This document shows, piece by piece, positions 1-64,000 of a stretch of DNA of 64,000 bases. Within the stretch, counting starts at the first letter, position 1, and each line of letters opens with the position of its first letter. Source of the stretch: an uncultured delta proteobacterium (lineage in GTDB: Bacteria; Myxococcota_A; Polyangia; Fen-1088); assembly GCA_963737265.1 (NCBI GenBank), contig CAVTRY010000013.1, positions 160,001 to 224,000 on the forward strand, written 5' to 3'. Under the pieces are notes generated by a model. It saw only the letters and a list, made by a program, of their open reading frames with translations, made no database searches and was not told where the DNA came from. The position numbers were made by a program, and so were the translations under genes.

Positions 1-281
1 ACATCGAAGCCCGCGTCGAGGTGCGCGCGTTCCTGGCCGAATCCATCCGTTCGCTTGGCCTGCCCACCATCCTGGTCACCCACGACATCATGGACGTGGA
101 GGCGCTCGCTGGACGGGTGGCCGTACTCGAAAAGGGACGAGTCGCGGGCTGCGGATTGCCTGCCGACATCCGCAAGGCTCCGCCCACGCCCTTTGCCAAC
201 AAGTTCCTGTCGACGCCCGCGTCCGAGGGCGTCGTCTCGATTTCCAATCCTGTCACCGACGGATGTTTTCATCACAACTGA
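1..281 (+). CDS. ABC transporter ATP-binding protein, C-terminal part (ModC/CysA-like); 5' end outside the window
   Basis: Translation contains the H-loop 'TILVTHD' followed by 'RVAVLEKGRV...G.P', typical of anion ABC ATPases. The frame is open to the window edge. Confidence 0.8.
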   Translation, partial: IEARVEVRAFLAESIRSLGLPTILVTHDIMDVEALAGRVAVLEKGRVAGCGLPADIRKAPPTPFANKFLSTPASEGVVSISNPVTDGCFHHN

Positions 282-298
282 AGTAGGAGGTTTCTGCC

Positions 299-1927
299 AT
301 GTCACTGCGTCCCGCTCGCAAGTTCAGACTTGCCCCCACCGCTCTCGGTCTTCTTACCGTTTGTTTCACCCTGCCTGGATGTGGCAGCGATTCGGGGACC
401 AAACTGACGGATGCCGGGATCGACGCCGCGAAGGATGCGCCGACCCTCGCGGATTTGGCCGCCCCAGGTTTGGACGTCGCCGTGGCTGATACCTTCCCAA
501 AGGGGGACGATGTCACGGTCGCGTCAGGCGACGCCGCACAGATCGATGCCGTTCAGACCGATGCCCCGCAAATCGATGCTGCCTCGGCCGATCTGGCACT
601 CGACACGGGCACAGCCGTCGACACGAGCCCTGCCATGGATGGCGGAGGCATCGACGGTGCCGCCCTGCCAGCATGCGCGTCCCTGGTGAATCCCCTCTAC
701 ATCATGACGGGCGATACACAGGTGCCAGTGCTGCAAACGCTCGGAAAGGCGTTGCGGCAGGGCGCGAATCCCGTGACCCTAGTTTGGTTCGCCACCGGCT
801 CCTGCACCATCATCAATGCCGTCTACGCCGGCACGCCGATCACCCAGGTGCCATCGTATATCCCCTCCGATCCCAACTGGGATTCCACGACAGGGGCGCT
901 ACCGACTTGTGCGCTGGAAAGCGGTGGTCACAGTGTGGACATCGGCATTCCCATCGTCTTCCCTAGCGCGTGCACGACCGATTCGCCGCCTGCCAATCTG
1001 GGTGCGTTTACGGGCCCGGCGCAGTCCATGCTATTCGTCGTACCGCGAAGCGCTTCGCCCGAAGCCATCAGCTCAGGTCAGGCCAAGCTGGTGTTTGGCC
1101 AAGGCGCGGCGGGTAACGTCGTGCCTTGGATCGATCCGAATTTCTATTTCGTTCGACCGCCCACCAAGGGTACGGAAGTCAGTCTCGGAGCACTGATAGG
1201 CTTGCCGGCGGCCAAATGGCTCGGGCAACAGATCAACCTCTCTCCCGATGTCGCAACCAAGATGGCCTCATCGACCTCGCCGGAAGAGACTATCGGCATC
1301 CTTGGCAGCGAGATCTACGATAGCGCGACCAACCGGGCCAACCTGAAGGCACTGGCTTTCCAGGCTGTGGGGCAACCCAACGGCTATCTTCCTGATTCCA
1401 CAGCCACGGCCTTCGACAAGCGCAGTCTTCGCGAAGGACACTACCCTGCATGGTCGCACGTGTTCTATTTGACCACGGTCGCGGCCGTTGATGGCGGTGC
1501 CGCCCACCCTGTCAACCCCAACGCCAAGCTCTTCATCGACATTCTCACCAACACGGCGGATCCTGGAATTCCCACCGGACTCGACCCCGTCGCGCTGGTG
1601 GCGCAGAAGGGGCTCATTCCTTTGTGTGCGATGACGGTAGACCGCTCCGTGGAAGGCGGTGCTCTCTCCCTCTTCTCACCTCCCGATCCGTGCGGTTGCT
1701 ACTACGAGAGCAAGGTGGGAACGCCACCAGCTTCATGCATTGCTTGCACGACCAGTGGGTCTTGCGCCTCGGGCACCACCTGTCGACATGGCTTCTGCGA
1801 AGCCGATGACGGCCGCACCTCGCTGAGCGATTGCAGCGCGCTTCCCGCAGGTGCCACCAACGCACAGATTCTCAACAATACCTGCACGGCCGGCGCGCGC
1901 TTCCAGAGCGATCCCATTCCATCCTAA
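299..1927 (+). CDS. Lipoprotein with a probable periplasmic-binding-protein (PstS/ModA-like) domain and a Cys-rich C-terminus
   Basis: 542-aa ORF with RBS AGGAG, lipobox-like 'LPGC' and a DA-rich linker. PBP-like segments 'FVRPPTKGT' and 'IGILG...LKALAFQ...Y..WSHVFY'. Confidence 0.65.
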   Translation: MSLRPARKFRLAPTALGLLTVCFTLPGCGSDSGTKLTDAGIDAAKDAPTLADLAAPGLDVAVADTFPKGDDVTVASGDAAQIDAVQTDAPQIDAASADLALDTGTAVDTSPAMDGGGIDGAALPACASLVNPLYIMTGDTQVPVLQTLGKALRQGANPVTLVWFATGSCTIINAVYAGTPITQVPSYIPSDPNWDSTTGALPTCALESGGHSVDIGIPIVFPSACTTDSPPANLGAFTGPAQSMLFVVPRSASPEAISSGQAKLVFGQGAAGNVVPWIDPNFYFVRPPTKGTEVSLGALIGLPAAKWLGQQINLSPDVATKMASSTSPEETIGILGSEIYDSATNRANLKALAFQAVGQPNGYLPDSTATAFDKRSLREGHYPAWSHVFYLTTVAAVDGGAAHPVNPNAKLFIDILTNTADPGIPTGLDPVALVAQKGLIPLCAMTVDRSVEGGALSLFSPPDPCGCYYESKVGTPPASCIACTTSGSCASGTTCRHGFCEADDGRTSLSDCSALPAGATNAQILNNTCTAGARFQSDPIPS

Positions 1928-3219
1928 TGCGGGTTCGTGCCGTTACCTTGAGCACGTTCTTCCTGGCCTGGGCGGTGCAGACCGCCCAGGCTGAGGAGGC
2001 CCCCGCTGCGTCGGCAGCATCGCCAGCCATCCCCTCGACGGCAGCGCTCCAGGGCAAAGAATGGAGCCTCGTCGTGGGAGGGTTCCTGCAAGCCGATGCC
2101 GTTATCGTGGACCAGTCCGCGCAGGACCAGCTTTCTCCTGCTGGCGGCGATCCGCTCAATACCGAGCGCTTTCTCATCCGGCGCGCCCACCTCTTCGTCG
2201 AAGCCCACCGCCTCGCTCTTTCGGCCGCGATCGAGCTGGACGGGAACACGGTCAAGGGCATGGCAGTGGGCCTGGCGCGGGCCGAGCTGGCGCTCGGCCG
2301 GACGCGACCGGGATGGGATGCGGAGGCTGCCCTTGGTCTTCTTCGCATTCCCTTTGGACTGGAGGTCCAGGAGTGGGATCCGGATCGCTACTTTTTGGAA
2401 CGCAGCAACGTCAGCCGGGCGCTCTTTCCCGGCACCTTCGACCTGGGCGGGCGAGCCAAGGGGTCCTGGCGATTCCTGCGTGCGCAATTCGCCGTGATGA
2501 ACGGCCATCCGCTCGGGGATGCGTCCTTCCCCGCGCGCGATCCCAATGCCGCCAAGGATTTCGTCGGTAGACTCGGGATCGACGCCACGGTGGCGGGCAA
2601 GGTCCATATCGGCGCCGGGTTTTCTTCGCTCAAGGGCACGGGCTTTCATCCCGGCACGCCCGCAACCAAGGACGTCCTGGTGTGGAACGACCAGAACGAG
2701 GACGGAATCGTCCAGTTGCCCGAGATCCAGGTCATTTCCGGTCGGGCGGCGACGCCCTCGCAGAACTTCTCGCGTTTTGCCGTTGGGGGTGACAGCCGAA
2801 TCGGTGCCTCCATTCCTCGCGTGGGGCAATTGATGCTTTTCGCGGAAGTCGTGTGGGCCGCCAACTTGGATCGAGGATTGGTGCCCGCCGATCCTATCGC
2901 GTCTGGCCGCGACCTGCGCGAATTCGGCTGGGTGCTCGGGGCCAGCCAGGAATTGACCTCACACGCCGCCTTCGGGGTTCGCTACGACTTCTACAATCCC
3001 GACGTGGATGGCTTTCGGCAGACTCCCATCGCCCTCGCGCCCAAGGATATGTCCTTTCGGACATGGACGTTCACGCTCTCGTGGGGCGGTATGGCCCGCG
3101 ATCGATTGCTGCTCGAATACCAGCACAACCATAACGTGCTGGCGGTGGCCGCCGATGGCTCGCCCACAACGCTGGCCGCGGACACGCTGACCCTCCGCGG
3201 ACAAGTGGTTTTCCAATGA
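1927..3219 (+). CDS. Outer-membrane porin (OprO/OprP-like anion-selective porin)
   Basis: ATG overlaps the upstream TAA. Signal peptide, 'GGFLQAD', 'FLIRRAHL', 'RIPFGLE', 'KDFVGR' and C-terminal 'LRGQVVF' beta-signal. Confidence 0.75.
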   Translation: MRVRAVTLSTFFLAWAVQTAQAEEAPAASAASPAIPSTAALQGKEWSLVVGGFLQADAVIVDQSAQDQLSPAGGDPLNTERFLIRRAHLFVEAHRLALSAAIELDGNTVKGMAVGLARAELALGRTRPGWDAEAALGLLRIPFGLEVQEWDPDRYFLERSNVSRALFPGTFDLGGRAKGSWRFLRAQFAVMNGHPLGDASFPARDPNAAKDFVGRLGIDATVAGKVHIGAGFSSLKGTGFHPGTPATKDVLVWNDQNEDGIVQLPEIQVISGRAATPSQNFSRFAVGGDSRIGASIPRVGQLMLFAEVVWAANLDRGLVPADPIASGRDLREFGWVLGASQELTSHAAFGVRYDFYNPDVDGFRQTPIALAPKDMSFRTWTFTLSWGGMARDRLLLEYQHNHNVLAVAADGSPTTLAADTLTLRGQVVFQ

Positions 3220-4118
3220 GATGTCGACCGGGTGCCTTGGCGGTGGTGTTGGCCCTGGCCGAGTGCGGAGGCGTTGCCAGCGACACCGGACTGGAGGCTC
3301 TTGTGCGTGTCAGTGGCAGCCAGTTCTATCGCGGCGCCATCGAGAAGCTCGACAGCGCGAGCGCTCCCGCTGTAGTCGATGTGCTCAATAGCCAGACCGT
3401 GATCTCTCCTGGCCTGCAGAACAAACAGATCTCCGGCCGCATGGATCCGGGCACTACGGCCGTGGCTATTGGATTCGCGGGTGACGTCGGCTACTGGATT
3501 CTTCCCGCAGACGTGCCCGACTCGAACAGCCCCACGCAACCAACCTTCCACGCCAGTCTGTCCTTTTCGCCCTCGCTGTCTGCCAAGTCCTACGACTTGC
3601 TTGTACGTGCAGTTTCGCCACCCAATGTCTTCGGGCCCGCGGCACACGTGTCGCTTGAGGTCGAGCAAACCCTGCCTCCCACCGGGGCATTGGTAGTTTC
3701 GCTTTGGTGGGACACCGAGTCCGATCTCGACCTGCATGTGGTCGATGCCTTTGGCGACGAGATCTGGGCTGGCCAAATCAACTCGTTCGATCCCTATGCC
3801 GCCACCCCGACCACCGACGCTGGCGCGTGGAACGAAGGCGGCATCCTGGACTTCGATTCCAACGCCGGTTGTGTTATCGACGGCCGCTGCAACGAAAATG
3901 TGGTCTGGTCGGTGGGCCCACCGCCTGGCAATTACGTCGTGCGCGTCGACACCTTCTCGCTCTGTGGAAACTCAGCTGCGCGCTGGACCGTGGAGGCCCT
4001 GCTAGGCGGAGTCTCGCTCGGCAAGGCGGAGGGCGAGGCAGTCCCGTCCGACCAGCGCTTCACCAAGGGCAAGGGCGGTGGGCTGACGGCGTTGGCCTTC
4101 ACCATTCCACCGCCATGA
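3216..4118 (+). CDS. Lipoprotein with a YfaP/DUF2135-like domain
   Basis: ATGA overlap with the porin. Motif 'VSLWWDTESDLDLHVVD...LDFDSN...ENVVW...PPPGNYVVRVD'. Confidence 0.65.
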   Translation: MRCRPGALAVVLALAECGGVASDTGLEALVRVSGSQFYRGAIEKLDSASAPAVVDVLNSQTVISPGLQNKQISGRMDPGTTAVAIGFAGDVGYWILPADVPDSNSPTQPTFHASLSFSPSLSAKSYDLLVRAVSPPNVFGPAAHVSLEVEQTLPPTGALVVSLWWDTESDLDLHVVDAFGDEIWAGQINSFDPYAATPTTDAGAWNEGGILDFDSNAGCVIDGRCNENVVWSVGPPPGNYVVRVDTFSLCGNSAARWTVEALLGGVSLGKAEGEAVPSDQRFTKGKGGGLTALAFTIPPP

Positions 4119-6161
4119 GCGTGTGTTCGAGATTCTTCGTGTTGGCGATGCTTGCAACCGTAGACGCAAAAATGGCAACCGCAGCCGAAGCCTACGAGAC
4201 CATCGTGATCGCGCCAACCTCGAAAGAAGCCGGCGAGGCAGATGTGCGAACCGAGGAGCTTCGCCAGGCGCCGGGCGCACAGGGCGACGCCGGCAAGGCT
4301 CTAGAAAACTTGCCTGGCGTGGCGCGGCCCGCGCTCACGGGAGGGGAATTGATAGTGTGGGGCGCAACGCCGGATGAGACGCGGGTCGTGTTCGACGGCA
4401 TGGAGATCCCGGCGCTATACCATCTAGGGGGACTTCGCTCGAACGGTTCCTTCCAGCTTCGTGCGCTCGCTCGCGCTCGTGCCGGGTGGCTACGGGGCCG
4501 CCTTCGGCCGCGGCCTTGGAGGACTGGTTTGCATTACCAGTCGAGACCCGCCTGTCGAACGCTACGCAGGCGAAGTGGATGTGGAAGTCCTCGACACGTC
4601 CTTCGAAGCCGGCACTGCCTTCGGACACGAGGGTGGTGTTCTGGCCGCGGGCCGCGTCGGCTATCTCGACCGCATTCTCGACGGAGTACTCTCTTCGAAC
4701 ACGCGTCGACTCTTTCCACTCCCCCACTATTACGATTTCCAAGGCAAGCTGTCGTTTCCTTTGCGCGACGACGAGGAGGCCGACGTGCTCTTTCTTACCT
4801 CGTCCGACTCAAGTGCCCTCACCAGCGCCAGCCCAAGCCCATCCTCCGCGGCCGACCAGAAACAGGATCGATCCTTCACGCGCCTCGGGATTCACTATGT
4901 GCGCTTTCTTGCCGATGGCTCGGGGGAGTCGCTGACGCCCTTCGTGGGTTGGGATCACACGAGCCGCAGCCAAACCGTCGGGCTTGCCGTGGCGAGCGAG
5001 ACGGTAGATTCCACCGTACTCGGGTTGCGCGGGGACTACGTTGCGTCTCTGTCGTGGTCCGACTTGACCCTCGGTTTCGACGGGATGATGACGTGGTCGA
5101 CCGTGCAACGGGCAGGGCCCGCCACCTTGCCGGCGCGTGAAGGCGACATCACGGCCTTTGGACAGCCGATGGCTGCCAGTGGCAGCGCGGACGCATGGAC
5201 GACAGCGATTGGCAATCTGGCACCCTACGCGACGTTGGAGATCACGCGCGGGCGCTGGCGGGTAGTTCCGTCGTTTCGTTTCGATGGCTATGCCATATCA
5301 ACAAATCGGAGCACCCCGCCAAGTGGTGTCACGCCTCAAGTGGGCACCGCGAGTTTGTCGTGGTCGCCAGCACCTCGCCTTGCTGTGGCAAACCAAACCC
5401 GATCCTGGTTGCGCGAGGACGTTGCCTTCGGCCTCTATCACCAAGCCCCTTCGCCCAGCGACTTGAGCGCGGTCTTTGGCACCCCCACGCTGGGTACCAT
5501 GCATGCGCTGCACGCGGTTGTTGGGGCGGACGCGGATGTAAGCCACAAGCTCAACGTGGAGCCCACTCTGTTCTATAGGCGCACGTGGAATCTTGTAATG
5601 CGCAACCCCGACCCAAGTCCGCCCCTTGCGCACGCGCTCGTGCAAGATGGTGTGGGGCGCGCCTACGGTGCCCAGCTCCTGCTGCGCTTCAGACCCCACC
5701 CCGCTTTCTCCGGCTGGGTGGCCTACACGCTCAGCCGTAGCGAGCGCCGGCACGAGGGCGATCCCTCTTACCGACTGCTCGACCAAGATCAAACTCACCT
5801 CCTAACGGCGGTCGAGAACGTAACTTTTCGTAGCCTCGTCCTCGGCCTGCGATTTCGCTTGGCGACCGGCATGCCGCGAACGCCGGTTGTTGGCAGCTAT
5901 CTCGACACGACAACGGGACAGTATCAACCCATCTTCGGGCGGCAGAACTCGATCCGCCTCCCGGTTTTCTACGCGATCGACCTGCGCCTGGAGAAGCGCT
6001 TTCACCGTCGCACGGTGGATCTCGTTCCGTATCTCGAAGTCCTCAATCTTACGAATCACGCCAACGTTGAGGAGTTTGCGTACGATGAGCAATTCACCTC
6101 GCGTTCCAACATCACCGGTCTACCCCTCCTGGCGGTGGCCGGACTGTCGGTGAGGTTCTGA
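4115..6161 (+). pseudogene. TonB-dependent receptor split by a +1 frameshift at about 4442
   Basis: Plug motifs 'KALENLPGVAR' and 'LYHLGGLRS' lie in one frame; 'LVPGGYGAAFGRGLGG' and the barrel ending 'GLSVRF' lie in another. Removing one A from CTCGAACGG restores 'GLRSTVPSSFVRS'. Confidence 0.8.
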
Positions 6162-7060
6162 TGCGCTTCTGCCAACTCGCTGGGCTTGTGATCGTACTCG
6201 GCTGTTCGCCGGACATGGGCCATCCCGCGTCGCTGATAACCGGCGAACGGATCCTCGGCGTGCGCGCTCTTCCCGCCGAGGCTGGCCCCAGCGACACGGT
6301 CCAATACACAAGTCTCGTGGCTTCGCCGCTGGGAACTGTCAGCGAACCATCCTTGCTGTGGAGCCTGTGCAGACTGCGCAAGCCGGTGGATGAGAACACA
6401 CCTGTCAGCCAAGCCTGTCTGACTGCTGATTTGACGGCCTCGGCCCAAGGTGACCAGATCTCGATCCAAACGCCCAGCGCAGCCTGCGTGAACTTCGGTC
6501 CGCTCGCGCCGCCATCGACCGCTGGAACCTTGCGTCCTACCGATCCAGACACGACGGGCGGCTACTACCAGCCCATTCGCTTGGACTTGAACGGACAACA
6601 GGCCATCGTGCGCGAACGCCTGCACTGCGATCTTGCCGGAGCGTCACTGCTCCTGTCGCAGGAATTTCGGGCACGCTACACGCCAAACCAGAACCCGAGC
6701 CTGGTGTCACTGTCCGCCTTCGCGGGCGACACCCCCGTCTCTCTCGATGCCCTTCCAGCCGGGCAACTCCTCCGCTTAGTCGTGGCTTGGTCGCCCGGGT
6801 CGGCTGAAACATTTCCCGTCTTCGACGCGGTTTCGCAAACACTCACCGACCAGCGCGAAGCGCTCTGGTTGTCGTGGTTCACGACAGCCGGGCGATTCGA
6901 CGATTTCTCCACCGGACGCGCAGCGGCCGACACCAGGGCCTGGTCGGAAAACGCGTGGCAAGCGCCCGCGCAGGCGGGCACCGTCTTCCTGTGGCTGGTG
7001 CTGCATGACAGCCGTGGCGGATCCGACTTCGCGGCCTACTCACTAACGGTTGCACCGTAA
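6161..7060 (+). CDS. Lipoprotein of the kind found after TonB receptors in myxobacteria
   Basis: Lipobox 'VLGC', 'RILGVRA.P', C-terminal 'LWLVLHDSRGG'. Translationally coupled to the receptor. Confidence 0.7.
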   Translation: MRFCQLAGLVIVLGCSPDMGHPASLITGERILGVRALPAEAGPSDTVQYTSLVASPLGTVSEPSLLWSLCRLRKPVDENTPVSQACLTADLTASAQGDQISIQTPSAACVNFGPLAPPSTAGTLRPTDPDTTGGYYQPIRLDLNGQQAIVRERLHCDLAGASLLLSQEFRARYTPNQNPSLVSLSAFAGDTPVSLDALPAGQLLRLVVAWSPGSAETFPVFDAVSQTLTDQREALWLSWFTTAGRFDDFSTGRAAADTRAWSENAWQAPAQAGTVFLWLVLHDSRGGSDFAAYSLTVAP

Positions 7061-7061
7061 G

Positions 7062-7272
7062 TCAGCGGAGACCAAGCTGTGCGCGATTGCCGTTAGGCTC
7101 GCTCTCGGCAACCGGTGCTGTGCCGCGCTGGCGGCAGAAACATCGCACTTCCTCCTCGTCGAAACGCCACTCGTCACCCACCCGATGCGCCGGCAGCCCT
7201 CGCTTGAGCAGGCGGTAAACGTGCTTGGGATGAACCTTGTTCCAGCGGTGTTGCCACCCCCGAGCACGGCAT
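7062..7272 (-). pseudogene. Remnant of an excisionase-type (HTH_17) DNA-binding regulator
   Basis: 'KVHPKHVYRLLKRGLPAHRVGDEWRFDEEEV' is an HTH_17 signature. The first helix ('GVATPL') is in another frame and no C-terminal domain follows. Confidence 0.6.
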
Positions 7273-7375
7273 GGTTCCGTCACGAAGGACCGCGCATCTG
7301 TGGTAGGGGTGGGGTCGCCACGTCCATCCATACGCGCGGCGAGGTGGCTCGGTTTCGCTGCGATGAAAAAGGGGG

Positions 7376-8536
7376 CTAGCGCGCTCGCGGCAGGCCCGCC
7401 CTCTGCGCTTCGAGCAACCAGGTGGGCTTGGCGTAAACGTCGTCGAACATGCTCGACGTGGGCGGCGGGCCAGCGGCTTCCTCGCTGACGATGGCGGCGC
7501 GGATGTCGGCCGTGATGCGCTTGGCGAGCGCCGCCTGCGCGTCGGCGGAGAGAATCCCTTTCTCCGCGAGCCAGACGCCAAAGCGCAGCAGCGGATCTCT
7601 CTTGGACCAGGCCTTGTGCTCGGCTTCGTCCCGGTAGTGGGCGGGATCGTCGGCGCTGGAATGGGCACCCAGGCGATACGTCAGCGCCTCGATGAAAGTG
7701 GGGCCGCCACCGGCACGCGCTTTGTCCACGGCGGCCCGGATGGCCGAAAACATCGCCAAGACATCGTTGCCGTCGACGCGCAGTGAAGGTACGGCATAGG
7801 CAAGTCCCTTCACCGCCAAGGTTTCCGCCTGGGTCTGCACGGACACCGGCGTGGAAATCGCCCACTGATTGTTCTGGCACACGAACACCACTGGCGCTTG
7901 GTAGACGGCGGCGAAGTTCAAGCCGGCGTGGAAGTCATCCTCGCTGGTGGCGCCGTCGCCGAAGAAACACAGGGCGACAGTGCTTTCCTTGCGAATTTTG
8001 GCGGCCCAGGCGATTCCCACGGCGTGAGGGATCTGCGACGCTACACACGACGAGGTGCTCACATGCCTGATGCGGACGGTGCTTACATGACAAGGCATCT
8101 GTCGGCCTCGTCCCGAGTCGTGATCCGTGCCCAAAATCTGCGCGATGTACTTGGTCAGGGGCAAGCCGCGATAGATCGCCGCCGCGCCCTCGCGCAGGCC
8201 CTGCACGAAAAAGTCTGTCGCGGCGATGGCATGCGCACCGGCGATGGCGCCCGCCTCTTGCCCGCGCGCCTCGAAATAATGGCCGATGCGTCCCTGGCGT
8301 TGCAGCGGCAGCAACTGGTCATCGAGCAGGCGGCTGGTGAGCATCCCTTGGTACAGACGAAACAAAGCCTCGGCGGAAAGTTGGGGCTCGGACGCCGCAT
8401 CGGCGTGGCCATCCTCGTCGAGGATGCGGAAAACGCCCGTCGCGCGCGCGTAGTCTTCGTCCGACCAGACCTCTACGCAGGCCACGCTGTCGGCGGTGAG
8501 CTGGCCCGAACGACTCTTGCTGGTCGGCTGTGCCAT
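7376..8536 (-). CDS. 2-oxoacid (branched-chain/pyruvate) dehydrogenase E1 alpha subunit
   Basis: 'QRQGRIG', ThDP motif 'GDGATSE...NNQWAIS', 'TYRLGAHSSADDP'. Confidence 0.95.
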   Translation of the reverse strand: MAQPTSKSRSGQLTADSVACVEVWSDEDYARATGVFRILDEDGHADAASEPQLSAEALFRLYQGMLTSRLLDDQLLPLQRQGRIGHYFEARGQEAGAIAGAHAIAATDFFVQGLREGAAAIYRGLPLTKYIAQILGTDHDSGRGRQMPCHVSTVRIRHVSTSSCVASQIPHAVGIAWAAKIRKESTVALCFFGDGATSEDDFHAGLNFAAVYQAPVVFVCQNNQWAISTPVSVQTQAETLAVKGLAYAVPSLRVDGNDVLAMFSAIRAAVDKARAGGGPTFIEALTYRLGAHSSADDPAHYRDEAEHKAWSKRDPLLRFGVWLAEKGILSADAQAALAKRITADIRAAIVSEEAAGPPPTSSMFDDVYAKPTWLLEAQRAGLPRAR

Positions 8537-8548
8537 ATCGCCACTGCT

Positions 8549-9751
8549 CTACGTGACGTCGAGGAAGATCAGCCCCGGCGTTTCCAGCGACGCCTTCATC
8601 TCGGCGACAAAGGTGGCGGCGTCGTAGCCATCGACCAGCCGGTGATCGACCGACATGGAAAGATTCATCATGTCGCGAACGACGATTTTGTCGTCCACCA
8701 CCGTGGGTCGCTTGGCGATCTTGTGGATGGCCAGAATCGCCACCTCGGGGTAGTTCACGATGGGCGTGGCCACGATACCGCCCAAGGAGCCGAGGCTGGT
8801 GATGGTGAACGTCGAGCCGCCTAGGTCGCGCGGGGAAACGCGCCCGTTCTTGGCCGCCACCGCCAGCCGCTCGACTTCCTTCGCCAGGTCGAGCAGCGAG
8901 CGCCGATCGGCATGCCGGATCACCGGGACCATCAAACCCTCGGGCGTCTGGGCCGCAATGCCGATGTGATACTCGCGGCGCTGAACGATTTCGCCCGCGG
9001 GCTCGTCGAGGGTGGCGTTGAGCTGGGGATGCTTCTTCAGGGCTTCCACCGCCGCTTTGACGAAGAAGGGCAGGTAGGTCAGCTTGAGGCCGTGCCCGGC
9101 CAGCCTGGCCTCGGCCTTGCCGCGCAGCTCGACCAGCTCGGTGCAGTCGATTTCTTCCACGTAGGTGAACTGCGCGACCTGGCGCTGGGTTAGCACCATG
9201 TGGTCGGCGATCATGCGGCGCACGCCGCGGAAGGGAATGCGCACGTCGCCGCTTGGCACCGAGGAAATGCCGGGCGTCGGCAGATTGTCGAAGGTGTCGC
9301 TGGTGGCGGATCCGACCTTGGCTGCGCGTACGTCGGCCGCGGTAATCTGACCCCCCGGGCCCGAGCCTTTGACATGCGCAAGGTCGACACCGAGCTCGCG
9401 CGCAAGGCGGCGCGTGGCGGGCGTGGCGAGCCCCCCGCCAGCCGCAGCCAGCGCATCGGACGAAGCAGCCGCTGCCTTGGCCGTCGCCAACTCGGGCGTC
9501 CTGTCGGCATCGATCACCACCTCGATCACGATCAGAACCTCGCCCACCGGACAGCGCTGGCCTTCCTTGAAGCGCCGTTCGAGCACGCGCCCCGCGCGCG
9601 GGGTGGCGATTTCCACGGTCGCCTTGTCGGTCATCACCTCGACCATGGGCTGGTCTTGCATGAGCACGTCGCCTTCCTTGACCAGCCAGCGGACGATCTC
9701 GCCCTCGGCCATGCCTTCGCCAATATCGGGCAGCTTGAATTCGTAGGACAT
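8549..9751 (-). CDS. Dihydrolipoamide acyltransferase (E2)
   Basis: Start at 'MSYEFKLPDIGEG'. Lipoyl motif 'TDKAT', E3-binding 'ATPATRRLARE', catalytic 'DHRLVDG'. Confidence 0.95.
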   Translation of the reverse strand: MSYEFKLPDIGEGMAEGEIVRWLVKEGDVLMQDQPMVEVMTDKATVEIATPRAGRVLERRFKEGQRCPVGEVLIVIEVVIDADRTPELATAKAAAASSDALAAAGGGLATPATRRLARELGVDLAHVKGSGPGGQITAADVRAAKVGSATSDTFDNLPTPGISSVPSGDVRIPFRGVRRMIADHMVLTQRQVAQFTYVEEIDCTELVELRGKAEARLAGHGLKLTYLPFFVKAAVEALKKHPQLNATLDEPAGEIVQRREYHIGIAAQTPEGLMVPVIRHADRRSLLDLAKEVERLAVAAKNGRVSPRDLGGSTFTITSLGSLGGIVATPIVNYPEVAILAIHKIAKRPTVVDDKIVVRDMMNLSMSVDHRLVDGYDAATFVAEMKASLETPGLIFLDVT

Positions 9752-9759
9752 GATTTCTC

Positions 9760-10749
9760 CTAGCCGGTGGTGACCTTTTCGACCGCGTCGAGAACGCGAT
9801 CCTTGTCGGGCAAGTAGTCGGGTTCGAGCGTGTAGGGGAATGGGGTATCGAAGCCGGTCACGCGCAGGATGGGCGCTTCGAGGTAGAGCAGGGCGTGCTC
9901 TTGAATGGACGCCGCCAGCTCGGCGCCGAAGCCGCAGGTGCGCGGGGCTTCGTGGACGATGACCACACGGCCGGTTTTCTGCACTGACTGGAGAATCGCT
10001 TCGAGGTCGAAGGGCAGGAGCGTGCGCAGATCGATGACTTCGATGTCGTAGCCCGCGCCGGCGCCTTTCTCGGCTGCTTCCATCGCCGTCGGCACCATGC
10101 CGCCCCAAGCGAGAAGAGTGACGGATCGTTCGGAGCGCGCGGCTGCCCGGCGCACGATCTTGGCTTGGCCGATGGGCACGGTGTAGTCGCCGGCCGGAAC
10201 TTCGCCGCGGCTGGTGCGGTACAGGCGCTTGGGTTCGAGGAAGATGACAGGGTCTTCGCCGCGAATAGCGGACGCAAGCAGTCCTTTGGTGTCGGCTGGC
10301 GTGGACGGATAAACGACCTGCAGACCCGGCGTGTGGATGAACACCGCCTCGGGCGATTGCGAATGGTAGTGCCCGCCGCGTACACCGCCGCCCGCGGGCA
10401 TGCGAATCACCACCGGCGCGGTGTACTCGCCGCCCGAGCGATAGCGTATCTTGGCCAGCTCGTTCACGATCTGGTCGAAGGCTGGGTACACGTAGTCGGC
10501 GAACTGGATTTCCGCCACGGGTCGCAGTCCGTAGAGCGCCATGCCGATGGCGGTGCCGACGATGCCGTTTTCGGCCAGCGGCGTGTCCATGCAGCGGTCG
10601 GCGCCGAATTCCTGCTGCAAACCCACCGTGGCGCGAAAGACACCACCGAAGCGGCCCACGTCTTCGCCCAGCACCACGACGCGACTGTCGCGTTGCATTT
10701 CCACGCGCAGGCAGTCGTTGATGGCCTGGATGATGTTCATCTCGGGCAT
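9760..10749 (-). CDS. 2-oxoacid dehydrogenase E1 beta subunit
   Basis: 'GEDVGRFGGVFRAT', 'AEIQFADY', 'GGHYHSQS'. Confidence 0.95.
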   Translation of the reverse strand: MPEMNIIQAINDCLRVEMQRDSRVVVLGEDVGRFGGVFRATVGLQQEFGADRCMDTPLAENGIVGTAIGMALYGLRPVAEIQFADYVYPAFDQIVNELAKIRYRSGGEYTAPVVIRMPAGGGVRGGHYHSQSPEAVFIHTPGLQVVYPSTPADTKGLLASAIRGEDPVIFLEPKRLYRTSRGEVPAGDYTVPIGQAKIVRRAAARSERSVTLLAWGGMVPTAMEAAEKGAGAGYDIEVIDLRTLLPFDLEAILQSVQKTGRVVIVHEAPRTCGFGAELAASIQEHALLYLEAPILRVTGFDTPFPYTLEPDYLPDKDRVLDAVEKVTTG

Positions 10750-11111
10750 GTCTGGGATCCTTTGTGTTCGGGTCGAGCCGCACGGGATTATGCCAGGTTG
10801 GCGAAGGAATCAAGGGGTATGCGCGGCGAGCCGGTCTGAAAGTGGCCACCCGCTCGAGCGGCTGCGGCTCCGGCCGTTGCCGCCGCGCCCGCGCCGCCGG
10901 CATGCACGAGCGTTCAGACCGGTGACACGATGCCTGTCGGCGGCCCACCCCAGGCCGCCCACCGTGCGGCTCCTCCTTCCCGTGGGCCTGGAAAAGAGCG
11001 TGCCGGGCGACCTCATGGCGCTGGCCAAACACCTGGCTTCGCACGAGGCAAGGGGCTCGAAGGGCGTACGACCTTTCCCGGCCGGCCAGGGCCCACTATG
11101 ATGCGCATCTC

Positions 11112-11936
11112 GTGTCCGCGACGCTTCCGCCTGGCTTGGGCGACAAGTCACCCATCTTTACCCTCGGCAGGGGGCCGGCCGTGCTGTGCCTGCACGGATT
11201 CACCAGCACGCCCTACGAGGTTGCGCCCTTGGCGCATGCACTAACAGGCGCGGGATTTTCGGTCTCTGCGCCGCTGCTGGCCGGCCATGGTGACAGCGCG
11301 AAGACCTTGGCAGCCACGCGCTGGCAAGACTGGCTGGCGTCGGCTGAAGAGGCGCTCGATCGCTTGCGCGGCGCCGCCGGTGACGTCCCGCTGGCGCTGG
11401 CTGGGTTCTCCATGGGCGGGCTGCTAGCCTTGCGCTTGGCCCGCTTGCGGCCGCACATCATCTCGGCGCTGGTGATCATGTCGGCGCCGCTCCGCCTGCG
11501 CGCCTACCAAGTCGCCGTGGCCCGCGCCTGGACCCATTTGCCCCGCTTTTTGCGCGACGGCCCGCTGGCCACCGTGCGCAAACGCGGCGGTAGCGATGTC
11601 ACCGACGAAAGTGTGCGACGGGAAAACCCCGGACTTACCGAAATGCCGATCGCGGGAATCGTCGAGCTGACCCGATTGGCGCGAGTCGTGCGCGGCGATC
11701 TGAGTTTCCTGCGCCTGCCCACGCTGATCGTGCACGGCGAGCTCGACCGCACGGTTCCGCAGCGCGACTCCTTCGAATTGGCGGGCAGTTTGGCCTCCCG
11801 GGTCGTGGAACGTCTTTGGCTGCCCCGCTCGGGCCACCTGGTCGCCGTGGATGTGGACCGCACCTTGCTGTGCGAAACGGCGGTGCGCTTCTTGACTGAG
11901 TACACACGCGTGCGCGCGAGCGAGGTTCCGTCATGA
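11112..11936 (+). CDS. Alpha/beta hydrolase (carboxylesterase/monoacylglycerol-lipase-like)
   Basis: 'LHGFT' oxyanion motif, nucleophile 'GFSMGG', Asp in 'HGELDRTV', His in 'SGHLV'. Confidence 0.9.
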   Translation: MSATLPPGLGDKSPIFTLGRGPAVLCLHGFTSTPYEVAPLAHALTGAGFSVSAPLLAGHGDSAKTLAATRWQDWLASAEEALDRLRGAAGDVPLALAGFSMGGLLALRLARLRPHIISALVIMSAPLRLRAYQVAVARAWTHLPRFLRDGPLATVRKRGGSDVTDESVRRENPGLTEMPIAGIVELTRLARVVRGDLSFLRLPTLIVHGELDRTVPQRDSFELAGSLASRVVERLWLPRSGHLVAVDVDRTLLCETAVRFLTEYTRVRASEVPS

Positions 11937-13402
11937 AAGAAGAGTTCGTCCTGGCGATCGACCAGGGAACCACCGGCACCACTGGGCTCCTGCTCGACGA
12001 GAAGATGGAGGTTCGCGGCAAGGGCTACCGCGAGATCCCGCAGAGCTACCCCGCGCCGGGCCTGGTCGAGCACGACCCGGAGGAGATCTGGCGGTCGGTG
12101 CTGGCCGTCGTCGCCGATGCGCGCGCGCAAGCACCTTTGGGCACCGTCGTCGCCATCGGGGTCACCAACCAGCGGGAAACCACCGTGCTGTGGGAGCGAG
12201 CCACCGGTCGGCCCGTCGCGCCCGCCATCGTGTGGCAAGATCGGCGCACCACCGATCGCTGCGATGTCCTGCGTCGGGCGGGGCTCGAGCCCACGTTCCA
12301 AGCCAGCACCGGGCTGCGCCTCGATCCCTATTTCTCCGGCACCAAGATCGCCTGGCTGCTGGACAATATCCCGAACCTGCGCGCTCAGGCCGAGGCCGGC
12401 GCGATCGCGTTCGGCACCGTGGACAGTTTTCTCGCGTGGCGCCTTTCCGGCGGCAAGAGCCACATCACCGATGTCTCGAATGCCTCTCGCACCCTACTCT
12501 TCGATCTTGACCGGCTCGACTGGAATGCGGACTTGTGCCGTCTTCTTGGCGTGCCCATGGCCATGCTTCCGCGCGTCTGCCCGTCCGCGGGGGCGCTGGC
12601 CATCACCCGCGGAGTCGATGGAATTCCCGATGGCACGCCCATAAGTGGCATCGCGGGCGACCAGCAGGCCGCGCTGTACGGTCAGGGCTGCCTCGACCGC
12701 GGCGACGCCAAGTGCACCTTCGGGACCGGCTCATTTCTCCTCATGAATGTGGGCGACAAGCCGGTCGTGTCCCGCCACCGGTTGCTCGGCACGGTGGCGT
12801 GGCAAACCTCGCAGGGCACGACTTACGCGCTGGAGGGCAGTGCGTTCGTGTCGGGCGCGCTCGTGCAGTGGCTGCGCGACGGGCTCGGCATCATCGAATC
12901 CGCCGCCGAGGTCGAATCCCTGGCGGCATCCGTCCCCGACTCCGGCGGCGTGACCATCGTGCCGGCTTTTGCCGGATTGGGCGCCCCGCACTGGCGGCCT
13001 GAGGCGCGCGGGATCATTTCTGGAATTTCGCGCGGAACCACCGCGGCCCACCTAGCACGGGCCGCTCTCGAAGCCATGGCCATGCAGAACGTCGACCTGG
13101 TGCGCGCCATGGAGCTAGACGCCGGCCATTCCATCACCTCCTTGCGCGTCGACGGCGGCGCAGCGGCAAACGGCCTACTCATGCAAATGCAAGCGGATCT
13201 CTTGGGCGCGGACATCATCCGGCCCGCCATGGTTGAATCGACGGCGCTGGGCGCGGCCAGATTGGCGGCCGAGGGGTTGGGGCTTTACACTGACCTGGGG
13301 AAGACGTCAGACTTGGTAGTATCAACCTTCCATCCCCGCCTTGGCTTGTCCGAACGCGAGCAAGTCGTCAACCGCTGGCGCGAATCTTTAGCCAAATCCT
13401 GA
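11933..13402 (+). CDS. glpK: Glycerol kinase
   Basis: 'AIDQGTT', 'TNQRETT', 'VWQDRRT', 'PYFSGTK', 'TDVSNASRT', 'GDQQAAL'. Confidence 0.96.
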   Translation: MKEEFVLAIDQGTTGTTGLLLDEKMEVRGKGYREIPQSYPAPGLVEHDPEEIWRSVLAVVADARAQAPLGTVVAIGVTNQRETTVLWERATGRPVAPAIVWQDRRTTDRCDVLRRAGLEPTFQASTGLRLDPYFSGTKIAWLLDNIPNLRAQAEAGAIAFGTVDSFLAWRLSGGKSHITDVSNASRTLLFDLDRLDWNADLCRLLGVPMAMLPRVCPSAGALAITRGVDGIPDGTPISGIAGDQQAALYGQGCLDRGDAKCTFGTGSFLLMNVGDKPVVSRHRLLGTVAWQTSQGTTYALEGSAFVSGALVQWLRDGLGIIESAAEVESLAASVPDSGGVTIVPAFAGLGAPHWRPEARGIISGISRGTTAAHLARAALEAMAMQNVDLVRAMELDAGHSITSLRVDGGAAANGLLMQMQADLLGADIIRPAMVESTALGAARLAAEGLGLYTDLGKTSDLVVSTFHPRLGLSEREQVVNRWRESLAKS

Positions 13403-13469
13403 ATTGCCCTGAATTGCAGCCCTCGACCAAAAACCATGTTGGCGTGATTCGCCTGATTCGCGTGCGTCG

Positions 13470-14606
13470 ATGAAGCGGCTGCTCGCCACCAAGAAAACCC
13501 TCGTGTGCGTGGGACCTGGGGGCGTGGGAAAAACCACCACCGCGGCGGCGCTGGGCGTAATCGGTGCGCGCAGTGGCCTCAAGACCTTGGTGTGTACCAT
13601 CGACCCTGCGCCTCGCCTCGCCGATGTTCTTGGCATCCCCAATCTCAGCGCCGAGCCCGCCGCCATCGCCGCCAACGCAGCGTCAGCTCTCGGCATCGCC
13701 TCCGCCGGAATGTTGCACGCCATGCGCGTCGATCCCGAGGCTGCCTTCGCCGAGCTGGTGAGAGACCAAGTCGCCGACGCGGAGCTGCGCGGGCGAATCT
13801 TTTCCAATTCGCTCTATCGCCACGTCACCACCAACCTGACCGGCTCGCAGGAATACGCGGCCACGCTCGCGCTTTACGATCTTCGCCGTTGTGGCCAATA
13901 CGACATCATCGTGCTCGACACGCCACCAACGGCCAACGCGCTCGAATTTTTGGAAACGCCCGAACGGCTCGCCGCCGCGATTTCCAGCCCTGCTTTGCAG
14001 TGGTTCGCCCGCCCCGATCCGCACGCCAGCCGCTTCTCGCTCAAACGACTGGGCGCAGGTGGCGCGCTCATGATCAGGCGCGCGGGCAAGCTCGTGGGCA
14101 GCCAATTTCTCGACGACTTGGGTGCATTTCTCCTCGACATCCGGGATGTCTTGGGCGGTTTTCTTTCCCGAGCACGCGAGATCGAGACCGTGCTCAAGCA
14201 GGCCGACGTGGGGTTCGTACTCGTCCTCTCACCCGAGACCGCCGCCGTGCGTGAGGCGCTCTACTTCGCCGGCCGCCTGCGCGAAACCGGCGCGCCGCTG
14301 TGCTGGTACGTTGCCAACCGGACCCTGGCCGAGCCGCTGCCCTGTCCGCCAGACGAGATGCGCGGCTATCTGCGTTCGTGGCCCGAGGTGCGCGACTTGC
14401 CCGCCGCCGAGCTCGATCGGTCAGCAGACACACTTGGCGGCTTACTTGCGTACCTGACCAAGATCGCGCAGGCCCAGAAGCGAGAGCTGGATCGCCTGTC
14501 GCGCGAGTCGCCCGGCATCGAAATCACGACCATCCCACTTCAGCCCCACGATGTCTCGAACCTCGAATCGCTCAAAGCCATCGCCGATCGTCTGCAGGAC
14601 GCCTGA
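13470..14606 (+). CDS. ArsA/Get3-family ATPase (single domain, Rv3680-like)
   Basis: Deviant Walker A 'GPGGVGKTT', 'TIDPAPRLAD', 'VLDTPPT'. Confidence 0.88.
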   Translation: MKRLLATKKTLVCVGPGGVGKTTTAAALGVIGARSGLKTLVCTIDPAPRLADVLGIPNLSAEPAAIAANAASALGIASAGMLHAMRVDPEAAFAELVRDQVADAELRGRIFSNSLYRHVTTNLTGSQEYAATLALYDLRRCGQYDIIVLDTPPTANALEFLETPERLAAAISSPALQWFARPDPHASRFSLKRLGAGGALMIRRAGKLVGSQFLDDLGAFLLDIRDVLGGFLSRAREIETVLKQADVGFVLVLSPETAAVREALYFAGRLRETGAPLCWYVANRTLAEPLPCPPDEMRGYLRSWPEVRDLPAAELDRSADTLGGLLAYLTKIAQAQKRELDRLSRESPGIEITTIPLQPHDVSNLESLKAIADRLQDA

Positions 14607-14715
14607 AGAACTGTCCAAAAATTGGACAGTTCTTCAGCAGCCGAGCCAAGGGCTCGGCCGCAGGTGGGGTGAAGTCCGCGAATTTACTTCGCGGACGAGG
14701 GGAGGGCAGCGGCCC
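14603..14715. repeat. Left part of a multi-hairpin intergenic element interrupted by IS4
   Basis: Perfect 16-bp stem CTGAAGAACTGTCCAA-aaa-TTGGACAGTTCTTCAG (14603-14637), then GCCGAGCC/GGCTCGGC and GTCCGCG/CGCGGAC hairpins. Confidence 0.75.
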
Positions 14716-16144
14716 CATAGGCATTAACCCAAAAACTTGCGATTTCTCCAAGAACGCCCGCATATGCTCGGGATGGACAACATAGCGAAGGACAGCACCA
14801 CGGGCGACTGGCCAATGATTGCGGCGCAGCTTCCATCCGGATGGGAGGATCTGGCGGTCGAGATGGGCGTGGTCTACACGAAGTTTCCGGCGCACATGGG
14901 CACGAAGGTGACCGAGGCGGCACATTTGCTGCAGCCGATTCTGTACCAGGTGGCGACGAACTCGTCGCTGGCCGTGACGGTGGCGATGGCGGCGGCGGCC
15001 GGGGTGATCAAGATGTCGGCAGTCGGGCTGCACAAGCGAATGAGAACCATTGGTCCCTACCTGGCGCGACTGGTGACGCTGATGACGGATGCCGAGGCTT
15101 CGTTCGCAGCGGAGCGATGGGCGGGCTACGACGTGGTGATCGTGGACGGCTCTTCGGTGTCGCGGCCAGGAGCCGAGGGCACCACGGCTCGCGTTCACTA
15201 TGCGCTGCGCTTGAGCACGTTGCGGCCTGTGCAAATCGAGGTCACGGATGACAAGGGCGGCGAGACGTTCAGAAACTTCGATGCCGAGGCGGGACAACTG
15301 TGGATGGGCGACCGCGGCTACTCGAACCCGCCTGGCATAGCGGCGATCATGGCGGCGGATGCCGACGTACTGGTCCGATACAACCGTGGCTCGCTTCCTC
15401 TGTACGGCATGAACGGGCAGCTACTCGACGTTCAGCGAATGCTGGCTCGCCTCAAGCATCCGGGGGTTGCACGCGAATGGTACGCAGAGGTCCATCCGCA
15501 GGGTGGCAAGGCGATCGCTGGCCGGCTGTGCGCGTTGCTCTTGCCGCCCGACAAAGCAGAGGAGGCTCGGCAGCGCGCGCGACGGGAACAAGGTCCGTCT
15601 GTGACTGAGGAAACCCTTGCGGCCGCGCAGTACGTGGTGGTGTTCACGACCGTACCGAGGTCGCGGCTGACCGCCGCCCTGGTCATGGAACTATACGGCC
15701 TCCGCTGGCAAATCGAGCTTCACATCAAGCGGGACAAATCCATCGCAGGGCTCGAACCGACTGCCCAACTTTCGCAACGACACTGTCTATTCCTGGATTT
15801 GCGCCAAGATGCTGCTTACCCAGATCGCCCGCAAACTTGCTACACCCAACGTGGCTATTCCCCCCTGTGGAGAACTCGACTGGTTCGGCATCCGACGAGC
15901 CGCAGAAAGGCGTCAGGGCCGGACTCAGGCGATCAAAGCACCGGGTCGTAGCCGAGCCATGGCGTCTCATGACCGTCCTCTGGCAAACCGTATGCGCGGC
16001 GCTCACGCCGATCAGCGCCAGTCGGTTTCCCGATTTCTTGCAGGCATTCCTTGACCACCTTCAACTCCAAGTCCCGCGCAAGCGTCTACGCAGCGCCGTT
16101 AAGTTCCAGCAACATCTTGCGGAGGAATTGGGTTAATGCCTATG
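14716..16144 (+). mobile_element. IS4-family insertion sequence (IS231/IS186-like), 1429 bp
   Basis: Perfect 17-bp terminal inverted repeats CATAGGCATTAACCCAA (14716-14732) and TTGGGTTAATGCCTATG (16128-16144). 11-bp direct repeat GGCAGCGGCCC at 14705-14715 and 16145-16155. Confidence 0.95.
14764..16136 (+). pseudogene. IS4-family DDE transposase with a +1 frameshift at about 15756
   Basis: 'IVDGS', 'MGDRGY' and YREK-like 'YGLRWQIE..IK..KS'. Removing one A from CTCGAACCG restores 'GLDRLPNFRNDTVYSWICAKML'. The 'PWRLMTVLW' tail is in a further frame. Confidence 0.88.
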
Positions 16145-16300
16145 GGCAGCGGCCCTCCCTTCAAAAATCTTCAAGACGGGTCCATTTATGGACACGTCTT
16201 GAGCGCGGGTATTGTTGTGTGCCTCCGCCATTCCCGCTTTTCCGACCGGATTTTGGCAAACGAGCTAAACTTCTTGCGCGAAGAGACGATTTATTGCGGC

Positions 16301-18229
16301 ATGAGGCAACCACTGCCACCGGTGATCGCGGTCGACGAAGCAAAGTGTGTCAACTGCCATGCCTGCATCTCCGCGTGCCCGGTCAAGTACTGCAATGACG
16401 GCAGTGGCGACACCATCAAGCTCGATCACGACCTGTGCATCGGATGCGGCCAATGCCTCAAGGCATGCACCCACGGAGCTCGCCTGCCCATGGATGACAC
16501 CGCGGCTCTTCTCAAGGATGCTGAAAGGCACATCCCCATGGTTGCCATCGCGGCCCCCGCCGTGGCCTCTTCGTTTCCCAACCAATACCTGAACCTCAAC
16601 GGCTGGCTCGCATCGATCGGGGTCGAGGCCGTGTTCGACGTCAGCTTCGGGGCCGAGCTGACCATCCGCTCGTACCTCGAGCACCTCAAGGCCAACCAGC
16701 CGAAATTGATCATCGCCCAACCCTGCCCGGCGCTCGTCAGCTACATCGAGATCTATCGCCCCGACCTTCTGCCCTATCTCGCTCCAGCGGACAGTCCGAT
16801 GATGCACACCCTGAAGATGATCCGCGAATACTACCCGCAGTATCGCTCGCACAAGCTGGTCATCCTGTCGCCCTGTGTGGCCAAGAAGCGCGAATTCGTC
16901 AGTGTCGGCATCGGCGACTACAACGTGACCCTGCATGCCTTGAAGCAGCACTTGACAAAGCACCGTATATCTCTCCACGCATTCCCCAAAGTCGACTTCG
17001 CCAATCCGCCCGCCGAGCGGGCCGTTCTGTTTTCGACGCCGGGCGGACTGCAACGCACGGCCGAGCGCTGGAATCCGGCCCTGCGCAACATCACGCGCAA
17101 AATCGAAGGGCCGCATGTCGTCTATCACTATCTGGACCATTTGTCTGCCATGGTCGACAAGGGTAAGGCCCCGCTGCTGGTTGATTGCCTGAACTGCGAT
17201 TTGGGGTGCAACGGCGGAACTGGAACCGATATGGCCGACGCCTCGCCCGACGAGGTGGAGTTTTCCATCGAAGAGCGCAATCAGGAGATGCAAGGGAAGC
17301 ACAAGCGGGCCGGATTCTTCACCGCGGCCCGCACCCGCCGGGCACTCGAAAAGATGGTCGACCGCTATTGGAAGCCAGGACTTTACGGCCGTTCTTATGC
17401 CCGCAACTCGGACGTGCAGCATCTAAACAAGCCGTCGCCGGCGCAATTGGAAGCTATCTACGCAACGATGCATAAGCACAAGCCGGAAGACAGGCAGAAC
17501 TGTTCGTCGTGTGGTTACGGCTCGTGCGACAAGATGGCGACGGCGATCCACAACGGGCTCAACCGCCCCGAAAACTGCCATCACTTCCTGCGCACGACTT
17601 TGGACGAGGAAAAGGCGCACACCGAGCAGAAGGTGCGGGATCGCACGCGCGAGCTCAACGAAATCGGGCGAGCCCAGCGCGAATCCTCGCAGCGTCTGGG
17701 AAGTGAGCTCACGACCGTCAGTAGGGCGGCGGAGGAGATGGCCCAAACCATCACCGACATCTCGACCAGCGCCGACAAAGCGCGTGCCATAACCACCGAT
17801 GCGGTGGAGAAGGCCGAGAAGGTCGTGACGGTCATGGAGGGGCTCGGCAAAGCGGCTGCCGACATCAGTAAGGTGACCGACGCCATCAACTCGATCTCGG
17901 CCCAAACCAACCTTCTTGCCCTGAACGCAACCATCGAAGCGGCCCGCGCCGGCGCGCTGGGGAAGGGCTTTGCCGTGGTCGCCAACGAAGTCAAAGAGCT
18001 CGCTCGTCAAGCGGCCACGGCGACCGACGACATCCGGGTCAAGATCAGCAGTGTTCAGGCATCCACCTCGAACGCCGTGGAAGGCATTTCCGGCGTGGCA
18101 GGCGTCGTTCGCGATGTCAGTGCAATCGTCTCGACGATTGCGGCCGCTATCGAGAAGCAATCCAGAGTCACCGAAGAGATCGCGACCAATATCGCCCGCG
18201 CCTCCGCCGAAGCCGCCCAGAGGGTTTAG
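16301..18229 (+). CDS. Sensory [FeFe]-hydrogenase-like protein fused to a methyl-accepting chemotaxis signalling domain (group C2-like)
   Basis: Two ferredoxin motifs ([12 protein letters not shown]; [11 protein letters not shown]), H-domain motifs 'AQPCPA', 'SPCVAKKRE', '[11 protein letters not shown]', FeS motif 'NCSSCGY', MCP tip '[31 protein letters not shown]'. The ORF-track start at 16136 lies inside the IS end, so 16301 is preferred. Confidence 0.9.
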
Positions 18230-18267
18230 ATTCCATCCAATGGCCCGTCGGGTACGATGCGAGCAAA

Positions 18268-19116
18268 ATGGATCGGAAATCTTCTATTTTGAAATACCTA
18301 TCGTCCCTGCTGACGCTCCTCGCGACGACCGCGGGATGTGATGCCGTATTGGGCATCAGGTCGACGGAACCCGCACGGGACGGCGCAATGTTCCCGGACG
18401 CAGCGATCTCCGGAGGAAATGCGTGGGGCTGCGTGGGCCAGGTCAACCTCGACGAGATGAGCAGCGCGCCCATACCGATCGACCTCGTTGTATACGACGT
18501 GGCGACGCGCTTGCCGCCGCCCGGTCTGTTGGTTGTCGCTTGTTGGACGCCTTCGCCCGACTGTGCAGATTTCGCCGCTGGCCCCGTGGGTGCTATGGAC
18601 GGCGGAGACGTGCCGCTGTCGTTGCCGGCCAACTTTATAGGCACACTGACCATAACCGCCAACGGGATGATACCTAGCCTCATCCAACTCACGCGCCGAG
18701 TGGGCAAGATGACGCTGCCACCCAATCCTATCGAATTGGTCAGTCTCCAAACCGCTACATTCGAGGCGGAAGCCCTGGGCACCGCGATCGATCCAACACG
18801 CGGACTACTGCTTTTGCAGGCTTTGGATTGCAGTGGCAACAAAGCGAGTGGCGTGTCTTTTGAGCTTGAGACGCCTGCCTTTGGCGCTGAGCCCTTCTAT
18901 TTTCGCGGTCTCTATCCCGTCACGACTGGAGACGGCACCGATGCATCGGGGGGCGGCGGCATTCTCAACGTGCCCGTGGGCAATCAGATGGTGCGCGAAA
19001 TACGGGTCGCCGACGGCGAGATCATCAACAGCTTTCCGGCCGTCATCCAAGCGGGATGGGTCACCTACGCCACGGTGGAGCCTTCGGGCACGCTCAATCC
19101 AGACCCCGCTCAATAA
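18268..19116 (+). CDS. Hypothetical lipoprotein (myxobacterial type)
   Basis: Lipobox 'TAGC', 'NAWGCVG', 'DCSGNKASGV', 'GGGGILNVP.G'. Confidence 0.7.
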   Translation: MDRKSSILKYLSSLLTLLATTAGCDAVLGIRSTEPARDGAMFPDAAISGGNAWGCVGQVNLDEMSSAPIPIDLVVYDVATRLPPPGLLVVACWTPSPDCADFAAGPVGAMDGGDVPLSLPANFIGTLTITANGMIPSLIQLTRRVGKMTLPPNPIELVSLQTATFEAEALGTAIDPTRGLLLLQALDCSGNKASGVSFELETPAFGAEPFYFRGLYPVTTGDGTDASGGGGILNVPVGNQMVREIRVADGEIINSFPAVIQAGWVTYATVEPSGTLNPDPAQ

Positions 19117-19132
19117 TTCGGCTGGCCCAAAC

Positions 19133-20188
19133 CTAGAAGCTCCCCGCGACCAACAACGACGCGCCCCCGGCCGTGGCGCTGATCGAGGGTCGAGCGGCGC
19201 GGCCCGGCGGAAACCAGTCCGGCCAGAATCGCCAAGCAATGTAGGTCGTCACGGCGGCGCTCGCGATTCCGACACTAAACGCCGCCGTGGAGATGCCAGC
19301 TGCTCGCTCCGCGCTTCGTCCCGCGTTCACTGCCGCGTCGCTGCACACGGTCTGTGCCTCGGGACAAAGCCGGGTGCGCTCGTCCCAATGCGATTTTGCT
19401 TGCAGTCCGTAGTAGGCCCCCACGGCGAGCGCCGTCACGGTCACGCTCGCTGCGGTCGAGCCCAAGGCAACCGAAGTCCAACCCCGGCGACGGGGCGGCT
19501 TGTCCTCGCTGGCGCTGGAGGAAGTCGCGGGCGCCGGCGTGACCGGAACCAGGGCCACAAGCGCCCGCAGCAATGGCACTTCAACGACCTTCGTGTCTCC
19601 TTCGTCGGCCAAGGTCACGTCGCTTTGCCAGTCCGCCCTTTCCGCGGCCGTGGCCCGCAGCGCGTGGCTTCCACCATCGACAGGATAGGGCGCGCCCCAG
19701 GCGGACTCCGGCAGGAGAACGCCGTCGAGCTCCAGCGAGAGCCCTGGCCTCCGGACGGTGGGCGACACGGATACGACGAGAGCCGATCGTCGTCCTCTCA
19801 ACTCGCCCATGCGTTGCTCCGCCAATTTCTCGCGCGCTGGCTTGTGTTCATTCTGGGCCAAGGACAGGACTGTCTTGTAGCTGGCCCAAGCGCTCGCCAG
19901 CTTGCCCTGACGTTCCTGGCAAAGGGCCAAATTGAGCGCGGTTCCGCTCGCTGGGTCCAGCCGCAGGCTCTCGGCGAAGAGCGGACAGGCCTTGTCGTAC
20001 TTCTGGGCAAGTAGGTGCGTGCGCCCTTCGGCGAACAGCGTTTCAGCCAGGGTTTCCCGTGCGTCGGTCGCGTCCGCCGCACGCGCCGGAAGGGCCACCC
20101 AAAAGCCGACTAAGACAGTCCATGTTCGGATTTGTCCTAGGCAGCGAAGAAGACGCCATCCCTCACTTGCGCTGCAGAAATTCTTCAT
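19133..20188 (-). CDS. TPR/PEGA-like membrane or secreted protein
   Basis: 'AETLFAEGR...ACPLFAESLRLDPASGTALNLALCQERQGKLASAW' TPR, then a beta-sandwich and hydrophobic C-terminal helices. Start uncertain. Confidence 0.8.
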   Translation of the reverse strand: MKNFCSASEGWRLLRCLGQIRTWTVLVGFWVALPARAADATDARETLAETLFAEGRTHLLAQKYDKACPLFAESLRLDPASGTALNLALCQERQGKLASAWASYKTVLSLAQNEHKPAREKLAEQRMGELRGRRSALVVSVSPTVRRPGLSLELDGVLLPESAWGAPYPVDGGSHALRATAAERADWQSDVTLADEGDTKVVEVPLLRALVALVPVTPAPATSSSASEDKPPRRRGWTSVALGSTAASVTVTALAVGAYYGLQAKSHWDERTRLCPEAQTVCSDAAVNAGRSAERAAGISTAAFSVGIASAAVTTYIAWRFWPDWFPPGRAARPSISATAGGASLLVAGSF

Positions 20189-21605
20189 GCGTCGATAGAT
20201 CCGTGGAGGTCGCCGTCGACACGTTATCGGAGGTTCGAGTTGGGGGATTTTCCGATGCGGGACGAGCCGAGGGTTGGCGGGGACGTCTCGGACGAGAAGC
20301 CGGCAGGGCCCCATCGGTGACGAAAGATCGGACTTGCGCAGCCGCCGCCGTCGCTGAACCCGCGTCCCCGCGTGGCGGTACGCCACCAGCGTCAAGGCCG
20401 GCTGGCAGGGCCACCTCGGCGCGGTCCGGGGCGTATTCCCCTCGGACGAAGAGTGCGACGGCCGCCGCGATGCTGGCGGACGCGATCAGGCCACCGGCTA
20501 CCCAACCGGAGCGAAGCCTGCCACGTCGCGACTGAGGCGCGGGGATACTTGTCATGCTTAGTGGCCCACCCGTCTCGGTCGGTGGCCCCTGTCGTTCCCT
20601 GTCCGGCGCCTGAGCGGTGGACAAAGGCTCGGATTCAGTGCCGACGACGGGCTGCCAACCACTCGCGCGGCAAAGCTCCGACCAAAACTCACGCAGATTC
20701 GGATGCCGATCACGGGGACTCAAGGCGAGAGCTCGCGCGAACGCTTCCTCGACGAGGTCCGAGACTTGGCACCCGAGCGTGCGCGGCGTCGGGCGCACGG
20801 CGGCGTCCAGACACGCCGCCATCAATTGCGGTCCATCGGTTCCGTCGAGCGCGCGTCGACCCGCCATCATCTCGACCAGCACCAGTGCAAAAGCGTACAC
20901 GTCGGTCCAAGGCCCCGTGGCACCCAACCGCCGCAGCCATTGCTCGGGTGCGCTGTACGCGGGCGTGAAAGCCGTGGCGTCGCCCGTCGTGTCGGCCATC
21001 TGTCCCGTCAAGGTCGGCCATTGTCCCAAGACCTTGGCGACGCCAAAGTCGAGGATCTTCGCGGTCGTGGCGCCTTGCCGCCTGAGCAAGAAGATGTTGC
21101 CGGGTTTCACATCCCGATGAGCAATGCCTTCCACGTGCGCGACGGCCAGGCCGAGGGCGGCTTCGCGCAGGCATTGCAGTGCTTCGTCCAAGGCAAAGGT
21201 CGGCCGGGAACCCGCGCGTCGCGCGTGCAGCTCGGCTTCCAACGAAACCCCATCCAGCCACTCCATCGCGATGAATGGCAACACCGATCCATCGGCGACG
21301 GCCAAGGTTCCGGCATCGAATGAGCGCGCGATCGCGGGATGGACCGAGCCTAGCTTGAAGAGGAGCTTGCCTTCCGCCAGGAAGTGTTGAATGAACGCCG
21401 TTCTGTGCTCGTCATCGAGCCGGGCCGGCATTTTGAGCACCTTGATCGCGACGGGAACGTCCAAGGCCAGATGAATCGCCTTGTAGGTTACGCTAAAGCC
21501 GCCCTCGCCAATCCGTCGTTCGATGTGGTAGCGCCCGTCGATCACGCGGCCAGCGAGATCCATTCCACCACCGCCCGCGTGGTTCTTGTGTGGGGAGTCG
21601 GCCAC
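20163..21605 (-). CDS. Hanks-type Ser/Thr protein kinase with a TM helix
   Basis: 'IGEGGFS', 'VAIKVL', 'HRDVKPGN', 'DFG', 'YSAPEQ', 'DVYA'. Confidence 0.95.
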   Translation of the reverse strand: MADSPHKNHAGGGGMDLAGRVIDGRYHIERRIGEGGFSVTYKAIHLALDVPVAIKVLKMPARLDDEHRTAFIQHFLAEGKLLFKLGSVHPAIARSFDAGTLAVADGSVLPFIAMEWLDGVSLEAELHARRAGSRPTFALDEALQCLREAALGLAVAHVEGIAHRDVKPGNIFLLRRQGATTAKILDFGVAKVLGQWPTLTGQMADTTGDATAFTPAYSAPEQWLRRLGATGPWTDVYAFALVLVEMMAGRRALDGTDGPQLMAACLDAAVRPTPRTLGCQVSDLVEEAFARALALSPRDRHPNLREFWSELCRASGWQPVVGTESEPLSTAQAPDRERQGPPTETGGPLSMTSIPAPQSRRGRLRSGWVAGGLIASASIAAAVALFVRGEYAPDRAEVALPAGLDAGGVPPRGDAGSATAAAAQVRSFVTDGALPASRPRRPRQPSARPASENPPTRTSDNVSTATSTDLSTHEEFLQRK

Positions 21606-21619
21606 GATCGTCGAGGTTC

Positions 21620-22951
21620 CTAATCCTGGCGCAGGGAGTCGGTCTCAATTCCAAGGCGTTCGCAGACCCGGTAAAAGGTCGCGCGGGATATCCCGAGGGC
21701 CGCCGCCGCGCGCGTCGCCACGCCCTTGGCGCCGACCATGGCGGCCCGCACCTGTTCCTTGGTCAAGGGCCCGTCGGACGAAAGCACGGGCCGGACATCC
21801 GGAAGATGCCGAACACTGATTTTCCTACTGTTACTCGCCATGGCTTGGCCAATGGCGTGCGAGACAGCGTACCTGAGATTGCGTACGTTTCCCTCCCAAT
21901 GGCCTAGGGCCAGCGCCTCCGCGGCGGTGGCGTCGAAAACCAGATCGGGTGCCTCCTCTGCAAGTATCGACTGCGCCAGGACCAACACCTCATCCCTGCG
22001 CTCGCGCAGCGGCGGAACCGAAATGATGAGGCCAGCCAGACGATAATAGAGATCCTTGCGAAAGGAGCCCGACGCTGAACAGGCCTTCAAATCCCGACTG
22101 GTCGCGCTGACCAAGCGAACATCCACGTCGACATCGCTGCGCGCGCCGACTGGACGAATCTGTTTGAGGTCGATGGCGCGCAAGAGCTTGGCTTGCAGAT
22201 CAAGGCCGAGGTCGGCGACCTCATCCAGGAACAAGACGCCACCGGAGGCCTCCCGAAAGGCTCCCGGATGGGCCGTGGCCGCCCCGGTGAAGGCGCCTCT
22301 TTCGTGCCCGAACAGCACCGATTCGAACAGAGGTGGAGGAATGGCGGCGACGTTCAGCCCGACGAACGGCCCCTTGTCTTTCCGGGTCGCATGCAGCAGC
22401 CGAGCGACGGCTTCCTTGCCGGTCCCGCTTTCGCCAAGCACCAGGACCGGCGCAGCTAGGTTGGCCACGCGGATGGCCTGTTCCCAAACGCGTCCCAAGG
22501 TTGGGCCGGCGATGACGTCCCGGGGTAGTCCGAGGAAACTGGCCGCGAGTCTCCTCGGCGCGACCTTGAATGCGTCGCCATCCCTCACCGCGAGCCAGAT
22601 GGTTGCGCCAAATCGCAGGATCGCGCCGAAGTCGGCGCAGACGCCGGCGGACTGGTCCACCCGTCGACCGTCGACAAAAGTCCCTCGCGTGGAACCCAAA
22701 TCCAGCACCTGCAAGCCCTTTGCCGAGGCATCAAGAACAGCGTGTCGCCGAGAGACCGTGCTGTCCTCGACCACGATACTCGAAGCCGGGTCGCGGCCGA
22801 GCTGACACTTGGTACGCACGGAGAAGATCGCCGGGGCCTGGTCTGCGACGGAGGGAAAGATCCGAACCAGTGCGGGTCGAAAAGGTGTTCGCCCTTCGTG
22901 GGGTGAGCCCTCGGTCGGGTCGATGGGCGCTGTTGTTGCTATGTCGGGCAT
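21620..22951 (-). CDS. FHA-domain sigma-54-dependent transcriptional activator
   Basis: FHA 'GRD...VSRRHA...DLGSTRGT', AAA+ 'GESGTGKE', 'GAFTGA', 'LFLDEV', Fis HTH '[10 protein letters not shown]'. Confidence 0.95.
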
Positions 22952-23207
22952 GAAACTGCTGGTCGCGAAGCCTACGAGTCCGGAGCCGGCCGACCTATAG
23001 CACACCTAAGCGATGTGGGCGGCGACAGCTGAGTCAAACCCAGGCTGCCTACCGCCTGCCAAAGCCTTCGTCTTCCCTGCGGCATGCGTCACGCGATCGT
23101 CTCAGCGAGATGGTCCCGTGTCTCACAAAGACAGTGCCGATTCCGCGATGGCCGAAAGAACCGCGCCGTCCCGATCGATTTTGCGGGGCCGCAACCAGAA
23201 ATTTCGG

Positions 23208-23223
23208 TGGCCTTCACCTTGCA
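23208..23223 (+). promoter_or_regulatory. Putative sigma-54 (-24/-12) promoter
   Basis: TGGC-cttcacc-TTGCA with exact GG-N10-GC spacing, about 70 bp upstream of the 23295 start and divergent from a sigma54 activator. Confidence 0.7.
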
Positions 23224-23294
23224 TTACGCGCCGCTGTCCCGGATCGATTCCAGGTCCGGGTCGACGATCTACGGAAGAAAGAAAGGTATTTCAC

Positions 23295-26084
23295 ATGAAA
23301 GAGACGAGTAAAGACCGGTCTGTCGCCTGGAAGGCGGAGGCCGCGGTTCCGCCAGGTTTCGCGCGCCAATTAAAGTATTATAGGTCGCAAATATGTGAGT
23401 CCCGCGAGCGCCTAGGCGCCACTGGCATCGCCAGCTTGGCCGCCCTCGGAATGTTGTCGGCCTGCTCCGGGACGGCAACGTCGCAAGGAAATTCGATTCA
23501 GGCCCACCAAGCCGCCTTGACCACGGACTCGGGCCCGAGCCCGATGGGCTTCGAGTCGCCTTCCTATTGGCAGGTGACCCAGGGGAGCGTCCGCGCGCTG
23601 CAAAGCAGTGCGCAACGGACCAGTGGAGCCGCGGCCCTCGCTGTGGTCGGGCCATCGGGTTACGCGCGGATCGATAGCACTGCGTTATCGTCGACCAGTC
23701 CGGCGTTGGCGGGCTTGGCGACGGGAGCGAAGGCCGCAATTGACATCAACATCCCCGCGCAGCAAGCAAACCCGTACTGGTTTGGCGCGGTCCAGATGTA
23801 CGTGAATAGTCCGTCGCGTAACATCTATAATGGCTACCTCGGACAGGTCGAGCTCACGGGGATGCGCACAGGCAGCTATCAGACCATCCGCTTCGCGTTT
23901 CCCGACTACGTGGTTTCGGCGCTGACTGGAGCGAGTTTCGCGGACCTGACCTTCGGCATAGTTATCAATGTGCCGCAGAACAGCCCGGGCACCTATCTGC
24001 TCGACAATCTTCGTCTCAAGAGCAGCGTTTTGCCGCCGGCGCCGACCCAGCCTTCAACGGGAGAGTGGCAGGTTCCGGAAGGCCAGTCCACCACGCTCGT
24101 TGCTTGGAAGAGCATGACCGCTGGTGTGGCCGACCAGGTCGCGCAAGCCACGTTCACCCAGTCCTTGGCTCAGGTTCCACAGAGTCTGCACGTGGTCAAG
24201 GGCGCGGCGGGCGGTGGCACGGCGACCTTGGTGCTTGGTCTGACCGGCAGCACGGCCACGACCTGCACCTTTCAAGGTGACAGCGCCGGCGCGAACTATG
24301 TGCTTGTCTCTTGCACAGGTGGCGCGAAAGCAGGCGATCTGCTTCCCGCCGACAGCGTCACCCTGACGGTGAACACGGCCGACGCCAATTCACCCAAGAC
24401 CAAGATTCAGGCCCAGATCGCCCTGAATCCTGCGGGCGACGACATCGTCCAGGGGCTGCCGCCCATCCCGACCTATCTGGGATCTTCGGCGGCGGAAATG
24501 GCCGCCGCGCTCGACTCGTTCGCGCTGGCGCAGAAGAGCTGGCAGCTCGGCGACAACGTGGCGGTGCACCTGCCGACGCCGGAGCTCAACCTGCACGACA
24601 GCGAAACGACCAATGACGACATTCCGGCGCCGCAGCCGGGAGATACCGATCCGCCTTTCAAGAAGACTGTCAACCTGACCAACAGTGACATGGCGGACGC
24701 GCGCTGGCACCTCAACGGATCCATTGACGCGAATACAGACAGCGCCGGCACCCGCCACACGCATTTCGACAACACGGTGGGGACGGACATCTACATTCTT
24801 GGTGCGAAGATCAATTTGATGTCGATCAGCGCGACAGTCGATGCCAGCTCACCGGCCCCTAGCCTTGGCGGCGGCACCGGAACGTCGACGGCCAAGTACT
24901 GCTACTCGTATATCCTCCAGACCGAGCAGTGCAAGAACGCCAGCGGCAACATCGCCGCCCCCATCGATTTGTTCCGGGACAGCCCCAGCATCACCTTCAT
25001 CGACTTCACCTGGTGGATCTTCCACGTGGGTGCGAGTGGCGGTCTCGATATCTACGCCACGGTTCAAGGCGACGTCACGCCCAACGGCCTGGCGATCACC
25101 TTGACGCCGGGCGCGGCTTTGTGGTTCAAAGTGGAGGCCGGTGTCGCGGTCGGCTTTGCGGGCGGAGGTTTGTGGGGTCAGATCGACCTATTCAGAGTCC
25201 AGATTCCAATCACGGTTGGCGCTTCCATTGTCACCAACGTGGATCCGCGCGTGTGCACGCAAACTGTCAGCGAATCCCTCAGCGCACAATTGCAGTTCTC
25301 GGCTCTTGGAGGCAAGTTGGGCTACTACCTCGAAGGTGGTCTAACCTGCGGTTGGTGGGGTGGCCTGTGCTGGCGCGATGACGAAACGATCTTCCCCTGG
25401 GATGGACTAAAGGCGAATTACAACATCATTCCAGCGACCCCTCTCGTGAACCAGACTACCCCGCTGCCTCATGCGACTTGCGCTGTGCCCGGCGACGCCC
25501 CAGGCAAGGTGGACTATCCGGTGGATAGTGAATTATTTCCGCAAGGCACGACATCGTTCCTGACGGGAGAGTTCTCGCGACGTATTCCCCAGGATCCGCC
25601 GTCGGTTCCCCCGGTCGTCATGGACACGCCATTCGACTGCAAGACTTTCACGTGGTTCTCCAGTGATCCGTCTGACGTGATCACGGCGGTCCCGGGCCAG
25701 GCCATCGGCTGCACGCCCCAGATCGTCTACGGCAATCCCGGGACGCGCACCATCACCGTCGTGGCGAGCGATCCCGCGCTCGGCAACGGCAGCGCCAGCG
25801 TGCAGGTCACGGTTTCGCCCGCTCTGCCCAATCCGCCCATCCCAACCATCACCAGCATTGGCGGTTGCAATGGTCAGGCACAAGGAACGGCGACGGATCC
25901 GCTGGCCCAAGACCTGACGCTAAGCTGGTACGAGGAGCCTGGCGACCACGCGGTCGGTACGGGCACCACCTCGGGCAATCTGGGAGGTGGTTTCTCGGGC
26001 GCCCTTCGTCTGGCGGCCTCCGCACCGGACGGACGCGTGGGCGTCGTCGAGAGCCCTCTCCTGGTCTTCTGCGAGCCGAAGTAA
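23295..26084 (+). CDS. Large secreted/lipoprotein (about 930 aa): CBM-like N-terminal jelly-roll, long amphipathic beta-sheet region, Ig/PKD-like C-terminus
   Basis: RBS-like GAAAGG before ATG 23295, lipobox-like 'LSAC', 'YLLDNLRL' CBM-like end, alternating beta-strand pattern at about 24650-25400. Confidence 0.7.
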   Translation: MKETSKDRSVAWKAEAAVPPGFARQLKYYRSQICESRERLGATGIASLAALGMLSACSGTATSQGNSIQAHQAALTTDSGPSPMGFESPSYWQVTQGSVRALQSSAQRTSGAAALAVVGPSGYARIDSTALSSTSPALAGLATGAKAAIDINIPAQQANPYWFGAVQMYVNSPSRNIYNGYLGQVELTGMRTGSYQTIRFAFPDYVVSALTGASFADLTFGIVINVPQNSPGTYLLDNLRLKSSVLPPAPTQPSTGEWQVPEGQSTTLVAWKSMTAGVADQVAQATFTQSLAQVPQSLHVVKGAAGGGTATLVLGLTGSTATTCTFQGDSAGANYVLVSCTGGAKAGDLLPADSVTLTVNTADANSPKTKIQAQIALNPAGDDIVQGLPPIPTYLGSSAAEMAAALDSFALAQKSWQLGDNVAVHLPTPELNLHDSETTNDDIPAPQPGDTDPPFKKTVNLTNSDMADARWHLNGSIDANTDSAGTRHTHFDNTVGTDIYILGAKINLMSISATVDASSPAPSLGGGTGTSTAKYCYSYILQTEQCKNASGNIAAPIDLFRDSPSITFIDFTWWIFHVGASGGLDIYATVQGDVTPNGLAITLTPGAALWFKVEAGVAVGFAGGGLWGQIDLFRVQIPITVGASIVTNVDPRVCTQTVSESLSAQLQFSALGGKLGYYLEGGLTCGWWGGLCWRDDETIFPWDGLKANYNIIPATPLVNQTTPLPHATCAVPGDAPGKVDYPVDSELFPQGTTSFLTGEFSRRIPQDPPSVPPVVMDTPFDCKTFTWFSSDPSDVITAVPGQAIGCTPQIVYGNPGTRTITVVASDPALGNGSASVQVTVSPALPNPPIPTITSIGGCNGQAQGTATDPLAQDLTLSWYEEPGDHAVGTGTTSGNLGGGFSGALRLAASAPDGRVGVVESPLLVFCEPK

Positions 26085-26149
26085 ACACGAACTGCTAACC
26101 TGGGGGCCGCTTGGCGAATCGCCAGGCGGCCCCACCTTTCGCGAGAACC

Positions 26150-28003
26150 ATGATGTCACACAAACGCCTCTTTCTTGTCGCTGGTCTGGTCCTGGTGGGT
26201 TCGGCTTCGGCCATCGCCTGGTCCCGGCTGCATTCGGCCGCGCCACCAACAGTGGGTTGTTTCCGATTGGGCGAGCAGATTCGCAGCAAAATGGATCTCA
26301 AGCTGTCCGTGAGCATGGGCCGGTCCAAACCACAGCACATGACACTGACCGGCGAGCTCGCGGCCACACCCGTGGATCGTCACGATGGCGTTGTGGAAGT
26401 TGCCTATGAGCTTACTCAGGCACAGGCCAACCTGGCGGCCAACGACGGCCTGCCTACCCCGGAACTCCATCAGGCCGAGTTGGAACTCGCCAGTGGGCTC
26501 GGGCAACGTTTCTATGTGCGCTACCGTCCCGACGGAGCGGCGGTGGCCATCAGTTTCGATCGTGGTTACGAGGTCGGCTTTGCCAATGTGTTGCGCACGA
26601 TTGTTGGCATGGCGCAAATTGTTCAAGGAACGCAAACCGCGCCGACATGGACCGTGCTGGAGGAGGACGCCAACGGCCAGTACCTCGCGTCCTATGCTCG
26701 CACGGATGGACCACGGCTGACCAAGCGAAAGCTCCGCTACATTGTGGAGAGCGACGCCGCCCACACGAACAAACAGCAAACCGCTGTCGTTCCGATCCCT
26801 CAGCTCGACGAAGCAAGCTTCGAGCTAACGCCGGACGCACGCGGACGAATTCGGGAAATGCAGGGGCGCGAAAAGGTCAACCTGTCGCTTCCCGCGGCCC
26901 ATTTGAGCGTGGAGACCGACGCTGAATTACGCCTTTCCCAGTCAACCGTCGTCATGGTGACCGCGTTGGTCGGCGACTACCAACGGCGCAAGAACGAGGT
27001 TCTGACCCAGCCCATGCAAGGCACTTCAGGGGATCCCAAGGTGCAGCGTGGTTTCAATGATCGGAAGGTCCTCGGCCGAGCGACCCTCGACCAACTGTGG
27101 GGCGAGCTCTTGGCGTCTCCGGATCCGAGCAATTCGGCCAAGAACGCGGACACCGTTCGGCGCTTCGAGGCGCTGTTTCGCCTACAAGAGTCCACCATCG
27201 CGGAAATCCTGAAGCGTCTTGCCGGCACGTCCCCGCAACTCGCGAAGATCGTGGTGGACGCACTCTCGCTCGCCGGGACAGAGGCCACGCAGGATGCCTT
27301 GGCCGCCATCGCCGTCGATGAACACTTTTCCGATCTTCCCCGTTCCTATGCTCTCCGTTACCTTGCCCACCAGGATACCCCAACCGCCGCGGCGCTGGCC
27401 GCGGCAGAGCGACTTATCGACGATGGCAATGAAGACCGCCGTCAGATGGCGCGTTTCGCCTATGGAACGCTCGCTTCCAAGCTCGCGGGCGAGCATCCAA
27501 GCCAAGCCGATTCCATGGTGCGTACGCTGCTGCAAAGACTTGAACGGTCCGCCAACGATGAAGAGCGGAGCGATCTCTATCTGGCCTTGGGCAATACCGC
27601 CAATATGGCCGCCTTCGAGGCACTTCAGCAAGCGACCACGAAGGGCTCACTTCTGCTGCGAGCAACGGCTCTTCAAGCCATCGGCCGCATCAACGATCCA
27701 CGCGTGATTCCACTGCTGGAGGCCGCGCTTGTTTCCAGGGAGCAATCGATCCGCATGGCCACCATGGACGGCATCGGTCGCCGCGAGATAGGCCCCTTCC
27801 TGCCTGCTCTGGTGAAGACAGCGCAAACCGACGAGAGTCCCTATGTGCGAAGCGCGGCTGTCGATCACCTTGGGTCGGCGCTCGACGCGGCTCCGCAACT
27901 GCGTGCGGTGCTGTCCGAGCGAGCCAGCAAGGACAGCGATGCCAAAGTTCGAGCCGCCGCCGTTCGAGCCCTCGAACCGAGATCGGCCACGCGGCAATAC
28001 TAG
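26150..28003 (+). CDS. Secreted protein with an N-terminal beta-rich domain and C-terminal HEAT repeats (vitellogenin/MTP N-terminal-like)
   Basis: Signal peptide, beta-rich region 'WTVLEEDANGQYLASY...KRKLRY', helical 'LSLAGTEATQDAL', 'LALGN' and HEAT repeats 'VRAAAVRAL'. Confidence 0.75.
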   Translation: MMSHKRLFLVAGLVLVGSASAIAWSRLHSAAPPTVGCFRLGEQIRSKMDLKLSVSMGRSKPQHMTLTGELAATPVDRHDGVVEVAYELTQAQANLAANDGLPTPELHQAELELASGLGQRFYVRYRPDGAAVAISFDRGYEVGFANVLRTIVGMAQIVQGTQTAPTWTVLEEDANGQYLASYARTDGPRLTKRKLRYIVESDAAHTNKQQTAVVPIPQLDEASFELTPDARGRIREMQGREKVNLSLPAAHLSVETDAELRLSQSTVVMVTALVGDYQRRKNEVLTQPMQGTSGDPKVQRGFNDRKVLGRATLDQLWGELLASPDPSNSAKNADTVRRFEALFRLQESTIAEILKRLAGTSPQLAKIVVDALSLAGTEATQDALAAIAVDEHFSDLPRSYALRYLAHQDTPTAAALAAAERLIDDGNEDRRQMARFAYGTLASKLAGEHPSQADSMVRTLLQRLERSANDEERSDLYLALGNTANMAAFEALQQATTKGSLLLRATALQAIGRINDPRVIPLLEAALVSREQSIRMATMDGIGRREIGPFLPALVKTAQTDESPYVRSAAVDHLGSALDAAPQLRAVLSERASKDSDAKVRAAAVRALEPRSATRQY

Positions 28004-28181
28004 GAATAGCGAAGATGAACTGCGTGACGGCAAAGAGCGCGGTTATGATCCCAATGAAGGGCGCGATGTTCCGAGTGTACGTCACCGCCTCAAGAAGTCG
28101 CGGAAGAATCGGGAACACGAGCCCGATGCTCACGGCGTCGAGACCGATTGTGGCGAAGGTGACCACGAGGGGTCTGCGCAT
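28002..28181 (-). pseudogene. N-terminal fragment (about 60 aa) of a TetA/TCR-family MFS efflux protein
   Basis: 'MRRPLVVTFATIGLDAVSIGLVFPILPRLL...IGIITALFAVTQFIFA' resembles TetA TM1-2. Similarity stops at the convergent HEAT gene. Confidence 0.75.
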
Positions 28182-28240
28182 CGTGAAGTTTCCGATTCCG
28201 ATTAGGGCTAAGGGTCCTACCGGCCTAATCAAGATGCCAA

Positions 28241-29659
28241 TTATCCCCGCGCCGGCGTTGCGTTTGCGTGGCTGGAGCGCGGGGGCGGAGCCTTTTTGCT
28301 GCCACTCTTGTCGCCGTTATCGAGGATGAAGTAGTTCACGCCCGGAGTCCCGCAGGCGTCGCCGTTGCGGTGGAATTTCCAGTGGAGGTAGACCTTGCCG
28401 TTCCCTGACAGGATGGCGGTTGGCGGCGTGGGAAAGGGCGCGGCAGCGTACACGGCGCTGATGGCGGCGCCATCGAAGCCCGTGATTCCCGACGTGCGCA
28501 CCATGGCGATTTTGTCCACGTTGCCTTCTCCATCCAAGACGATTTCCAATTTCGCGACCAGTTTCAGGTCGTTCATGGGGCTATCCCGGAACGACGTGTC
28601 CATTTGGGTCAGAAAACCAAACGCCCACTTTTCGTGGATTTGACGGTGCATGCGCGTGATGAATTGCGCGAACGGGGCGGCTCGGGTATTCAGCTCGGTT
28701 TGGTTGTCCGGCGTGACTTCATCGATGAAATTCTCCAGAGCAGAAAACACGCGCTCATTCCGCTCGGTGAATTTCCCTTTGTGTTTGGATCTTTCCTGCT
28801 TGGCCACCGCCGCCGCCGTTTCGGCGTCGTCGCCAAACGTCGAGGCGTAGCCTTGCTTGGTTAAATGGGGTGGATCGGCCATGGTGGAAGCACGACGCGG
28901 CCCTTCTGCCTCGCGCCGACCATCTTCCGCCTTGGAGAGCATTCCGTCGGGATCTTCCGGGAGCAGATCACCCCGCGCGCCGGCCTTTTCCAGGCCAGGC
29001 ACACGCATGGACAAGGTGGGGCGGGGCTCGATCATGGGATTTGACTCCTCGGCCAGGGCTTTGCGCCCGCGCTGGCCGGGCTTTGCCTCCCTGTCTTCCA
29101 GTTGCGCGATTTTGTCCTTGTCGTCGGATGGCTCAGATGGTTTTCCTTGTCGATTCTTTTCCAGGTTGGTTTGCCGGGCGCGGGTCTCATGTTCGGCGCG
29201 ATTGTTTCGCTGGGCCAGGTACTTGGCGTCCTTGGCTGCGTCCTCCTCTTTGCCCATGTCCAGGTCGACCATCTTTTGCCCAGGCAACTCCTCCGGTTGC
29301 GCCACAGTTTTCTCTTCGGGCTTGGGCGCCACCGGCTCGGGTTGCGGCGGTTTGGGCTCACGCGCGCGCTCGGCACTAGCTTGTGGTCTGGGCGGCTTGG
29401 CAGTGGGCGACTTTTCGGTCCTTTCGGGCAGTTTCGTTGCCTTGCTCGGCTCCATCGGTTCTTCAACGGCGGGCAGGTTGGGCGGTAGCTCCTCGTCCTT
29501 GACGGACTCGAAGCTTAGTCCCACTTCGTTGTTCGCGGGCTTGTCCCACCAAAACACCCATGCCATGAGCGGCACCAGCACTTGCGCATGCAGGAGAATG
29601 GACAGCAGCAGTCCACGGCCAATCCGGCCGCGATCTCGCCGCGTTTTCTGCCATGCCAT
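28241..29659 (-). CDS. TonB-family protein (N-terminal TM, Pro/Lys-rich linker, TonB C-terminal domain)
   Basis: 'SILLH' TM motif, Pro-rich linker, 'TSGITGFDGAAISAVYAAAPFPTPP'. Confidence 0.85.
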   Translation of the reverse strand: MAWQKTRRDRGRIGRGLLLSILLHAQVLVPLMAWVFWWDKPANNEVGLSFESVKDEELPPNLPAVEEPMEPSKATKLPERTEKSPTAKPPRPQASAERAREPKPPQPEPVAPKPEEKTVAQPEELPGQKMVDLDMGKEEDAAKDAKYLAQRNNRAEHETRARQTNLEKNRQGKPSEPSDDKDKIAQLEDREAKPGQRGRKALAEESNPMIEPRPTLSMRVPGLEKAGARGDLLPEDPDGMLSKAEDGRREAEGPRRASTMADPPHLTKQGYASTFGDDAETAAAVAKQERSKHKGKFTERNERVFSALENFIDEVTPDNQTELNTRAAPFAQFITRMHRQIHEKWAFGFLTQMDTSFRDSPMNDLKLVAKLEIVLDGEGNVDKIAMVRTSGITGFDGAAISAVYAAAPFPTPPTAILSGNGKVYLHWKFHRNGDACGTPGVNYFILDNGDKSGSKKAPPPRSSHANATPARG

Positions 29660-29748
29660 GTGCGAAGCGGAGGTTACCTGAACACCGCGCTTGATTCACG
29701 AGGTTACGGCTCTTACGCGAAGTCTTCGATTCGCGTACAATCCCCGCC

Positions 29749-30762
29749 ATGGACATCGTACTTGGCGTTCTCCTCGGATCGATTCTGTGGTTTTTTGCCC
29801 GCTACGGCCTGGGCGGCTTCTACACTATCGGGCCCAACGAGCGGGCTGTCCTCTGCACCTTCGGGCGCGCGCAACGACTGGGGGAGGAAACGACGCTGAG
29901 CGATCCTGTCGCCGAGAAGCTGAATGACGATGAGAAGCAGCGCTACGATTACCCGCAGGTGCGGGTCATCGGGCCAGGCTTCCATTGGAAGCTGCCGTGG
30001 CAAACCTTGCACCGCACCTCCATCGCTACCTCGACGGTTTCCATCGCCTTCGATCCCGAGGATCCTTCAGCCAACTCGAGCGGGCAGGTTTTGGAGGCGG
30101 TCACCAAGGATCAGTTGAACACCGGCTTGGTCGGCCAGATCCGCTTCACCGTGTCCGAGCGCAATCTGTACGCCTACTTCTTTGGCGTCAAGCGCCCGGT
30201 CGCGCATGTACTTGGCTACTTCGTTTCGGTCTTGCGCGACCGCATCGCCAACTTCGAGGCCCCCGACAAGGCGCGCGCCACCGGCGCCGAACCCGCCGAC
30301 GCGACCGACATCAGCGGCGTGCAAGGGATCTCCATCAATGACCTGCGCAAGAACCTGCGCGACCTCAACGAGCGCATGGATGCCGAGTGCGAAACCGCAG
30401 CCGCGCGCTACGGCATCCACCTCGATGCCGCCCTCATCACCGGCATCGATCCGCCGGCCGAGGTGGATTCGGCGCTTGCCGCCATCAACACCGCGCACAA
30501 CCTCGTGTCGAGCGAAATCAGCCTGGCGCAAGCCGCGGCCGACCAGCGCATCGTCCAGTCCAAACGCGCGGTGGAGATCGAAACTCTGAACGCACAGGCA
30601 GAAGTCGAGCCCTTGCTTGCCCTCGCCGATCAGCTACGTGACCTCGCGGGCAACGGCGGTCCACAGGCCCTCGAGGCCTACGTGCGCAATGCCAAGATCG
30701 CGCTGCAACGCCGGGCGCGCACCCTGGTCTTGCAAAACGCCACCCTGGGAGGGACCAAGTGA
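29749..30762 (+). CDS. SPFH/band-7 domain protein
   Basis: N-terminal TM, 'NERAVLCTFG', 'GPGFHWKLPW', 'IDPPAEV..AL'. Confidence 0.85.
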   Translation: MDIVLGVLLGSILWFFARYGLGGFYTIGPNERAVLCTFGRAQRLGEETTLSDPVAEKLNDDEKQRYDYPQVRVIGPGFHWKLPWQTLHRTSIATSTVSIAFDPEDPSANSSGQVLEAVTKDQLNTGLVGQIRFTVSERNLYAYFFGVKRPVAHVLGYFVSVLRDRIANFEAPDKARATGAEPADATDISGVQGISINDLRKNLRDLNERMDAECETAAARYGIHLDAALITGIDPPAEVDSALAAINTAHNLVSSEISLAQAAADQRIVQSKRAVEIETLNAQAEVEPLLALADQLRDLAGNGGPQALEAYVRNAKIALQRRARTLVLQNATLGGTK

Positions 30763-31676
30763 TGGACTCGTCGGTGATGGAGTTCTTCACGGCGCTGCTC
30801 TACACCTTCGGCGGGTGTTTCATCCTCATTCCGGTCGCGCTGGCCTGCGCGCGCATGTTCGCCATGTACGTGGTGGTTAGCGAACGGCAGTGCGTGGTCT
30901 TCGAGCTATTCGGCAAGGTGCGCTTGGTGCAGAGCGAGCCCGGCCTTCACTGCCCGTGGCTCAAGTTAGGTCCTTTCGCGATCTTGCTGCCGCTGTTTGG
31001 CAAGAAATTCACGGTGGACATGCGCATCGACCAGACCTACTTGCGCAGCCAGCCCGTGAATTCCGAGGAAGGCGCGCCCATGGGCATCGGCGTGTGGTGC
31101 GAAATGGTGGTCAGCGATCCCGTCGATTACCTCTATAAGAATACCGATCCGCTCGGCTCGTTGCGCGCCAACGTCTCGAACGCCACGGTCCGCTGCCTGT
31201 CCAACATGAAGCTGTCCGACATGCTGGAAAATCGCCACGGCATGAGCCGACTGGTTCGCCAGGAAGTCACCTCCAAGTCGCAGGAATGGGGCTACCAGGT
31301 CGGCAGCATCTACATCCGCAAGGTGCATTTCCGCGACCGTGGCATGATTTCGCAAATCGAGCAGAAAGTGGTGAACCGCCTACGCCAGGTGACGGCCGCC
31401 ATTCAGCAAGACGGCGCCAACCGCGTGAACGTCATCCACTCGACCGCCGAGCGCCAGGCCGCCGTCGAATTCGCCAAAGCCGCAGCCACGCGACCGCGAA
31501 TCGTCGGCAAGGCACTGGGACAAATCGCCGAGAATCCGCTCATCGCCAAGGCCTTGTTCGAAGTCCTGGAAACCCAGGCGCTGCTCGCCAGCAACAGCCT
31601 GGAAGTGAATGTCATGGCACCCGGGATTTCGATCCTCTACAGCATGGGCGGCCCCGCCGCGGCTCCGCGCACCTAG
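30759..31676 (+). CDS. SPFH/band-7 domain protein
   Basis: Overlaps the previous gene by 4 nt. TM, 'VFELFGK...EPGLH', 'WGYQVGSIYIRKV'. Confidence 0.85.
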   Translation: MMDSSVMEFFTALLYTFGGCFILIPVALACARMFAMYVVVSERQCVVFELFGKVRLVQSEPGLHCPWLKLGPFAILLPLFGKKFTVDMRIDQTYLRSQPVNSEEGAPMGIGVWCEMVVSDPVDYLYKNTDPLGSLRANVSNATVRCLSNMKLSDMLENRHGMSRLVRQEVTSKSQEWGYQVGSIYIRKVHFRDRGMISQIEQKVVNRLRQVTAAIQQDGANRVNVIHSTAERQAAVEFAKAAATRPRIVGKALGQIAENPLIAKALFEVLETQALLASNSLEVNVMAPGISILYSMGGPAAAPRT

Positions 31677-31709
31677 CTAGGGTGGCACACCATAGGAAGC
31701 GTGCATGGG

Positions 31710-32546
31710 TCACGATGTGCTCCTTTCATCATGAACGCAGGTCTTTCGCGCCACGGCCTTGAAGAACGTGTAACAGAATGTACCACCCGCCTCGGCGGTG
31801 CGCTTGAGGTCGGCGATGCCCTCATCCCAGTCCATCTTTTCGATGAGGCCGAGCCGAAATGCAGGCTCGGCGGCGCCTTCGACCATGGCGATGAAGGTCT
31901 TGCGGGTAAAGCCGTCGACCCAGCCAGGGCGGCTGTCGTCCGCGTAGACGAAGCGCGGTGATACCTGTACGTCATCCAGTCCCAGCGATTGCAACAGCGG
32001 ATAGAGGCGGCGGCCGATGAGCGCATCTCCTCCCGCGGCCGCTTGCGCCTGATTCAGGCACGCGATGGTGCGGGCAGCGCGCGCGCTCGTCGGGTGAAAG
32101 AAGGCCGAGCCGTGATCGCCCTCGATGACGGTCAGAGTGCCGCCCGGCCGCAACACGCGCAAGATGGCGCGCAAGGCGTCCTCGGGCTGGTGCAAATGCT
32201 CCAGCACGAAACACACGAACGCATGATCGAAGCTGGCGTCGGCAAATGGCAGCGCGAAAAGACTCGCCTCGTGAAACTCCACATTGGCGATCCCGTCGGA
32301 CACCATTGCCGCGCGTGCCAGCGCCAGCGACTGCGCCGACAGGTCGACACTGACGAAATGCGCCCCCGAACTTCGCTGCGCCAAAATGCGCGTCTGGGCA
32401 CCGACCCCGCATCCCGCCTCCAGTACCCGGCTGCCCGTCGGGTACTGGGTATCGTGGTGAAGCAACTCCGCCAACGTGCCGGCCTGATCTGCCAACCGAA
32501 CGGCCTCGTCATCCGCGTAGCCATGGACATAACCTTGCGATGTCAT
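31710..32546 (-). CDS. Class I SAM-dependent methyltransferase
   Basis: 'VLEAGCGVG', 'LPFADASFD', 'RVLRPGG'. Confidence 0.92.
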   Translation of the reverse strand: MTSQGYVHGYADDEAVRLADQAGTLAELLHHDTQYPTGSRVLEAGCGVGAQTRILAQRSSGAHFVSVDLSAQSLALARAAMVSDGIANVEFHEASLFALPFADASFDHAFVCFVLEHLHQPEDALRAILRVLRPGGTLTVIEGDHGSAFFHPTSARAARTIACLNQAQAAAGGDALIGRRLYPLLQSLGLDDVQVSPRFVYADDSRPGWVDGFTRKTFIAMVEGAAEPAFRLGLIEKMDWDEGIADLKRTAEAGGTFCYTFFKAVARKTCVHDERSTS

Positions 32547-32591
32547 GGGCGCGAATGTAGCAGAGCGCGGGAGACGCGTGGAATAGGGCAG

Positions 32592-33902
32592 TTAGATGAT
32601 CCCCTTGGCTCGCAGCTTTGCCAACTGCGCGCGCACGGATTCGAGACCGCCGCTGGTGTAGAGAATGTAGAGGCGCTCGGCGCTGAGGTTGGAAAGGGCG
32701 GGATTGCGGTAGCCGAGGTTGTAGCGAGCGGTGTCGCTCGGATCGAAGCCGAAGGTGGGCGCGAGTGTCGCAAGCAGGATCTGGGCGACGGACACGGCCG
32801 GCCCGGTCTGGGTGAAGTCGGCGTCGGAAAGATTGTGCAGCTGGTATTCCACCGGAGCGTTGACCTGGGTCGGCACGGCTGCGTTGAGGTCCACGTCGCC
32901 CAGGCGCTGCACCGCCGGCAAACGCAGTTGACCGGCGCCGTCGACGCGCAGATAGCCCTTTGCCACGGGGTCGATATTGGCCAGGATGGCGCCCGCACGC
33001 AGCCAGTTCACCACCTTGTATTCGTTGCCCGAGGTGGGACTGGAATGCGCCGAGGCCTGCGCGACGACGAATTTGGGCGCAAGCCCACGCGCCATCGATT
33101 CCGCAATTCCGATGATGTGGTGTCCGCCGGTTCGTGAATCGCCCGCAGCACCGTAGTTGTCGGTTGCGCCGTTGCCGCCGAAATTGAACTCGGCGAACTC
33201 CGTGCCGTCGGCATTCCATTGAAACACGAGGGGCTTGGCCCAGTCGTGCAGTAGTGGTGCGGCAATGATGATGTCCTGATCGATCGCGATATCCACGCGG
33301 TCGTCGCGGTCACCATCGCCGTCGGCCGCGGCGATCACCGGCAAGCCGTTGGCTAGCGAGTGGCCGTAGACACGGCGATAATTGGCGGCGAAGGACGCAT
33401 CACTGAGGTCGTTGAAGCTCTCGTGGATGGTAAGTCCGCCTGGGTACGAGTGGTGGCCGCCAAAGACGCTGCCGGGAGCGGAGAAAAAGGGTTGCGGCAG
33501 GTGCGGGCAGGTGCTGCCGGCTTCGAGCACGGGCGGCAACGCGCCCGCGAGCGCACCCCCTGGAAAGACGGCTGCATCAGCGGCTGCAAACAGTCCCGCC
33601 GCCGCTAGCTTATCGACGATTGCTTGTTTGCTGACCGCAGTCTCGGTCGCACGGTGGCGGATACAGACCAGGCGGTCCTCGACCAGCTCGTGGACGGTCC
33701 GGGCCAAGGCGCGGTCACCTATCTGAGTGATTCGAATCGCGATGAATTGCCGCGCTGACTGTACCAGCGCGGACGATGACGCCAGTTGTGCAGCGTTGGC
33801 GTTTCCCGCGCCTGGCACCGTTTGATCTGCCGCGTAGGCAGCCGATGTCAGACCTCCCCCAACCAATAGGGCAATTGCCGTCATAATAGCGGTGTTCCTC
33901 AT
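32592..33902 (-). CDS. Secreted HD-domain-like metal-dependent phosphohydrolase
   Basis: RBS GAGGAG and signal peptide 'MRNTAIM...AYA'. Motifs 'GHHSYPGGLTIH', 'LLHDWAK', 'GGHH', 'AHS', 'SDAD'. Confidence 0.7.
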   Translation of the reverse strand: MRNTAIMTAIALLVGGGLTSAAYAADQTVPGAGNANAAQLASSSALVQSARQFIAIRITQIGDRALARTVHELVEDRLVCIRHRATETAVSKQAIVDKLAAAGLFAAADAAVFPGGALAGALPPVLEAGSTCPHLPQPFFSAPGSVFGGHHSYPGGLTIHESFNDLSDASFAANYRRVYGHSLANGLPVIAAADGDGDRDDRVDIAIDQDIIIAAPLLHDWAKPLVFQWNADGTEFAEFNFGGNGATDNYGAAGDSRTGGHHIIGIAESMARGLAPKFVVAQASAHSSPTSGNEYKVVNWLRAGAILANIDPVAKGYLRVDGAGQLRLPAVQRLGDVDLNAAVPTQVNAPVEYQLHNLSDADFTQTGPAVSVAQILLATLAPTFGFDPSDTARYNLGYRNPALSNLSAERLYILYTSGGLESVRAQLAKLRAKGII

Positions 33903-34000
33903 GATGAGCTCCTCGGAGATTGAGTGGCGCGGCGAGGCATAATTGCCTATGCCGCCCTTGCTCCATACTCGCGGGCGCCGCAATTCGCAGCCACAGGTCG

Positions 34001-34093
34001 GTGACGTTAACGTAACAAGAATCGCCGCTATGACGCCGCATGGGCCGAAGCGACGTAATCGGAACTGTCACACGAGGTATGAACAACTGTAAT
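34001..34093. promoter_or_regulatory. Putative Pho-box-like direct repeats in a divergent promoter region
   Basis: Minus strand TTGTTAC-gtta-ACGTCAC (34001-34018, 11-bp period). Plus strand CTGTCAC (34065) and CTGTAAT (34087), 22 bp apart. Confidence 0.5.
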
Positions 34094-34173
34094 GGTTCGC
34101 GCGCGAGATAGGAGGTAGAGCGATCCCCGCACGCGACATCACGCGGGCGCTCATACCCTGAAAGGGAGACGCA

Positions 34174-35013
34174 ATGCAATTCACTTCGCAATCCACAGAA
34201 CGCACCCGACGCTTCATCCAACGCTTCGTCCGTCGACTGCTGATGGTCTCGGTCACCTTCATGGTATTCGCAATAAGACTGGCAACTGCCCACGGGCAGA
34301 CACTCGATGTGTCGCGCGATAACGGGCTTGCCCTGCCGCAGGCTCGCGTACCCCATGTCCTGCCGGGGGCGCTCAGCGCCGAGATCGATCCGGCCACCGC
34401 GGCGGTCGGAACGGGTTGGGCGGGGTACAACAGCGCCAGCGCCATACCTGTCTTTACAAGTACGGCGGAGGCGTGGATTGTGCCGAGGGTCAGCCTGGTA
34501 GCGGGGTTCGGCACGACAACACAGCCGGGAACGGTCAGCGTGCGAGCCCAAGGCGGCGCTCGCGTTTTTGTCCTCGATCAACAGCGTCACGGTGTCAACG
34601 CGGGGGTCGGCTTCCTCTACCGGCAGGACCGCTTCGCCAACGAGGACGGCATGCTGGAAGGGTCCGTCCTGGTCAGCCGGCGCTTTGGCGCCACTTTGGC
34701 CGTCGCCAATTTCATCTACGCACAGGATGGCGAGGGTGACGATCGCGAAGGCGAGATTCGCCTGGTCGGGCTGCATGACCTGGGGTCGGGACTGCATCTC
34801 GGTCTGGACAATCGCGTGCGCACGACGCTCGGGTCGAGCGATCCGCATCGCGCACAGCATTCCAACCCCACGTTGGAATTTAACGCGGGCCCGTTGCTGG
34901 CGTACACCGTCGACCGCTGGTCGGTGATGGCCGAGGCAGGCGTCAGTGGAACAAAGGTGGATCGGCTGAACACCGGCATGTTGGTTCTGGGCGGCGTTGG
35001 CGCCGCTTTCTGA
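34174..35013 (+). CDS. Probable outer-membrane beta-barrel protein
   Basis: RBS GGGAG, signal peptide, amphipathic strands, C-terminal 'GGVGAAF'. Confidence 0.7.
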   Translation: MQFTSQSTERTRRFIQRFVRRLLMVSVTFMVFAIRLATAHGQTLDVSRDNGLALPQARVPHVLPGALSAEIDPATAAVGTGWAGYNSASAIPVFTSTAEAWIVPRVSLVAGFGTTTQPGTVSVRAQGGARVFVLDQQRHGVNAGVGFLYRQDRFANEDGMLEGSVLVSRRFGATLAVANFIYAQDGEGDDREGEIRLVGLHDLGSGLHLGLDNRVRTTLGSSDPHRAQHSNPTLEFNAGPLLAYTVDRWSVMAEAGVSGTKVDRLNTGMLVLGGVGAAF

Positions 35014-35056
35014 CCTCTGGGCTCGAATTAAGAAATCAAGGCAAAGGAGAAATGCC

Positions 35057-37981
35057 ATGCGTCTTTATCCTCGCGTTTCGTTGTTGGTCTTGACTGCATC
35101 AACCCTTGCTGTGGCCTGCGGAAAATCGGGCACGCCGGAGCAAGCCGCCGGGCTCGAAGCACCGCCCGCGGTTCCCAAGGCCGTCGTGGAGAAGGCAGCA
35201 CTCGCCCGACGGCCACTGCTTGATGGCATGCTGCTGCCAACCGGGGCGCGCATCACGCCCGAAGCCACGCCAGGTGCACTCTTTCAAACGCTCAATCCCG
35301 ATTTGCCGTCATTGCCCGCCTTTGTCGTCGACCACGCCGTAACCACGGCGCTCAGCCCCAACGGCAAGACGTTGTTGGTGTTGACCAGCGGCTACAATGC
35401 AATTACGGCTCCGGACGACAGCGGCAATTTCGTTCCCGACCTGTCGAACGAATACGTGTTCGTCTACGACGTGACGAGGTCGCGGCCGGCAAAGCAGCAG
35501 GTGTTGCAAGTTCCCAACACCTTCGTCGGCATGGCCTGGAATCCCCGGGGCGACGAGTTCTACGTTGGTGGAGGCGTCAACGACAATTTGCACGTGTTCC
35601 ATTGGGGTGGAAGCGCGTTTGCCGAGGTCGCGCCTGCCATCGCGCTTGGCCACACGGCCGGGCTTGGCCTTGCGGTTCCCCCGACCACGGCTGGCGTGGC
35701 GGTGGACGGTGAAGGCAAGGAGGTCGTGGTGGCGAACTACGAGAACGACTCGGTCAGCGTCGTGAACCTGGCCACCAAGGCGGTGACCGAGGTCGAGCTG
35801 AGGCCGGGCAAGATCGATGCGAGCCAATCGGGAAGGGCGGGCGGCGAGTATCCCTACTGGATCGAGATCAAGGGCGAGAAGTCCTACATCTCCAGCCAAC
35901 GCGATCGCGAAGTCGTGGTACTGGATCTCGCGACCAGCACCGTGCGCGGGCGTATCGAGGTTGGCGCACAACCCAACAAGATGGTGCTGGCCCACGATGG
36001 AAAGAAGTTGTTCGTCGCCAATGGTGGCGCGGACACGGTTTCGGTCATCGACACCCTAACCGATCGTGTGGTCGATGAATTTCAAGTCACAGCGCCCACA
36101 GCGGTCCTGGCCAACCCGCGCGGGTTCAAAGGTGCCAACCCCAACAGCCTGGCGCTGTCGCCCGACGACAGGCTTCTCTACGTCACCAACGGTGGCATCA
36201 ACGCCGTCGCCGTGGTGCAGCTTGGGGGCCAGTCCGGACCGCGCGGCGCGAACCGCGATCGCCGTGACGGTGACGACGACGATTCGGCCCAATCGAGCAG
36301 GGTGGTGGGGCTGGTTCCCACCGGCTGGTATCCGGAGTCGGTGACGCTCAGCCGCGACGGCCGCCGCTTCTTCGTGGTCAACGGCAAGAGTCTTCCCGGT
36401 CCCGGATGTCTCGATGTCGCCAGCACCACGCGCTACGACGCGTGTTGGAACGGCAACGACTACGTGTGGCCGCTGGAAAAGGCTGGTTTCCTCAGCGCGC
36501 CGGTTCCGAGCGGTGCCGAGCTCGGGCAACTGACCCTGCAAGTGGCGGCAAACAACCGCTTCTCGACCGATGGCGCCGCGGCCGAGCACGAGCACCTCAT
36601 GGCCTTCTTGCGTAAGCACATCAAGCACGTCATCTACATCATCAAGGAGAATCGGACGTACGATCAAGTGCTCGGCGACTTGCCACGTGGCAACGGCGAT
36701 CCCTTGTTGACACTCTTTCCCGAAGCCACCACGCCCAACCACCACGCCCTGGCCAGCCAGTTCGTTACTCTGGATGCGTTCCAAGACAGTGGCGAGACGA
36801 GCGGGGTGGGTTGGAACTGGACGGTGTCGGCGCGAACCACCGATTCGGTCGAAAAGACCCAGCCGCCGAACTATGCCGGGCGCGGACTCAACTACGACTG
36901 GGAAGGGACCAACCGCAATATCAATGTGGGACTCGCCACCTTGGCGGAACGCCTGACGCTGGACCCGCTGACACCCGCGGATCCGGATCTATTGCCGGGA
37001 ACGGCGGACATCGCGTCGGGCAATCCCGCCGACGGCGAGGCCGATGGTGCCTCGTATTTATGGGACGCGGCCTTGCGCAAAGGGCTCGCCATCCGCAACT
37101 ACGGTTGCTTCGGCGACCTCACCCGCTCGTCGGTGCCGGCGACCTATCCGGTCTACATTCCCCTCGAGCGGCATCCATTCGCCGCCAGCGTTCGCCAGTT
37201 CTATCCTAGCAAGGCCGCGCTGCAGACCACGTCGGACCTGTACTACCGCGGTTTCGACAACGCCTACCCGGACTATTGGCGCTTCAAGGAATGGGAGCGC
37301 GAGTTCGAAGAGTTCGCCGCCGGTGGCGATCTTCCTGCGCTGGAGCTAGTGCGTCTGCCGCACGACCATTTCGGAAGCTTCGCCGCCGCCATCGACGGCG
37401 TCAACACGCCGGAGCTGCAAATGGCCGACAACGACTACGCAGTCGGGCAGGTGGCCGAAAGGGTTAGCCACAGTCGCTTCCGCGACGATACGCTCATCTT
37501 CGTCGTGGAGGACGATGCCCAGGATGGCCCCGACCACGTGAGCGCCCATCGCAGCATCGCTCTCGTTCTCGGCCCGTACGTCAAGCGCGGCGCGGTTGTC
37601 TCGACACCTTACAACACGGTCTCGATGGTGAAGACCATCGAGGAAGTCCTTGGGCTCGAACCGCTTGGCCTCAACGACGCGTTGGCCGCACCCATGGCGG
37701 ACGTCTTCGACACGCGCCTTCTGCCTGTCGCGTATACGGCCAAGGTGCCCGAAGCCCTGCGTACCACAGCACTGCCCGTGCCCGCGGCCACGGCCATGAA
37801 CACCGTCGTTCATCCCACCGCCGTGGCGTCGCTTGGCGGTCGCCGCAGCCACGGCGCCGCCTACTGGGAGCGCGTGATGCGCGGGCAGAACTTCGATCGC
37901 GAAGACGCCCTCGACACGCCCCGTTTCAACCGCGCCCTGTGGCGTGGCATCATGGGCAGCCGCGCGTATCCGGGCGAGTAG
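35057..37981 (+). CDS. YncE-type beta-propeller fused to a phosphoesterase/alkaline-phosphatase-superfamily domain, lipoprotein
   Basis: Lipobox 'AVAC', YVTN repeats 'DTVSVID', 'IKHVIYIIKENRTYD', 'EDDAQDGPDHV'. Confidence 0.9.
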   Translation: MRLYPRVSLLVLTASTLAVACGKSGTPEQAAGLEAPPAVPKAVVEKAALARRPLLDGMLLPTGARITPEATPGALFQTLNPDLPSLPAFVVDHAVTTALSPNGKTLLVLTSGYNAITAPDDSGNFVPDLSNEYVFVYDVTRSRPAKQQVLQVPNTFVGMAWNPRGDEFYVGGGVNDNLHVFHWGGSAFAEVAPAIALGHTAGLGLAVPPTTAGVAVDGEGKEVVVANYENDSVSVVNLATKAVTEVELRPGKIDASQSGRAGGEYPYWIEIKGEKSYISSQRDREVVVLDLATSTVRGRIEVGAQPNKMVLAHDGKKLFVANGGADTVSVIDTLTDRVVDEFQVTAPTAVLANPRGFKGANPNSLALSPDDRLLYVTNGGINAVAVVQLGGQSGPRGANRDRRDGDDDDSAQSSRVVGLVPTGWYPESVTLSRDGRRFFVVNGKSLPGPGCLDVASTTRYDACWNGNDYVWPLEKAGFLSAPVPSGAELGQLTLQVAANNRFSTDGAAAEHEHLMAFLRKHIKHVIYIIKENRTYDQVLGDLPRGNGDPLLTLFPEATTPNHHALASQFVTLDAFQDSGETSGVGWNWTVSARTTDSVEKTQPPNYAGRGLNYDWEGTNRNINVGLATLAERLTLDPLTPADPDLLPGTADIASGNPADGEADGASYLWDAALRKGLAIRNYGCFGDLTRSSVPATYPVYIPLERHPFAASVRQFYPSKAALQTTSDLYYRGFDNAYPDYWRFKEWEREFEEFAAGGDLPALELVRLPHDHFGSFAAAIDGVNTPELQMADNDYAVGQVAERVSHSRFRDDTLIFVVEDDAQDGPDHVSAHRSIALVLGPYVKRGAVVSTPYNTVSMVKTIEEVLGLEPLGLNDALAAPMADVFDTRLLPVAYTAKVPEALRTTALPVPAATAMNTVVHPTAVASLGGRRSHGAAYWERVMRGQNFDREDALDTPRFNRALWRGIMGSRAYPGE

Positions 37982-38013
37982 GGTCAAGCGATACCTGACG
38001 GAGAAATCTGGCC

Positions 38014-38041
38014 CCTTCTCCTCGGTCCGCCGAGGAGAAGG
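38014..38041. terminator. Hairpin between convergent genes (terminator or REP-like)
   Basis: Perfect 12-bp stem CCTTCTCCTCGG-tccg-CCGAGGAGAAGG with no U tract. Confidence 0.5.
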
Positions 38042-38081
38042 TTGGGATCAGGAGTCCGGCGCGACAGCCCCTCACCCGCCG

Positions 38082-39185
38082 CTACGAACCGATGACGAGA
38101 ATCGTCGACGTTTGATTGATGTGGCCGATGTAGGCTTCGCCATAGGTGCTGAAGCCAACCGTCGGCACGCTATTGAACAGGCCGGCGTACGCAGGACATT
38201 GACCTTTGTCTTTGAGCTCGAGCGTGCGCAAGATGCAGTGAAAATTCAGCAGCGCACTCGCCGCACCGAGATTGCTGATGGCCTTACGCGTGTCCACGAC
38301 GATGTCGGTCGATTCGAGCACTTGCATTTCCATCCCTTCGAGAATCTGGCAGTAGAACCGCACCTTCGTTCCATCGACGGCTTGCGGACTGCGCACGAAA
38401 GGCTCGCCTTCGGCGACCAGGCCGAGCGGGTGTCGCATGAATTTCCCCGGCAGCTCGGACACGGAGACGCCGAGCGCATCCGCGTAGGCCTCCGCCGCCG
38501 GCTTGCCATCGAATTCCAGGACCTCGCGCTTGAGCTGGTCGACCTTGGTTGCGACGAGAACCTTGGCCAACCCGCGGAAGCTCTGGGTCTTGACCGCGTG
38601 GAACGGTGCCGCCATTTCGAGCAGCGCCAGCACCGCCACGTCGGAATAGGCGCGTTCGTTGACGAAGATATGCGTCTTCTTGAACTGCAGGTCGTCGCCT
38701 GCGGAGCCGCCGACGAAGGTGAGATTGCCGGCGTTGCCGATTTCATCCATCACGGCTTCCTCGGCTCCCGTGAGTCCGTCGCACAGCACCAGGCCCGCGA
38801 ATTTTTCGCTGTCGAGGTCAATCAATTTGCTTCCAACCGCTCCCTCCAACGATCGGATGGCCGCAATGATCGCACTCCGGCCGTTGGACGAAATCCCCTC
38901 GGCCACGACGATGTTGACCTTGCTCACCAATTCGGAACCTAGAGCCATGGCGACAATCGATTTGTCGAGCATATGGCCAGTAACGATCTCGCCGGCGGTG
39001 GTGCAACCGAACAGCGTTACGCCCGGAAAGGCCGCCGCCATCTCACGCGCCAGCGTGACCGGTTCGTATTGCGAGGAAGCAAAATAGACGAGCAAGCGAT
39101 TGTCGCCATCGCCGATCTCGCCTGCGAGAGCTGCCGCCGCGAGCGTCGGATCCGATAGAGTGGAAAAGCTGGTTTTGGCCTTCAT
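38082..39185 (-). CDS. FIST sensory domain protein (FIST-N and FIST-C)
   Basis: 'GCTTAGEI', 'GGSAGD', 'CILR', 'GFSTYGE'. RBS GGAGG. Confidence 0.92.
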   Translation of the reverse strand: MKAKTSFSTLSDPTLAAAALAGEIGDGDNRLLVYFASSQYEPVTLAREMAAAFPGVTLFGCTTAGEIVTGHMLDKSIVAMALGSELVSKVNIVVAEGISSNGRSAIIAAIRSLEGAVGSKLIDLDSEKFAGLVLCDGLTGAEEAVMDEIGNAGNLTFVGGSAGDDLQFKKTHIFVNERAYSDVAVLALLEMAAPFHAVKTQSFRGLAKVLVATKVDQLKREVLEFDGKPAAEAYADALGVSVSELPGKFMRHPLGLVAEGEPFVRSPQAVDGTKVRFYCQILEGMEMQVLESTDIVVDTRKAISNLGAASALLNFHCILRTLELKDKGQCPAYAGLFNSVPTVGFSTYGEAYIGHINQTSTILVIGS

Positions 39186-39207
39186 GTCCGTTCCTCCGCG
39201 CTGACAG

Positions 39208-39411
39208 TTACTTGAGCACGATTCCCATTTCCGCGCCTGCGGCGATAATCTTCTGGATGACAGCGGGATCGTCGGGCGAGCTCGCATTGTAGCGCGAAGA
39301 GTCGATTCCCTTGAGGAGCAACTTGGTCCTGACCATCCCGGCGAACATCGGGTTGAGCGCCGTACGCCGACGAACAATCTCATCAATCATCGTCTTGATT
39401 TTTCCTGCCAT
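39208..39411 (-). CDS. Small hypothetical protein upstream of FIST
   Basis: RBS AAGGAGG. 67 aa, 'MAGKIKTMIDEI...TKLLLKGID...SPDDPAVI'. Confidence 0.75.
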   Translation of the reverse strand: MAGKIKTMIDEIVRRRTALNPMFAGMVRTKLLLKGIDSSRYNASSPDDPAVIQKIIAAGAEMGIVLK

Positions 39412-39498
39412 GGGCTCCCTCCTTGGTGCAGAAGTCATTGAATCGGCACTCCGAGCGATTACTTGAATCACCCCATGGCGCCATCGGCGCGTAGGCCA

Positions 39499-41865
39499 TC
39501 AGTCATCTCGGCGTTTCCTTCCACTGTCCGGCAAGGAAAATGCGCCGAGCACGAGCAGGCAGATCGCGCTGAGGACGCCGCCGGCGGCGAGGCCGGGCGT
39601 GTGGTACTCGAGCACGATGCGGTGGCTGCCGGGTTCGAGGGGCAGGGCGCGCATGATGAGATTGGCGCGCAAGATGGGCGTGGCCTGGCCGTCCACGGTG
39701 GCGCGCCAGCCGCGATCATATTGCTCGACGAAAACCGCGACGCCGCGATCGCGAGCGGTGCAGACGGCGACCAGTTTATTGTTGGCATACGATTCCAGGC
39801 TGCACGTGCCGGCTCGTCCCGGTGCTTGCGCCAGCGCCGGCGGATTGCCCTCGGGTGCGAGCCACGCGCTTTCGCCCGCAATGACCTCGGGCTGGTAAAG
39901 GCGCGCCAGGGCTTGCGCGTCGGCCAGCACCTCGGTGTGGCGGGCCAGAAACACGCGCGGCAAGGCACCCGGCACGTGGTACAGGCGCGCACCGGGCAAG
40001 GGATCGAGGACGGCATCGAGGCCCGGACGATCGTCGGGTGGGGCGGCAGGATTGGCCACGGGCAGGACGGCGTAGTCGGCCGCGAGCAGGCGCAGGGCGC
40101 TTTGTCCGATCTCGAGGCCGGCCTGCCATACGGTGGTCAGCAGCGCCGGGATCGCGGCATCGTAGCCGGGCAGGGTCGCAATGCCCCACACGTTTGCCGT
40201 GTTCGTGATCAGCGTCTGCACCAGTCGGAATTCGCCGTCGCTGTTGGACGAAGCGGGCACGTGCCTGTTCACGGCATCGCCGGTTTGATTGGAGCGATAG
40301 AGGCGAACGGGTGCCGGGTCGCCCGCGTGCTGGGCAAGCATGGCGTGGCCGGCAGCGGGGATGTCGTTGGCAAGCTGGCGGGGCGCGAAGCCTTGCAGCG
40401 GCCAGGCGGCGGCCGCAAGATCGAAAGCAACCACGGCGACCAAAAGCAGCGGTGCCAGCGACGAGCCGCGGGCAGCGAGAGCTTGCACCGCCAGCACCCC
40501 GAGCGTCGCCAGGGCGCCCATGAGCGCGCCGTGAATGGCGAAGAACAGCCAGGGCGCGGGCAGGGTCAAGAACGCGACGGCGGAAAACGCCACGATAAGG
40601 GCAAGCAGCGCCACCGTCCGGCGCCACGGTTGCGGCGCACCGGAAAGAACGCGCTTGGCGCCGAGTCCGGCGAGCAGCGCAGCCACCGCCACCACCAGCA
40701 CCGTGTATTTCTCGGGATAGCGCATGAAGGAAAGGGGAAACACCACGCGACGAAAGACGGCGTGCACGGGCGTGTACTTGCCCAATGCCAGCAGCAGCGC
40801 GAAACCAGCCAAGGCTCCGAGAAGCGTGGCCCGGCGCCGGCCCCGACCGAACGCAGCCATGCCGAGCGCGATCACGCTCGCCCCCATGTACATGCTGTAG
40901 GACAGCGGCAGGCCATCGAGGCGCGATTCGCCCACGATGGCGGCGGCCGGATACTCGCCGTAGGCGTCGCCCATGGACTGCGGAGCCACGAATTCGATCA
41001 GGCGCAACGGGTGAAGCGAACAGGATTCCGCGACGGCGCGGGCGAGCGGCGCGGCCCGTTCACTGCTGCCGATGAGCATGCGCGCCGGCAGGATCACGAC
41101 TGCCCCCACGCCAAAAGCGAGCAAGACGGCGAGAGCGGCGCGCACGAGCCAGCTTGGACGCGCGCGCGCGCGTGACGGATCGGCTCGGCGCTCGATCGCG
41201 TGCAGCACGATCGCGAAGATGACGCCGAACCCGGCACCGATCAGGGCGAGAAAGAGCTCGCCGAGGAGCACGGCAAACACGCTGGGCAGCGCGGCCTTGA
41301 CCACGCCCCGGTACCAAGCTTTTCCGCCCGCGCGCAAACTATCGAGCAAGGCGACCTGGCCGACCGCGGCCCACGGCACCCAGGCGTCGGCGAACAGCAG
41401 TAGGCCCGAGGTCCACTGCGCGGTGGTATAGCCCGATAGCGCCCAGGCCAAGCCCGCGACAATGATTGCCTTCCCCGAGGCGCCGAGGCGCCGCGCCAGC
41501 CAGCACACGCCCACCGTGCCCCACGCCATGTGCAGGAAGCACTGCCAGTTGAGCAAGCTGGCCACGCCATCGCGGCCGACCAGCAGGAAAAGCCAGTTGG
41601 GCGGATAAAACACGCCGTACAGCGGATCGCCGAACACGGGAAAGCCAAGCCCTTGGTAGGGATTCCAGCCGGGAAGCTCGCCGCGCAAAAGGGAGTCGCG
41701 CAGAAACGCGCGGGCCGGGAAGCTCCAGTGCGCGATGTCGCGAAAGAAGATGATCTTGCCGACGAACAGAGGTACATAGGCCGCGCACAGAATGCCCAGC
41801 GTCCACAGCAAGGGCCGCAGCAGGGATTGCGTCTGGTTGTCGTCTGGGGGGGCTGGTTCGGACAC
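39499..41865 (-). CDS. YfhO-family polytopic membrane protein (GT-C-like)
   Basis: 'FFRD...P', 'GELPGWNPY..LGFP...DP', many TMs, C-terminal 'GWRATVDG...RAN...L.PG.H.I.L.Y'. Confidence 0.85.
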   Translation of the reverse strand: MSEPAPPDDNQTQSLLRPLLWTLGILCAAYVPLFVGKIIFFRDIAHWSFPARAFLRDSLLRGELPGWNPYQGLGFPVFGDPLYGVFYPPNWLFLLVGRDGVASLLNWQCFLHMAWGTVGVCWLARRLGASGKAIIVAGLAWALSGYTTAQWTSGLLLFADAWVPWAAVGQVALLDSLRAGGKAWYRGVVKAALPSVFAVLLGELFLALIGAGFGVIFAIVLHAIERRADPSRARARPSWLVRAALAVLLAFGVGAVVILPARMLIGSSERAAPLARAVAESCSLHPLRLIEFVAPQSMGDAYGEYPAAAIVGESRLDGLPLSYSMYMGASVIALGMAAFGRGRRRATLLGALAGFALLLALGKYTPVHAVFRRVVFPLSFMRYPEKYTVLVVAVAALLAGLGAKRVLSGAPQPWRRTVALLALIVAFSAVAFLTLPAPWLFFAIHGALMGALATLGVLAVQALAARGSSLAPLLLVAVVAFDLAAAAWPLQGFAPRQLANDIPAAGHAMLAQHAGDPAPVRLYRSNQTGDAVNRHVPASSNSDGEFRLVQTLITNTANVWGIATLPGYDAAIPALLTTVWQAGLEIGQSALRLLAADYAVLPVANPAAPPDDRPGLDAVLDPLPGARLYHVPGALPRVFLARHTEVLADAQALARLYQPEVIAGESAWLAPEGNPPALAQAPGRAGTCSLESYANNKLVAVCTARDRGVAVFVEQYDRGWRATVDGQATPILRANLIMRALPLEPGSHRIVLEYHTPGLAAGGVLSAICLLVLGAFSLPDSGRKRRDD

Positions 41866-41938
41866 GCTGACAGCAGGATATCAGGTGGCGGCGCTCGCCA
41901 GAGGACAGATCCCGACGCAGCGCCCGGACGAAACGGAC

Positions 41939-42109
41939 TAACCACAGAGGCACGGAGAGCACGGAGACGGACGAGAGGGATCGGGTTCCGGATCTCAAGA
42001 GGTGTGTATCAATCGCGGACGGAGCCCTGACGGGACGATGGATGGACACGTCTTCAGCCCCCAAATCCTTTCTTAGCGGGCTCTGTGTGCTCCGTGCTCT
42101 CTGTGGTTA
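41939..42109. repeat. Inverted pair of ACCACAGAG..CACGGAG intergenic repeats (REP/MITE-like)
   Basis: TAACCACAGAGGCACGGAGAGCACGGAG (41939-41966) and, inverted, TAACCACAGAGAGCACGGAGCACACAGAG (42109-42081). Confidence 0.65.
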
Positions 42110-43228
42110 AGTTCCCTTGCTGTTCCCGAGCATTTCTCCACCTTGCTGTGTGCCCGCCAAGGTTCCGCAGGCGGCGCAGATATCGCGGCCGCCAGCGTAG
42201 CGGCGCGTGAGGGGGATGGAAAAGCGCGAGAGCTCGTCGCGGAAATCCTGTACCTCGGCGTCGGCGGGCGGTTGAAATTGGCGGGTGGGATCGTTGACGT
42301 CGATGAGATTGATCTTCACGCGAATGCCCGCGAAAAGCAGGCCGAGGTCGTGCGCTTGCTGGCGGCTCATGTTCACGCCGGACACCGCCACGTAGGCCAG
42401 CGTGACTCGGCTCTTGCTGGCGTCGGCGTAAGCGCGAATGGCTGGCACCAGTTCGGCGAGGGGCCAGGATTTCTCGATGGGCATGAGCGGCAGGCGCACT
42501 TCCCGGGTGGGCGCGGCCAGCGAGACGATGAGGCGAAAGCGGGTATTTTCGGCCGCGAAACGCCGGATGGCGGGTACGACGCCGGCGGTGGAGATGGAAA
42601 TGGCGTCGGCGGAAATCGCCATGCCCGCGGGATGGGAAAGGACGCGCGCCGTGCTCATCACGTTGTCGTAGTTGAGCAGCGGTTCGCCCATGCCGAGAAA
42701 AAGGATGCCGCTGATGGGATGGTCGGCTTCGCCGGCGATGGCGTGAACCTGCGCCAGCATCTCCCAGGTGGCGAGGTTGCGCGCAAAGCCGAGCTTGCCG
42801 GTGGCGCAGAAGGCGCAGGCGAGGGCGCAACCGACCTGCGAGCTGATGCACAGGGTGTACTTGGCCGTGGGCAGCGCGACGAGGCCGTCTACTTCGCCCC
42901 GCCGCCGCTTTTCCTTCAGCTCGCGCGCATGGGCGGGATCGGGCAGGGGAATACGCACCGCCTCGATGGCGGCGCCGTCGGGCAGGCGGAAGAGGTACTT
43001 CACGAATCCGTCGGCGGCGCGCCGACGCTCGACGACCTCGATGTCGGGGAACGCGCAATCACGCGCCAGCGCCCGGCGCGTTTCAGCCGGCAGCTGCTCC
43101 AGCTCGTCCAGGCTGGTGGCCCACTGTGCGTGTACGCGCGCAAACACCTTGCGCGCCAAGCGCTCGCCCACGCCGTAGTCGGCCAGGACGGCGCTCATCG
43201 CCGACCAGTCGAGGTCGCGGGGAAGCAA
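42107..43228 (-). CDS. rlmN: RlmN/Cfr-family radical SAM RNA methyltransferase
   Basis: 'CISSQVGCALACAFCATG', 'GMGEPLLN', 'ISTAG', 'DICAACG'. May be a divergent paralog. Confidence 0.8.
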   Translation of the reverse strand: MLPRDLDWSAMSAVLADYGVGERLARKVFARVHAQWATSLDELEQLPAETRRALARDCAFPDIEVVERRRAADGFVKYLFRLPDGAAIEAVRIPLPDPAHARELKEKRRRGEVDGLVALPTAKYTLCISSQVGCALACAFCATGKLGFARNLATWEMLAQVHAIAGEADHPISGILFLGMGEPLLNYDNVMSTARVLSHPAGMAISADAISISTAGVVPAIRRFAAENTRFRLIVSLAAPTREVRLPLMPIEKSWPLAELVPAIRAYADASKSRVTLAYVAVSGVNMSRQQAHDLGLLFAGIRVKINLIDVNDPTRQFQPPADAEVQDFRDELSRFSIPLTRRYAGGRDICAACGTLAGTQQGGEMLGNSKGT

Positions 43229-43240
43229 CGGGCTAGCCAG

Positions 43241-44551
43241 CTAGCGCCCGCTTCCCTCGCGGTCGCGCGAGTGCAGCAGGTCGAGCGGTGGCGCTTCGTT
43301 TTCCACCACGTAGCCGAACTCGCGCTTGAACTCCTCGGCGGATTTCTTGGGCGTGCATACCGAGCCGAACTTGGCGAGAATGGCGGGCTCGACGAAGTCG
43401 TCGCGGCGCAAGCGGATCATGTAGCGGCGGGCGATGGCGTAGCGGGTGGACTTGATGTCGACCATGCGCACGCGGGTGCGGCCGGTCTGCGGATCGAGGA
43501 GCTGGGCGAAGGGGATGGGCACGAAGTTCCCCGCCTGCAGCGACACCATGGCCGCATTGCCGCCCGAGAACAGAAACTTGGCGGCGCAGTAGCCGAGGTC
43601 GCGCGTGTATTCCATGTCGTAGGGAACCGGATCCGCGCAGCGCAGCTCGTAGCCGATGTCCTTCGACACCACGGTGACCTTGGGCACGCCGAGGTCGCGC
43701 AGGCGCGTGTTGACCGCTTTCTTCAAGCCGTCGCCCAGGTTCAGCTCGGAAATGCGGATGTGGCCGTGCTCGTCGTATTCGATGTTGCCCAGGCGCTTGA
43801 TGTCGTCGTCGGGCAGGCCTTCCGCCAAGCCCTCGGCCAGCACCGCCACGCCGTAGCGTCGCCCCTCGGCCAGGCGCTTGATGATGGCGCCGGCCAGGAT
43901 GTCGACGAGGATGCGCAGGGTCGGTTTGTTGCGCGGAAACTCCTCGGGGATCACGGTCAAGGTCGCGCCCGCCGCCTTGCCGATGCCGAGCGCCAGGTGT
44001 CCCGCCTTGCGGCCCATCGCCACCACGAAGTACCAGCGCGACGTGGTCTTGGCGTCGACCATCAGGTTCTTGACCAGCTCCACGCCGAGGTGGCGGGCGG
44101 TGTTGTAGCCGAACGAATCCACCGACGGGTCGAGGTCGAGGTCGTTATCGATGGTCTTGGGCACGTGCACCACGCGCAGCTTGCCGGCGGCCTTTTCCGA
44201 AACTTTCATGGCGGAATACGCCGTGTCGTCGCCGCCGATGGTGATGAGCTGGGTGACGCCCAAGCGGTGCAGCGATTCGATCACCGTGACCAAGTCCTCG
44301 TCGCGGTTGGTCGGGTTGGCGCGCGAGCTGCCGAGCAGCGATCCGCCGCTGAAGTGGATGCGGCTGACGTCGCCGAGCTGCAACGGGCGGATGTCTTCCA
44401 GTCTCCCCTTCATCAGGCGGTCGAAGCCGTCGCGAATGCCGAGCACTTCCACGCCCTGCAAGAGCGCCCGAATCGTCGCCGCGCTGATCACGCTGTTGAT
44501 GCCAGGCGCGGGGCCGCCGCCGACCAAAATGCCGAGTTTCTCTTTTGGCAC
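43241..44551 (-). CDS. pfp: Pyrophosphate-dependent 6-phosphofructokinase
   Basis: 'GGGPAPG', 'GGDDT' (Asp diagnostic for PPi use), 'PKTIDND', 'MGR', 'GYELRCADP'. Confidence 0.92.
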   Translation of the reverse strand: MPKEKLGILVGGGPAPGINSVISAATIRALLQGVEVLGIRDGFDRLMKGRLEDIRPLQLGDVSRIHFSGGSLLGSSRANPTNRDEDLVTVIESLHRLGVTQLITIGGDDTAYSAMKVSEKAAGKLRVVHVPKTIDNDLDLDPSVDSFGYNTARHLGVELVKNLMVDAKTTSRWYFVVAMGRKAGHLALGIGKAAGATLTVIPEEFPRNKPTLRILVDILAGAIIKRLAEGRRYGVAVLAEGLAEGLPDDDIKRLGNIEYDEHGHIRISELNLGDGLKKAVNTRLRDLGVPKVTVVSKDIGYELRCADPVPYDMEYTRDLGYCAAKFLFSGGNAAMVSLQAGNFVPIPFAQLLDPQTGRTRVRMVDIKSTRYAIARRYMIRLRRDDFVEPAILAKFGSVCTPKKSAEEFKREFGYVVENEAPPLDLLHSRDREGSGR

Positions 44552-44632
44552 GATCTACGTCTCCTTCACTTCTGCTTCCCTAGCGGCAAGCGGTGGCGGA
44601 AGTTAGCACAAGGTTCCGCCTCGTGGGCAACC

Positions 44633-45289
44633 TCACCAGTCGCTTCGCATGGGCGGCTTCTTCTTGTCCGCGGGCGCCTTGGCGGGTGCCGGCACGGTTT
44701 CGGCCAGGGTGCGCAGTTGCCGTTCGATCTGATCGCGCACGCGTGCGACGGTCTCGACCGCTAGCTGCCTGCGCAAGATGTCGGGTGCCGTCTCGGCACG
44801 GGTCAGCCCGAGGCCGATCGCCGCGTCCAGCCGGACCTCGGCGTCTTCGTTGTCGAACAGTCGAGCGAGCTGCTCGGGAGCATTCACCGCGCCCGGGACC
44901 CAGCCCAGCGCGACGGCGGCCCGGCGCACGAGCAGCCGATCCACCGCATTCGTGGCTTTTGCGTACTTCTCCACCAGCTTGCCCAGGAATTCCACGACCT
45001 CGGGCGAGGGCAGAAGTCGCAGGGCAGCGACGGCGCGCGCGCGCGTCAGCCCCTCGGCGCGCGGGTCGAGGGCAATGGCCATGAGCGACTTCTCGGGCAC
45101 GGTCTCGATGGCGTGTAAGTCCGCCGCGGTCGCCACGTCATGAGCGGCCAGGTAAGTCTCAATCTTCGACCGCGCCGTCGTCTTTTGCACGCTCGGCACG
45201 CGTGGCCCGCCCGCGTCGGGCGCGGATGCGGACGCATGATGTCCGAAAGCAAGCGCGGCAGTGAAGATGGCAAGACAAGTCAGCTGCAC
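44633..45289 (-). CDS. Secreted HEAT-repeat protein
   Basis: Signal peptide, 'RARAVAAL', 'VRRAAVALG', 'EVRLDAAIGLG'. Confidence 0.75.
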   Translation of the reverse strand: MQLTCLAIFTAALAFGHHASASAPDAGGPRVPSVQKTTARSKIETYLAAHDVATAADLHAIETVPEKSLMAIALDPRAEGLTRARAVAALRLLPSPEVVEFLGKLVEKYAKATNAVDRLLVRRAAVALGWVPGAVNAPEQLARLFDNEDAEVRLDAAIGLGLTRAETAPDILRRQLAVETVARVRDQIERQLRTLAETVPAPAKAPADKKKPPMRSDW

Positions 45290-45362
45290 AACGAGACGCT
45301 AGCACAGGCGTTAGGATATAGTCGCACCAACCGGCGCTATCCGAATCATTGGGAGGTTTTCC

Positions 45363-46298
45363 ATGCATCGTCGCTCGCGCATCCTTCAACTGCTGTGCAT
45401 CACCGTTCTTGGATTCACCACGACGGCGCTGGCGCAGGAAATGTCCATGCCTCCGGCGGATTCCGCAGGCGCCACACCGGCGGCCGCTCCCGCGCCTGGC
45501 CTCGATAGCGGCGCCGTGCCGGCCGGCCAGGAAGCCGTCGCGACCGCGGCAACCGCCGAAACGGCGACGACCTTCGCTCGCTACGGGCTCGCGGTACGCG
45601 CGCGCTGGATTTCGGTGCCGAGTTGGCTGCTTGGCGCGTTCACCCAGAAGAATGTTCCGCTCTCGACCTACGGCTACGCCCTCGAAGGCTACCGTCGCAA
45701 GCGCGACAAGGACGACCATAACCGGACATGGGAGGTTTCCGTCGCCATCGGCTACCAAAACATGAGCCCGCCCGATGGTTATTGGCTGGGCACGGGCAAG
45801 GACATCACCAAGGATACGGATCTGGTCCAGTTTAAGAATTTCTCTCTCATCACCATGGATGCGGCTTTCATCTCGCGCCAGTACTTCAGCCCGTACTTCG
45901 GCATCCACTACGGCGCCGGCTTGGGGTTGGGCGTGGTGCGGGGAAAGGTGCTGCGCACGTCGGCCGAGTGCGACCCAACCACCGGGCAGTGCAAGATCGT
46001 CTTGAACCAGACGAGTCCGAAGACTGGCCAGCTCATAGTCTGCGGCGGCGCCGGACAGCTGGCGTGCATTGAAACCGACCTTTCCAACAGCGAAGGCAGC
46101 TACGACACCGGGCCGATCTCAAACGGCGGGCAACCCCATCGTTTCCAGGAAACCTCCATCCCCGGCGCGGTCCCCATCATCAATCTTTTCTTCGGCCTGG
46201 ATTTTCCCGTTCCCGATGCCAAGGGGCTCGAGTTCCGCATCGACGCCGGTTTCTACGACGCCTTCTTCGTCGGCGGCAGTGCCGGCTACTTGTTCTAG
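45363..46298 (+). CDS. Hypothetical outer-membrane beta-barrel protein
   Basis: RBS GGAGG, signal peptide, 'YGAGLGLG', C-terminal 'GYLF'. Confidence 0.75.
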   Translation: MHRRSRILQLLCITVLGFTTTALAQEMSMPPADSAGATPAAAPAPGLDSGAVPAGQEAVATAATAETATTFARYGLAVRARWISVPSWLLGAFTQKNVPLSTYGYALEGYRRKRDKDDHNRTWEVSVAIGYQNMSPPDGYWLGTGKDITKDTDLVQFKNFSLITMDAAFISRQYFSPYFGIHYGAGLGLGVVRGKVLRTSAECDPTTGQCKIVLNQTSPKTGQLIVCGGAGQLACIETDLSNSEGSYDTGPISNGGQPHRFQETSIPGAVPIINLFFGLDFPVPDAKGLEFRIDAGFYDAFFVGGSAGYLF

Positions 46299-48151
46299 TT
46301 CTTCCGCTTCATCGCCGGCGCATCGCCGACCGTGGAGCGAACCAGCACGCGGCTCTTGCCGCGCAACACGTCGAGCGACAGTGCCGAGCCAGGATTGGCC
46401 GAAGCGATGAACGGGCGCAGCTCGTTCGCGCGCGAAAATAGTCGGCCGGGCACGCCGAGGACAATGTCGCCCGGCCGCAGGCCTGCCGCGGCCGCTGGCG
46501 TGCGTGGCGCGACCGACGTGATCTGTGCGGCACCGTCGGCCAAGCCCAGGCTGCCGCGACGGCCTGGGCCGAGCGGGATGAAGGTGATTCCAAGCCAACC
46601 CGGCTTGACCATGCCGGCGCGCCGCTGATCCTCGGCGAGAGGCGGGAAGGAAACCTTGGCCGGCTCTGCCATGCGCGGTGGGGTGGGCGGAACTGGCAAG
46701 GCCAAGTCTTCGCAGCGGGTGAGCGCCTCGACCGCCTTGGCTAGGCTCGCGTGCTTCTCGATCCAAACCCGGCCGGCGATCGACGTGAACACGAAGCGCA
46801 TGCGCAGCAGCGCGGCCAAGCGGATCTCGGTGCGATAGCTGATCTCGTCGGTCGTAGAGAGCGCCGCGACCAAACGGTTGGCCTCGGCCAGGCGTGCGGG
46901 CTGCGACTCGACCGTCGGTGCCAGCTCGGCGAGCAAGGACAGCATGAGCTCGCGCAACGCCTTGCCGTCGAGCCGGCGCAGGTTGCGTTCGTCGAGCCGC
47001 GTGCGCCAGCCCGGCCGACTGGCCAGGAACGTGTCCAGGTTGGCCTGGTTGAAATCGCCGAGCGCGCCTTCCCAGGTCTTTCCGCGCGCATCCAGCTCGT
47101 CGAGAAACGCCATGAGCTCGCTCTCGCGCTGGTCGAGCTCGACCAGCGTGGCCGGACGCGGAGTGTTGTAAGCGACCGCAATCTGATCGATGAGCCGGCT
47201 GTCGTCGCGAAAGGCGCCGCTGGCCAGGGCCTTCCGGACCAAGTCGTCGGTGAAAGCAGACTCGCGCCCGGGCGATCCGGCAGCACGCGCCAGCAACTCG
47301 GCCAAATAGACGTCCGAGCTGCGCAAGGGAATGTCAGGGGTTTCGTCGCTGATCATCACCTCGGCGTGGGCCGCGGAAAAACGCCCGCGCCGGGCCAGCG
47401 CCGACAAGAATTCGAACGAATGTCCGATGCCCTTCTGCCCGCGCACCTCGGGATAGCAACCGTAGGCGGGACGGTCGGGCGTGGACGAAAAATAGCCGCA
47501 GGTCGCCCCGGTGGGAAAGGGCCGGTGTTCGCGCGCCTCGTGCAGATAGGCAAAACCGCCAGAAAAACACTGAGACATGAGCGACACCACGCGCACCGAG
47601 GGCGGCAAGGTCGCCAACAGAGCGCCCAGCTTGCGTGCCGAAACGGATTCGTGCTCGCCCCACAAGCTGATGCGATTGTCGAGCGGATCGCGGCGGCTCT
47701 GGCTGCCGTGATCGGTGACGTAGACGAGCAGGGTGTCGCCCGGGCGCAGGCGCGCGCGCAGCTCGGCCACGGCACGCGACAAGCTGGCCAGCGTGGCTGG
47801 ACGCAGATCGATGCCGGGCAGGACCGAATTTTCGTAGATCGCGGCGTCGCGCAGCAGCGGATCGATGCGCGTTCCTTGCAGCAGCCAGGCGTTCTCGGGT
47901 TCCGTTTCGCGCGTCGCCAGATCCGGCGCGGGATTGTTTCCATCGCTGGCCAGCACCACGAGGTGGTCGCGCGGGACACCGGCCGTCGCCAGGAGAGCGA
48001 CGAGCTGGCGCAGGTGTTCGAGGTGGGAGGCGAAGTTGTCGAGCTTGTCGCCGCCGCCGTTGATGGCGAGCACGTAGAGAGCGCCTGGGGTCGCCGCCCG
48101 CACCGGCGCGGCCAGGTTCAGGAGTGTTGCGATGAGAAGGAGGATCCGCAT
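46295..48151 (-). CDS. Secreted caspase-fold cysteine peptidase (C13/legumain-like) with a C-terminal PDZ domain
   Basis: Start 'MRILLLIA' with signal peptide, His 'YVTDHG', Cys 'SQCFSGGF', PDZ 'WLGI...PAAAAGLRPGDIV'. Confidence 0.8.
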   Translation of the reverse strand: MRILLLIATLLNLAAPVRAATPGALYVLAINGGGDKLDNFASHLEHLRQLVALLATAGVPRDHLVVLASDGNNPAPDLATRETEPENAWLLQGTRIDPLLRDAAIYENSVLPGIDLRPATLASLSRAVAELRARLRPGDTLLVYVTDHGSQSRRDPLDNRISLWGEHESVSARKLGALLATLPPSVRVVSLMSQCFSGGFAYLHEAREHRPFPTGATCGYFSSTPDRPAYGCYPEVRGQKGIGHSFEFLSALARRGRFSAAHAEVMISDETPDIPLRSSDVYLAELLARAAGSPGRESAFTDDLVRKALASGAFRDDSRLIDQIAVAYNTPRPATLVELDQRESELMAFLDELDARGKTWEGALGDFNQANLDTFLASRPGWRTRLDERNLRRLDGKALRELMLSLLAELAPTVESQPARLAEANRLVAALSTTDEISYRTEIRLAALLRMRFVFTSIAGRVWIEKHASLAKAVEALTRCEDLALPVPPTPPRMAEPAKVSFPPLAEDQRRAGMVKPGWLGITFIPLGPGRRGSLGLADGAAQITSVAPRTPAAAAGLRPGDIVLGVPGRLFSRANELRPFIASANPGSALSLDVLRGKSRVLVRSTVGDAPAMKRKN

Positions 48152-48211
48152 GTAAGCCTTGATCAGCGGCCAGCGCAGCTTACCCCATTCCGCTCTTGAA
48201 TCATCGCCTGA

Positions 48212-48800
48212 CGCCGGCTGGACAGCGGACGCGCGCTGGCCGAAATCCAGCAGCTCACCCTGCAAAGCAAGCAGCTCGATATTCAGCACGACGATCTGCT
48301 GCGCGGGATGTTCGGGGCACTGACCACGCTGTCGAAGCTGGCGAAGAACGGCGACCAGGCGCGGAGCTTGCGCAACCAACTTTTCCCGCTGGGATTGAGC
48401 CACAACAACAAGAGTCACTTGGCCGAGGCCGGTCACGCCGCCGCCGTGGCCACCGCCATGACCGACGACCAGCTCACATTCCTGAAGTCGCTGCCATTGG
48501 ACGATTCGACCATGTTCGATCTGCACAACCAGTGGCAGAGCGTCTCCACGCAAATGGGAGCCGTGGAAGAAAAGCGTGCGCTGCTCAAACACCCCTCGAA
48601 GACCTTGGCGGCGCAAACCCAGGCCGCCCGTCGCGAATGGATCCGCTGGACCAAGATCCTCGTGACCACCGCCGAGAACGCCGGGATCGGCCCCGCGGAC
48701 GACGCCCTGCTCTTCGCCCCCTTGCGCGAAGCCATGCAAAAGGCCGACGATCGGTGGAGCAACAGCCCCAAGCCAACACCTCCGGCGCCTGCCCCATCCA
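48212..48800 (+). pseudogene. 5'-truncated helical hypothetical protein
   Basis: Coding-like frame 'ALAEIQQL...DIQHDDLLRGMFGAL...LFPLGLS...ARREWIRW' with an in-frame TGA just upstream and no start codon before ATG 48308. The 3' end runs into the tandem repeat. Confidence 0.5.
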
Positions 48801-48884
48801 GAAGTAACAATGTAGAGGCCGCGAGGCCGGGCCCCAGGGGAGGCGGTCTTTCTTCCCCGCGATTTCAAGGAGATCGCCTCCCCG

Positions 48885-49269
48885 ACGCGGCCTTCCAACG
48901 CGTCGGTCCACGAAAACCCCGTACGACGCAGCCTTGGCGAACGTATACGTCCAGCGAAGCCACGTCCCACGCAGCCTTGGCGAACGTATACGTCCAGCGA
49001 AGCCACGTCCCACGCAGCTCTTTCCAACGCGTCGGTCCACGAAAGCCCCGTACGACGTAGCCTTGGCGAACGTATACGTCCAGCGAAGCCACGTCCCACG
49101 CAGCCTTGGCGAACGTATACGTCCACCGAAGCCACGTCCCACGCAGCTTCTTCCAACGCGGCGATCCACGAAAGCCCCGTACGACGTAGGCTTGGCGAAC
49201 GTATACGTCCAGCGAGGCCCCATTCCACGTAGCTTGGGTCAACGTACACGTTCACCGAAGCCACCTACC
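48885..49269. repeat. Tandem array of nine ~43-bp units arranged as (ABB)x3, a 129-bp higher-order repeat
   Basis: A units start at 48885, 49012, 49141 (ACGCAGCTCTTTCCAACGCGTCGGTCCACGAAAGCCCCGTACG). B units start at 48926, 48969, 49055, 49098, 49184, 49227 (ACGCAGCCTTGGCGAACGTATACGTCCAGCGAAGCCACGTCCC). The first A unit is 41 bp. Confidence 0.95.
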
Positions 49270-49500
49270 ACGTGGCTTCAGTGCGTGCGGCGTTCGCAGC
49301 CCCTCGACCGGTGATATCCAGCTGCCTGGCAGCGTTTTGTTATCGTCTTATCAAGCTTGCGCGCACGCCAATCCGAGGCGCCAGCAGTGGAATGGCAAAC
49401 CTCCCCAAAGTCGAACCCCGCGAAATCACGGGCAGACCGTCTCCGTCCGCGCCTGAAAGCTTGCGAGACGCTCGCAGGAATATTGGGGTACTCTTTGCAG

Positions 49501-49520
49501 GCTAATAGTAAGTTCGACGG
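49501..49520 (+). other. Putative integron attI-like site (start of the cassette array)
   Basis: GCTAATAGTAA-GTTCGACGG. The core GTTCGACGG is the exact reverse complement of CCGTCGAAC, which opens the first attC. No attC hairpin precedes it. Confidence 0.6.
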
Positions 49521-49543
49521 ACTGTGGACAAAGCGAACATTGA

Positions 49544-51133
49544 ATGATCACGAAGTTTCTTGATATTGAGACGACGTCAGACCACGATCGCTTCCAAGCG
49601 TGGCGGACCGAGCATCAGGACGGTGCCGTCCTGATGCTCGAACGCGGATCGAGCGCGAGGCTTCACGGTGTTCGGTGCACCCATTTCGGTAGCGGTCCGC
49701 CATACTTTTCCTCCACCGACGGATTTGGGTCTCTGACGTCCAAGCCAAAGGTGTGTGGCTTGGAATCCGAGCTCATTGAGTGGGCTGCCCAGAACGGTAT
49801 CGTTCTCAATGGCTGCCAACACTGCATCCGCGACGGACTGATAGGAGCGCTTGAGGACGAGCCAGAATTGGAGCAGCAGGTTTCCGAGGCGGAAACGGTT
49901 CTGGTGCGACTACTTCCGGATGCAAAGGATCGTTCACTCGTCCTGAAGCGCCTTCTGGACTCCGCCACAATGGCGGACACAACAGCACCGAACGCGTGGG
50001 GCGTTACGATGTTCTCCGACGGGTTTCGTCTCAACGTGGGCCAAGTCGAAGTCCTGGTCCTCGGCGAACAAACCCTCCGGGTGAACCTCCTCACGGATCT
50101 CGGCGTGCCCCCCGCCGTTGGGCCTTGTTTTGCGGCAACGGCGTATCAATCGATGCCCGAATCCCAATGTGCATTTGTGGGCACCGTCCAGGAATATGCC
50201 GGGATGGAAGCCGCGATAGCTGCTGCTCACGAAGCATTCGTAAGGCGCGCCGCCTCGACGCAGTCGGGCGAGGCACGTGCGGGAACCCCTTTCCGTCGAA
50301 GGCATGAGGGCATCCTGAAGCTCGCCCGCAGAACTCTTGGGCTGGCCGAGGACGGTGCGACCACTCGAAATGATTACGTCGCGTACCATAGCGTGGCCGT
50401 GATGGGTTACCCGTTCGTGCCGAACGACGACGGCAGAATCACGTTCCTGACCACCAAATCGGAAGGGGTCGTGCGCCGAGTCCTGGGCAATACCGTTTGG
50501 GTAATCTCAGGCGAGCGTACAGCGGCCAAGACTCGCTATCAGCTCCATGGCAGGTTTCGACCAGACGATCTGGCTCGGGGACAAGACGCATGGAAAATAT
50601 CGGGGCCGGGCGTGTCCCTCCCGGATCCCGTTGATGTGACCGACGAGCCTTGGTTTCGTGAGCTCCTCGACGAGCAGGCCAACTTCAGCCTTGGACTGAA
50701 TCGGATCCGCTCATTGAGTATCCTCTCGGCGCTTGACTCGATGTTTGGTAAATCTTTGGGCTTTCCCGAGGAAAGGTTGCCAGACGAGGTCCCTGAAGGC
50801 ACGTATCGAGAGGGACAAGGGGTGCAGATTACAGTCAACCGGTACGAGCGCGACGCATCCGCTCGCGCGGCCTGCCTCAGGCACTTTGGGCCAGTTTGCC
50901 AAATATGCAGAGTCGATCTGTCCACCATCTACGGACCAATCGCCGCTGGACTTGTTCACGTCCATCATCTGCTACCACTTTCCCAAGTTGAGGAGCAGCA
51001 TGAAGTCCGGCCTGACCACGATTTGATTCCCGTTTGTCCCAATTGCCATGCCGTGGTTCATCGTCGCGATCCGCCCGTGACGCCAGATGAGCTGCGCGAA
51101 ATGATGGCGCAGACCGGGGCGAGTAGACCGTGA
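49544..51133 (+). CDS. Multidomain HNH endonuclease (McrA-like; candidate modification-dependent restriction), cassette 1
   Basis: C-terminal 'YREG...VNRYERD..AR..CL......CQIC...VHH..PLS...DLIPVCPNCHAVVH'. Confidence 0.85.
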   Translation: MITKFLDIETTSDHDRFQAWRTEHQDGAVLMLERGSSARLHGVRCTHFGSGPPYFSSTDGFGSLTSKPKVCGLESELIEWAAQNGIVLNGCQHCIRDGLIGALEDEPELEQQVSEAETVLVRLLPDAKDRSLVLKRLLDSATMADTTAPNAWGVTMFSDGFRLNVGQVEVLVLGEQTLRVNLLTDLGVPPAVGPCFAATAYQSMPESQCAFVGTVQEYAGMEAAIAAAHEAFVRRAASTQSGEARAGTPFRRRHEGILKLARRTLGLAEDGATTRNDYVAYHSVAVMGYPFVPNDDGRITFLTTKSEGVVRRVLGNTVWVISGERTAAKTRYQLHGRFRPDDLARGQDAWKISGPGVSLPDPVDVTDEPWFRELLDEQANFSLGLNRIRSLSILSALDSMFGKSLGFPEERLPDEVPEGTYREGQGVQITVNRYERDASARAACLRHFGPVCQICRVDLSTIYGPIAAGLVHVHHLLPLSQVEEQHEVRPDHDLIPVCPNCHAVVHRRDPPVTPDELREMMAQTGASRP

Positions 51134-51140
51134 GAGCGCC

Positions 51141-51308
51141 GTCGAACAAGCCGTTGCAGCTGACAAGGGCCGGTCAACTCTCGGTCGGCGGTCAACGAGC
51201 CGGGGCCGCGCGGCTCACAACTGAACGGTCGGCCGCCGCGCGGCCCCGGCAGTGCTACTATCGACCATCCCCTACCGGCCCTTGCAGCTGAACGGCAAGG
51301 CGTTCGGC
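51141..51308 (+). other. attC site 1 (168 bp)
   Basis: R'' GTCGAAC, L'' GTTGCAGC, long imperfect palindrome, L' GCTGAAC, R' GTTCGGC. Confidence 0.9.
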
Positions 51309-51356
51309 GGACGATCGCAAATTGCGGGGCAGGTACGTCGGTAGTAATGTTCTCGA

Positions 51357-51773
51357 ATGGGAAAGAAGGACAAGACTACTGCCGCGCTCCTGGCGATACT
51401 TCTTGGAGGGCTTGGGATTCACAAGTTCTATCTGGGACGCACTCTGCTCGGCGTGGTGTACTTGGTTTTCTGCTGGACATTCATCCCCGCAGTCATCGGA
51501 CTCATTGAGGGAATCATTTTGCTCAGCATGAGCAAGAAGAACTTCGACCTTGACTACAATCCACTCTCAGTTGCCGAGCTCCGGCAATTGGCGATGGCCC
51601 AGGCGGCTTCCGCTCCCCAGCACCTCCCGAACTCCGGGTATTCGTTCACCAACCCGGCGATGGGGCGCATCGAGAAGCTCCAGGCACTTCAAGCACTGAG
51701 AGCGTCGGGAGCTCTTTCAGATGTGGAATTCGAGACCGAGAAGAAAAGGCTGTTGGCTTCTGAGGGGCCATAG
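51357..51773 (+). CDS. TM2-domain membrane protein with a C-terminal SHOCT domain, cassette 2
   Basis: 'KDKTTAALLAILLGGLGIHKFYLG' (TM2) and 'LQALRASGALSDVEFETEKKRLL' (SHOCT). Confidence 0.9.
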   Translation: MGKKDKTTAALLAILLGGLGIHKFYLGRTLLGVVYLVFCWTFIPAVIGLIEGIILLSMSKKNFDLDYNPLSVAELRQLAMAQAASAPQHLPNSGYSFTNPAMGRIEKLQALQALRASGALSDVEFETEKKRLLASEGP

Positions 51774-51790
51774 GCGGCTGTGTTTCCGCC

Positions 51791-51864
51791 GCCTAACAAG
51801 TAGGCGTTGAACCCGACCGTCGGCCGCAGACGGCCGCCGGCGGGTTAACGCCAAGGCGTTAGGC
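51791..51864 (+). other. attC site 2 (74 bp)
   Basis: GCCTAAC...GCGTTGAACCCG...CGGGTTAACGC...GTTAGGC. Confidence 0.9.
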
Positions 51865-51874
51865 GGACAGGTTC

Positions 51875-52180
51875 TCAGTGATGAATCTTGGGTCCGCGAC
51901 GTCGACGCGCACCCCACAGCGCTCGGACAAGAACCTCGCCGTGATCGAACGTGTAGTACAGGTGGCAGTCGATCTTTTCGAGATATACGCGACGGAGTCC
52001 AGGTGTTCTCGACTGGCCGTACTTCGATCCAGCAGCAGGAAGGATCTCCAGGATTTGTAGCGCGTGTTCAATCTCGTCTGCAAAAATCGCCTTCTCATCG
52101 CGGTTGGCGAGCCACCATTCCTTCTCCCGCTGGGCGTGGCGCTGGGCGGTCGCGGTGAAGCGAATACGACGTCGGTTCAC
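51875..52180 (-). CDS. RelE/ParE-family toxin, cassette 3 (antisense to the array)
   Basis: 'IRFTATAQRH...P.AGS...LRRVYL......LYY......VLVRALW..RR'. 4-nt overlap with the antitoxin. Confidence 0.85.
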   Translation of the reverse strand: MNRRRIRFTATAQRHAQREKEWWLANRDEKAIFADEIEHALQILEILPAAGSKYGQSRTPGLRRVYLEKIDCHLYYTFDHGEVLVRALWGARRRRGPKIHH

Positions 52181-52401
52181 AACGAGCGTAGATCGCTGAG
52201 CACTTCTTCCGCGTCCACGAGCCGACCAGCAGCTACGTCGAGATCCGAATCGCGAAGCGCTGCGTGAAGCGCGGCGCGGTCGGCACCGTCCAGCCAGTCA
52301 GCCGATACCAACGGCAGCAGTTCGACCTCGGTACCGTCGGGCAGATCGCTCGGCTCATCGAACACCAAACGTCCAGATCGGACCTTCGCCTTTAATGTCA
52401 T
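52177..52401 (-). CDS. Putative antitoxin, cassette 3
   Basis: 74 aa directly upstream of the toxin. 'KAKVRSGRLV....DLPDGTEVEL' and 'DVAAGRLVDAEEVL'. Confidence 0.8.
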   Translation of the reverse strand: MTLKAKVRSGRLVFDEPSDLPDGTEVELLPLVSADWLDGADRAALHAALRDSDLDVAAGRLVDAEEVLSDLRSL

Positions 52402-52427
52402 GAATCAACGGTAGCACTCGGCATGCC

Positions 52428-52501
52428 GCCTAACAAGTAGGTGTTGAAGCGCTCGATCGGCCGCAGACGGCCGCCCGCAGCTTAACGGCAAGGCATTGCC
52501 G
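52428..52501 (+). other. attC site 3 with a degenerate R' box
   Basis: GCCTAAC...GTTGAAGC...GCTTAAC...; R' reads ATTGCCG instead of GTTRRRY. Confidence 0.75.
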
Positions 52502-52648
52502 ACGAGCGGTGATCGCGGCATGAGTTCCAGTCGCATGCTATCTTCCAGGCATGGGTTCCCCCAGCCTGAAGCAGAAGCGTTCGGCGGACGGGATCCCCAA
52601 CGAACGCGTCGTTGCTCTTTTCGAGTGGATCCGGTACTCATCGAACTG

Positions 52649-53389
52649 ATGAGTAGCAGCGAGAAGAGCATTGCGGCCTATGAGAACGAGGCAAGGGTTG
52701 CGTCGTACGACGCAGACATGGAAATCATGCACCCTAATCGCCATCGCATGGCCGAGATCATTGTCGAGGTTCTGAGTGCCTCAGCACGCGAGCCGAAGCT
52801 TGTTGTCGACCTTGGCACCGGAACCGGATTTCTTCTTGAAGGACTGCTCTCGCGATTTCCCGAGCTTCGAGCCATAGCTGTGGACGGAGCCCAGTCGATG
52901 ACCGCTCTGGCCCAGGCTCGGTTGAAGGAGGCCGCAACGCGGGTGGATTTTCGTGTGTGCGACTTTCGTTGCCTTGCTGACGTCTGCTCCGATTTCCGGT
53001 CTGTGGATGCTGTGGTCTCGACATTTGCTCTGCACCATTTGACTGCTGAAGAAAAAGGCACGCTGGCGCGACATGCGTTTTCGATGCTTGCACCTGGCGG
53101 GTGGTTCCTGTGCGGTGACCTCGTGCTCAGCCGCGATCAGCATCTCGAGGCACTGATTCAGCGCATGCGGGTGCGTGGAATAGTTGCCCGCGCTGCCGGG
53201 AAGGATCCGCGCTTTGGCGACGAAATGAAGACGCGCGCTTCTCTTGATCGGATTGAGGAGGAGGATAATGATCAGCCTCAAGATCTCGCGAGTGATTTTT
53301 CGGGAATCAAGGCGGCGGGGTTCCAGCACATCACAGTGCTGTGGCAAGAAACGCGCGAAGTTGTCTTTGGAGGAATGAAATGCGCGTGA
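52649..53389 (+). CDS. Class I SAM-dependent methyltransferase (CmoA-like fold), cassette 4
   Basis: 'VDLGTGTG', 'STFALHHL', 'LAPGGWFL..D'. Confidence 0.88.
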   Translation: MSSSEKSIAAYENEARVASYDADMEIMHPNRHRMAEIIVEVLSASAREPKLVVDLGTGTGFLLEGLLSRFPELRAIAVDGAQSMTALAQARLKEAATRVDFRVCDFRCLADVCSDFRSVDAVVSTFALHHLTAEEKGTLARHAFSMLAPGGWFLCGDLVLSRDQHLEALIQRMRVRGIVARAAGKDPRFGDEMKTRASLDRIEEEDNDQPQDLASDFSGIKAAGFQHITVLWQETREVVFGGMKCA

Positions 53390-53428
53390 TTGATCTGTAT
53401 GGTTCGTCAGATCCTGCTGGAGTCCGCC

Positions 53429-53486
53429 GCCGAACAAGCCGTTGAAGCTGTCGATCGGCCGCGGACGGCCGCCCACCGCTTAACGG
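53429..53486 (+). other. attC site 4, interrupted just after the L' box
   Basis: GCCGAAC-aagcc-GTTGAAGC...GCTTAACGG, followed by intron GTGCG instead of CAAGGCGTT. Confidence 0.85.
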
Positions 53487-53850
53487 GTGCGCCCAGCATG
53501 GGCGTCGTCTTGGGGGTGCAAGTCCCCCGAAAGGAGACCATCCCAATTGAAGCGAACTGCAACTGCGAAAGGGCGACCAATCGTGGGGAGGAAGCCGGGA
53601 GCGAAACCGCGGGCCGATGAACAAAAACCGGATAGAAGGCGGCGCCGAGCGGGGCGAGAAGTCAGCAGAGGTCGTAGTAGCGAAGTCGAAGCCGGCGCGG
53701 CAATTCACCGACACCGGAAGTCTTTGGCGATGCGAAGGACCGAACGAGAAGGAGAGCGAAACGAACATGCATCTCGTGGGCAAACGGCCTCAGATGACCA
53801 GGCAACTGGAGCTGCCGCTAGACGCGCGGGGAGCCGGCGAGCAAAGCTTG
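53487..53850 (+). mobile_element. Truncated group II intron, class C (5' part: DI-DIII and the start of the RT ORF)
   Basis: 5' GTGCGCCCAGCATGGGCG, 'GGTGCAAGTCC', 'GAAGTCAGCAGAGGTCGTAGTA', 'GCGAAGGACCGAAC', then RBS and 'MHLVGKRPQMTRQLELPL'. No RT core and no DV/DVI. The 3' boundary is approximate. Confidence 0.88.
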
Positions 53851-53901
53851 CCGCGAGCCATCGCGGGAAGGGGAAGGTATGGAAACCCGTCCAGGGAATG
53901 T

Positions 53902-55820
53902 CTACAGCCCGAGCTCGGCCAGTGAAATGGGCGGCAGGTATTCACCGACGCGCTTGCGTTTCCACCAGGCGCCGGTCGCGCGCCGCTCAGCGGATTCGGT
54001 GAAGTCGTAGCGGTAGGTCTCGGCGCGGAGGTATCGCGGTGGATGTTCCGGAAATGGATTTCTTGCCAGCAATCCGAGAACTTCCGGCGACCCTTGCAAT
54101 AGGCGAATGCAGAAATTCACGAACCACCGGTTGTTGCGATAGCTGCCGAGCGCCGCGAACCACATTTGCCAATCGAGCCGCGGCTGATGGGGCGCCACCC
54201 ATCCCGGCCGCCGATTCATGTCGCCCGGCTTGTATTTGAATTCGTAGGCAAGCCAGCTCACGCGGTCGTCGCTGCCCTCGACGATGATCTCTCGCCGTTC
54301 GGTGGTCATCACGGCGAACAGGCCATAGCCGCTGACGGTGCGAAACGGCAGCAGCCAGTCGTCGGCGACCTCCAGCGGCGAAAGCCAGCGCGAATCGGCG
54401 CCGAGGCTTTGGCTGATGTGCAAACATGAGATGGGCACGAAGACGACCGCCACGCATAGAGTCGCGGCGCGATGCCACCGACGTGTGTTGGCGGAAGGTA
54501 GCTGGCCAGGTGGCTGGCCGGTGCCGCCGAGAAAACCCGACAGCCGGCGCGGCAGGAGTCTTCGCAGAGCAAAATCATCGAGCAGTAACAGGCAAAGCGC
54601 CAGGGTGAGCAGATTGAAATAGGTGTAGTTGCCGGTGAGGAGAATCAGAAGCTGTAGTCCAACCAGCAGGAAGCAACCGAGCAGCCGGGGCCGGCGGGGC
54701 GCGAAGATGAGAAACGGCACACCCAGCTCGACCGCGAACATGAACGCGCAGCTCGTCTTGTGCCACCACAGCGGCCATTGATTCGCATACCAGGCGAGCC
54801 ACGTCGGCAGCGGCTGGGTTTGATAGTGGAATGAAAGCGCGGTGAGGTTGCGCCAGTTGGGGTCGCCACTCGACAGCTTCACGCAGCCCGAGGAGAATAT
54901 CAATTTGAACAAGAGCAGCCGCAACAACCACAGCGCGAGCCGCGATGGCGGCGTGGTCCGGGAGGATCCTGGCCACAGCTGCCAGGGTGCGAAGAAGATA
55001 GCGAGAAACCCTGTTTCGAGCAGCAAGTTGTCCCACTGGAACCCGAGAAACTCGCGCCCGACGACCGCCAGCGACAGATAGAGCATCCAAAGCAGGACGA
55101 GGCACGGCACGGGCGCAACGCCCACAATCAGGGCAATGGCCAATACCATACCGCACCCGCTGCACATTGCAAATGGAGAAAGGCGTCGGATGAATTGACC
55201 CAGCTCAAAGTCGGTAACAGACGAAAGCGTTCCAAGCCGATCCCTTGCAGGTCGTACTCCTTCGCAACGGCCGCGATGAACCGGTCGACGGGCAGGATGC
55301 CGTCGTGACCCATGAGGCCGCCGACCTGAGTCCACAGCGAAAGGAATGCTAGGAGGTAAATCGCGCCCAACACGCGCAGGAAAAGCCATCGCGCAAGGAT
55401 CTGCGTCGGCTGCTCCACATGTCGGCCCCAAAGCCAGCGCGTCAGCGACGAAAAGAACCCGCGATGGCTCGCGACCACTCGGTACGCCACTTCGGCTGTT
55501 CTCGCGAAGGTCGGCGAGACTTGGTAAGCACGCAGTGGCCAGCGACGGTGGGGCGCGTAGGCCGTCGCGCGGAACACCGCTTCGGCGCCGGAGTAAACCC
55601 AGCCGTCGGCTTCGATAAGCTGCACGGCGATGTCGAATTGCTCGCGGGGAATTTCGGGAAATTGCGTGTGAATGCGCGGATCCTGCGCGGGCAGATAGTC
55701 CACTGCGGCGCCAGTCATTTGCTGCCAGCGCCGAATCCACAACGAACAGAAATCGCAGTCGCCGTCGTACACCATCAGGGGCTTGACGGGCGGCGAGGCG
55801 ACGCGAACACCGCAAGACAT
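53902..55820 (-). pseudogene. DCC1-like thiol-disulfide oxidoreductase fused to a lipase maturation factor (LMF) domain, frameshifted at about 55150
   Basis: 'VYDGDCDFC' (DCC1); LMF motifs 'FQWDNLLLETGF', 'HYQTQPLP', 'PHQPRLDWQMWFAAL'. A 5-bp tandem duplication ATACCATACC (55143-55152) breaks the frame. Confidence 0.85.
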
Positions 55821-55893
55821 GCCTGGAGGCCTAATCAGGCAGTGGACGAAATGCAATCACACAGCCGGATCGCGAGAGCGGCGATTCCATCCC

Positions 55894-57198
55894 TTACTTA
55901 CCCGGAAACGTCCCCGCGGCTCTGCGGAGGGTGAGGTCGGCCACGGCGACGTCGAAGTGAGCTTGGGCGAGCGTCTCCTTGGCCGCGACCAGGCCATCCT
56001 GCGCCTGCAGCAGATCAAGCTGGGCGATATTGCCGGCCTCGTATTGCGTGCGAACGAGATCCAGCGTTTCAACCGCAAGTAGCACGGAGCGCTCGGCCGC
56101 TTCCTGTGCATGTCGCTTGGTCTCGAGCTGACCGTGGTTGTTGGCCAGATCGTCGCGGATGGTGTCGCGCAAGACGTCCGCCCGGGCGTCCGCTTCGCGC
56201 GCCTGGGCGTCGGCAAGGTGGCGCTGGGCATCCCGCACGCCGCCGTCGTAAAGCAGCCAATCGAGCTGCAGGCCGATGGCCCAGGCGTGGCGTTGAATGG
56301 CGAAGTTGTCATAATTAAAGATTCGGGCGCTGCCGAAGGCCGACAAACTCGGCGCCCAGCGCCAGGCCTGCGCGTGTCGCTGGGCCACAGCCGATCGAGA
56401 AACGAGCTCGATCGAGCGGAACTCGGGGCGCAGCTGCAAGGCCGTGCTCAGCTCAGGTATCTCTTTGTCTGAAGGCGGCGTCGCCATCAGCGGCTGCACC
56501 TTGAAACTACCCTCATACTGAATGAGCGTGGACAAGGCGCGATAGGCCTGCTCTTGCCCGAATCGCGCCTCGCGCGCGGCTTGTTCGGCGCGCACCAGCG
56601 CCAGCTCGGCCCGATCCACGTCGACCTTGGTCACGGTACCGGCGGCCAGACGAGTCCGTGCGTTGGTCAGCGTCGCGCGCGCGACGTCAACGTTCGACAG
56701 GCGCGCCGCCATCACCTCGTCCGCGATTGCCGCTGCGTAGAACGCCTGCGCCACCGCGAAAAGAACTGTGGCTTGCGACGTCTCGAAGTCCGCTTCCGAT
56801 GCATGAACGCTGGTCTGCACGGCGTTCACGGCCGGGTACGCCGCCGGCACGATGAGCGGCGCCGTGAAACTTATCGCACCGTCCAGTTGGTTCTTGGGTT
56901 GAATGGTCAGGACCTGTGTCTGGCTAATCGGAAACTCGAACGCGATGTTGTTGCGCGTGTACTTGCCCTGCGCCGCCACCGTCGGAAACAGCGCGGTCCA
57001 AGCCAATTCGAGATTGGCCTGCGCCTGCGCCAGATGGGCGCGCTCGGCGATCAGGGTGCGATTCACTTTGCGGGCCATGGCCAGCGCCTGGTCCAGCGAT
57101 AGCTCGCGCACGGGTTGCTGTGCCTGCGCGGCGAAACCGCCCAAGGCGATCGTGAAGAACACGCTGACGGCGGCGATCCTTGCGCGGGCCAGGCTCAC
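55894..57198 (-). CDS. TolC-family outer-membrane efflux protein
   Basis: 'LSLDQALAMA', two OEP repeats, 'QYEAG....LDLLQAQ'. Confidence 0.92.
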   Translation of the reverse strand: MSLARARIAAVSVFFTIALGGFAAQAQQPVRELSLDQALAMARKVNRTLIAERAHLAQAQANLELAWTALFPTVAAQGKYTRNNIAFEFPISQTQVLTIQPKNQLDGAISFTAPLIVPAAYPAVNAVQTSVHASEADFETSQATVLFAVAQAFYAAAIADEVMAARLSNVDVARATLTNARTRLAAGTVTKVDVDRAELALVRAEQAAREARFGQEQAYRALSTLIQYEGSFKVQPLMATPPSDKEIPELSTALQLRPEFRSIELVSRSAVAQRHAQAWRWAPSLSAFGSARIFNYDNFAIQRHAWAIGLQLDWLLYDGGVRDAQRHLADAQAREADARADVLRDTIRDDLANNHGQLETKRHAQEAAERSVLLAVETLDLVRTQYEAGNIAQLDLLQAQDGLVAAKETLAQAHFDVAVADLTLRRAAGTFPGK

Positions 57199-60100
57199 GA
57201 CGCTGCCTCCACGGGCGTGCGATGGCGGCGGATGTCGCCCGCAGCTCGGCTTGCCGCCTCGGCGCCGGTCTCGGCTTGCGCCAGGGCCGGCATGATTTCA
57301 TCGGCTCCCGTTTCCGACGCCGGCCGCGGCTTGAGCTTGAAAACGTGCCGCAACTTCCCCGCCGCATCGTCGAACAGCGAGTAGGCAACCGGCGTGGCCA
57401 GCAAGGTGAGCAAGAGCGACAGGATCTGCCCGCCCACCACCGGCCCCGCGGTAGCGCGGTTGAACTCGGCGCCGATCCCCTTCGAAATCACCAGCGGCAA
57501 CATGCCGGCCACGAAAGCCAGCGTCGTCATCAAGATGGGTCGCAGACGATCCTTGTTTCCCTGCAGAATGGCCTCGAAGCGCGGCATTCCCTCGGCGCGC
57601 AGTTGGTTGATGTGATCGATTTGAAGGATGGCGTTCTTTTTCACCACCCCGAACAGCACTAGGATTCCCAGCATGGTGAAGATGTTGAGCTCTTGGCGCA
57701 GCAGCAGCAGGGACATGAGCGCGAAGGGAACGGTGAGCGGCAGCGCGAGGAGGATGGTGACCGGGTGGAGCCACGATTCGAACTGCGCGGCCAAAATCAG
57801 GTACATGAAGACGAAGGCCAGCGCAAAGGCGATGCCGAAGTTGCGCGCGGTCCGCCCAATTTCCTTCGACTGCCCGAGCGGCACGAAGCCATATTCGGCG
57901 GGCAGGTGCATGTCTTTCACCGCCTTTTCGAACGCCGTGCCCACTTCGCCGCCGCCCACGCCGGGCGCGGTGTTGGCGTAGAAGGTGACCTGGCGCTGGC
58001 GCGCGTAGCGATTGACTTGCGACGGACCCTCGGCGCGCCTCAGGCTGACCACATCGAGCAATGGCACCGTGCCGAGCTTGCTGGACGGCACGCTCAGCAG
58101 TGCCAGCGCCTCGGTGCTGGTGCGGTAGCTGTCGTCGGCGCGCACCAGGATGTCGTATTCGTTGCCTTGCTCCTCGTAGCGCGACACCTTCACGCCGCCG
58201 ACGAGAAGCTGCGCCGCCTGCGCGACGTCCGCCACATTCACGCCAAGGTCGGCGGCCTTGCGCCTGTTCACCGTGGCCTCCACCTCCGGGTTGCCGGTGA
58301 CCAGGGAAGTATCGACGTCGACGGTGCCGGGGATCGCCCTGAGCTTCTTGGTCGCTTCGGAAGCGTAGGCAGTCAGCTTCTCCAGATCCGGCCCGGTCAT
58401 GATGTACTGAACCGTCGCCGCGCTGAAGCCGCCGCCCGTGAAGGCGGACACTGCCAGCACCTGGATGCGGTAGTCCTTGGGTTGCTGGGGAACGATCTCG
58501 CGTCGGACTTTGTCTTGCAGCTCGTCCTGCGAAAGCTTGCGCTGATCGGGCGGCACCAGGCGCACGAAGACCTTCGCCAAGTTGGGCGTCTTCTCGGCGT
58601 TGTCGCCGATGGTGAGAACGGTGGCCGTCACCTCGGGCCAGGTGCGCACGTCGCGGGCGATGCGCTCGACGGCCAGGTTGGTGGCAGCCAGACTCGTGCC
58701 TTCCGGCGTGCGCACCGTGATCTCGAACTGCGCCTCGTCGTTCTTGGGCAAAAAGCCCTTGGGCACGGCCTTCATAAGCGGGATGCAGGAGCCAAGCGTC
58801 GCGCCGGCCGCGACCACGACCACCCAGCGGTGGTTCATCACCCACGCCAAGAGCCGCATGTACGCCGCTTCGATGGGCCGGTAGAAGACGTCCACCACGC
58901 GTTCAAGAAAGTACTTCTTGCGCTGGCCCGCCGGCAGCGGATCCATGCGTAGCCAGCGCGAGGCCAACATCGGGGTCAGGCTGAAGCTGACGAACAGCGA
59001 GATGGCGATGGCCGCCGCCATCGTGAGGCCGAAACTCTTCAAGAATCGCCCGGGAATGCCGCCCATGAAAGCCACCGGCATGAACACCGCCAGCAGCGAC
59101 AGGGTGGTCGCCAGCACCGCCAGGCCGATCTCTCGCGTGGCATAGATCGCCGCCGGCATGGGCCGCACCTTCTTCTCGTCGATGAAGCGGAAGATGTTTT
59201 CCAGCACCACGATGGCGTCGTCGATGACGATGCCGACCGCCAGCGCGAGCGCCAGCAAGGTGATGGTGTTCATGGTGAAGCCCATCATCCACATCGCCAT
59301 GAAGGTACCGATGATCGACGTGGGAATGGCCAGTGCCGCGATGAGCGTGCTGCGCACGTTGCCGAGAAACAGCAGCACGACCAAGGCGGCGAGGAACGCG
59401 CCCAACACCAGGTGCTCGCGCACGGCCCCGACGCTGGTGCGCGTGGTTTCGGTGTTGTCGCGAATGACTTGCAGGTGGTAGCCCGAGGGAAGCGTCTTCT
59501 GCACATCGACGAGGCGGTCGCGCAGGGCATCGACCACGGCCACGCTGTTTTCGCCCGATTGCTTGCGAATCGACAGCAGCACCGCCTGCTTCCCGTCGAG
59601 CAGCGCCGAGCTCTCTGCCTCCTCCTCGCCGTCGACGACGCGCGCCAGATCGCGCACCAAAATGGGGTGCCCCTCGGCCTGCCGGACCACGATGTCGTTC
59701 ACCGCGTCCACGCTGCTGACCCGCCCGCGCACGCGAAAAACCAACCGCCGTGGTCCGGTATCGATGGCGCCGCCGGGAGCCGTCACGTTCTGGGCTACGA
59801 TGGCGCGCTGGACGTCGCTGGCGGTCAGTCCCGCCGAGCGCAGCTTGCTTGGATCCAAGTAAACTTGAATCTGGCGCTTGCGGCCGCCGACGATGGTCAC
59901 CTGGCCGACGCCCGAAACGTTCTCGAGCGCTTGACGAATCTTCTTGTCGGCAAGCTCGGTGATCTCGCGTATGGGACGCGTCGACTCGACGGCGACGAAC
60001 AGCACTGGAGCCGCGTCGGGGTCTAGCTTGCTCACCACGGGCGTGTCCGTTCCCTGCGGCAGGTCGGCCAGAATCGTCGCCAAGTGATCGCGCACTTCTT

Positions 60101-60419
60101 GGGCGGCGACATCCACGTTCTTGTCGAGCAGGAAGGTGATGAAGACTTGCGAGACGCCTTCGGTGGACGTCGATCGCAATTCGTCGATCCCGCTTAGGGT
60201 GTTGACCGCTTCCTCGATTCGGTCGGTTAGCTCGGTTTCGATCTCCTCGGGCGCGGCGCCGCGAAGCGTCGTGACGACCGATACCACGGGCAAATCCACG
60301 TTGGGGAAGCGGTCGACGTTGAGCTTGCCGTAGCCGACCAGGCCGACCACCAGCACGCACAAAATGAGAACGGTTGCAAAGATCGGACGCCTGACGCTGA
60401 CGCTGGCCAACCACTGCAT
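57195..60419 (-). CDS. RND efflux permease (AcrB/D/F family)
   Basis: 1074 aa. 'SVRRPIFA', 'GIVIDDAIVVLEN', 'KNAIL', 'RLRPILMTT'. Confidence 0.96.
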   Translation of the reverse strand: MQWLASVSVRRPIFATVLILCVLVVGLVGYGKLNVDRFPNVDLPVVSVVTTLRGAAPEEIETELTDRIEEAVNTLSGIDELRSTSTEGVSQVFITFLLDKNVDVAAQEVRDHLATILADLPQGTDTPVVSKLDPDAAPVLFVAVESTRPIREITELADKKIRQALENVSGVGQVTIVGGRKRQIQVYLDPSKLRSAGLTASDVQRAIVAQNVTAPGGAIDTGPRRLVFRVRGRVSSVDAVNDIVVRQAEGHPILVRDLARVVDGEEEAESSALLDGKQAVLLSIRKQSGENSVAVVDALRDRLVDVQKTLPSGYHLQVIRDNTETTRTSVGAVREHLVLGAFLAALVVLLFLGNVRSTLIAALAIPTSIIGTFMAMWMMGFTMNTITLLALALAVGIVIDDAIVVLENIFRFIDEKKVRPMPAAIYATREIGLAVLATTLSLLAVFMPVAFMGGIPGRFLKSFGLTMAAAIAISLFVSFSLTPMLASRWLRMDPLPAGQRKKYFLERVVDVFYRPIEAAYMRLLAWVMNHRWVVVVAAGATLGSCIPLMKAVPKGFLPKNDEAQFEITVRTPEGTSLAATNLAVERIARDVRTWPEVTATVLTIGDNAEKTPNLAKVFVRLVPPDQRKLSQDELQDKVRREIVPQQPKDYRIQVLAVSAFTGGGFSAATVQYIMTGPDLEKLTAYASEATKKLRAIPGTVDVDTSLVTGNPEVEATVNRRKAADLGVNVADVAQAAQLLVGGVKVSRYEEQGNEYDILVRADDSYRTSTEALALLSVPSSKLGTVPLLDVVSLRRAEGPSQVNRYARQRQVTFYANTAPGVGGGEVGTAFEKAVKDMHLPAEYGFVPLGQSKEIGRTARNFGIAFALAFVFMYLILAAQFESWLHPVTILLALPLTVPFALMSLLLLRQELNIFTMLGILVLFGVVKKNAILQIDHINQLRAEGMPRFEAILQGNKDRLRPILMTTLAFVAGMLPLVISKGIGAEFNRATAGPVVGGQILSLLLTLLATPVAYSLFDDAAGKLRHVFKLKPRPASETGADEIMPALAQAETGAEAASRAAGDIRRHRTPVEAAS

Positions 60420-60426
60420 GGCAGTC

Positions 60427-61551
60427 TCACTTCACGCGCGCGCCGTCGCGGATGTCGGGGGTAAGCTCGGCAACGACCCTGTCGCCTGTCTTCAGCCCAT
60501 CCACCACCGGTACGAGCCCGCTTCTGGCCTCCGCGATCTGCACCAAGCGATCTTCGAGGCGGCCGCCAACGCTGACGAATACGTGACGTTGGCTGCCCTC
60601 GATGCGCACGGCCGCTTCCGGTACGCCTGGCAGCGTCTGCTCGCCTAATTCCAGCTTGGCGGTCACGAACATCCCCGGCCGCAGCTCGTGAGCTCCGTTT
60701 TCGACGAAGGCCTCCACCAGTGCGTCGCGAGTTTGCTGGCGCACCGATGGACCAATGTAGCGGATCTTGCCTCGGTAGGCGCGCCCCGGGTCGCCGGCCG
60801 CGGTCCGGAATTCCACCTTCATATCCTGGCGCACCTGCACGAGATCCGCCTCGGGAACGGTCAACTCGACCCGCAAGGCGTCGACGTCGACCAAGGTGAC
60901 CACCGGCGAGTCGGCCTTCACGTACTCGCCCGCCGTCACGTTTCGCTCTACCACCAGCCCGGCAAAGGGCGCGCGGATCTGCGTGTCCTGCAAAGCCTCT
61001 GCCGTGAGCGTCTTGCGTGCCTCCGCCGCCGACTCGGACCACCGGGTCGTCTCGCATTGGGTGTGGGCGCGATCGTATTCCGCCTTGGCAATGGCGCCCT
61101 TGTCAAACATACGCTGGGTGCGAGCGCAGTCGAGCTCAGCCTGTGTCCGCTGCGCCTTGAGCGACTTGAGCTGCGCCGCCGCTTCTTGCGCCTGGGCGCG
61201 CACCGCACGCGCGTCGAGCTGCACCAGCACCGCACCCTTCTGCACCACCTGGCCGCGTTCGACGAAGGTCGCGATCACCTTGCCCGCCGCACCCGCTGCG
61301 ACCTTCGCCTGTTCATTTGCGGTGAGCGTCCCCGAAACGTTCAGCACCCGCGGAATCTTGATATCCGATGCCGTCGCCAGCTTCACGTCGAGACTGGGCA
61401 CGGCCTCGGCCAGCGATCGTGTTTGGCCCGAGGCGCGGCTGCACGCGGAATAAATCGCCGCGCCGGCGAGAACGGCCACCAGCGGCGTGACGGAACGAAT
61501 CGATGGGTAAACATACGTCTTGATCATAGGACTCACTTTCGTCTCTGCCAT
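60427..61551 (-). CDS. RND periplasmic adaptor (membrane fusion protein)
   Basis: 'GQVVQKGAVLVQLD', 'IRAPFAG', 'LRPGMF', 'GLKTGDRVV'. Confidence 0.93.
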   Translation of the reverse strand: MAETKVSPMIKTYVYPSIRSVTPLVAVLAGAAIYSACSRASGQTRSLAEAVPSLDVKLATASDIKIPRVLNVSGTLTANEQAKVAAGAAGKVIATFVERGQVVQKGAVLVQLDARAVRAQAQEAAAQLKSLKAQRTQAELDCARTQRMFDKGAIAKAEYDRAHTQCETTRWSESAAEARKTLTAEALQDTQIRAPFAGLVVERNVTAGEYVKADSPVVTLVDVDALRVELTVPEADLVQVRQDMKVEFRTAAGDPGRAYRGKIRYIGPSVRQQTRDALVEAFVENGAHELRPGMFVTAKLELGEQTLPGVPEAAVRIEGSQRHVFVSVGGRLEDRLVQIAEARSGLVPVVDGLKTGDRVVAELTPDIRDGARVK

Positions 61552-61683
61552 TCAGATGTCCGAGCCGGCCGGACGTTTCGAGTGACCTCATGACGCTTGC
61601 GGTCCCCGCCGTCGCTGTTGCCGAATTGGAGCTGGCACGCGGCCCACCGGTGGTCTATGTTGAGTGCTTACTCAGTTCGAGCC

Positions 61684-64000
61684 CTATGAATATCGCCCGA
61701 GCCACCGCTGGCTTGGTCCGTCCAGCTTGTCGGGCACGGGCACCAAGAAGCGCATCCCGAACGAATCGGTAATCACATGGCGGCCGTCCTCTAGCTTGCG
61801 GATGTGGTCTTCCTGGTCCACCACGAACGTCCGCGGGCCGCGATCGGTGACGACGTGCCATTCGGACCAGGTCGCTTCGTGCATCACGCGCTCGATGCGC
61901 CTGACCTCGGGCAAGAATTCGCTGTTGGCCAGGACGGCCAGCAGCGCCTGGCGGGAGTCTTCCGCCAGCGCGGCCAAATTCTCGATACAGGCGCGGTCGT
62001 GGCCGCGCTCGCCTATCAGGCACACGAAAGTATTGGGGCTGGTCAAAGGGAAACAGCGGCGGGGCACGACCCTGTCGCGCTGCCGGCTACGACGGTCGAC
62101 CGCCCACAGATTTCCGTCGCCGTCGCGCTCGATCAGCAGATCCGCGACCTCGATGCGTGGCTGAGTTGCATGCTCAATCTGCTCCGGCTCCTTCGCCGCA
62201 TCTTCTGCCGCATCTTCCACTGCATCTTCCGCCGCGCCAAGCTCCGGCCGCGCCGGCGCCGACATCTGCGCGCGATGCAGGCGCGCGTACTCGCCGTCCA
62301 GCGCCAGCAATTCGGCGTGCGTCCCGCGTTCGGCCAGGCGGCCGTCCTTGATCACCAGCAGCACATCCGCCTTGCGCAGCGTACTCAGGCGGTGGGCGAT
62401 GGCGATGGTGGTGCGGCCGGCGACCACGTTGTCGAGCGCGCGCTGGATCTCGCGCTCGGTGTGCGTGTCCACCGCCGACGTCGCTTCGTCGAGTACCAGG
62501 ATGCGCGGGTCGACCAGGATGGCGCGCGCGATGGCGATGCGCTGGCGCTCGCCGCCCGACAGCGACTGTCCGCGCTCGCCCACCAGGGAATCGTAAACCT
62601 CCGGCAATTTTAGCACGAAGTCGTGCGCGTGCGCCGCGCGCGCCGCCTCGATGATCTGCGCGCCGGCGGCGCCGGGCTGGCCGTAGCCAATGTTGTCCGC
62701 GATGGTGCCGAAGAACAGAAACGGCTCCTGCAACACGATGCCGATGTGCTTGCGATAGGCCTCGATGGACAGGCGGCGGATGTCGGTGCCATCCACGCAC
62801 ACCGCGCCCGCGGATACGTCGTAGAAGCGACAGAGCAAATTGGCGACGGTGCTCTTGCCCGAGCCGGTGTGGCCCACGATGCCCACCATCTGGCCCGGCG
62901 CCACGGTGAAGCTGACGTCGTCGAGCACCAGGCGACTGCCGTAGCGGAACGAGACGCGGTCGAAGCGAATCTCGCCGCGCAGGTCGGGAATCGGCACCGG
63001 ATCCTTGGGATCGAGCACGCTTGGCACGCGGTCCAAAATTTCGAACAGGCGTTGCGCCGCCGCCGACGCGCGCTGGGTTGCGGTCAGCATGCGGCTCATG
63101 CTTTCGACCCGCGTGTAGAAACGGCTGATATAGGCGATGAATGCGGTCAACACGCCGACCGTGATTTGTTGGTGTAGCACCTGGCGCGCACCCACGCCCC
63201 AAACCACCAACAAGCCAATCTGGTTGAGCAGCGCGACCACCGGCCAGAAGAACGTCCACAGGGCATTGTTGCGGTTGTTCACGTCGACGATACGCTGGTT
63301 GGCCTGGGCGAAGCGCGCGATCTCGCGCCGCTCTTGCGAAAACGCCTTCACCACGCGAATGCCGGGAATGGTGTCGGCCAGGATGTTGGTCATGGCGGAC
63401 CACACGCGCCCGCCGCGCAGAAATCCGTGGGTCAGCTTGCCGCGAATGCGGATGATGAGCCACGCGATGGGCGGAAACGAAACGATGGCCGCCGCCGCCA
63501 GCAGCGGGTCGAGCGTGACTAGCACCGCGCACGTGCCCACGATCATGAGAACGTCGGTGACGAAGTCGATGAGCGTGTCCGAGAGGAACGAACAAAGGTG
63601 GTCGGTGTCCGAGCTGATGCGCGCGATGAGATCGCCGGTGCGCTTGCCGCCGAAATATTCGAGGCTCAATTTCTGAAGGTGCGTAAATGTCCGGTTACGC
63701 AGATCCGCGGCCACCTTCTCTGTCACGAACGCCAACAGAGCCCCCTGCGCCCAGGCCAAAAGCCACGCAACCACCGCGGCGCCGCCGAGTCCGCCCAAGT
63801 AGAGCAGCACCTTGGGCATCGCCGTCTCGAGCGTAAGTTGCCCGGCCTGGCCCGGCACCAGCACGCGATCCACGAGCGGCATGGTCAGGTAGGGTGGAAC
63901 GAGCCCGGCGGCCGTGCTCGCCAACGTCAGCAGCAGACCCACCAGCACCGCGCCGAGGTGCGGGCGCACGAATCCCATCAGGCGAAAAAGCGGGAATCGC
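61684..64000 (-). CDS. ABC exporter (TMD+NBD) fused to a C-terminal DUF1854-like domain; 5' end outside the window
   Basis: 'GHTGSGKST', 'LSGGERQR', 'LDEATS', then '[10 protein letters not shown]...F.P.V.RI...W.V.TDRG.R.F...ITD..G.RF'. The frame is open to the window edge. Confidence 0.9.

Follow-up and report, generated by a model that had tools for sequence, protein, structure and literature searches.

The common view of vitellogenin, MTP and apoB is that they arose in eukaryotes, for the most part in animals, and the finding of two adjoining bacterial genes with a likeness to these large lipid transfer proteins (LLTPs) makes us ask what the two products could be doing together. The genes, here called A and B, lie in a 64-kb stretch of DNA (the window). 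In an earlier note on this DNA they had been described as encoding two co-oriented secreted proteins; the coordinates are right, and N-terminal export signals are present in the translations of both (table 1). Because relatives of both proteins exist in a collection of 5.8 billion proteins (19 for A and nine for B, with 24–73% identity), A and B are real genes. They are separated by a spacer of 65 nt in which a terminator scan located no terminator-like sites. The hairpin lying in this spacer has an RNA fold of −34.1 kcal/mol (z −6.0), and none of 200 shuffles was equally stable. The sequencing runs that contain this DNA all come from a single study of soil-metagenome DNA, with no RNA run among them.

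Table 1. Features of the A–B locus and its regulatory neighbourhood; positions are those of the window.
Feature	Position	Strand	Basis and details
Ser/Thr protein kinase gene	20163-21605	-	Pfam Pkinase 102.8 bits
Enhancer-binding protein gene (FHA + sigma-54 AAA+ + HTH_8)	21620-23005	-	Pfam; divergent from gene A
Two 20-nt direct repeats, 21 nt apart	23099-23139	+	70% identity between copies
Sigma-54-type promoter-like site TGGCCTTCACCTTGCA	23208-23223	+	exact TGGC-N7-TTGCW match
Gene A	23295-26084	+	ORF and translation; 929 aa predicted lipoprotein, lipobox LSAC, Cys57
A residues 82-245, CBM-like β-sandwich	23538-24029	+	VIA-align against 48,161 chains
A residues 264-379, second β-sandwich, Ig-like	24084-24431	+	DSSP of model
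A residues 434-714, long-strand β 'partner' domain, 281 aa	24594-25436	+	DSSP of model and HMM
A residues 733-927, two Ig-like domains, Big/LigA-like and PKD-like	25491-26075	+	VIA
Hairpin in the A-B spacer	26103-26133	+	perfect 14 bp, G+C-rich, without T run
Gene B	26150-28003	+	617 aa predicted exported protein; LLTP-type N-terminal module
B residues 33-292, β-barrel with enclosed helix	26246-27025	+	VIA
B residues 296-611, two-layer helical superhelix, HEAT-like at its end	27035-27982	+	DSSP

Protein B, as read from its sequence and its AF2 model (pLDDT 84.9), is homologous in structure to the β-barrel and helical 'clamp' with which LLTPs begin, and lacks their sheet domain. DSSP of the model gives a β-rich part at residues 42–288, with helices at 103–117 and 142–154, and then 19 helices between residues 296 and 608, in agreement with the β-rich N-domain followed by an α-superhelix that had been proposed from the sequence; the strings 'LSLAGTEATQDAL' and 'LALGN' are both located in B. 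The Foldseek comparison with lipovitellin and MTP, which had been suggested as a check, bears the proposal out, since ranks 1–11 (E 1.5e-17 to 3e-8) are taken entirely by LLTPs (MTP, lipovitellin, bee vitellogenin and apoB100), and designed HEAT proteins follow at E ~1e-6. In VIA comparisons, the barrel (model residues 33–292) aligns to the β-barrel of apoB100 (9bd8_A; Z 18.7, rmsd 6.1, 238 aligned). Alignments over the whole chain are obtained with MTP (6i7s_G; Z 17.6, 521 aligned, model residues 36–617 to chain residues 26–625) and with lipovitellin (1lsh_A; Z 16.8, 539 aligned, 37–614 to 17–633). In MTP, according to the part of PMC6717300 that deals with its architecture, the barrel occupies residues 21–297, the helical domain 298–603 and the lipid-binding sheets 604–884; the helical domain clamps these sheets, and a pit in the barrel takes strands of the A-sheet. 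The end of B (residue 617) aligns to MTP residue 625 and the lipid-binding A and C sheets are absent from the B chain; because the MTP sheets begin at residue 604, B stops at the boundary of the missing sheet domain.

Pfam Vitellogenin_N (PF01347) matches residues 339–517 of B with 46.3 bits (cut-off 24). The match is confined to the helical portion of the profile (positions 326–528 of 590) and overlaps the region matched by HEAT_2 (74 bits). B is the sole match to PF01347 in the 6.55-Mb genome, the other HEAT proteins of which are unmatched, and none of 14 control genomes has a match. Of 40 B-like neighbours taken from elsewhere, 18 lie at or above the cut-off. Sequence and profile searches of B against the PDB returned designed HEAT/ARM repeat proteins only, and no LLTP.

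Protein A is predicted to be a bacterial lipoprotein, with a signal peptide and a lipobox (...ALGMLSAC, residues 50–57, located by eye) in which Cys57 is invariant among 17 aligned sequences with the consensus LAAC. At full length it matches no Pfam family at E ≤ 0.01 and no NCBIfam family, and its sequence has a single match in the PDB (E 0.066), which is not an LLTP. The CBM-like, Ig-like and long-strand β parts that the earlier note had distinguished in A are all three recovered in the AF2 model (pLDDT 71.8). For the first β-sandwich the top VIA matches are carbohydrate-binding modules (Z 12.7–11), led by 2c4x_A (Z 12.7, rmsd 3.1, 142 aligned), with CBM27, CBM28, CBM15 and CBM29 at Z 12.4–12.7. 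A Pfam CBM family was not found in these residues, and on the strength of the model they are regarded as a CBM-like fold and a putative sugar binder. To the second β-sandwich (residues 264–379) no specific match could be assigned. The C-terminal Ig-like pair is matched by 8gyr_A (Z 9.3, 89 aligned, rmsd 2.8), 9kvu_A (Z 9.2) and 4l9d_A (Z 9.0). Foldseek with the whole A model and both VIA searches gave CBM- and Ig-type matches only, these being filled by the CBM domain, so that the β domain was effectively unprobed by them. Run against 400 further genomes of the phylum, a profile of full-length A picked up single domains but no full-length relative. The ESM Atlas has no model for A or for one minimal partner protein (P0182), and the feature matches are unnamed clusters, with scores of 0.88–0.91.

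The partner domain of A consists in the model of a run of 15 strands between residues 454 and 711, each of 6–28 residues and seven of them of 15–28 residues; Gly makes up 11% of the domain, and in the close family of A the cysteines C536, C546, C654, C685 and C692 within it are conserved. Of the 33,149 frames in the genome that encodes A, an iterated HMM of the domain matched A alone (E ≤ 10), and the family of the domain counts 3425 cluster representatives at E ≤ 1e-3. The corresponding profile had no match among PDB sequences at E ≤ 10. A genome-wide search (E ≤ 10) with the sheet families MTP_lip_bd and Vit_open_b-sht (PF19444, PF09172) left A unmatched; one weak PF09172 match (E 0.1) lies elsewhere in the genome. 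By these profile comparisons the partner domain is a large unnamed family outside Pfam. In a Pfam scan of 16 neighbours of B-like genes, Lectin_C, CBM96 and Laminin_G_3 domains were found among the partner proteins, and of 55 long representatives 16 have a Pfam family of lectin type; minimal partners of 280–430 aa, such as the 381-aa product of L018:3564-4709 (minus strand), have no adhesin domains and keep their pairing with a B-like gene.

Is the pairing of A and B more than a property of this locus? Inspection of the gene neighbourhood, another check that had been suggested, shows that the pair is conserved beyond the window. B-like genes were fetched with their surroundings from 24 loci; at 20 of these an adjacent gene encodes the partner domain, and four have no partner gene. 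Across 401 genomes of the phylum the partner domain was found at 111 places in 65 genomes; for 44 of these a listed B place is no more than 5 kb away, and in 41 of the 44 the partner is upstream of B on the same strand. From the remaining 67 places 20 were sampled, of which 16 have a B-like gene directly downstream, two are cut by contig ends, and two of the 18 testable ones are without a B-like gene. The adjacency is kept across sequences that are only 15–25% identical, and the relatives of the pair belong, according to record titles, to Myxococcota; one culturable species that carries it is Archangium gephyra (locus L004). Fused forms were not found: none of 149 partner representatives matches the B HMMs, none of the 55 scanned carries Vitellogenin_N, and three generic HEAT proteins were all that a search for fusions above 1156 aa gave. 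The best explanation is that A and B are transcribed as one operon, the products of which make up an exported module of two proteins.

Our best hypothesis, to which we assign a probability of roughly 0.45, is that A and B constitute a split, two-chain lipid carrier. The β domain of A would dock into the barrel and helical clamp of B in the manner of the A- and C-sheets of MTP, and the docked proteins, located in the envelope or on the cell surface, would form a cavity for a lipid or some other hydrophobic ligand. The lipid anchor of A would fix the complex to a membrane, and its CBM-like and Ig-like domains would attach it to a glycan such as one on prey or on the matrix. The gene order reverses the domain order of animal LLTPs, which makes a simple split of an animal-type gene unlikely. 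Of the former proposal that the two genes encode the two halves of a bacterial LLTP, the identification of B as the front half and the conservation of the pair stand; A as the supplier of the lipid-lining sheets is putative.

An unlikely alternative is lectin-guided membrane attack, in which Gly-rich amphipathic hairpins of the partner domain would insert like the stem of a β-pore-forming toxin, the lectin or CBM would pick the target, and B would keep the sheets soluble or deliver them. Strands of up to 28 residues in a domain with 11% Gly would suit such hairpins, and glycan-binding domains are frequent in the partners, from the CBM-like domain of A to the lectin-type families mentioned above. 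Several lectin-type pore formers consist of a lectin and a β-rich C-terminal domain, and predators are common among Myxococcota, to which the relatives belong. On the other hand, no pore-former Pfam family is found in A, in the 16 neighbours or in the 55 representatives, and the partner-domain profile matches no PDB sequence. The β domain of A is placed mid-chain, between folded domains of a lipid-anchored protein, and any disulfides formed by its conserved cysteines would hinder unfolding into a pore. Membrane attack also leaves unexplained why the partner should be the front half of an LLTP that ends at the sheet boundary.

Rather improbable is a surface complex for glycan binding or adhesion without a lipid role, in which B would be a barrel and HEAT scaffold for the β domain of A, and the complex would serve attachment or the organisation of a matrix. 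The CBM-, Ig-, Big- and PKD-like domains and the lipid anchor are typical of surface adhesins, and the C-terminal half of B matches HEAT repeats, a general protein-binding scaffold; however, the minimal partners remain paired with B-like genes without any adhesin domain, and in every solved relative of B the barrel and helix module holds lipid-binding sheets. That A and B are unrelated neighbours, and the LLTP likeness of B an artefact of HEAT repeats, as the designed HEAT/ARM matches in the PDB and the overlap of Vitellogenin_N with HEAT_2 might suggest, is scarcely credible and was rejected, given the alignment of the barrel alone to that of apoB, the whole-chain alignments of 521–539 residues, the confinement of PF01347 to B in this genome and its absence from the 14 control genomes, and an adjacency of partner and B that outlasts most of the sequence identity.

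The split-carrier hypothesis leads to the question of when such a carrier would be made. The promoter-like site upstream of gene A (TGGC-N7-TTGCA) has a spacing of ten bases from GG to GC and lies 72 nt 5′ of the ATG at 23295. The earlier note had pointed to a sigma-54 promoter with correct spacing, and the −24 GG and −12 GC elements are indeed present; the bare TGGC-N7-TTGCW pattern is at chance level, with two matches in the window against 1.35 expected and at least two in 41 of 100 shuffles. The weight of the site comes from its position in a 290-nt gap beside a divergent sigma-54 activator, and not from the motif count. The direct repeats, 70–110 nt upstream of it, are candidate binding sites for this activator. 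The activator has Pfam matches to FHA (48.8 bits), Sigma54_activat (189.7 bits) and HTH_8, and its translation contains the AAA+ Walker A motif GESGTGKE and an intact GAFTGA. The kinase gene lies 14 nt downstream on the shared strand; NCBIfam kinase families match its product as well, all below their cut-offs. The genome has rpoN (Sigma54_DBD 217 bits, at C12). The adjacent Ser/Thr kinase would signal to the FHA domain of the divergent activator, which would in turn drive transcription from the sigma-54-type site.

Such control appears plausible for the A–B operon of this locus. In a distant copy of the pair (L025) an FHA-activator and a kinase also adjoin it, and in locus L001 a TGGCAC-N5-TTGTT sequence lies 70 nt 5′ of the A-like ATG. 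In locus L002 a sigma-54 pattern was looked for upstream of the A-like gene and not found, and at most related loci the FHA-activator and kinase are absent within the DNA fetched around them. The kinase–FHA–sigma-54 control that had been suggested therefore gains from the intact GAFTGA, the presence of rpoN and the similar genes at L025, but it is not general among the related loci.

No description of this two-gene module was found in the literature searched, in line with the earlier view of it as undescribed. [quoted passage not shown] If the split-carrier hypothesis is true, the bacterial pair, a front-half homologue with an obligate sheet-rich partner, would offer a handle on the origin of the lipid cavity. 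A large uncatalogued protein domain without a Pfam family would have been defined through its 3425 cluster representatives, and soil Myxococcota would have an unexplored route to handle lipids or attack membranes. Only tentatively, and with considerable doubt, can this be extended to a widespread bacterial two-chain counterpart of LLTPs, in which the exported clamp of B-type proteins and the separately encoded sheets of A-type proteins would together make up a particle that holds lipid, interchangeable lectin domains would aim it at glycans of prey or matrix, and a kinase and sigma-54 would switch it on at this locus. On this reading the age and the breadth of the family would go well beyond what a literature centred on eukaryotes supposes.

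How does the locus compare with known systems? Pairs of a Ser/Thr kinase and a sigma-54 enhancer-binding protein with an FHA domain are known from Myxococcus. The activator described here resembles these in its combination of FHA, AAA+ (GAFTGA) and HTH domains beside a kinase and a −24/−12-type site, a trio that also adjoins the pair at L025, and differs in that its putative target operon is an LLTP-like pair. With HEAT/alphaRep proteins B shares the region of about residues 455–610, which matches HEAT_2 and designed alphaRep (phmmer E 1e-14; VIA Z ~20), but those proteins have no N-terminal β-barrel, and B has one.

Vitellogenin/lipovitellin and apoB100 (1LSH, 9ENR/9ENS, 9EA7, 9BD8) have in common with B the N-terminal module of barrel and superhelix; their large open sheets, vWD domain and amphipathic belts are all missing from B, which has about 600 aa against 1,300–4,500 aa. 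The barrel disulfide, given in a section of PMC6717300 as conserved in MTP (Cys174–Cys194), lipovitellin and apoB, is absent from B, whose single cysteine is residue 37. MTP is one chain, whereas here there are two, and the gene for the partner precedes that for B, opposite to the succession of domains in LLTPs. MTP has a PDI-type subunit and none is evident here, and MTP_lip_bd has no sequence match in the β domain of A. The bacterial proteins are also predicted to be exported or lipid-anchored, have lectin-like and Ig-like additions, and are putative in their lipid transfer. With the α subunit of MTP (6I7S, 8EOJ), the smallest LLTP, B has in common the barrel and the helical domain: B aligns to its residues 26–625 (Foldseek E 1.5e-17), and the 585 aa of mature B and the 281 aa of the A β domain approximate the sizes of the two parts of MTP.

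On its model, protein B, the exported product of the downstream gene of the A-B pair, is the conserved front half of a large lipid transfer protein (LLTP; MTP, vitellogenin/lipovitellin, apoB) without the lipid-binding sheets. Residues 339-517 of B match Pfam Vitellogenin_N with 46.3 bits (cut-off 24), and Pfam HEAT_2 is matched with 74 bits; PF01347 was found nowhere else in the 6.55-Mb genome and in none of 14 control genomes. In the AlphaFold model of B (10-sequence alignment, pLDDT 84.9), strands at 42-288 surround helices 103-117 and 142-154, and 19 helices follow. In a Foldseek comparison of this model with the PDB, ranks 1-11 were occupied by MTP (6i7s, 8eoj), lipovitellin (1lsh), bee vitellogenin (9ens, 9enr) and apoB100, with E values from 1.5e-17 to 3e-8, and designed HEAT proteins came after them at about 1e-6; both lipovitellin and MTP, the comparison structures proposed in the earlier note, were thus matched. 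Over Foldseek's list, VIA-align gave Z 18.7 for the apoB barrel (9bd8_A; rmsd 6.1, 238 aligned, model 33-292), 17.6 for MTP (rmsd 10.0, 521 aligned, model 36-617 to chain 26-625) and 16.8 for lipovitellin (539 aligned), and HEAT designs reach equal scores on the helical half of B alone. Against PDB sequences, both the B sequence and a profile built from 21 sequences over B's first 430 positions found designed repeat proteins only and no LLTP. According to PMC6717300, MTP consists of a barrel (21-297), a helical domain (298-603) that clamps the lipid-binding sheets, and the lipid-binding A/C sheets (604-884), and in every solved relative of B the barrel and helical clamp hold such sheets. Taken with the B-MTP alignment, these limits make B end where the lipid-binding domain would start. 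Unlike the LLTPs, B lacks the conserved barrel disulfide, because it has a single cysteine.

Protein A matches no family in Pfam or NCBIfam. Its N-terminus ends in the lipobox LSAC, whose Cys57 is invariant in 17 sequences. The model (pLDDT 71.8) begins with a sandwich (82-245) similar in fold to carbohydrate-binding modules (VIA Z 12.7, rmsd 3.1, 142 aligned) and continues with a second sandwich (264-379), a helix (399-415), a region of 15 strands at 454-711, seven of them 15-28 residues long, and Big- and PKD-like domains (Z 9.3 and 9.2); the earlier description of A as a beta-sheet with CBM-like and Ig-like domains therefore agrees with the predicted structure. Residues 434-714 form what is here called the partner domain. 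Sequence methods (PDB profile search; PF19444, PF09172) found no link from it to the LLTP sheets.

Close relatives are few (19 of A, 9 of B); five pairs of A- and B-relatives come from contigs of equal length, which suggests shared contigs, the records of relatives point to Myxococcota, and at three loci (L001, L002, L003) the A-like and B-like genes are adjacent. Among 401 genomes of the phylum, a B profile has matches in 51 (E<=1e-10), many of them covering the HEAT part only, and a profile of the whole of A found no relative over its entire length. Two weak matches to the central part of A directly adjoin B-like genes, and therefore the ORFs of 20 B-like loci were searched with HMMs of A's separate domains, of which only the central one recurs. 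After four HMM iterations, 20 of 24 loci showed the partner domain in a gene next to the B-like one; it was not found there at L021, L027, L028 and L031. Among 33,149 frames of its own genome the iterated HMM matches A only (E<=10) and has thus not drifted. The aligned sequences share the motifs GPVPV, TPYA, AGV-G-L-L, L-GS and W-G, and partner proteins range from minimal ones of 330-430 aa to giants of >1600 aa with Lectin_C, CBM96, Laminin_G_3 or bulb-lectin-like parts. Two loci depart from the usual order: in L019 the partner gene (7150-8301, -), which encodes a C-type lectin domain, is convergent with the B-like gene, and in L023 the partner gene (3294-4340, +) lies downstream of it. In genome G114 the B-like gene of L021 has no partner gene beside it but lies between genes for a repeat protein very rich in Cys and for one built of repeated Ig-like units (1-1650 and 3841-5298, both -); the partner-domain gene of this genome is at the start of another contig (L040).

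The same association is seen from the other side. A profile of 21 partner-domain sequences (A3) matches at 111 places, spread over 65 of the 401 genomes; 44 of these places lie within 5 kb of a place listed by the B profile, the partner being upstream on the same strand in 41. Since that list scored only three B candidates per genome, 20 of the remaining 67 places were examined directly, three with too little downstream DNA being replaced by the next three. A B-like gene lies directly downstream in 16 (eight match barrel and helix HMMs, eight the helix HMM only); two places run into contig ends and two lack a B-like gene. The two genes make up a conserved pair that reaches far past the window. 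The Vitellogenin_N cut-off is reached by 18 of 40 B-like neighbours, and three more are listed below it. Some genomes (G061, G071) hold up to five partner-domain places. Each examined copy (L024, L055, L042, L046, L054) has its own B-like gene, and duplication thus seems to involve both genes together.

A search of 1.84 billion cluster representatives with the partner-domain profile yields 3425 proteins (E<=1e-3), of which 2051 pass 1e-10 and 98 pass 1e-30, with the domain mostly C-terminal; one member is annotated 'hypothetical protein' in the public record. None of the 149 representatives listed among the matches is hit by the B HMMs. A Pfam scan of 55 of these, chosen by length, found lectin-type families in 16, no family in 35, and Vitellogenin_N or HEAT in none.

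Features of the A-B locus and its surroundings in the window
Feature	Position	Strand	Detail
Ferredoxin-motif protein	16136-18229	+	697 aa
Ser/Thr kinase	20163-21605	opposite to A/B	Pfam; 14 nt behind activator gene
Activator	21620-23005	opposite to A/B	Pfam: FHA, sigma-54 AAA+, HTH_8; GESGTGKE and GAFTGA in translation
TPR protein	upstream of A	opposite to A/B	with activator and kinase genes
Tandem 20-nt direct repeat	23099-23139		GTCTCA...CCG, 21-nt spacing
Sigma-54-type site	23208-23223		TGGCCTTCACCTTGCA
Gene A	23295-26084	+	929 aa, ATG at 23295
Spacer hairpin	26103-26133		14 bp
Gene B	26150-28003	+	617 aa, co-oriented with A
Two tandem SPFH/Band 7 genes and TonB/TolA-like protein	29749-31676 and 28241-29659	+ and -	directly downstream of pair

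G+C is 60-68% over the whole window, with no composition break at the locus; AT skew is unusually high at 40001-42000 (0.31) and 54001-56000 (0.21). Genes A and B together take up the interval given in the earlier note, and GAAAGAAAGG precedes the ATG of A. The 65-nt A-B spacer holds a perfect G+C hairpin (-34.1 kcal/mol, z -6.0) without a T run, and as a terminator scan found no terminator-like site there, A and B are likely on one transcript; the hairpin may control how much B is made relative to A, or make the upstream transcript more stable. At related loci no link was seen between the pair and SPFH/Band 7 or TonB/TolA-like genes. In the ferredoxin-motif protein, 4Fe-4S motifs and an iron-hydrogenase large-subunit C-terminal domain (Fe_hyd_lg_C, 96.8 bits) are joined to a signalling domain of the methyl-accepting chemotaxis type (97.2 bits), and the protein may act as a soluble chemoreceptor that senses redox state or H2.

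The sigma-54-type site has canonically spaced -24 GG and -12 GC and lies 72 nt 5' of the ATG of A; the window has two copies of the pattern where 1.35 are expected, and the site is therefore backed by its position only. The genome has rpoN. The direct repeat lies 70-110 nt upstream of the site, the usual place of activator sites. At L001 (A-like protein 43% identical), TGGCAC-N5-TTGTT lies 70 nt 5' of the A-like ATG. At L025, a distant and minimal partner/B-like pair, an FHA-sigma54-HTH activator (E 2e-65 to that of the window) and a kinase directly adjoin the pair; the gap between activator gene and pair holds two TGGCACGTGCC elements (3610-3620 and 3730-3740) 120 nt apart, the first extending to the full palindrome TGGCACGTGCCA (3610-3621), and TGGC-N7-TTGG at 3795-3809, 53 nt 5' of the ATG. 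At L052, L048 and L003 the neighbours include no more than an activator-like gene or a kinase gene, and most other related loci have neither within the DNA examined around them.

What could such a pair do? LLTP clamps hold sheets, B has none, and nearly always beside it lies an exported all-beta partner whose domain (281 aa) equals in size the lipid-binding part of MTP that B lacks. From these we infer, by analogy, that the most economical reading is docking of A's partner domain into B, which would create a cavity able to take up a hydrophobic ligand; the lipid of A would anchor the complex and its lectin-like domain would aim it. In the main rival reading, lectin parts would guide a module that inserts into membranes, and B would hold it. 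A literature search at the level of titles and abstracts found no publication on bacterial LLTP-like proteins or on the A-B pair. No fusions occur among the representatives searched, and the gene order of the bacterial pair is reversed relative to single-chain LLTPs; both argue against an origin of A and B from the recent split of such a single-chain protein.

What the first reader, a model, noticed from the sequence alone, without database searches (positions are those of the whole stretch)
53429..53850. Group IIC intron inserted in the top strand of an attC, at an unusual position
Seen: intron GTGCG starts immediately after ...GCTTAACGG, at the base of the attC L''/L' stem. This is 6 nt before the expected R' GTT and in the same orientation as the cassettes. 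Known: characterised IIC-attC introns such as S.ma.I2 enter the bottom strand at TTGT/T in the R'' region, opposite to the cassettes. Inferred: a different attC-targeting mode with IBS1 near ACGG, possibly an independent IIC lineage. The copy is dead: DI appears internally deleted at GGGGCGAG|AAGTCAGCAG and the RT is lost, and the array ends here.
Basis: partly seen in the sequence, partly recalled or inferred. Interest (0 to 1): 0.75.

Follow-up and report, generated by a model that had tools for sequence, protein, structure and literature searches.

The report
Dead sense-strand intron splitting an attC
A decayed copy of a self-splicing retroelement (class C group II intron) sits in an integron recombination site on the gene-sense strand, and intact sister copies show that its lineage finds this spot by a five-base RNA-DNA match, unlike the textbook integron introns.

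Summary
At 53487 a group II intron 5' end (GTGCG) follows ...GCTTAACGG, the L' arm of the fourth attC of a + strand cassette array.

The same genome has four intact 1886-nt copies. Three lie at the same place in other attCs (...GAACGG|intron|CAAGGCGTT) and one follows a plain hairpin.

The window copy is dead. It lacks 141 nt of domain I, lost between 9-nt direct repeats and including the EBS1 loop. It stops at intron nt 470, keeping 47 nt of the RT gene, against a REP-like repeat.

The EBS1 loop CCGUU pairs with AACGG. In relatives the loop changes with the target:
- AAA-type loops sit behind terminator T-runs.
- UUA or UUC loops sit at ...TAA| or ...GAA| in 11 attCs of another species, 3 nt upstream.

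The encoded protein is class C (best solved match GsI-IIC RT). It is 79% identical to terminator-seeking introns and 39-41% to two classic bottom-strand IIC-attC introns, whose TTGT|T junctions I checked.

One top-strand IIC case was published in 2012; I saw only a citing passage. This scan has noted sense-strand attC introns on other DNA, mostly in R'.

Verdict: a real relic of a retargeted class C sublineage, and a new variant of a known kind.

The parts
49512..53486 (+). Cassette array without an integrase in the window. It has a lone GTTCGAC start (49512-49518) and four cassettes: a 529-aa protein with no family match, a TM2/SHOCT protein, a ParE-type toxin pair on the - strand, and a methyltransferase. 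The attCs lie at about 51141-51308, 51791-51866, 52428-52500 and 53429-53486.
   Evidence: DNA folds
53429..53486 (+). The 5' part of the fourth attC, which is the intron's 5' exon: R'' GCCGAAC 53429-53435, L'' CCGTTGAAGC 53439-53448, L' GCTTAACGG 53478-53486. The expected CAAGGC + R' GTTRRRY is missing.
   Evidence: compared with filled and empty attCs
53482..53486 (+). IBS1, AACGG: the last five bases of the L' arm, complementary to the EBS1 loop CCGUU of intact copies.
53487..53658 (+). Intron nt 1-173 (5' GUGCG and the first part of domain I), 96% identical to the intact copies.
53650..53658 (+). Deletion scar. A single CGGGGCGAG stands where the intact intron has two copies 141 nt apart. 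The lost piece holds the EBS1 hairpin (intron nt 173-188).
53659..53813 (+). Intron nt 315-470: the end of domain I through domains II-III into domain IV, 93% identical. It includes the ATG of the RT ORF at 53767 and only 47 nt of that ORF.
53823..53896 (+). A copy of a dispersed REP-like element of about 80 nt with two hairpins. It abuts the truncated intron and is not intron or attC sequence.
53902..55815 (-). Flanking convergent gene for a lipase-maturation-factor-like membrane protein. Homology with sister species starts here, so the array and the relic are not syntenic with them.

Best explanation
The stretch is the dead relic of a class C (IIC) group II intron from a lineage, found here in one bacterial genus, that retrohomes into the top (cassette-sense) strand of integron attC sites.

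Shown:
- The intact element is 1886 nt, runs GUGCG...GAU, has domains V and VI with a bulged A, and encodes a 457-aa RT-maturase without an endonuclease domain.
- It sits between ...AACGG and CAAGGCGTT..., at the 3' foot of the L''/L' stem and 6 nt before the R' GTT.
- A cassette that is 99.86% identical over 698 nt carries this attC empty on one contig and filled on another.
- The loop of a domain I hairpin (GCCCGUUG) is complementary to AACGG. That loop changes together with the 5' exon across relatives.

Inferred:
- The intron RNP treats the folded top-strand attC hairpin as its relatives treat terminator hairpins.
- It pairs EBS1 with the last five bases of the stem and EBS3 with the following C.
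- It reverse-splices into single-stranded DNA at a replication fork and is copied by its RT. This is the established route for endonuclease-less IIC introns.
- Because it lies in the sense orientation, cassette transcripts can supply intron RNA.
- The insertion separates L' from R', so it should disable that attC for the integrase.

The window copy later lost 141 nt of domain I by slippage between 9-nt repeats. It also lost everything beyond nt 470, together with the rest of the attC, next to a REP-like element.
For: Copies. There are four intact copies in the same genome. Three are identical over 1886 nt and the fourth differs at one base.

Junctions. 5' exons ending in ..(G/T)AACGG in attCs were seen at 7 sites: G000 x4 including the window, G001 x2 and G008 x1. 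Of these, 6 also show the 3' exon CAA(G/A)GCGTT; the window's 3' exon is lost. One further site shows only a 3' junction (G004, CGAGGCGTT).

Empty and filled attC of the same cassette.

EBS1 hairpin: Rfam alignment and fold.

Covariation of loop and target:
- CCGUU goes with AACGG at the 6 attC sites that retain the loop. The intact copy behind a plain hairpin carries the same loop against ..ATCGG.
- AAA(U/C)-type loops go with T-runs in G006 and other relatives.
- UUA goes with TAA| in 2 of 2 cases and UUC with GAA| in 9 of 9 cases in G010.

Class C:
- The protein has RVT_1 and GIIM domains only.
- The best solved relative is GsI-IIC RT at 442 bits, against 129 for LtrA.
- Of the 73 related loci with a 5'-end call (one of them invalid, L069), only 2 are in attCs. 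Nearly all the rest follow a hairpin with a T-rich tail.
- Domain V is 87-89% identical to that of the classic IIC-attC introns.

Separate from the classic IIC-attC introns:
- 39-41% amino-acid identity, against 79-87% to the nearest kin.
- Clade supports of 99/98 and 100/99.
- AU test p 3.6e-6.

Strand bias. G000 holds 21 empty top-type and 26 empty bottom-type AACGG|C sites. Four top-type sites are occupied and no bottom-type site is.

Public contigs. In 4 of 4 runs, contigs that match the attC up to 53486 go on with CAA(A/G)GCGTT (17 loose ends).
Against: - One of the 4 intact copies (C14) follows a plain hairpin...GGCCGGCTCATCGG|, so the element is not strictly attC-specific.
- IBS1 lies inside the predicted stem rather than after it. 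It would have to be melted, and nothing here shows how.
- The bottom strand offers the same AACGG|C. The 4-to-0 bias (6-to-0 with one site each from G001 and G008) is only modest statistically, and the sites are not fully independent.
- The first AU test (65-row quick tree) did not reject a clade with the classic IIC-attC proteins (p 0.23).
- A crude count by longest ORF gave 2 cassettes with and 4 against the assigned top strand, against 4 to 0 in a stricter scan. I rely on the Pfam-supported genes.
- The extra base of the L box would be C on the bottom strand, not the G seen in the classic attCs I compared.
- No splicing or mobility was measured.
- Several flanks of the intact copies share identical segments, and the assembly has 7.6% contamination. 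Some 'copies' could therefore be strain variants of one locus.
Confidence: 0.85

Rival explanations
1. There is no special targeting mode. An ordinary terminator-seeking IIC intron lands in attC hairpins by chance because they resemble terminators, and the AACGG match is incidental.
For: Nearly all relatives sit behind terminator-like hairpins. One intact copy in this genome sits behind a plain hairpin with only a 3-4 bp match. IIC introns need only a hairpin and a few paired bases (PMC4424553, passages read).
Against: All 7 attC 5' junctions in three genomes share one position and one 5-nt match. The loop differs from that of the terminator-seeking kin exactly at the pairing bases. A second lineage shows loops UUA and UUC matched to TAA| and GAA| in 11 of 11 attC sites. 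In G000, 4 of the 5 copies are in attCs, although attCs are a tiny share of the genome's hairpins.
Confidence: 0.09
2. It is a member of the classic IIC-attC lineage and the strand was mis-assigned: the + strand here is really the bottom strand.
For: R'' and R' are reverse complements, so the core motifs alone cannot tell the strands apart. The crude longest-ORF count was 2 with and 4 against the assigned top strand. The + strand carries a G as the extra base of the L box.
Against: - Five of the 6 Pfam-supported cassette genes run with the + sense.
- The lone GTT site is at the left end of the array.
- The extra base is on the 5' arm, and the long spacer CAAGGC before GTT resembles the classic attCs.
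- The target is ACGG|C, not TTGT|T.
- The protein is only 39-41% identical to two classic IIC-attC proteins.
- AU test p 3.6e-6.
Confidence: 0.03
3. The junction at 53486/53487 is secondary: a deletion or a mis-assembly that fused an attC to an unrelated intron fragment.
For: The copy is rearranged elsewhere, with an internal deletion and a truncation at 53813. The intron is a multi-copy repeat, which assemblers handle badly. No public contig spans the whole relic.
Against: The same junction, to the base, occurs in 3 intact copies here and in 3 copies in two other genomes, and those 6 have the matching 3' exon. The window copy is 4-7% diverged from the intact copies, so it is not a collapsed repeat. 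One contig of run X3 covers 53779-53864 across the 3' truncation, with 8 mismatches.
Confidence: 0.03

Closest known systems
Group IIC-attC introns (S.ma.I2 type). Examined here: two K. pneumoniae class 1 integron copies, L049 (after blaIMP-26) and L050 (after arr-2).
   Same: They are class C introns with an RT-maturase lacking an endonuclease domain. They use a folded attC strand as the hairpin part of the target and a 4-5 nt IBS1 plus a 1-nt IBS3. They split an attC. Domain V is 87-89% identical.
   Different: The classic introns lie opposite to the cassettes, on the bottom strand, at ..ATTGT|T inside R'' (PMC3001079 abstract and introduction; PMC7923331 background). This one lies in the cassette sense, on the top strand, at ..AACGG|C at the foot of L', 6 nt before R'. 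The proteins are 39-41% identical and fall in separate clades.
The 'unusual' group IIC intron of an Enterobacter cloacae integron (Rodriguez-Martinez, Nordmann, Poirel, J Bacteriol 2012).
   Same: [quoted passage not shown]
   Different: I could not read the paper and did not find the element in the plasmid collection. Its exact position in the attC, its EBS1 and its relation to this lineage are therefore untested. The present lineage is chromosomal, environmental and multi-copy, and it has ORF-less derivatives.
Terminator-targeting class C introns (B.h.I1, GsI-IIC type).
   Same: These are the nearest relatives by sequence. GsI-IIC RT is the best solved match. Related loci with 58-79% identical proteins nearly all sit after a hairpin with a T-rich tail. 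Size and domain layout are the same.
   Different: Their EBS1 loops are AAA-type and match T-runs. Here the loop is CCGUU and matches the L' arm of the host's own attC family.
UHB.I2, a group IIB1 intron just downstream of an attC in a hypersaline metagenome (PMC7923331).
   Same: It has the same orientation as the cassettes and is associated with an attC top-strand hairpin (passages read).
   Different: It is a different intron class (IIB, CL1 protein). It sits after the attC rather than inside it, and its flanking exons are not conserved.

Membership tests
Group II intron, class C (IIC) | Boundaries 5' GUGYG and 3' AY, with domain V and a domain VI carrying a bulged branch A 7-8 nt from the end | tested here: met
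   Intact copies run GUGCG...CCCCUAUGCCGAU. The fold gives a 32-nt domain V hairpin with a 2-nt 3' bulge and a domain VI with an unpaired A 8 nt from the end. The window relic keeps only the 5' boundary. The 'CGC triad' mark is recalled from memory, not tested.
Group II intron, class C (IIC) | The intron-encoded protein has RT and maturase (X) domains and no endonuclease domain, and groups with class C proteins | tested here: met
   The 457-aa protein has Pfam RVT_1 and GIIM only. The best PDB match is GsI-IIC RT (6ar1) at 442 bits, against LtrA at 129 and a IIB RT at 108. It groups with the classic IIC-attC proteins against two non-C outgroups at 98/95. No curated reference set of classes was available.
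Group II intron, class C (IIC) | Inserts after a DNA hairpin (terminator or attC) with a short IBS1 and IBS3 and no IBS2 | tested here: met
   Relatives follow hairpins with T-rich tails. Here the hairpin is the attC. EBS1 pairs with 3-5 nt. The absence of EBS2 was not tested.
Group II intron, class C (IIC) | Domain I structure recognised by a curated RNA model | tested here: met
   RF02001 scores 100.6 bits on each intact copy and 36.4 bits on the relic. RF01998 scores 34.6 bits, just under its cut-off of 35. No Rfam domain V/VI match was found at E <= 1.
IIC-attC intron lineage (S.ma.I2 type) | Inserted in the attC bottom strand, opposite to cassette transcription | tested here: not met
   The intron runs in the same sense as 5 of the 6 Pfam-supported cassette genes and as the array polarity. 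The two classic examples are opposite to their cassettes.
IIC-attC intron lineage (S.ma.I2 type) | Target TTGT|T in the R'' region | tested here: not met
   The target here is AACGG|C at the end of L'. The classic examples read ..ATTGT|T.
IIC-attC intron lineage (S.ma.I2 type) | The protein falls in the monophyletic IIC-attC clade | tested here: not met
   The clades are separate (99/98 and 100/99). The AU test rejects a joint clade on the 32-row tree (p 3.6e-6) but not on the 65-row quick tree (p 0.23). Only two IIC-attC proteins were sampled.
Integron attC site (the target) | Imperfect inverted repeat R''-L''...L'-R' with RYYYAAC and GTTRRRY cores, an extra base in the L box, and single-strand folding | tested here: met
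   There are three intact attCs upstream, and the DNA fold z-scores are -7.5 and -4.3. The fourth attC lacks R' because of the intron and the later truncation. The third attC's R' reads ATT instead of GTT.
Integron attC site (the target) | Association with an integron integrase | tested here: inconclusive
   The window has no integrase. The genome has one full intI (TIGR02249, 456 bits, cut-off 265) on contig C17, 2.7 kb upstream of an intact intron copy, and fragments on C11 and C7. The window array is therefore an integrase-less cluster.

The most novel reading that the evidence does not exclude
attC top strands are a regular, repeatedly evolved home for class C introns in chromosomal integrons. 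A change of 3-5 nt in the EBS1 loop retunes a terminator-seeker to the L' arm of the host's own attC family, in at least three registers: ..AACGG|, ..GAA| or ..TAA|, and ..TTAT|. ORF-less mini-introns of 672 nt then spread through the arrays, with 8 copies in one species.

The strand choice would follow from sedentary arrays keeping their bottom strands on the leading-strand template, which leaves top strands single-stranded at forks. Such sense-strand introns would freeze neighbouring cassettes together.

Because the same element also sits behind ordinary gene hairpins, recombination between copies could attach attC halves to new genes. That is a sense-strand version of the Leon-Roy cassette-genesis idea, which I recall from memory and did not read.
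Probability: 0.35. Interest if true: 0.75.

Novelty: new variant of a known kind. Interest (0 to 1): 0.6.

Why it matters
Integron introns are taught as a single lineage that enters the bottom strand of attC, opposite to the cassettes. This locus and its intact sisters show a second route, in the other strand and at another position, that can be read directly from the sequence.

The route arose inside ordinary terminator-seeking introns by changing a few loop bases to match the host's own attC family. That gives a natural series for studying how IIC introns combine hairpin recognition with very short base pairing. The series runs from AAA loops to CCGUU, UUA and UUC loops, with empty and filled sites in one genome.

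It also raises a testable link between intron strand choice and the replication polarity of chromosomal arrays. It identifies elements that must block attC recombination and so fuse cassettes. Full-length and 672-nt ORF-less forms in the sense orientation could also matter for cassette expression and cassette birth.

Tried and rejected
1. The 2012 E. cloacae paper and the two Leon and Roy 2009 papers are not held. Papers that cite the 2012 work added nothing. I did not find the E. cloacae element among the plasmid hits.

2. Literature searches:
- 'group II intron' + attC + integron: 28 papers.
- attC + 'top strand' + intron: 18 papers.
- 'group IIC' + integron + Myxococc: 0 papers.
Apart from the one passage in PMC7923331, none of the listings or passages I read describes a IIC lineage homing to attC top strands.

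3. Independent origins of the three top-strand registers. The tree backbone is unresolved. An AU test did not reject one clade for all five top-strand rows (p 0.245). I make no claim of multiple origins.

4. The first AU test against the classic IIC-attC proteins (65-row quick tree) was not significant (p 0.23). The 32-row careful tree gave p 3.6e-6. I report both.

5. Replication polarity by GC skew. The skew agrees with 'intron strand = leading-strand sequence' on C17 and weakly on C7. It disagrees on C11 and is about zero on C13 and C14. This is inconclusive.

6. Cassette polarity by longest ORF gave 4 to 0, then 2 with and 4 against. Codon-position GC did not separate the strands. I replaced these counts with the Pfam-supported genes. 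Of the 20 ORFs scanned in those two calls, only 4 had a family match.

7. Synteny. Orthologues of the flanking gene exist in G001, G002, G008 and G012, but nothing upstream of it is shared. The state before the truncation could not be rebuilt.

8. Public runs. The best holder has 0.32 of the sampled words, and all four runs laid are short contigs. No contig spans the whole relic. Parts without cover say nothing.

9. Rfam found no domain V/VI family match at E <= 1 in an intact copy. Those domains were read from a fold and from identity to the classic introns.

10. EBS3 was not located.
Full report
**What is in the window.** On the + strand, 49512-53486 is an integron-type cassette array with no integrase nearby.
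- A lone GTTCGAC (49512-49518) starts the array.
- Four cassettes follow, each ending in an attC: about 51141-51308, 51791-51866, 52428-52500, and 53429 onward.
- The intact attCs fold as single-stranded DNA into the usual bulged hairpin, with z-scores of -7.5 and -4.3.
- The fourth attC reads R'' GCCGAAC, L'' CCGTTGAAGC, loop, L' GCTTAACGG. At 53487 the sequence turns into GTGCGCCCAGCATGG.
- The repeat finder puts the three short attCs in register. The last one departs from the family exactly after TTAACGG, where the others continue CAAGGC(G/A)TT.
- Rfam finds a group II intron domain I model at 53567-53728 on the + strand (RF02001, 36.4 bits, gathering score 32). Nothing else above threshold was found in the 64 kb.

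**The intact element.**
- The genome that holds the window (G000, 25 contigs) has four full copies, on C17, C14, C11 and C7.
- The copies are colinear for 1886 nt. Three are identical and one differs at one base.
- Each runs GUGCG ... CCCCUAUGCCGAU.
- Each scores 100.6 bits on RF02001.
- Each folds into a domain V hairpin with a 2-nt bulge, and a domain VI with an unpaired A 8 nt from the end.
- Each encodes a 457-aa protein with RVT_1 and GIIM domains only.
- The best solved relative of the protein is the GsI-IIC reverse transcriptase (6ar1, 442 bits, E 1.7e-131). This is far above LtrA (129 bits) and a IIB enzyme (108 bits).
- These features meet the tests I could apply for class C.

**How the window copy is broken**.
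- Window 53487-53658 equals intron nt 1-173 (96% identity).
- Window 53639-53813 equals intron nt 296-470 (93% identity).
- The intact intron has CGGGGCGAG at nt 165-173 and again at 306-314. The window has it once, at 53650-53658.
- Homology stops at 53813, which is 47 nt into the RT ORF (ATG at 53767).
- Positions 53823-53896 are a copy of a two-hairpin repeat of about 80 nt. The blastn scan found it at 12 other places in the genome, three of them in tandem on C21.
- A convergent gene for a lipase-maturation-factor-like protein ends at 53902.
- Sister species share that gene but nothing upstream of it.
- No attC-like site follows in the window.
- The copy has therefore lost its EBS1 hairpin, its RT, domains V and VI, and its 3' exon.

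**Where the lineage inserts.**
- Three of the four intact copies have 5' exons that are attC arms ending ...CTGAACGG, and 3' exons reading CAAGGCGTTAGCC, CAAGGCGTTCGAC and CAAAGCGTTGGGC. The intron therefore lies between L' and the 6-nt spacer before R'.
- The fourth copy (C14) follows a plain 8-bp GC hairpin...GGCCGGCTCATCGG|, with 3' exon CCGTGCAG.
- Two other genomes of the same genus show the same junction. G001 has a full-length copy, 89% identical, on C7, and a 351-nt relic with both exons on C2. G008 has an ORF-less derivative on C10 (intron nt 1-553 joined to 1465-1886).
- G004 shows a 3' junction only, CGAGGCGTT.
- A cassette of 698 nt that is 99.86% identical occurs twice in G000. 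On C11 its attC is empty (...GCTGAACGG^CAAGGCGTT). On C7 it is filled at exactly that point.
- In four public metagenome runs, 17 contig ends that match the attC up to 53486 continue CAA(A/G)GCGTT. Empty attCs of this type therefore exist in nature.

**How the site is read.**
- In the Rfam alignment of the intact copy, a hairpin GUGG-GCCCGUUG-CCAC occupies intron nt 173-188. It is also the minimum-energy fold of that stretch.
- Loop bases CCGUU are complementary to AACGG. That gives five pairs at the attC sites and three or four at the C14 site (..ATCGG).
- In an alignment of domain I from 13 copies, the loop changes with the 5' exon.
  - The attC copies of G000, G001 and G008 have GCCCGUUG.
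  - Copies in G006, G014 and G035 that sit behind terminator-like hairpins ending in T-runs have GCAAAUGA, GCAAACGA, GCCGAUGA or CCAAGUGC.
  - The fit is not perfect. G016 and one G006 copy pair at only 2-3 positions.
- A second lineage in G010, about 70% identical in DNA, occupies 11 attCs. All are in the same sense, but 3 nt upstream, at ...TTAA| or ...CTGAA|, with 3' exon CGGCAAGGCGTT in most.
  - The 2 copies at TAA| have loop GCUUAUGA.
  - The 9 copies at GAA| have loop GCUUCUGA.
  - Eight of the 11 are ORF-less elements of 672-673 nt.
- One more attC top-strand case..CAGCTTAT|, appears in a titled locus from another phylum (L062).

**Which strand is the top strand.** R'' and R' are reverse complements, so they cannot decide this. 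I used four lines of evidence.
- Array polarity. The left end has only a GTT box complementary to the first attC's R'', as an attI-side boundary would.
- Gene polarity. Seven of the ORFs I scanned in or beside cassettes had a Pfam match. Five cassette genes run with the assigned top strand: TM2/SHOCT and methyltransferase in the window, FRG in L149, AAA_21 in L147 and RDD in L150. One cassette gene runs against it, a ParE toxin, a kind of cassette often found reversed (recalled). The seventh is an IS110 transposase, also against it, which I set aside as an inserted IS.
- Hairpin geometry. The extra base of the L box lies on the 5' arm, as in the two classic attCs I examined.
- Spacer. The longer spacer CAAGGC lies before GTT, again as in those classic attCs.

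Against this assignment, a crude longest-ORF count gave 2 with and 4 against, and the extra base would be C rather than G on the bottom strand.

**Comparison with the classic introns, tested here.**
- Two K. pneumoniae plasmid integrons carry IIC introns opposite to their cassettes: blaIMP-26 | intron | qacEdelta1, and arr-2 | intron | aac(6')-Ib.
- Their junctions read ..GAATTGT|GTACG and CCCGAT|TAGAAA or |TATGCA. This is TTGT|T within R'' on the bottom strand, as the literature states (PMC7923331 background; PMC3001079 abstract and introduction).
- Their proteins are 40.9% and 38.6% identical to this one, and 56% identical to each other.
- By contrast, 80 related loci from public genomes have proteins 58-79% identical to this one. 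A 5' end was called in 73 of them, one call being invalid (L069). Only 2 (L062, L103) lie in attCs. Nearly all the rest follow a hairpin with a T-rich tail.
- Trees:
  - This family is a clade (99/98).
  - The two classic proteins form another clade (100/99), grouped with two Firmicutes plasmid introns (97/87).
  - G000 and G001 (100/100) sit in a starred set of four rows (96/94) with L056, which is behind a terminator, and L059, whose 5' end was not found.
- An AU test on the 32-row careful tree rejects G000 + G001 + classic as one clade (p 3.6e-6), and also all attC-associated rows together (p 2e-11). The same question on the 65-row quick tree was not rejected (p 0.23).
- Whether the three top-strand registers arose separately is open (p 0.245; the backbone is unresolved).

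**Strand choice.** The bottom strand of these attCs also carries AACGG|C, as the reverse complement of ..AAGCCGTTG... G000 has 21 empty top-type and 26 empty bottom-type sites. All 4 occupied sites are top-type, and the count is 6 of 6 when one site each from G001 and G008 is added. So something beyond the five pairs matters.

One candidate rests on a review passage saying that attC bottom strands of sedentary chromosomal integrons lie mostly on the leading-strand template (PMC8946536). Top strands would then be the ones exposed on the lagging-strand template, where endonuclease-less introns are thought to insert (PMC4424553 passage). GC skew in this fragmented assembly could not test this.

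**Precedent and novelty.** PMC7923331 states that one unusual IIC intron, not of the IIC-attC lineage, in an Enterobacter cloacae integron lies in the attC top strand in the cassette orientation, citing a 2012 paper that I could not read. The same paper describes a IIB intron just after an attC in the sense orientation.

This scan's own notes list 46 earlier findings in at least 40 genomes that mention IIC or other introns in attC top strands. In the 8 summaries shown to me, the insertions are mostly inside R'. These are unchecked leads. They suggest the habit is widespread but barely in print. The notes found by protein similarity to this element describe ordinary terminator-seekers.

What is particular to this case:
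- the position, at the foot of L', 6 or 9 nt before GTT;
- the readable loop-target covariation;
- the nesting inside terminator-seekers;
- the empty and filled pair;
- the ORF-less mini-introns.

I class it as a new variant of a known kind.

**Limits.**
- No splicing, mobility or recombination was measured.
- EBS3 was not found.
- IBS1 lies inside the predicted stem, and how it is opened is unknown.
- The assembly is a draft with 7.6% contamination, and the flanks of some intact copies share identical segments. The number of independent insertions in G000 may therefore be lower than four.
- The reference set for intron classes was small.

Noticed in passing
window 53823-53896; also G000 C21:168658-168874 (three tandem copies, 84-nt period), C16 (3 copies), C11, C22, C15, C12: A dispersed REP-like element of about 80 nt with two hairpins (..GGGGAGCCGGCGAGC-TTTG-GCTCGCCGCG..ACCATCGCGGGA..GGGAACCC..GGGTTCCC). 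One copy abuts the truncated intron. Sister genomes carry long tandem runs of it.
   Followed up: partly
L037, L147, L148 (G010 contigs C15 and C16): Eight ORF-less mini-introns of 672-673 nt, with a complete ribozyme-like 5' part and domains V/VI but no RT gene. They occupy attC top strands at ..CTGAA|CGGCAAGGCGTT in one species, alongside full-length or truncated copies.
   Followed up: partly
window 52494-52500: The R' of the third attC reads cATTGCC instead of GTTRRRY and does not match the R'' of the next cassette's attC. This is a mutated or recombined cassette boundary.
   Followed up: no
window 49000-49300: Five tandem copies of a 43-nt unit (61-88% identical) at the 5' end of the 989-aa PDZ-domain ORF (46295-49264, - strand), just left of the array start.
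   Followed up: no
window 49544-51133: The first cassette encodes a 529-aa protein with no Pfam match at E <= 0.01. An earlier first-reader note calls it an HNH nuclease candidate. I did not test that.
   Followed up: no
G000 C17:94995-96890, C11:1166346-1168241 and C17:100007-101267: A 1.9-kb segment is 100% identical between the stretches just upstream of two intact intron copies, and a 96.7% copy lies downstream of one of them. Integrase fragments lie about 3 kb upstream of the C11 and C7 copies. These are either paralogous integron heads or strain variants in the assembly.
   Followed up: partly
G000, 24 places (e.g. C11:492583, C12:14560, C14:238095): An identical 75-nt end sequence followed by AACTGCAACGCGTT recurs on many contigs. 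It looks like the terminus of a multi-copy insertion sequence.
   Followed up: no
L039 (G006:C7:17361-17582) and L046 (G000:C11, about 1197594-1197663): Further intron debris. L039 holds a mini-element of 62 nt of 5' end plus 89 nt of 3' end behind a terminator. L046 holds a 3' fragment of a third intron variant followed by CAAGGCCTTGCG.., next to an attC in a G000 array.
   Followed up: partly
L097 at about 3945 and L114 at 1643 and 1815: In two titled loci a second intron 5' end lies right after another intron's 3' end (L097), or two 5' ends with identical flanks lie 172 nt apart (L114). These are tandem or nested insertions.
   Followed up: no
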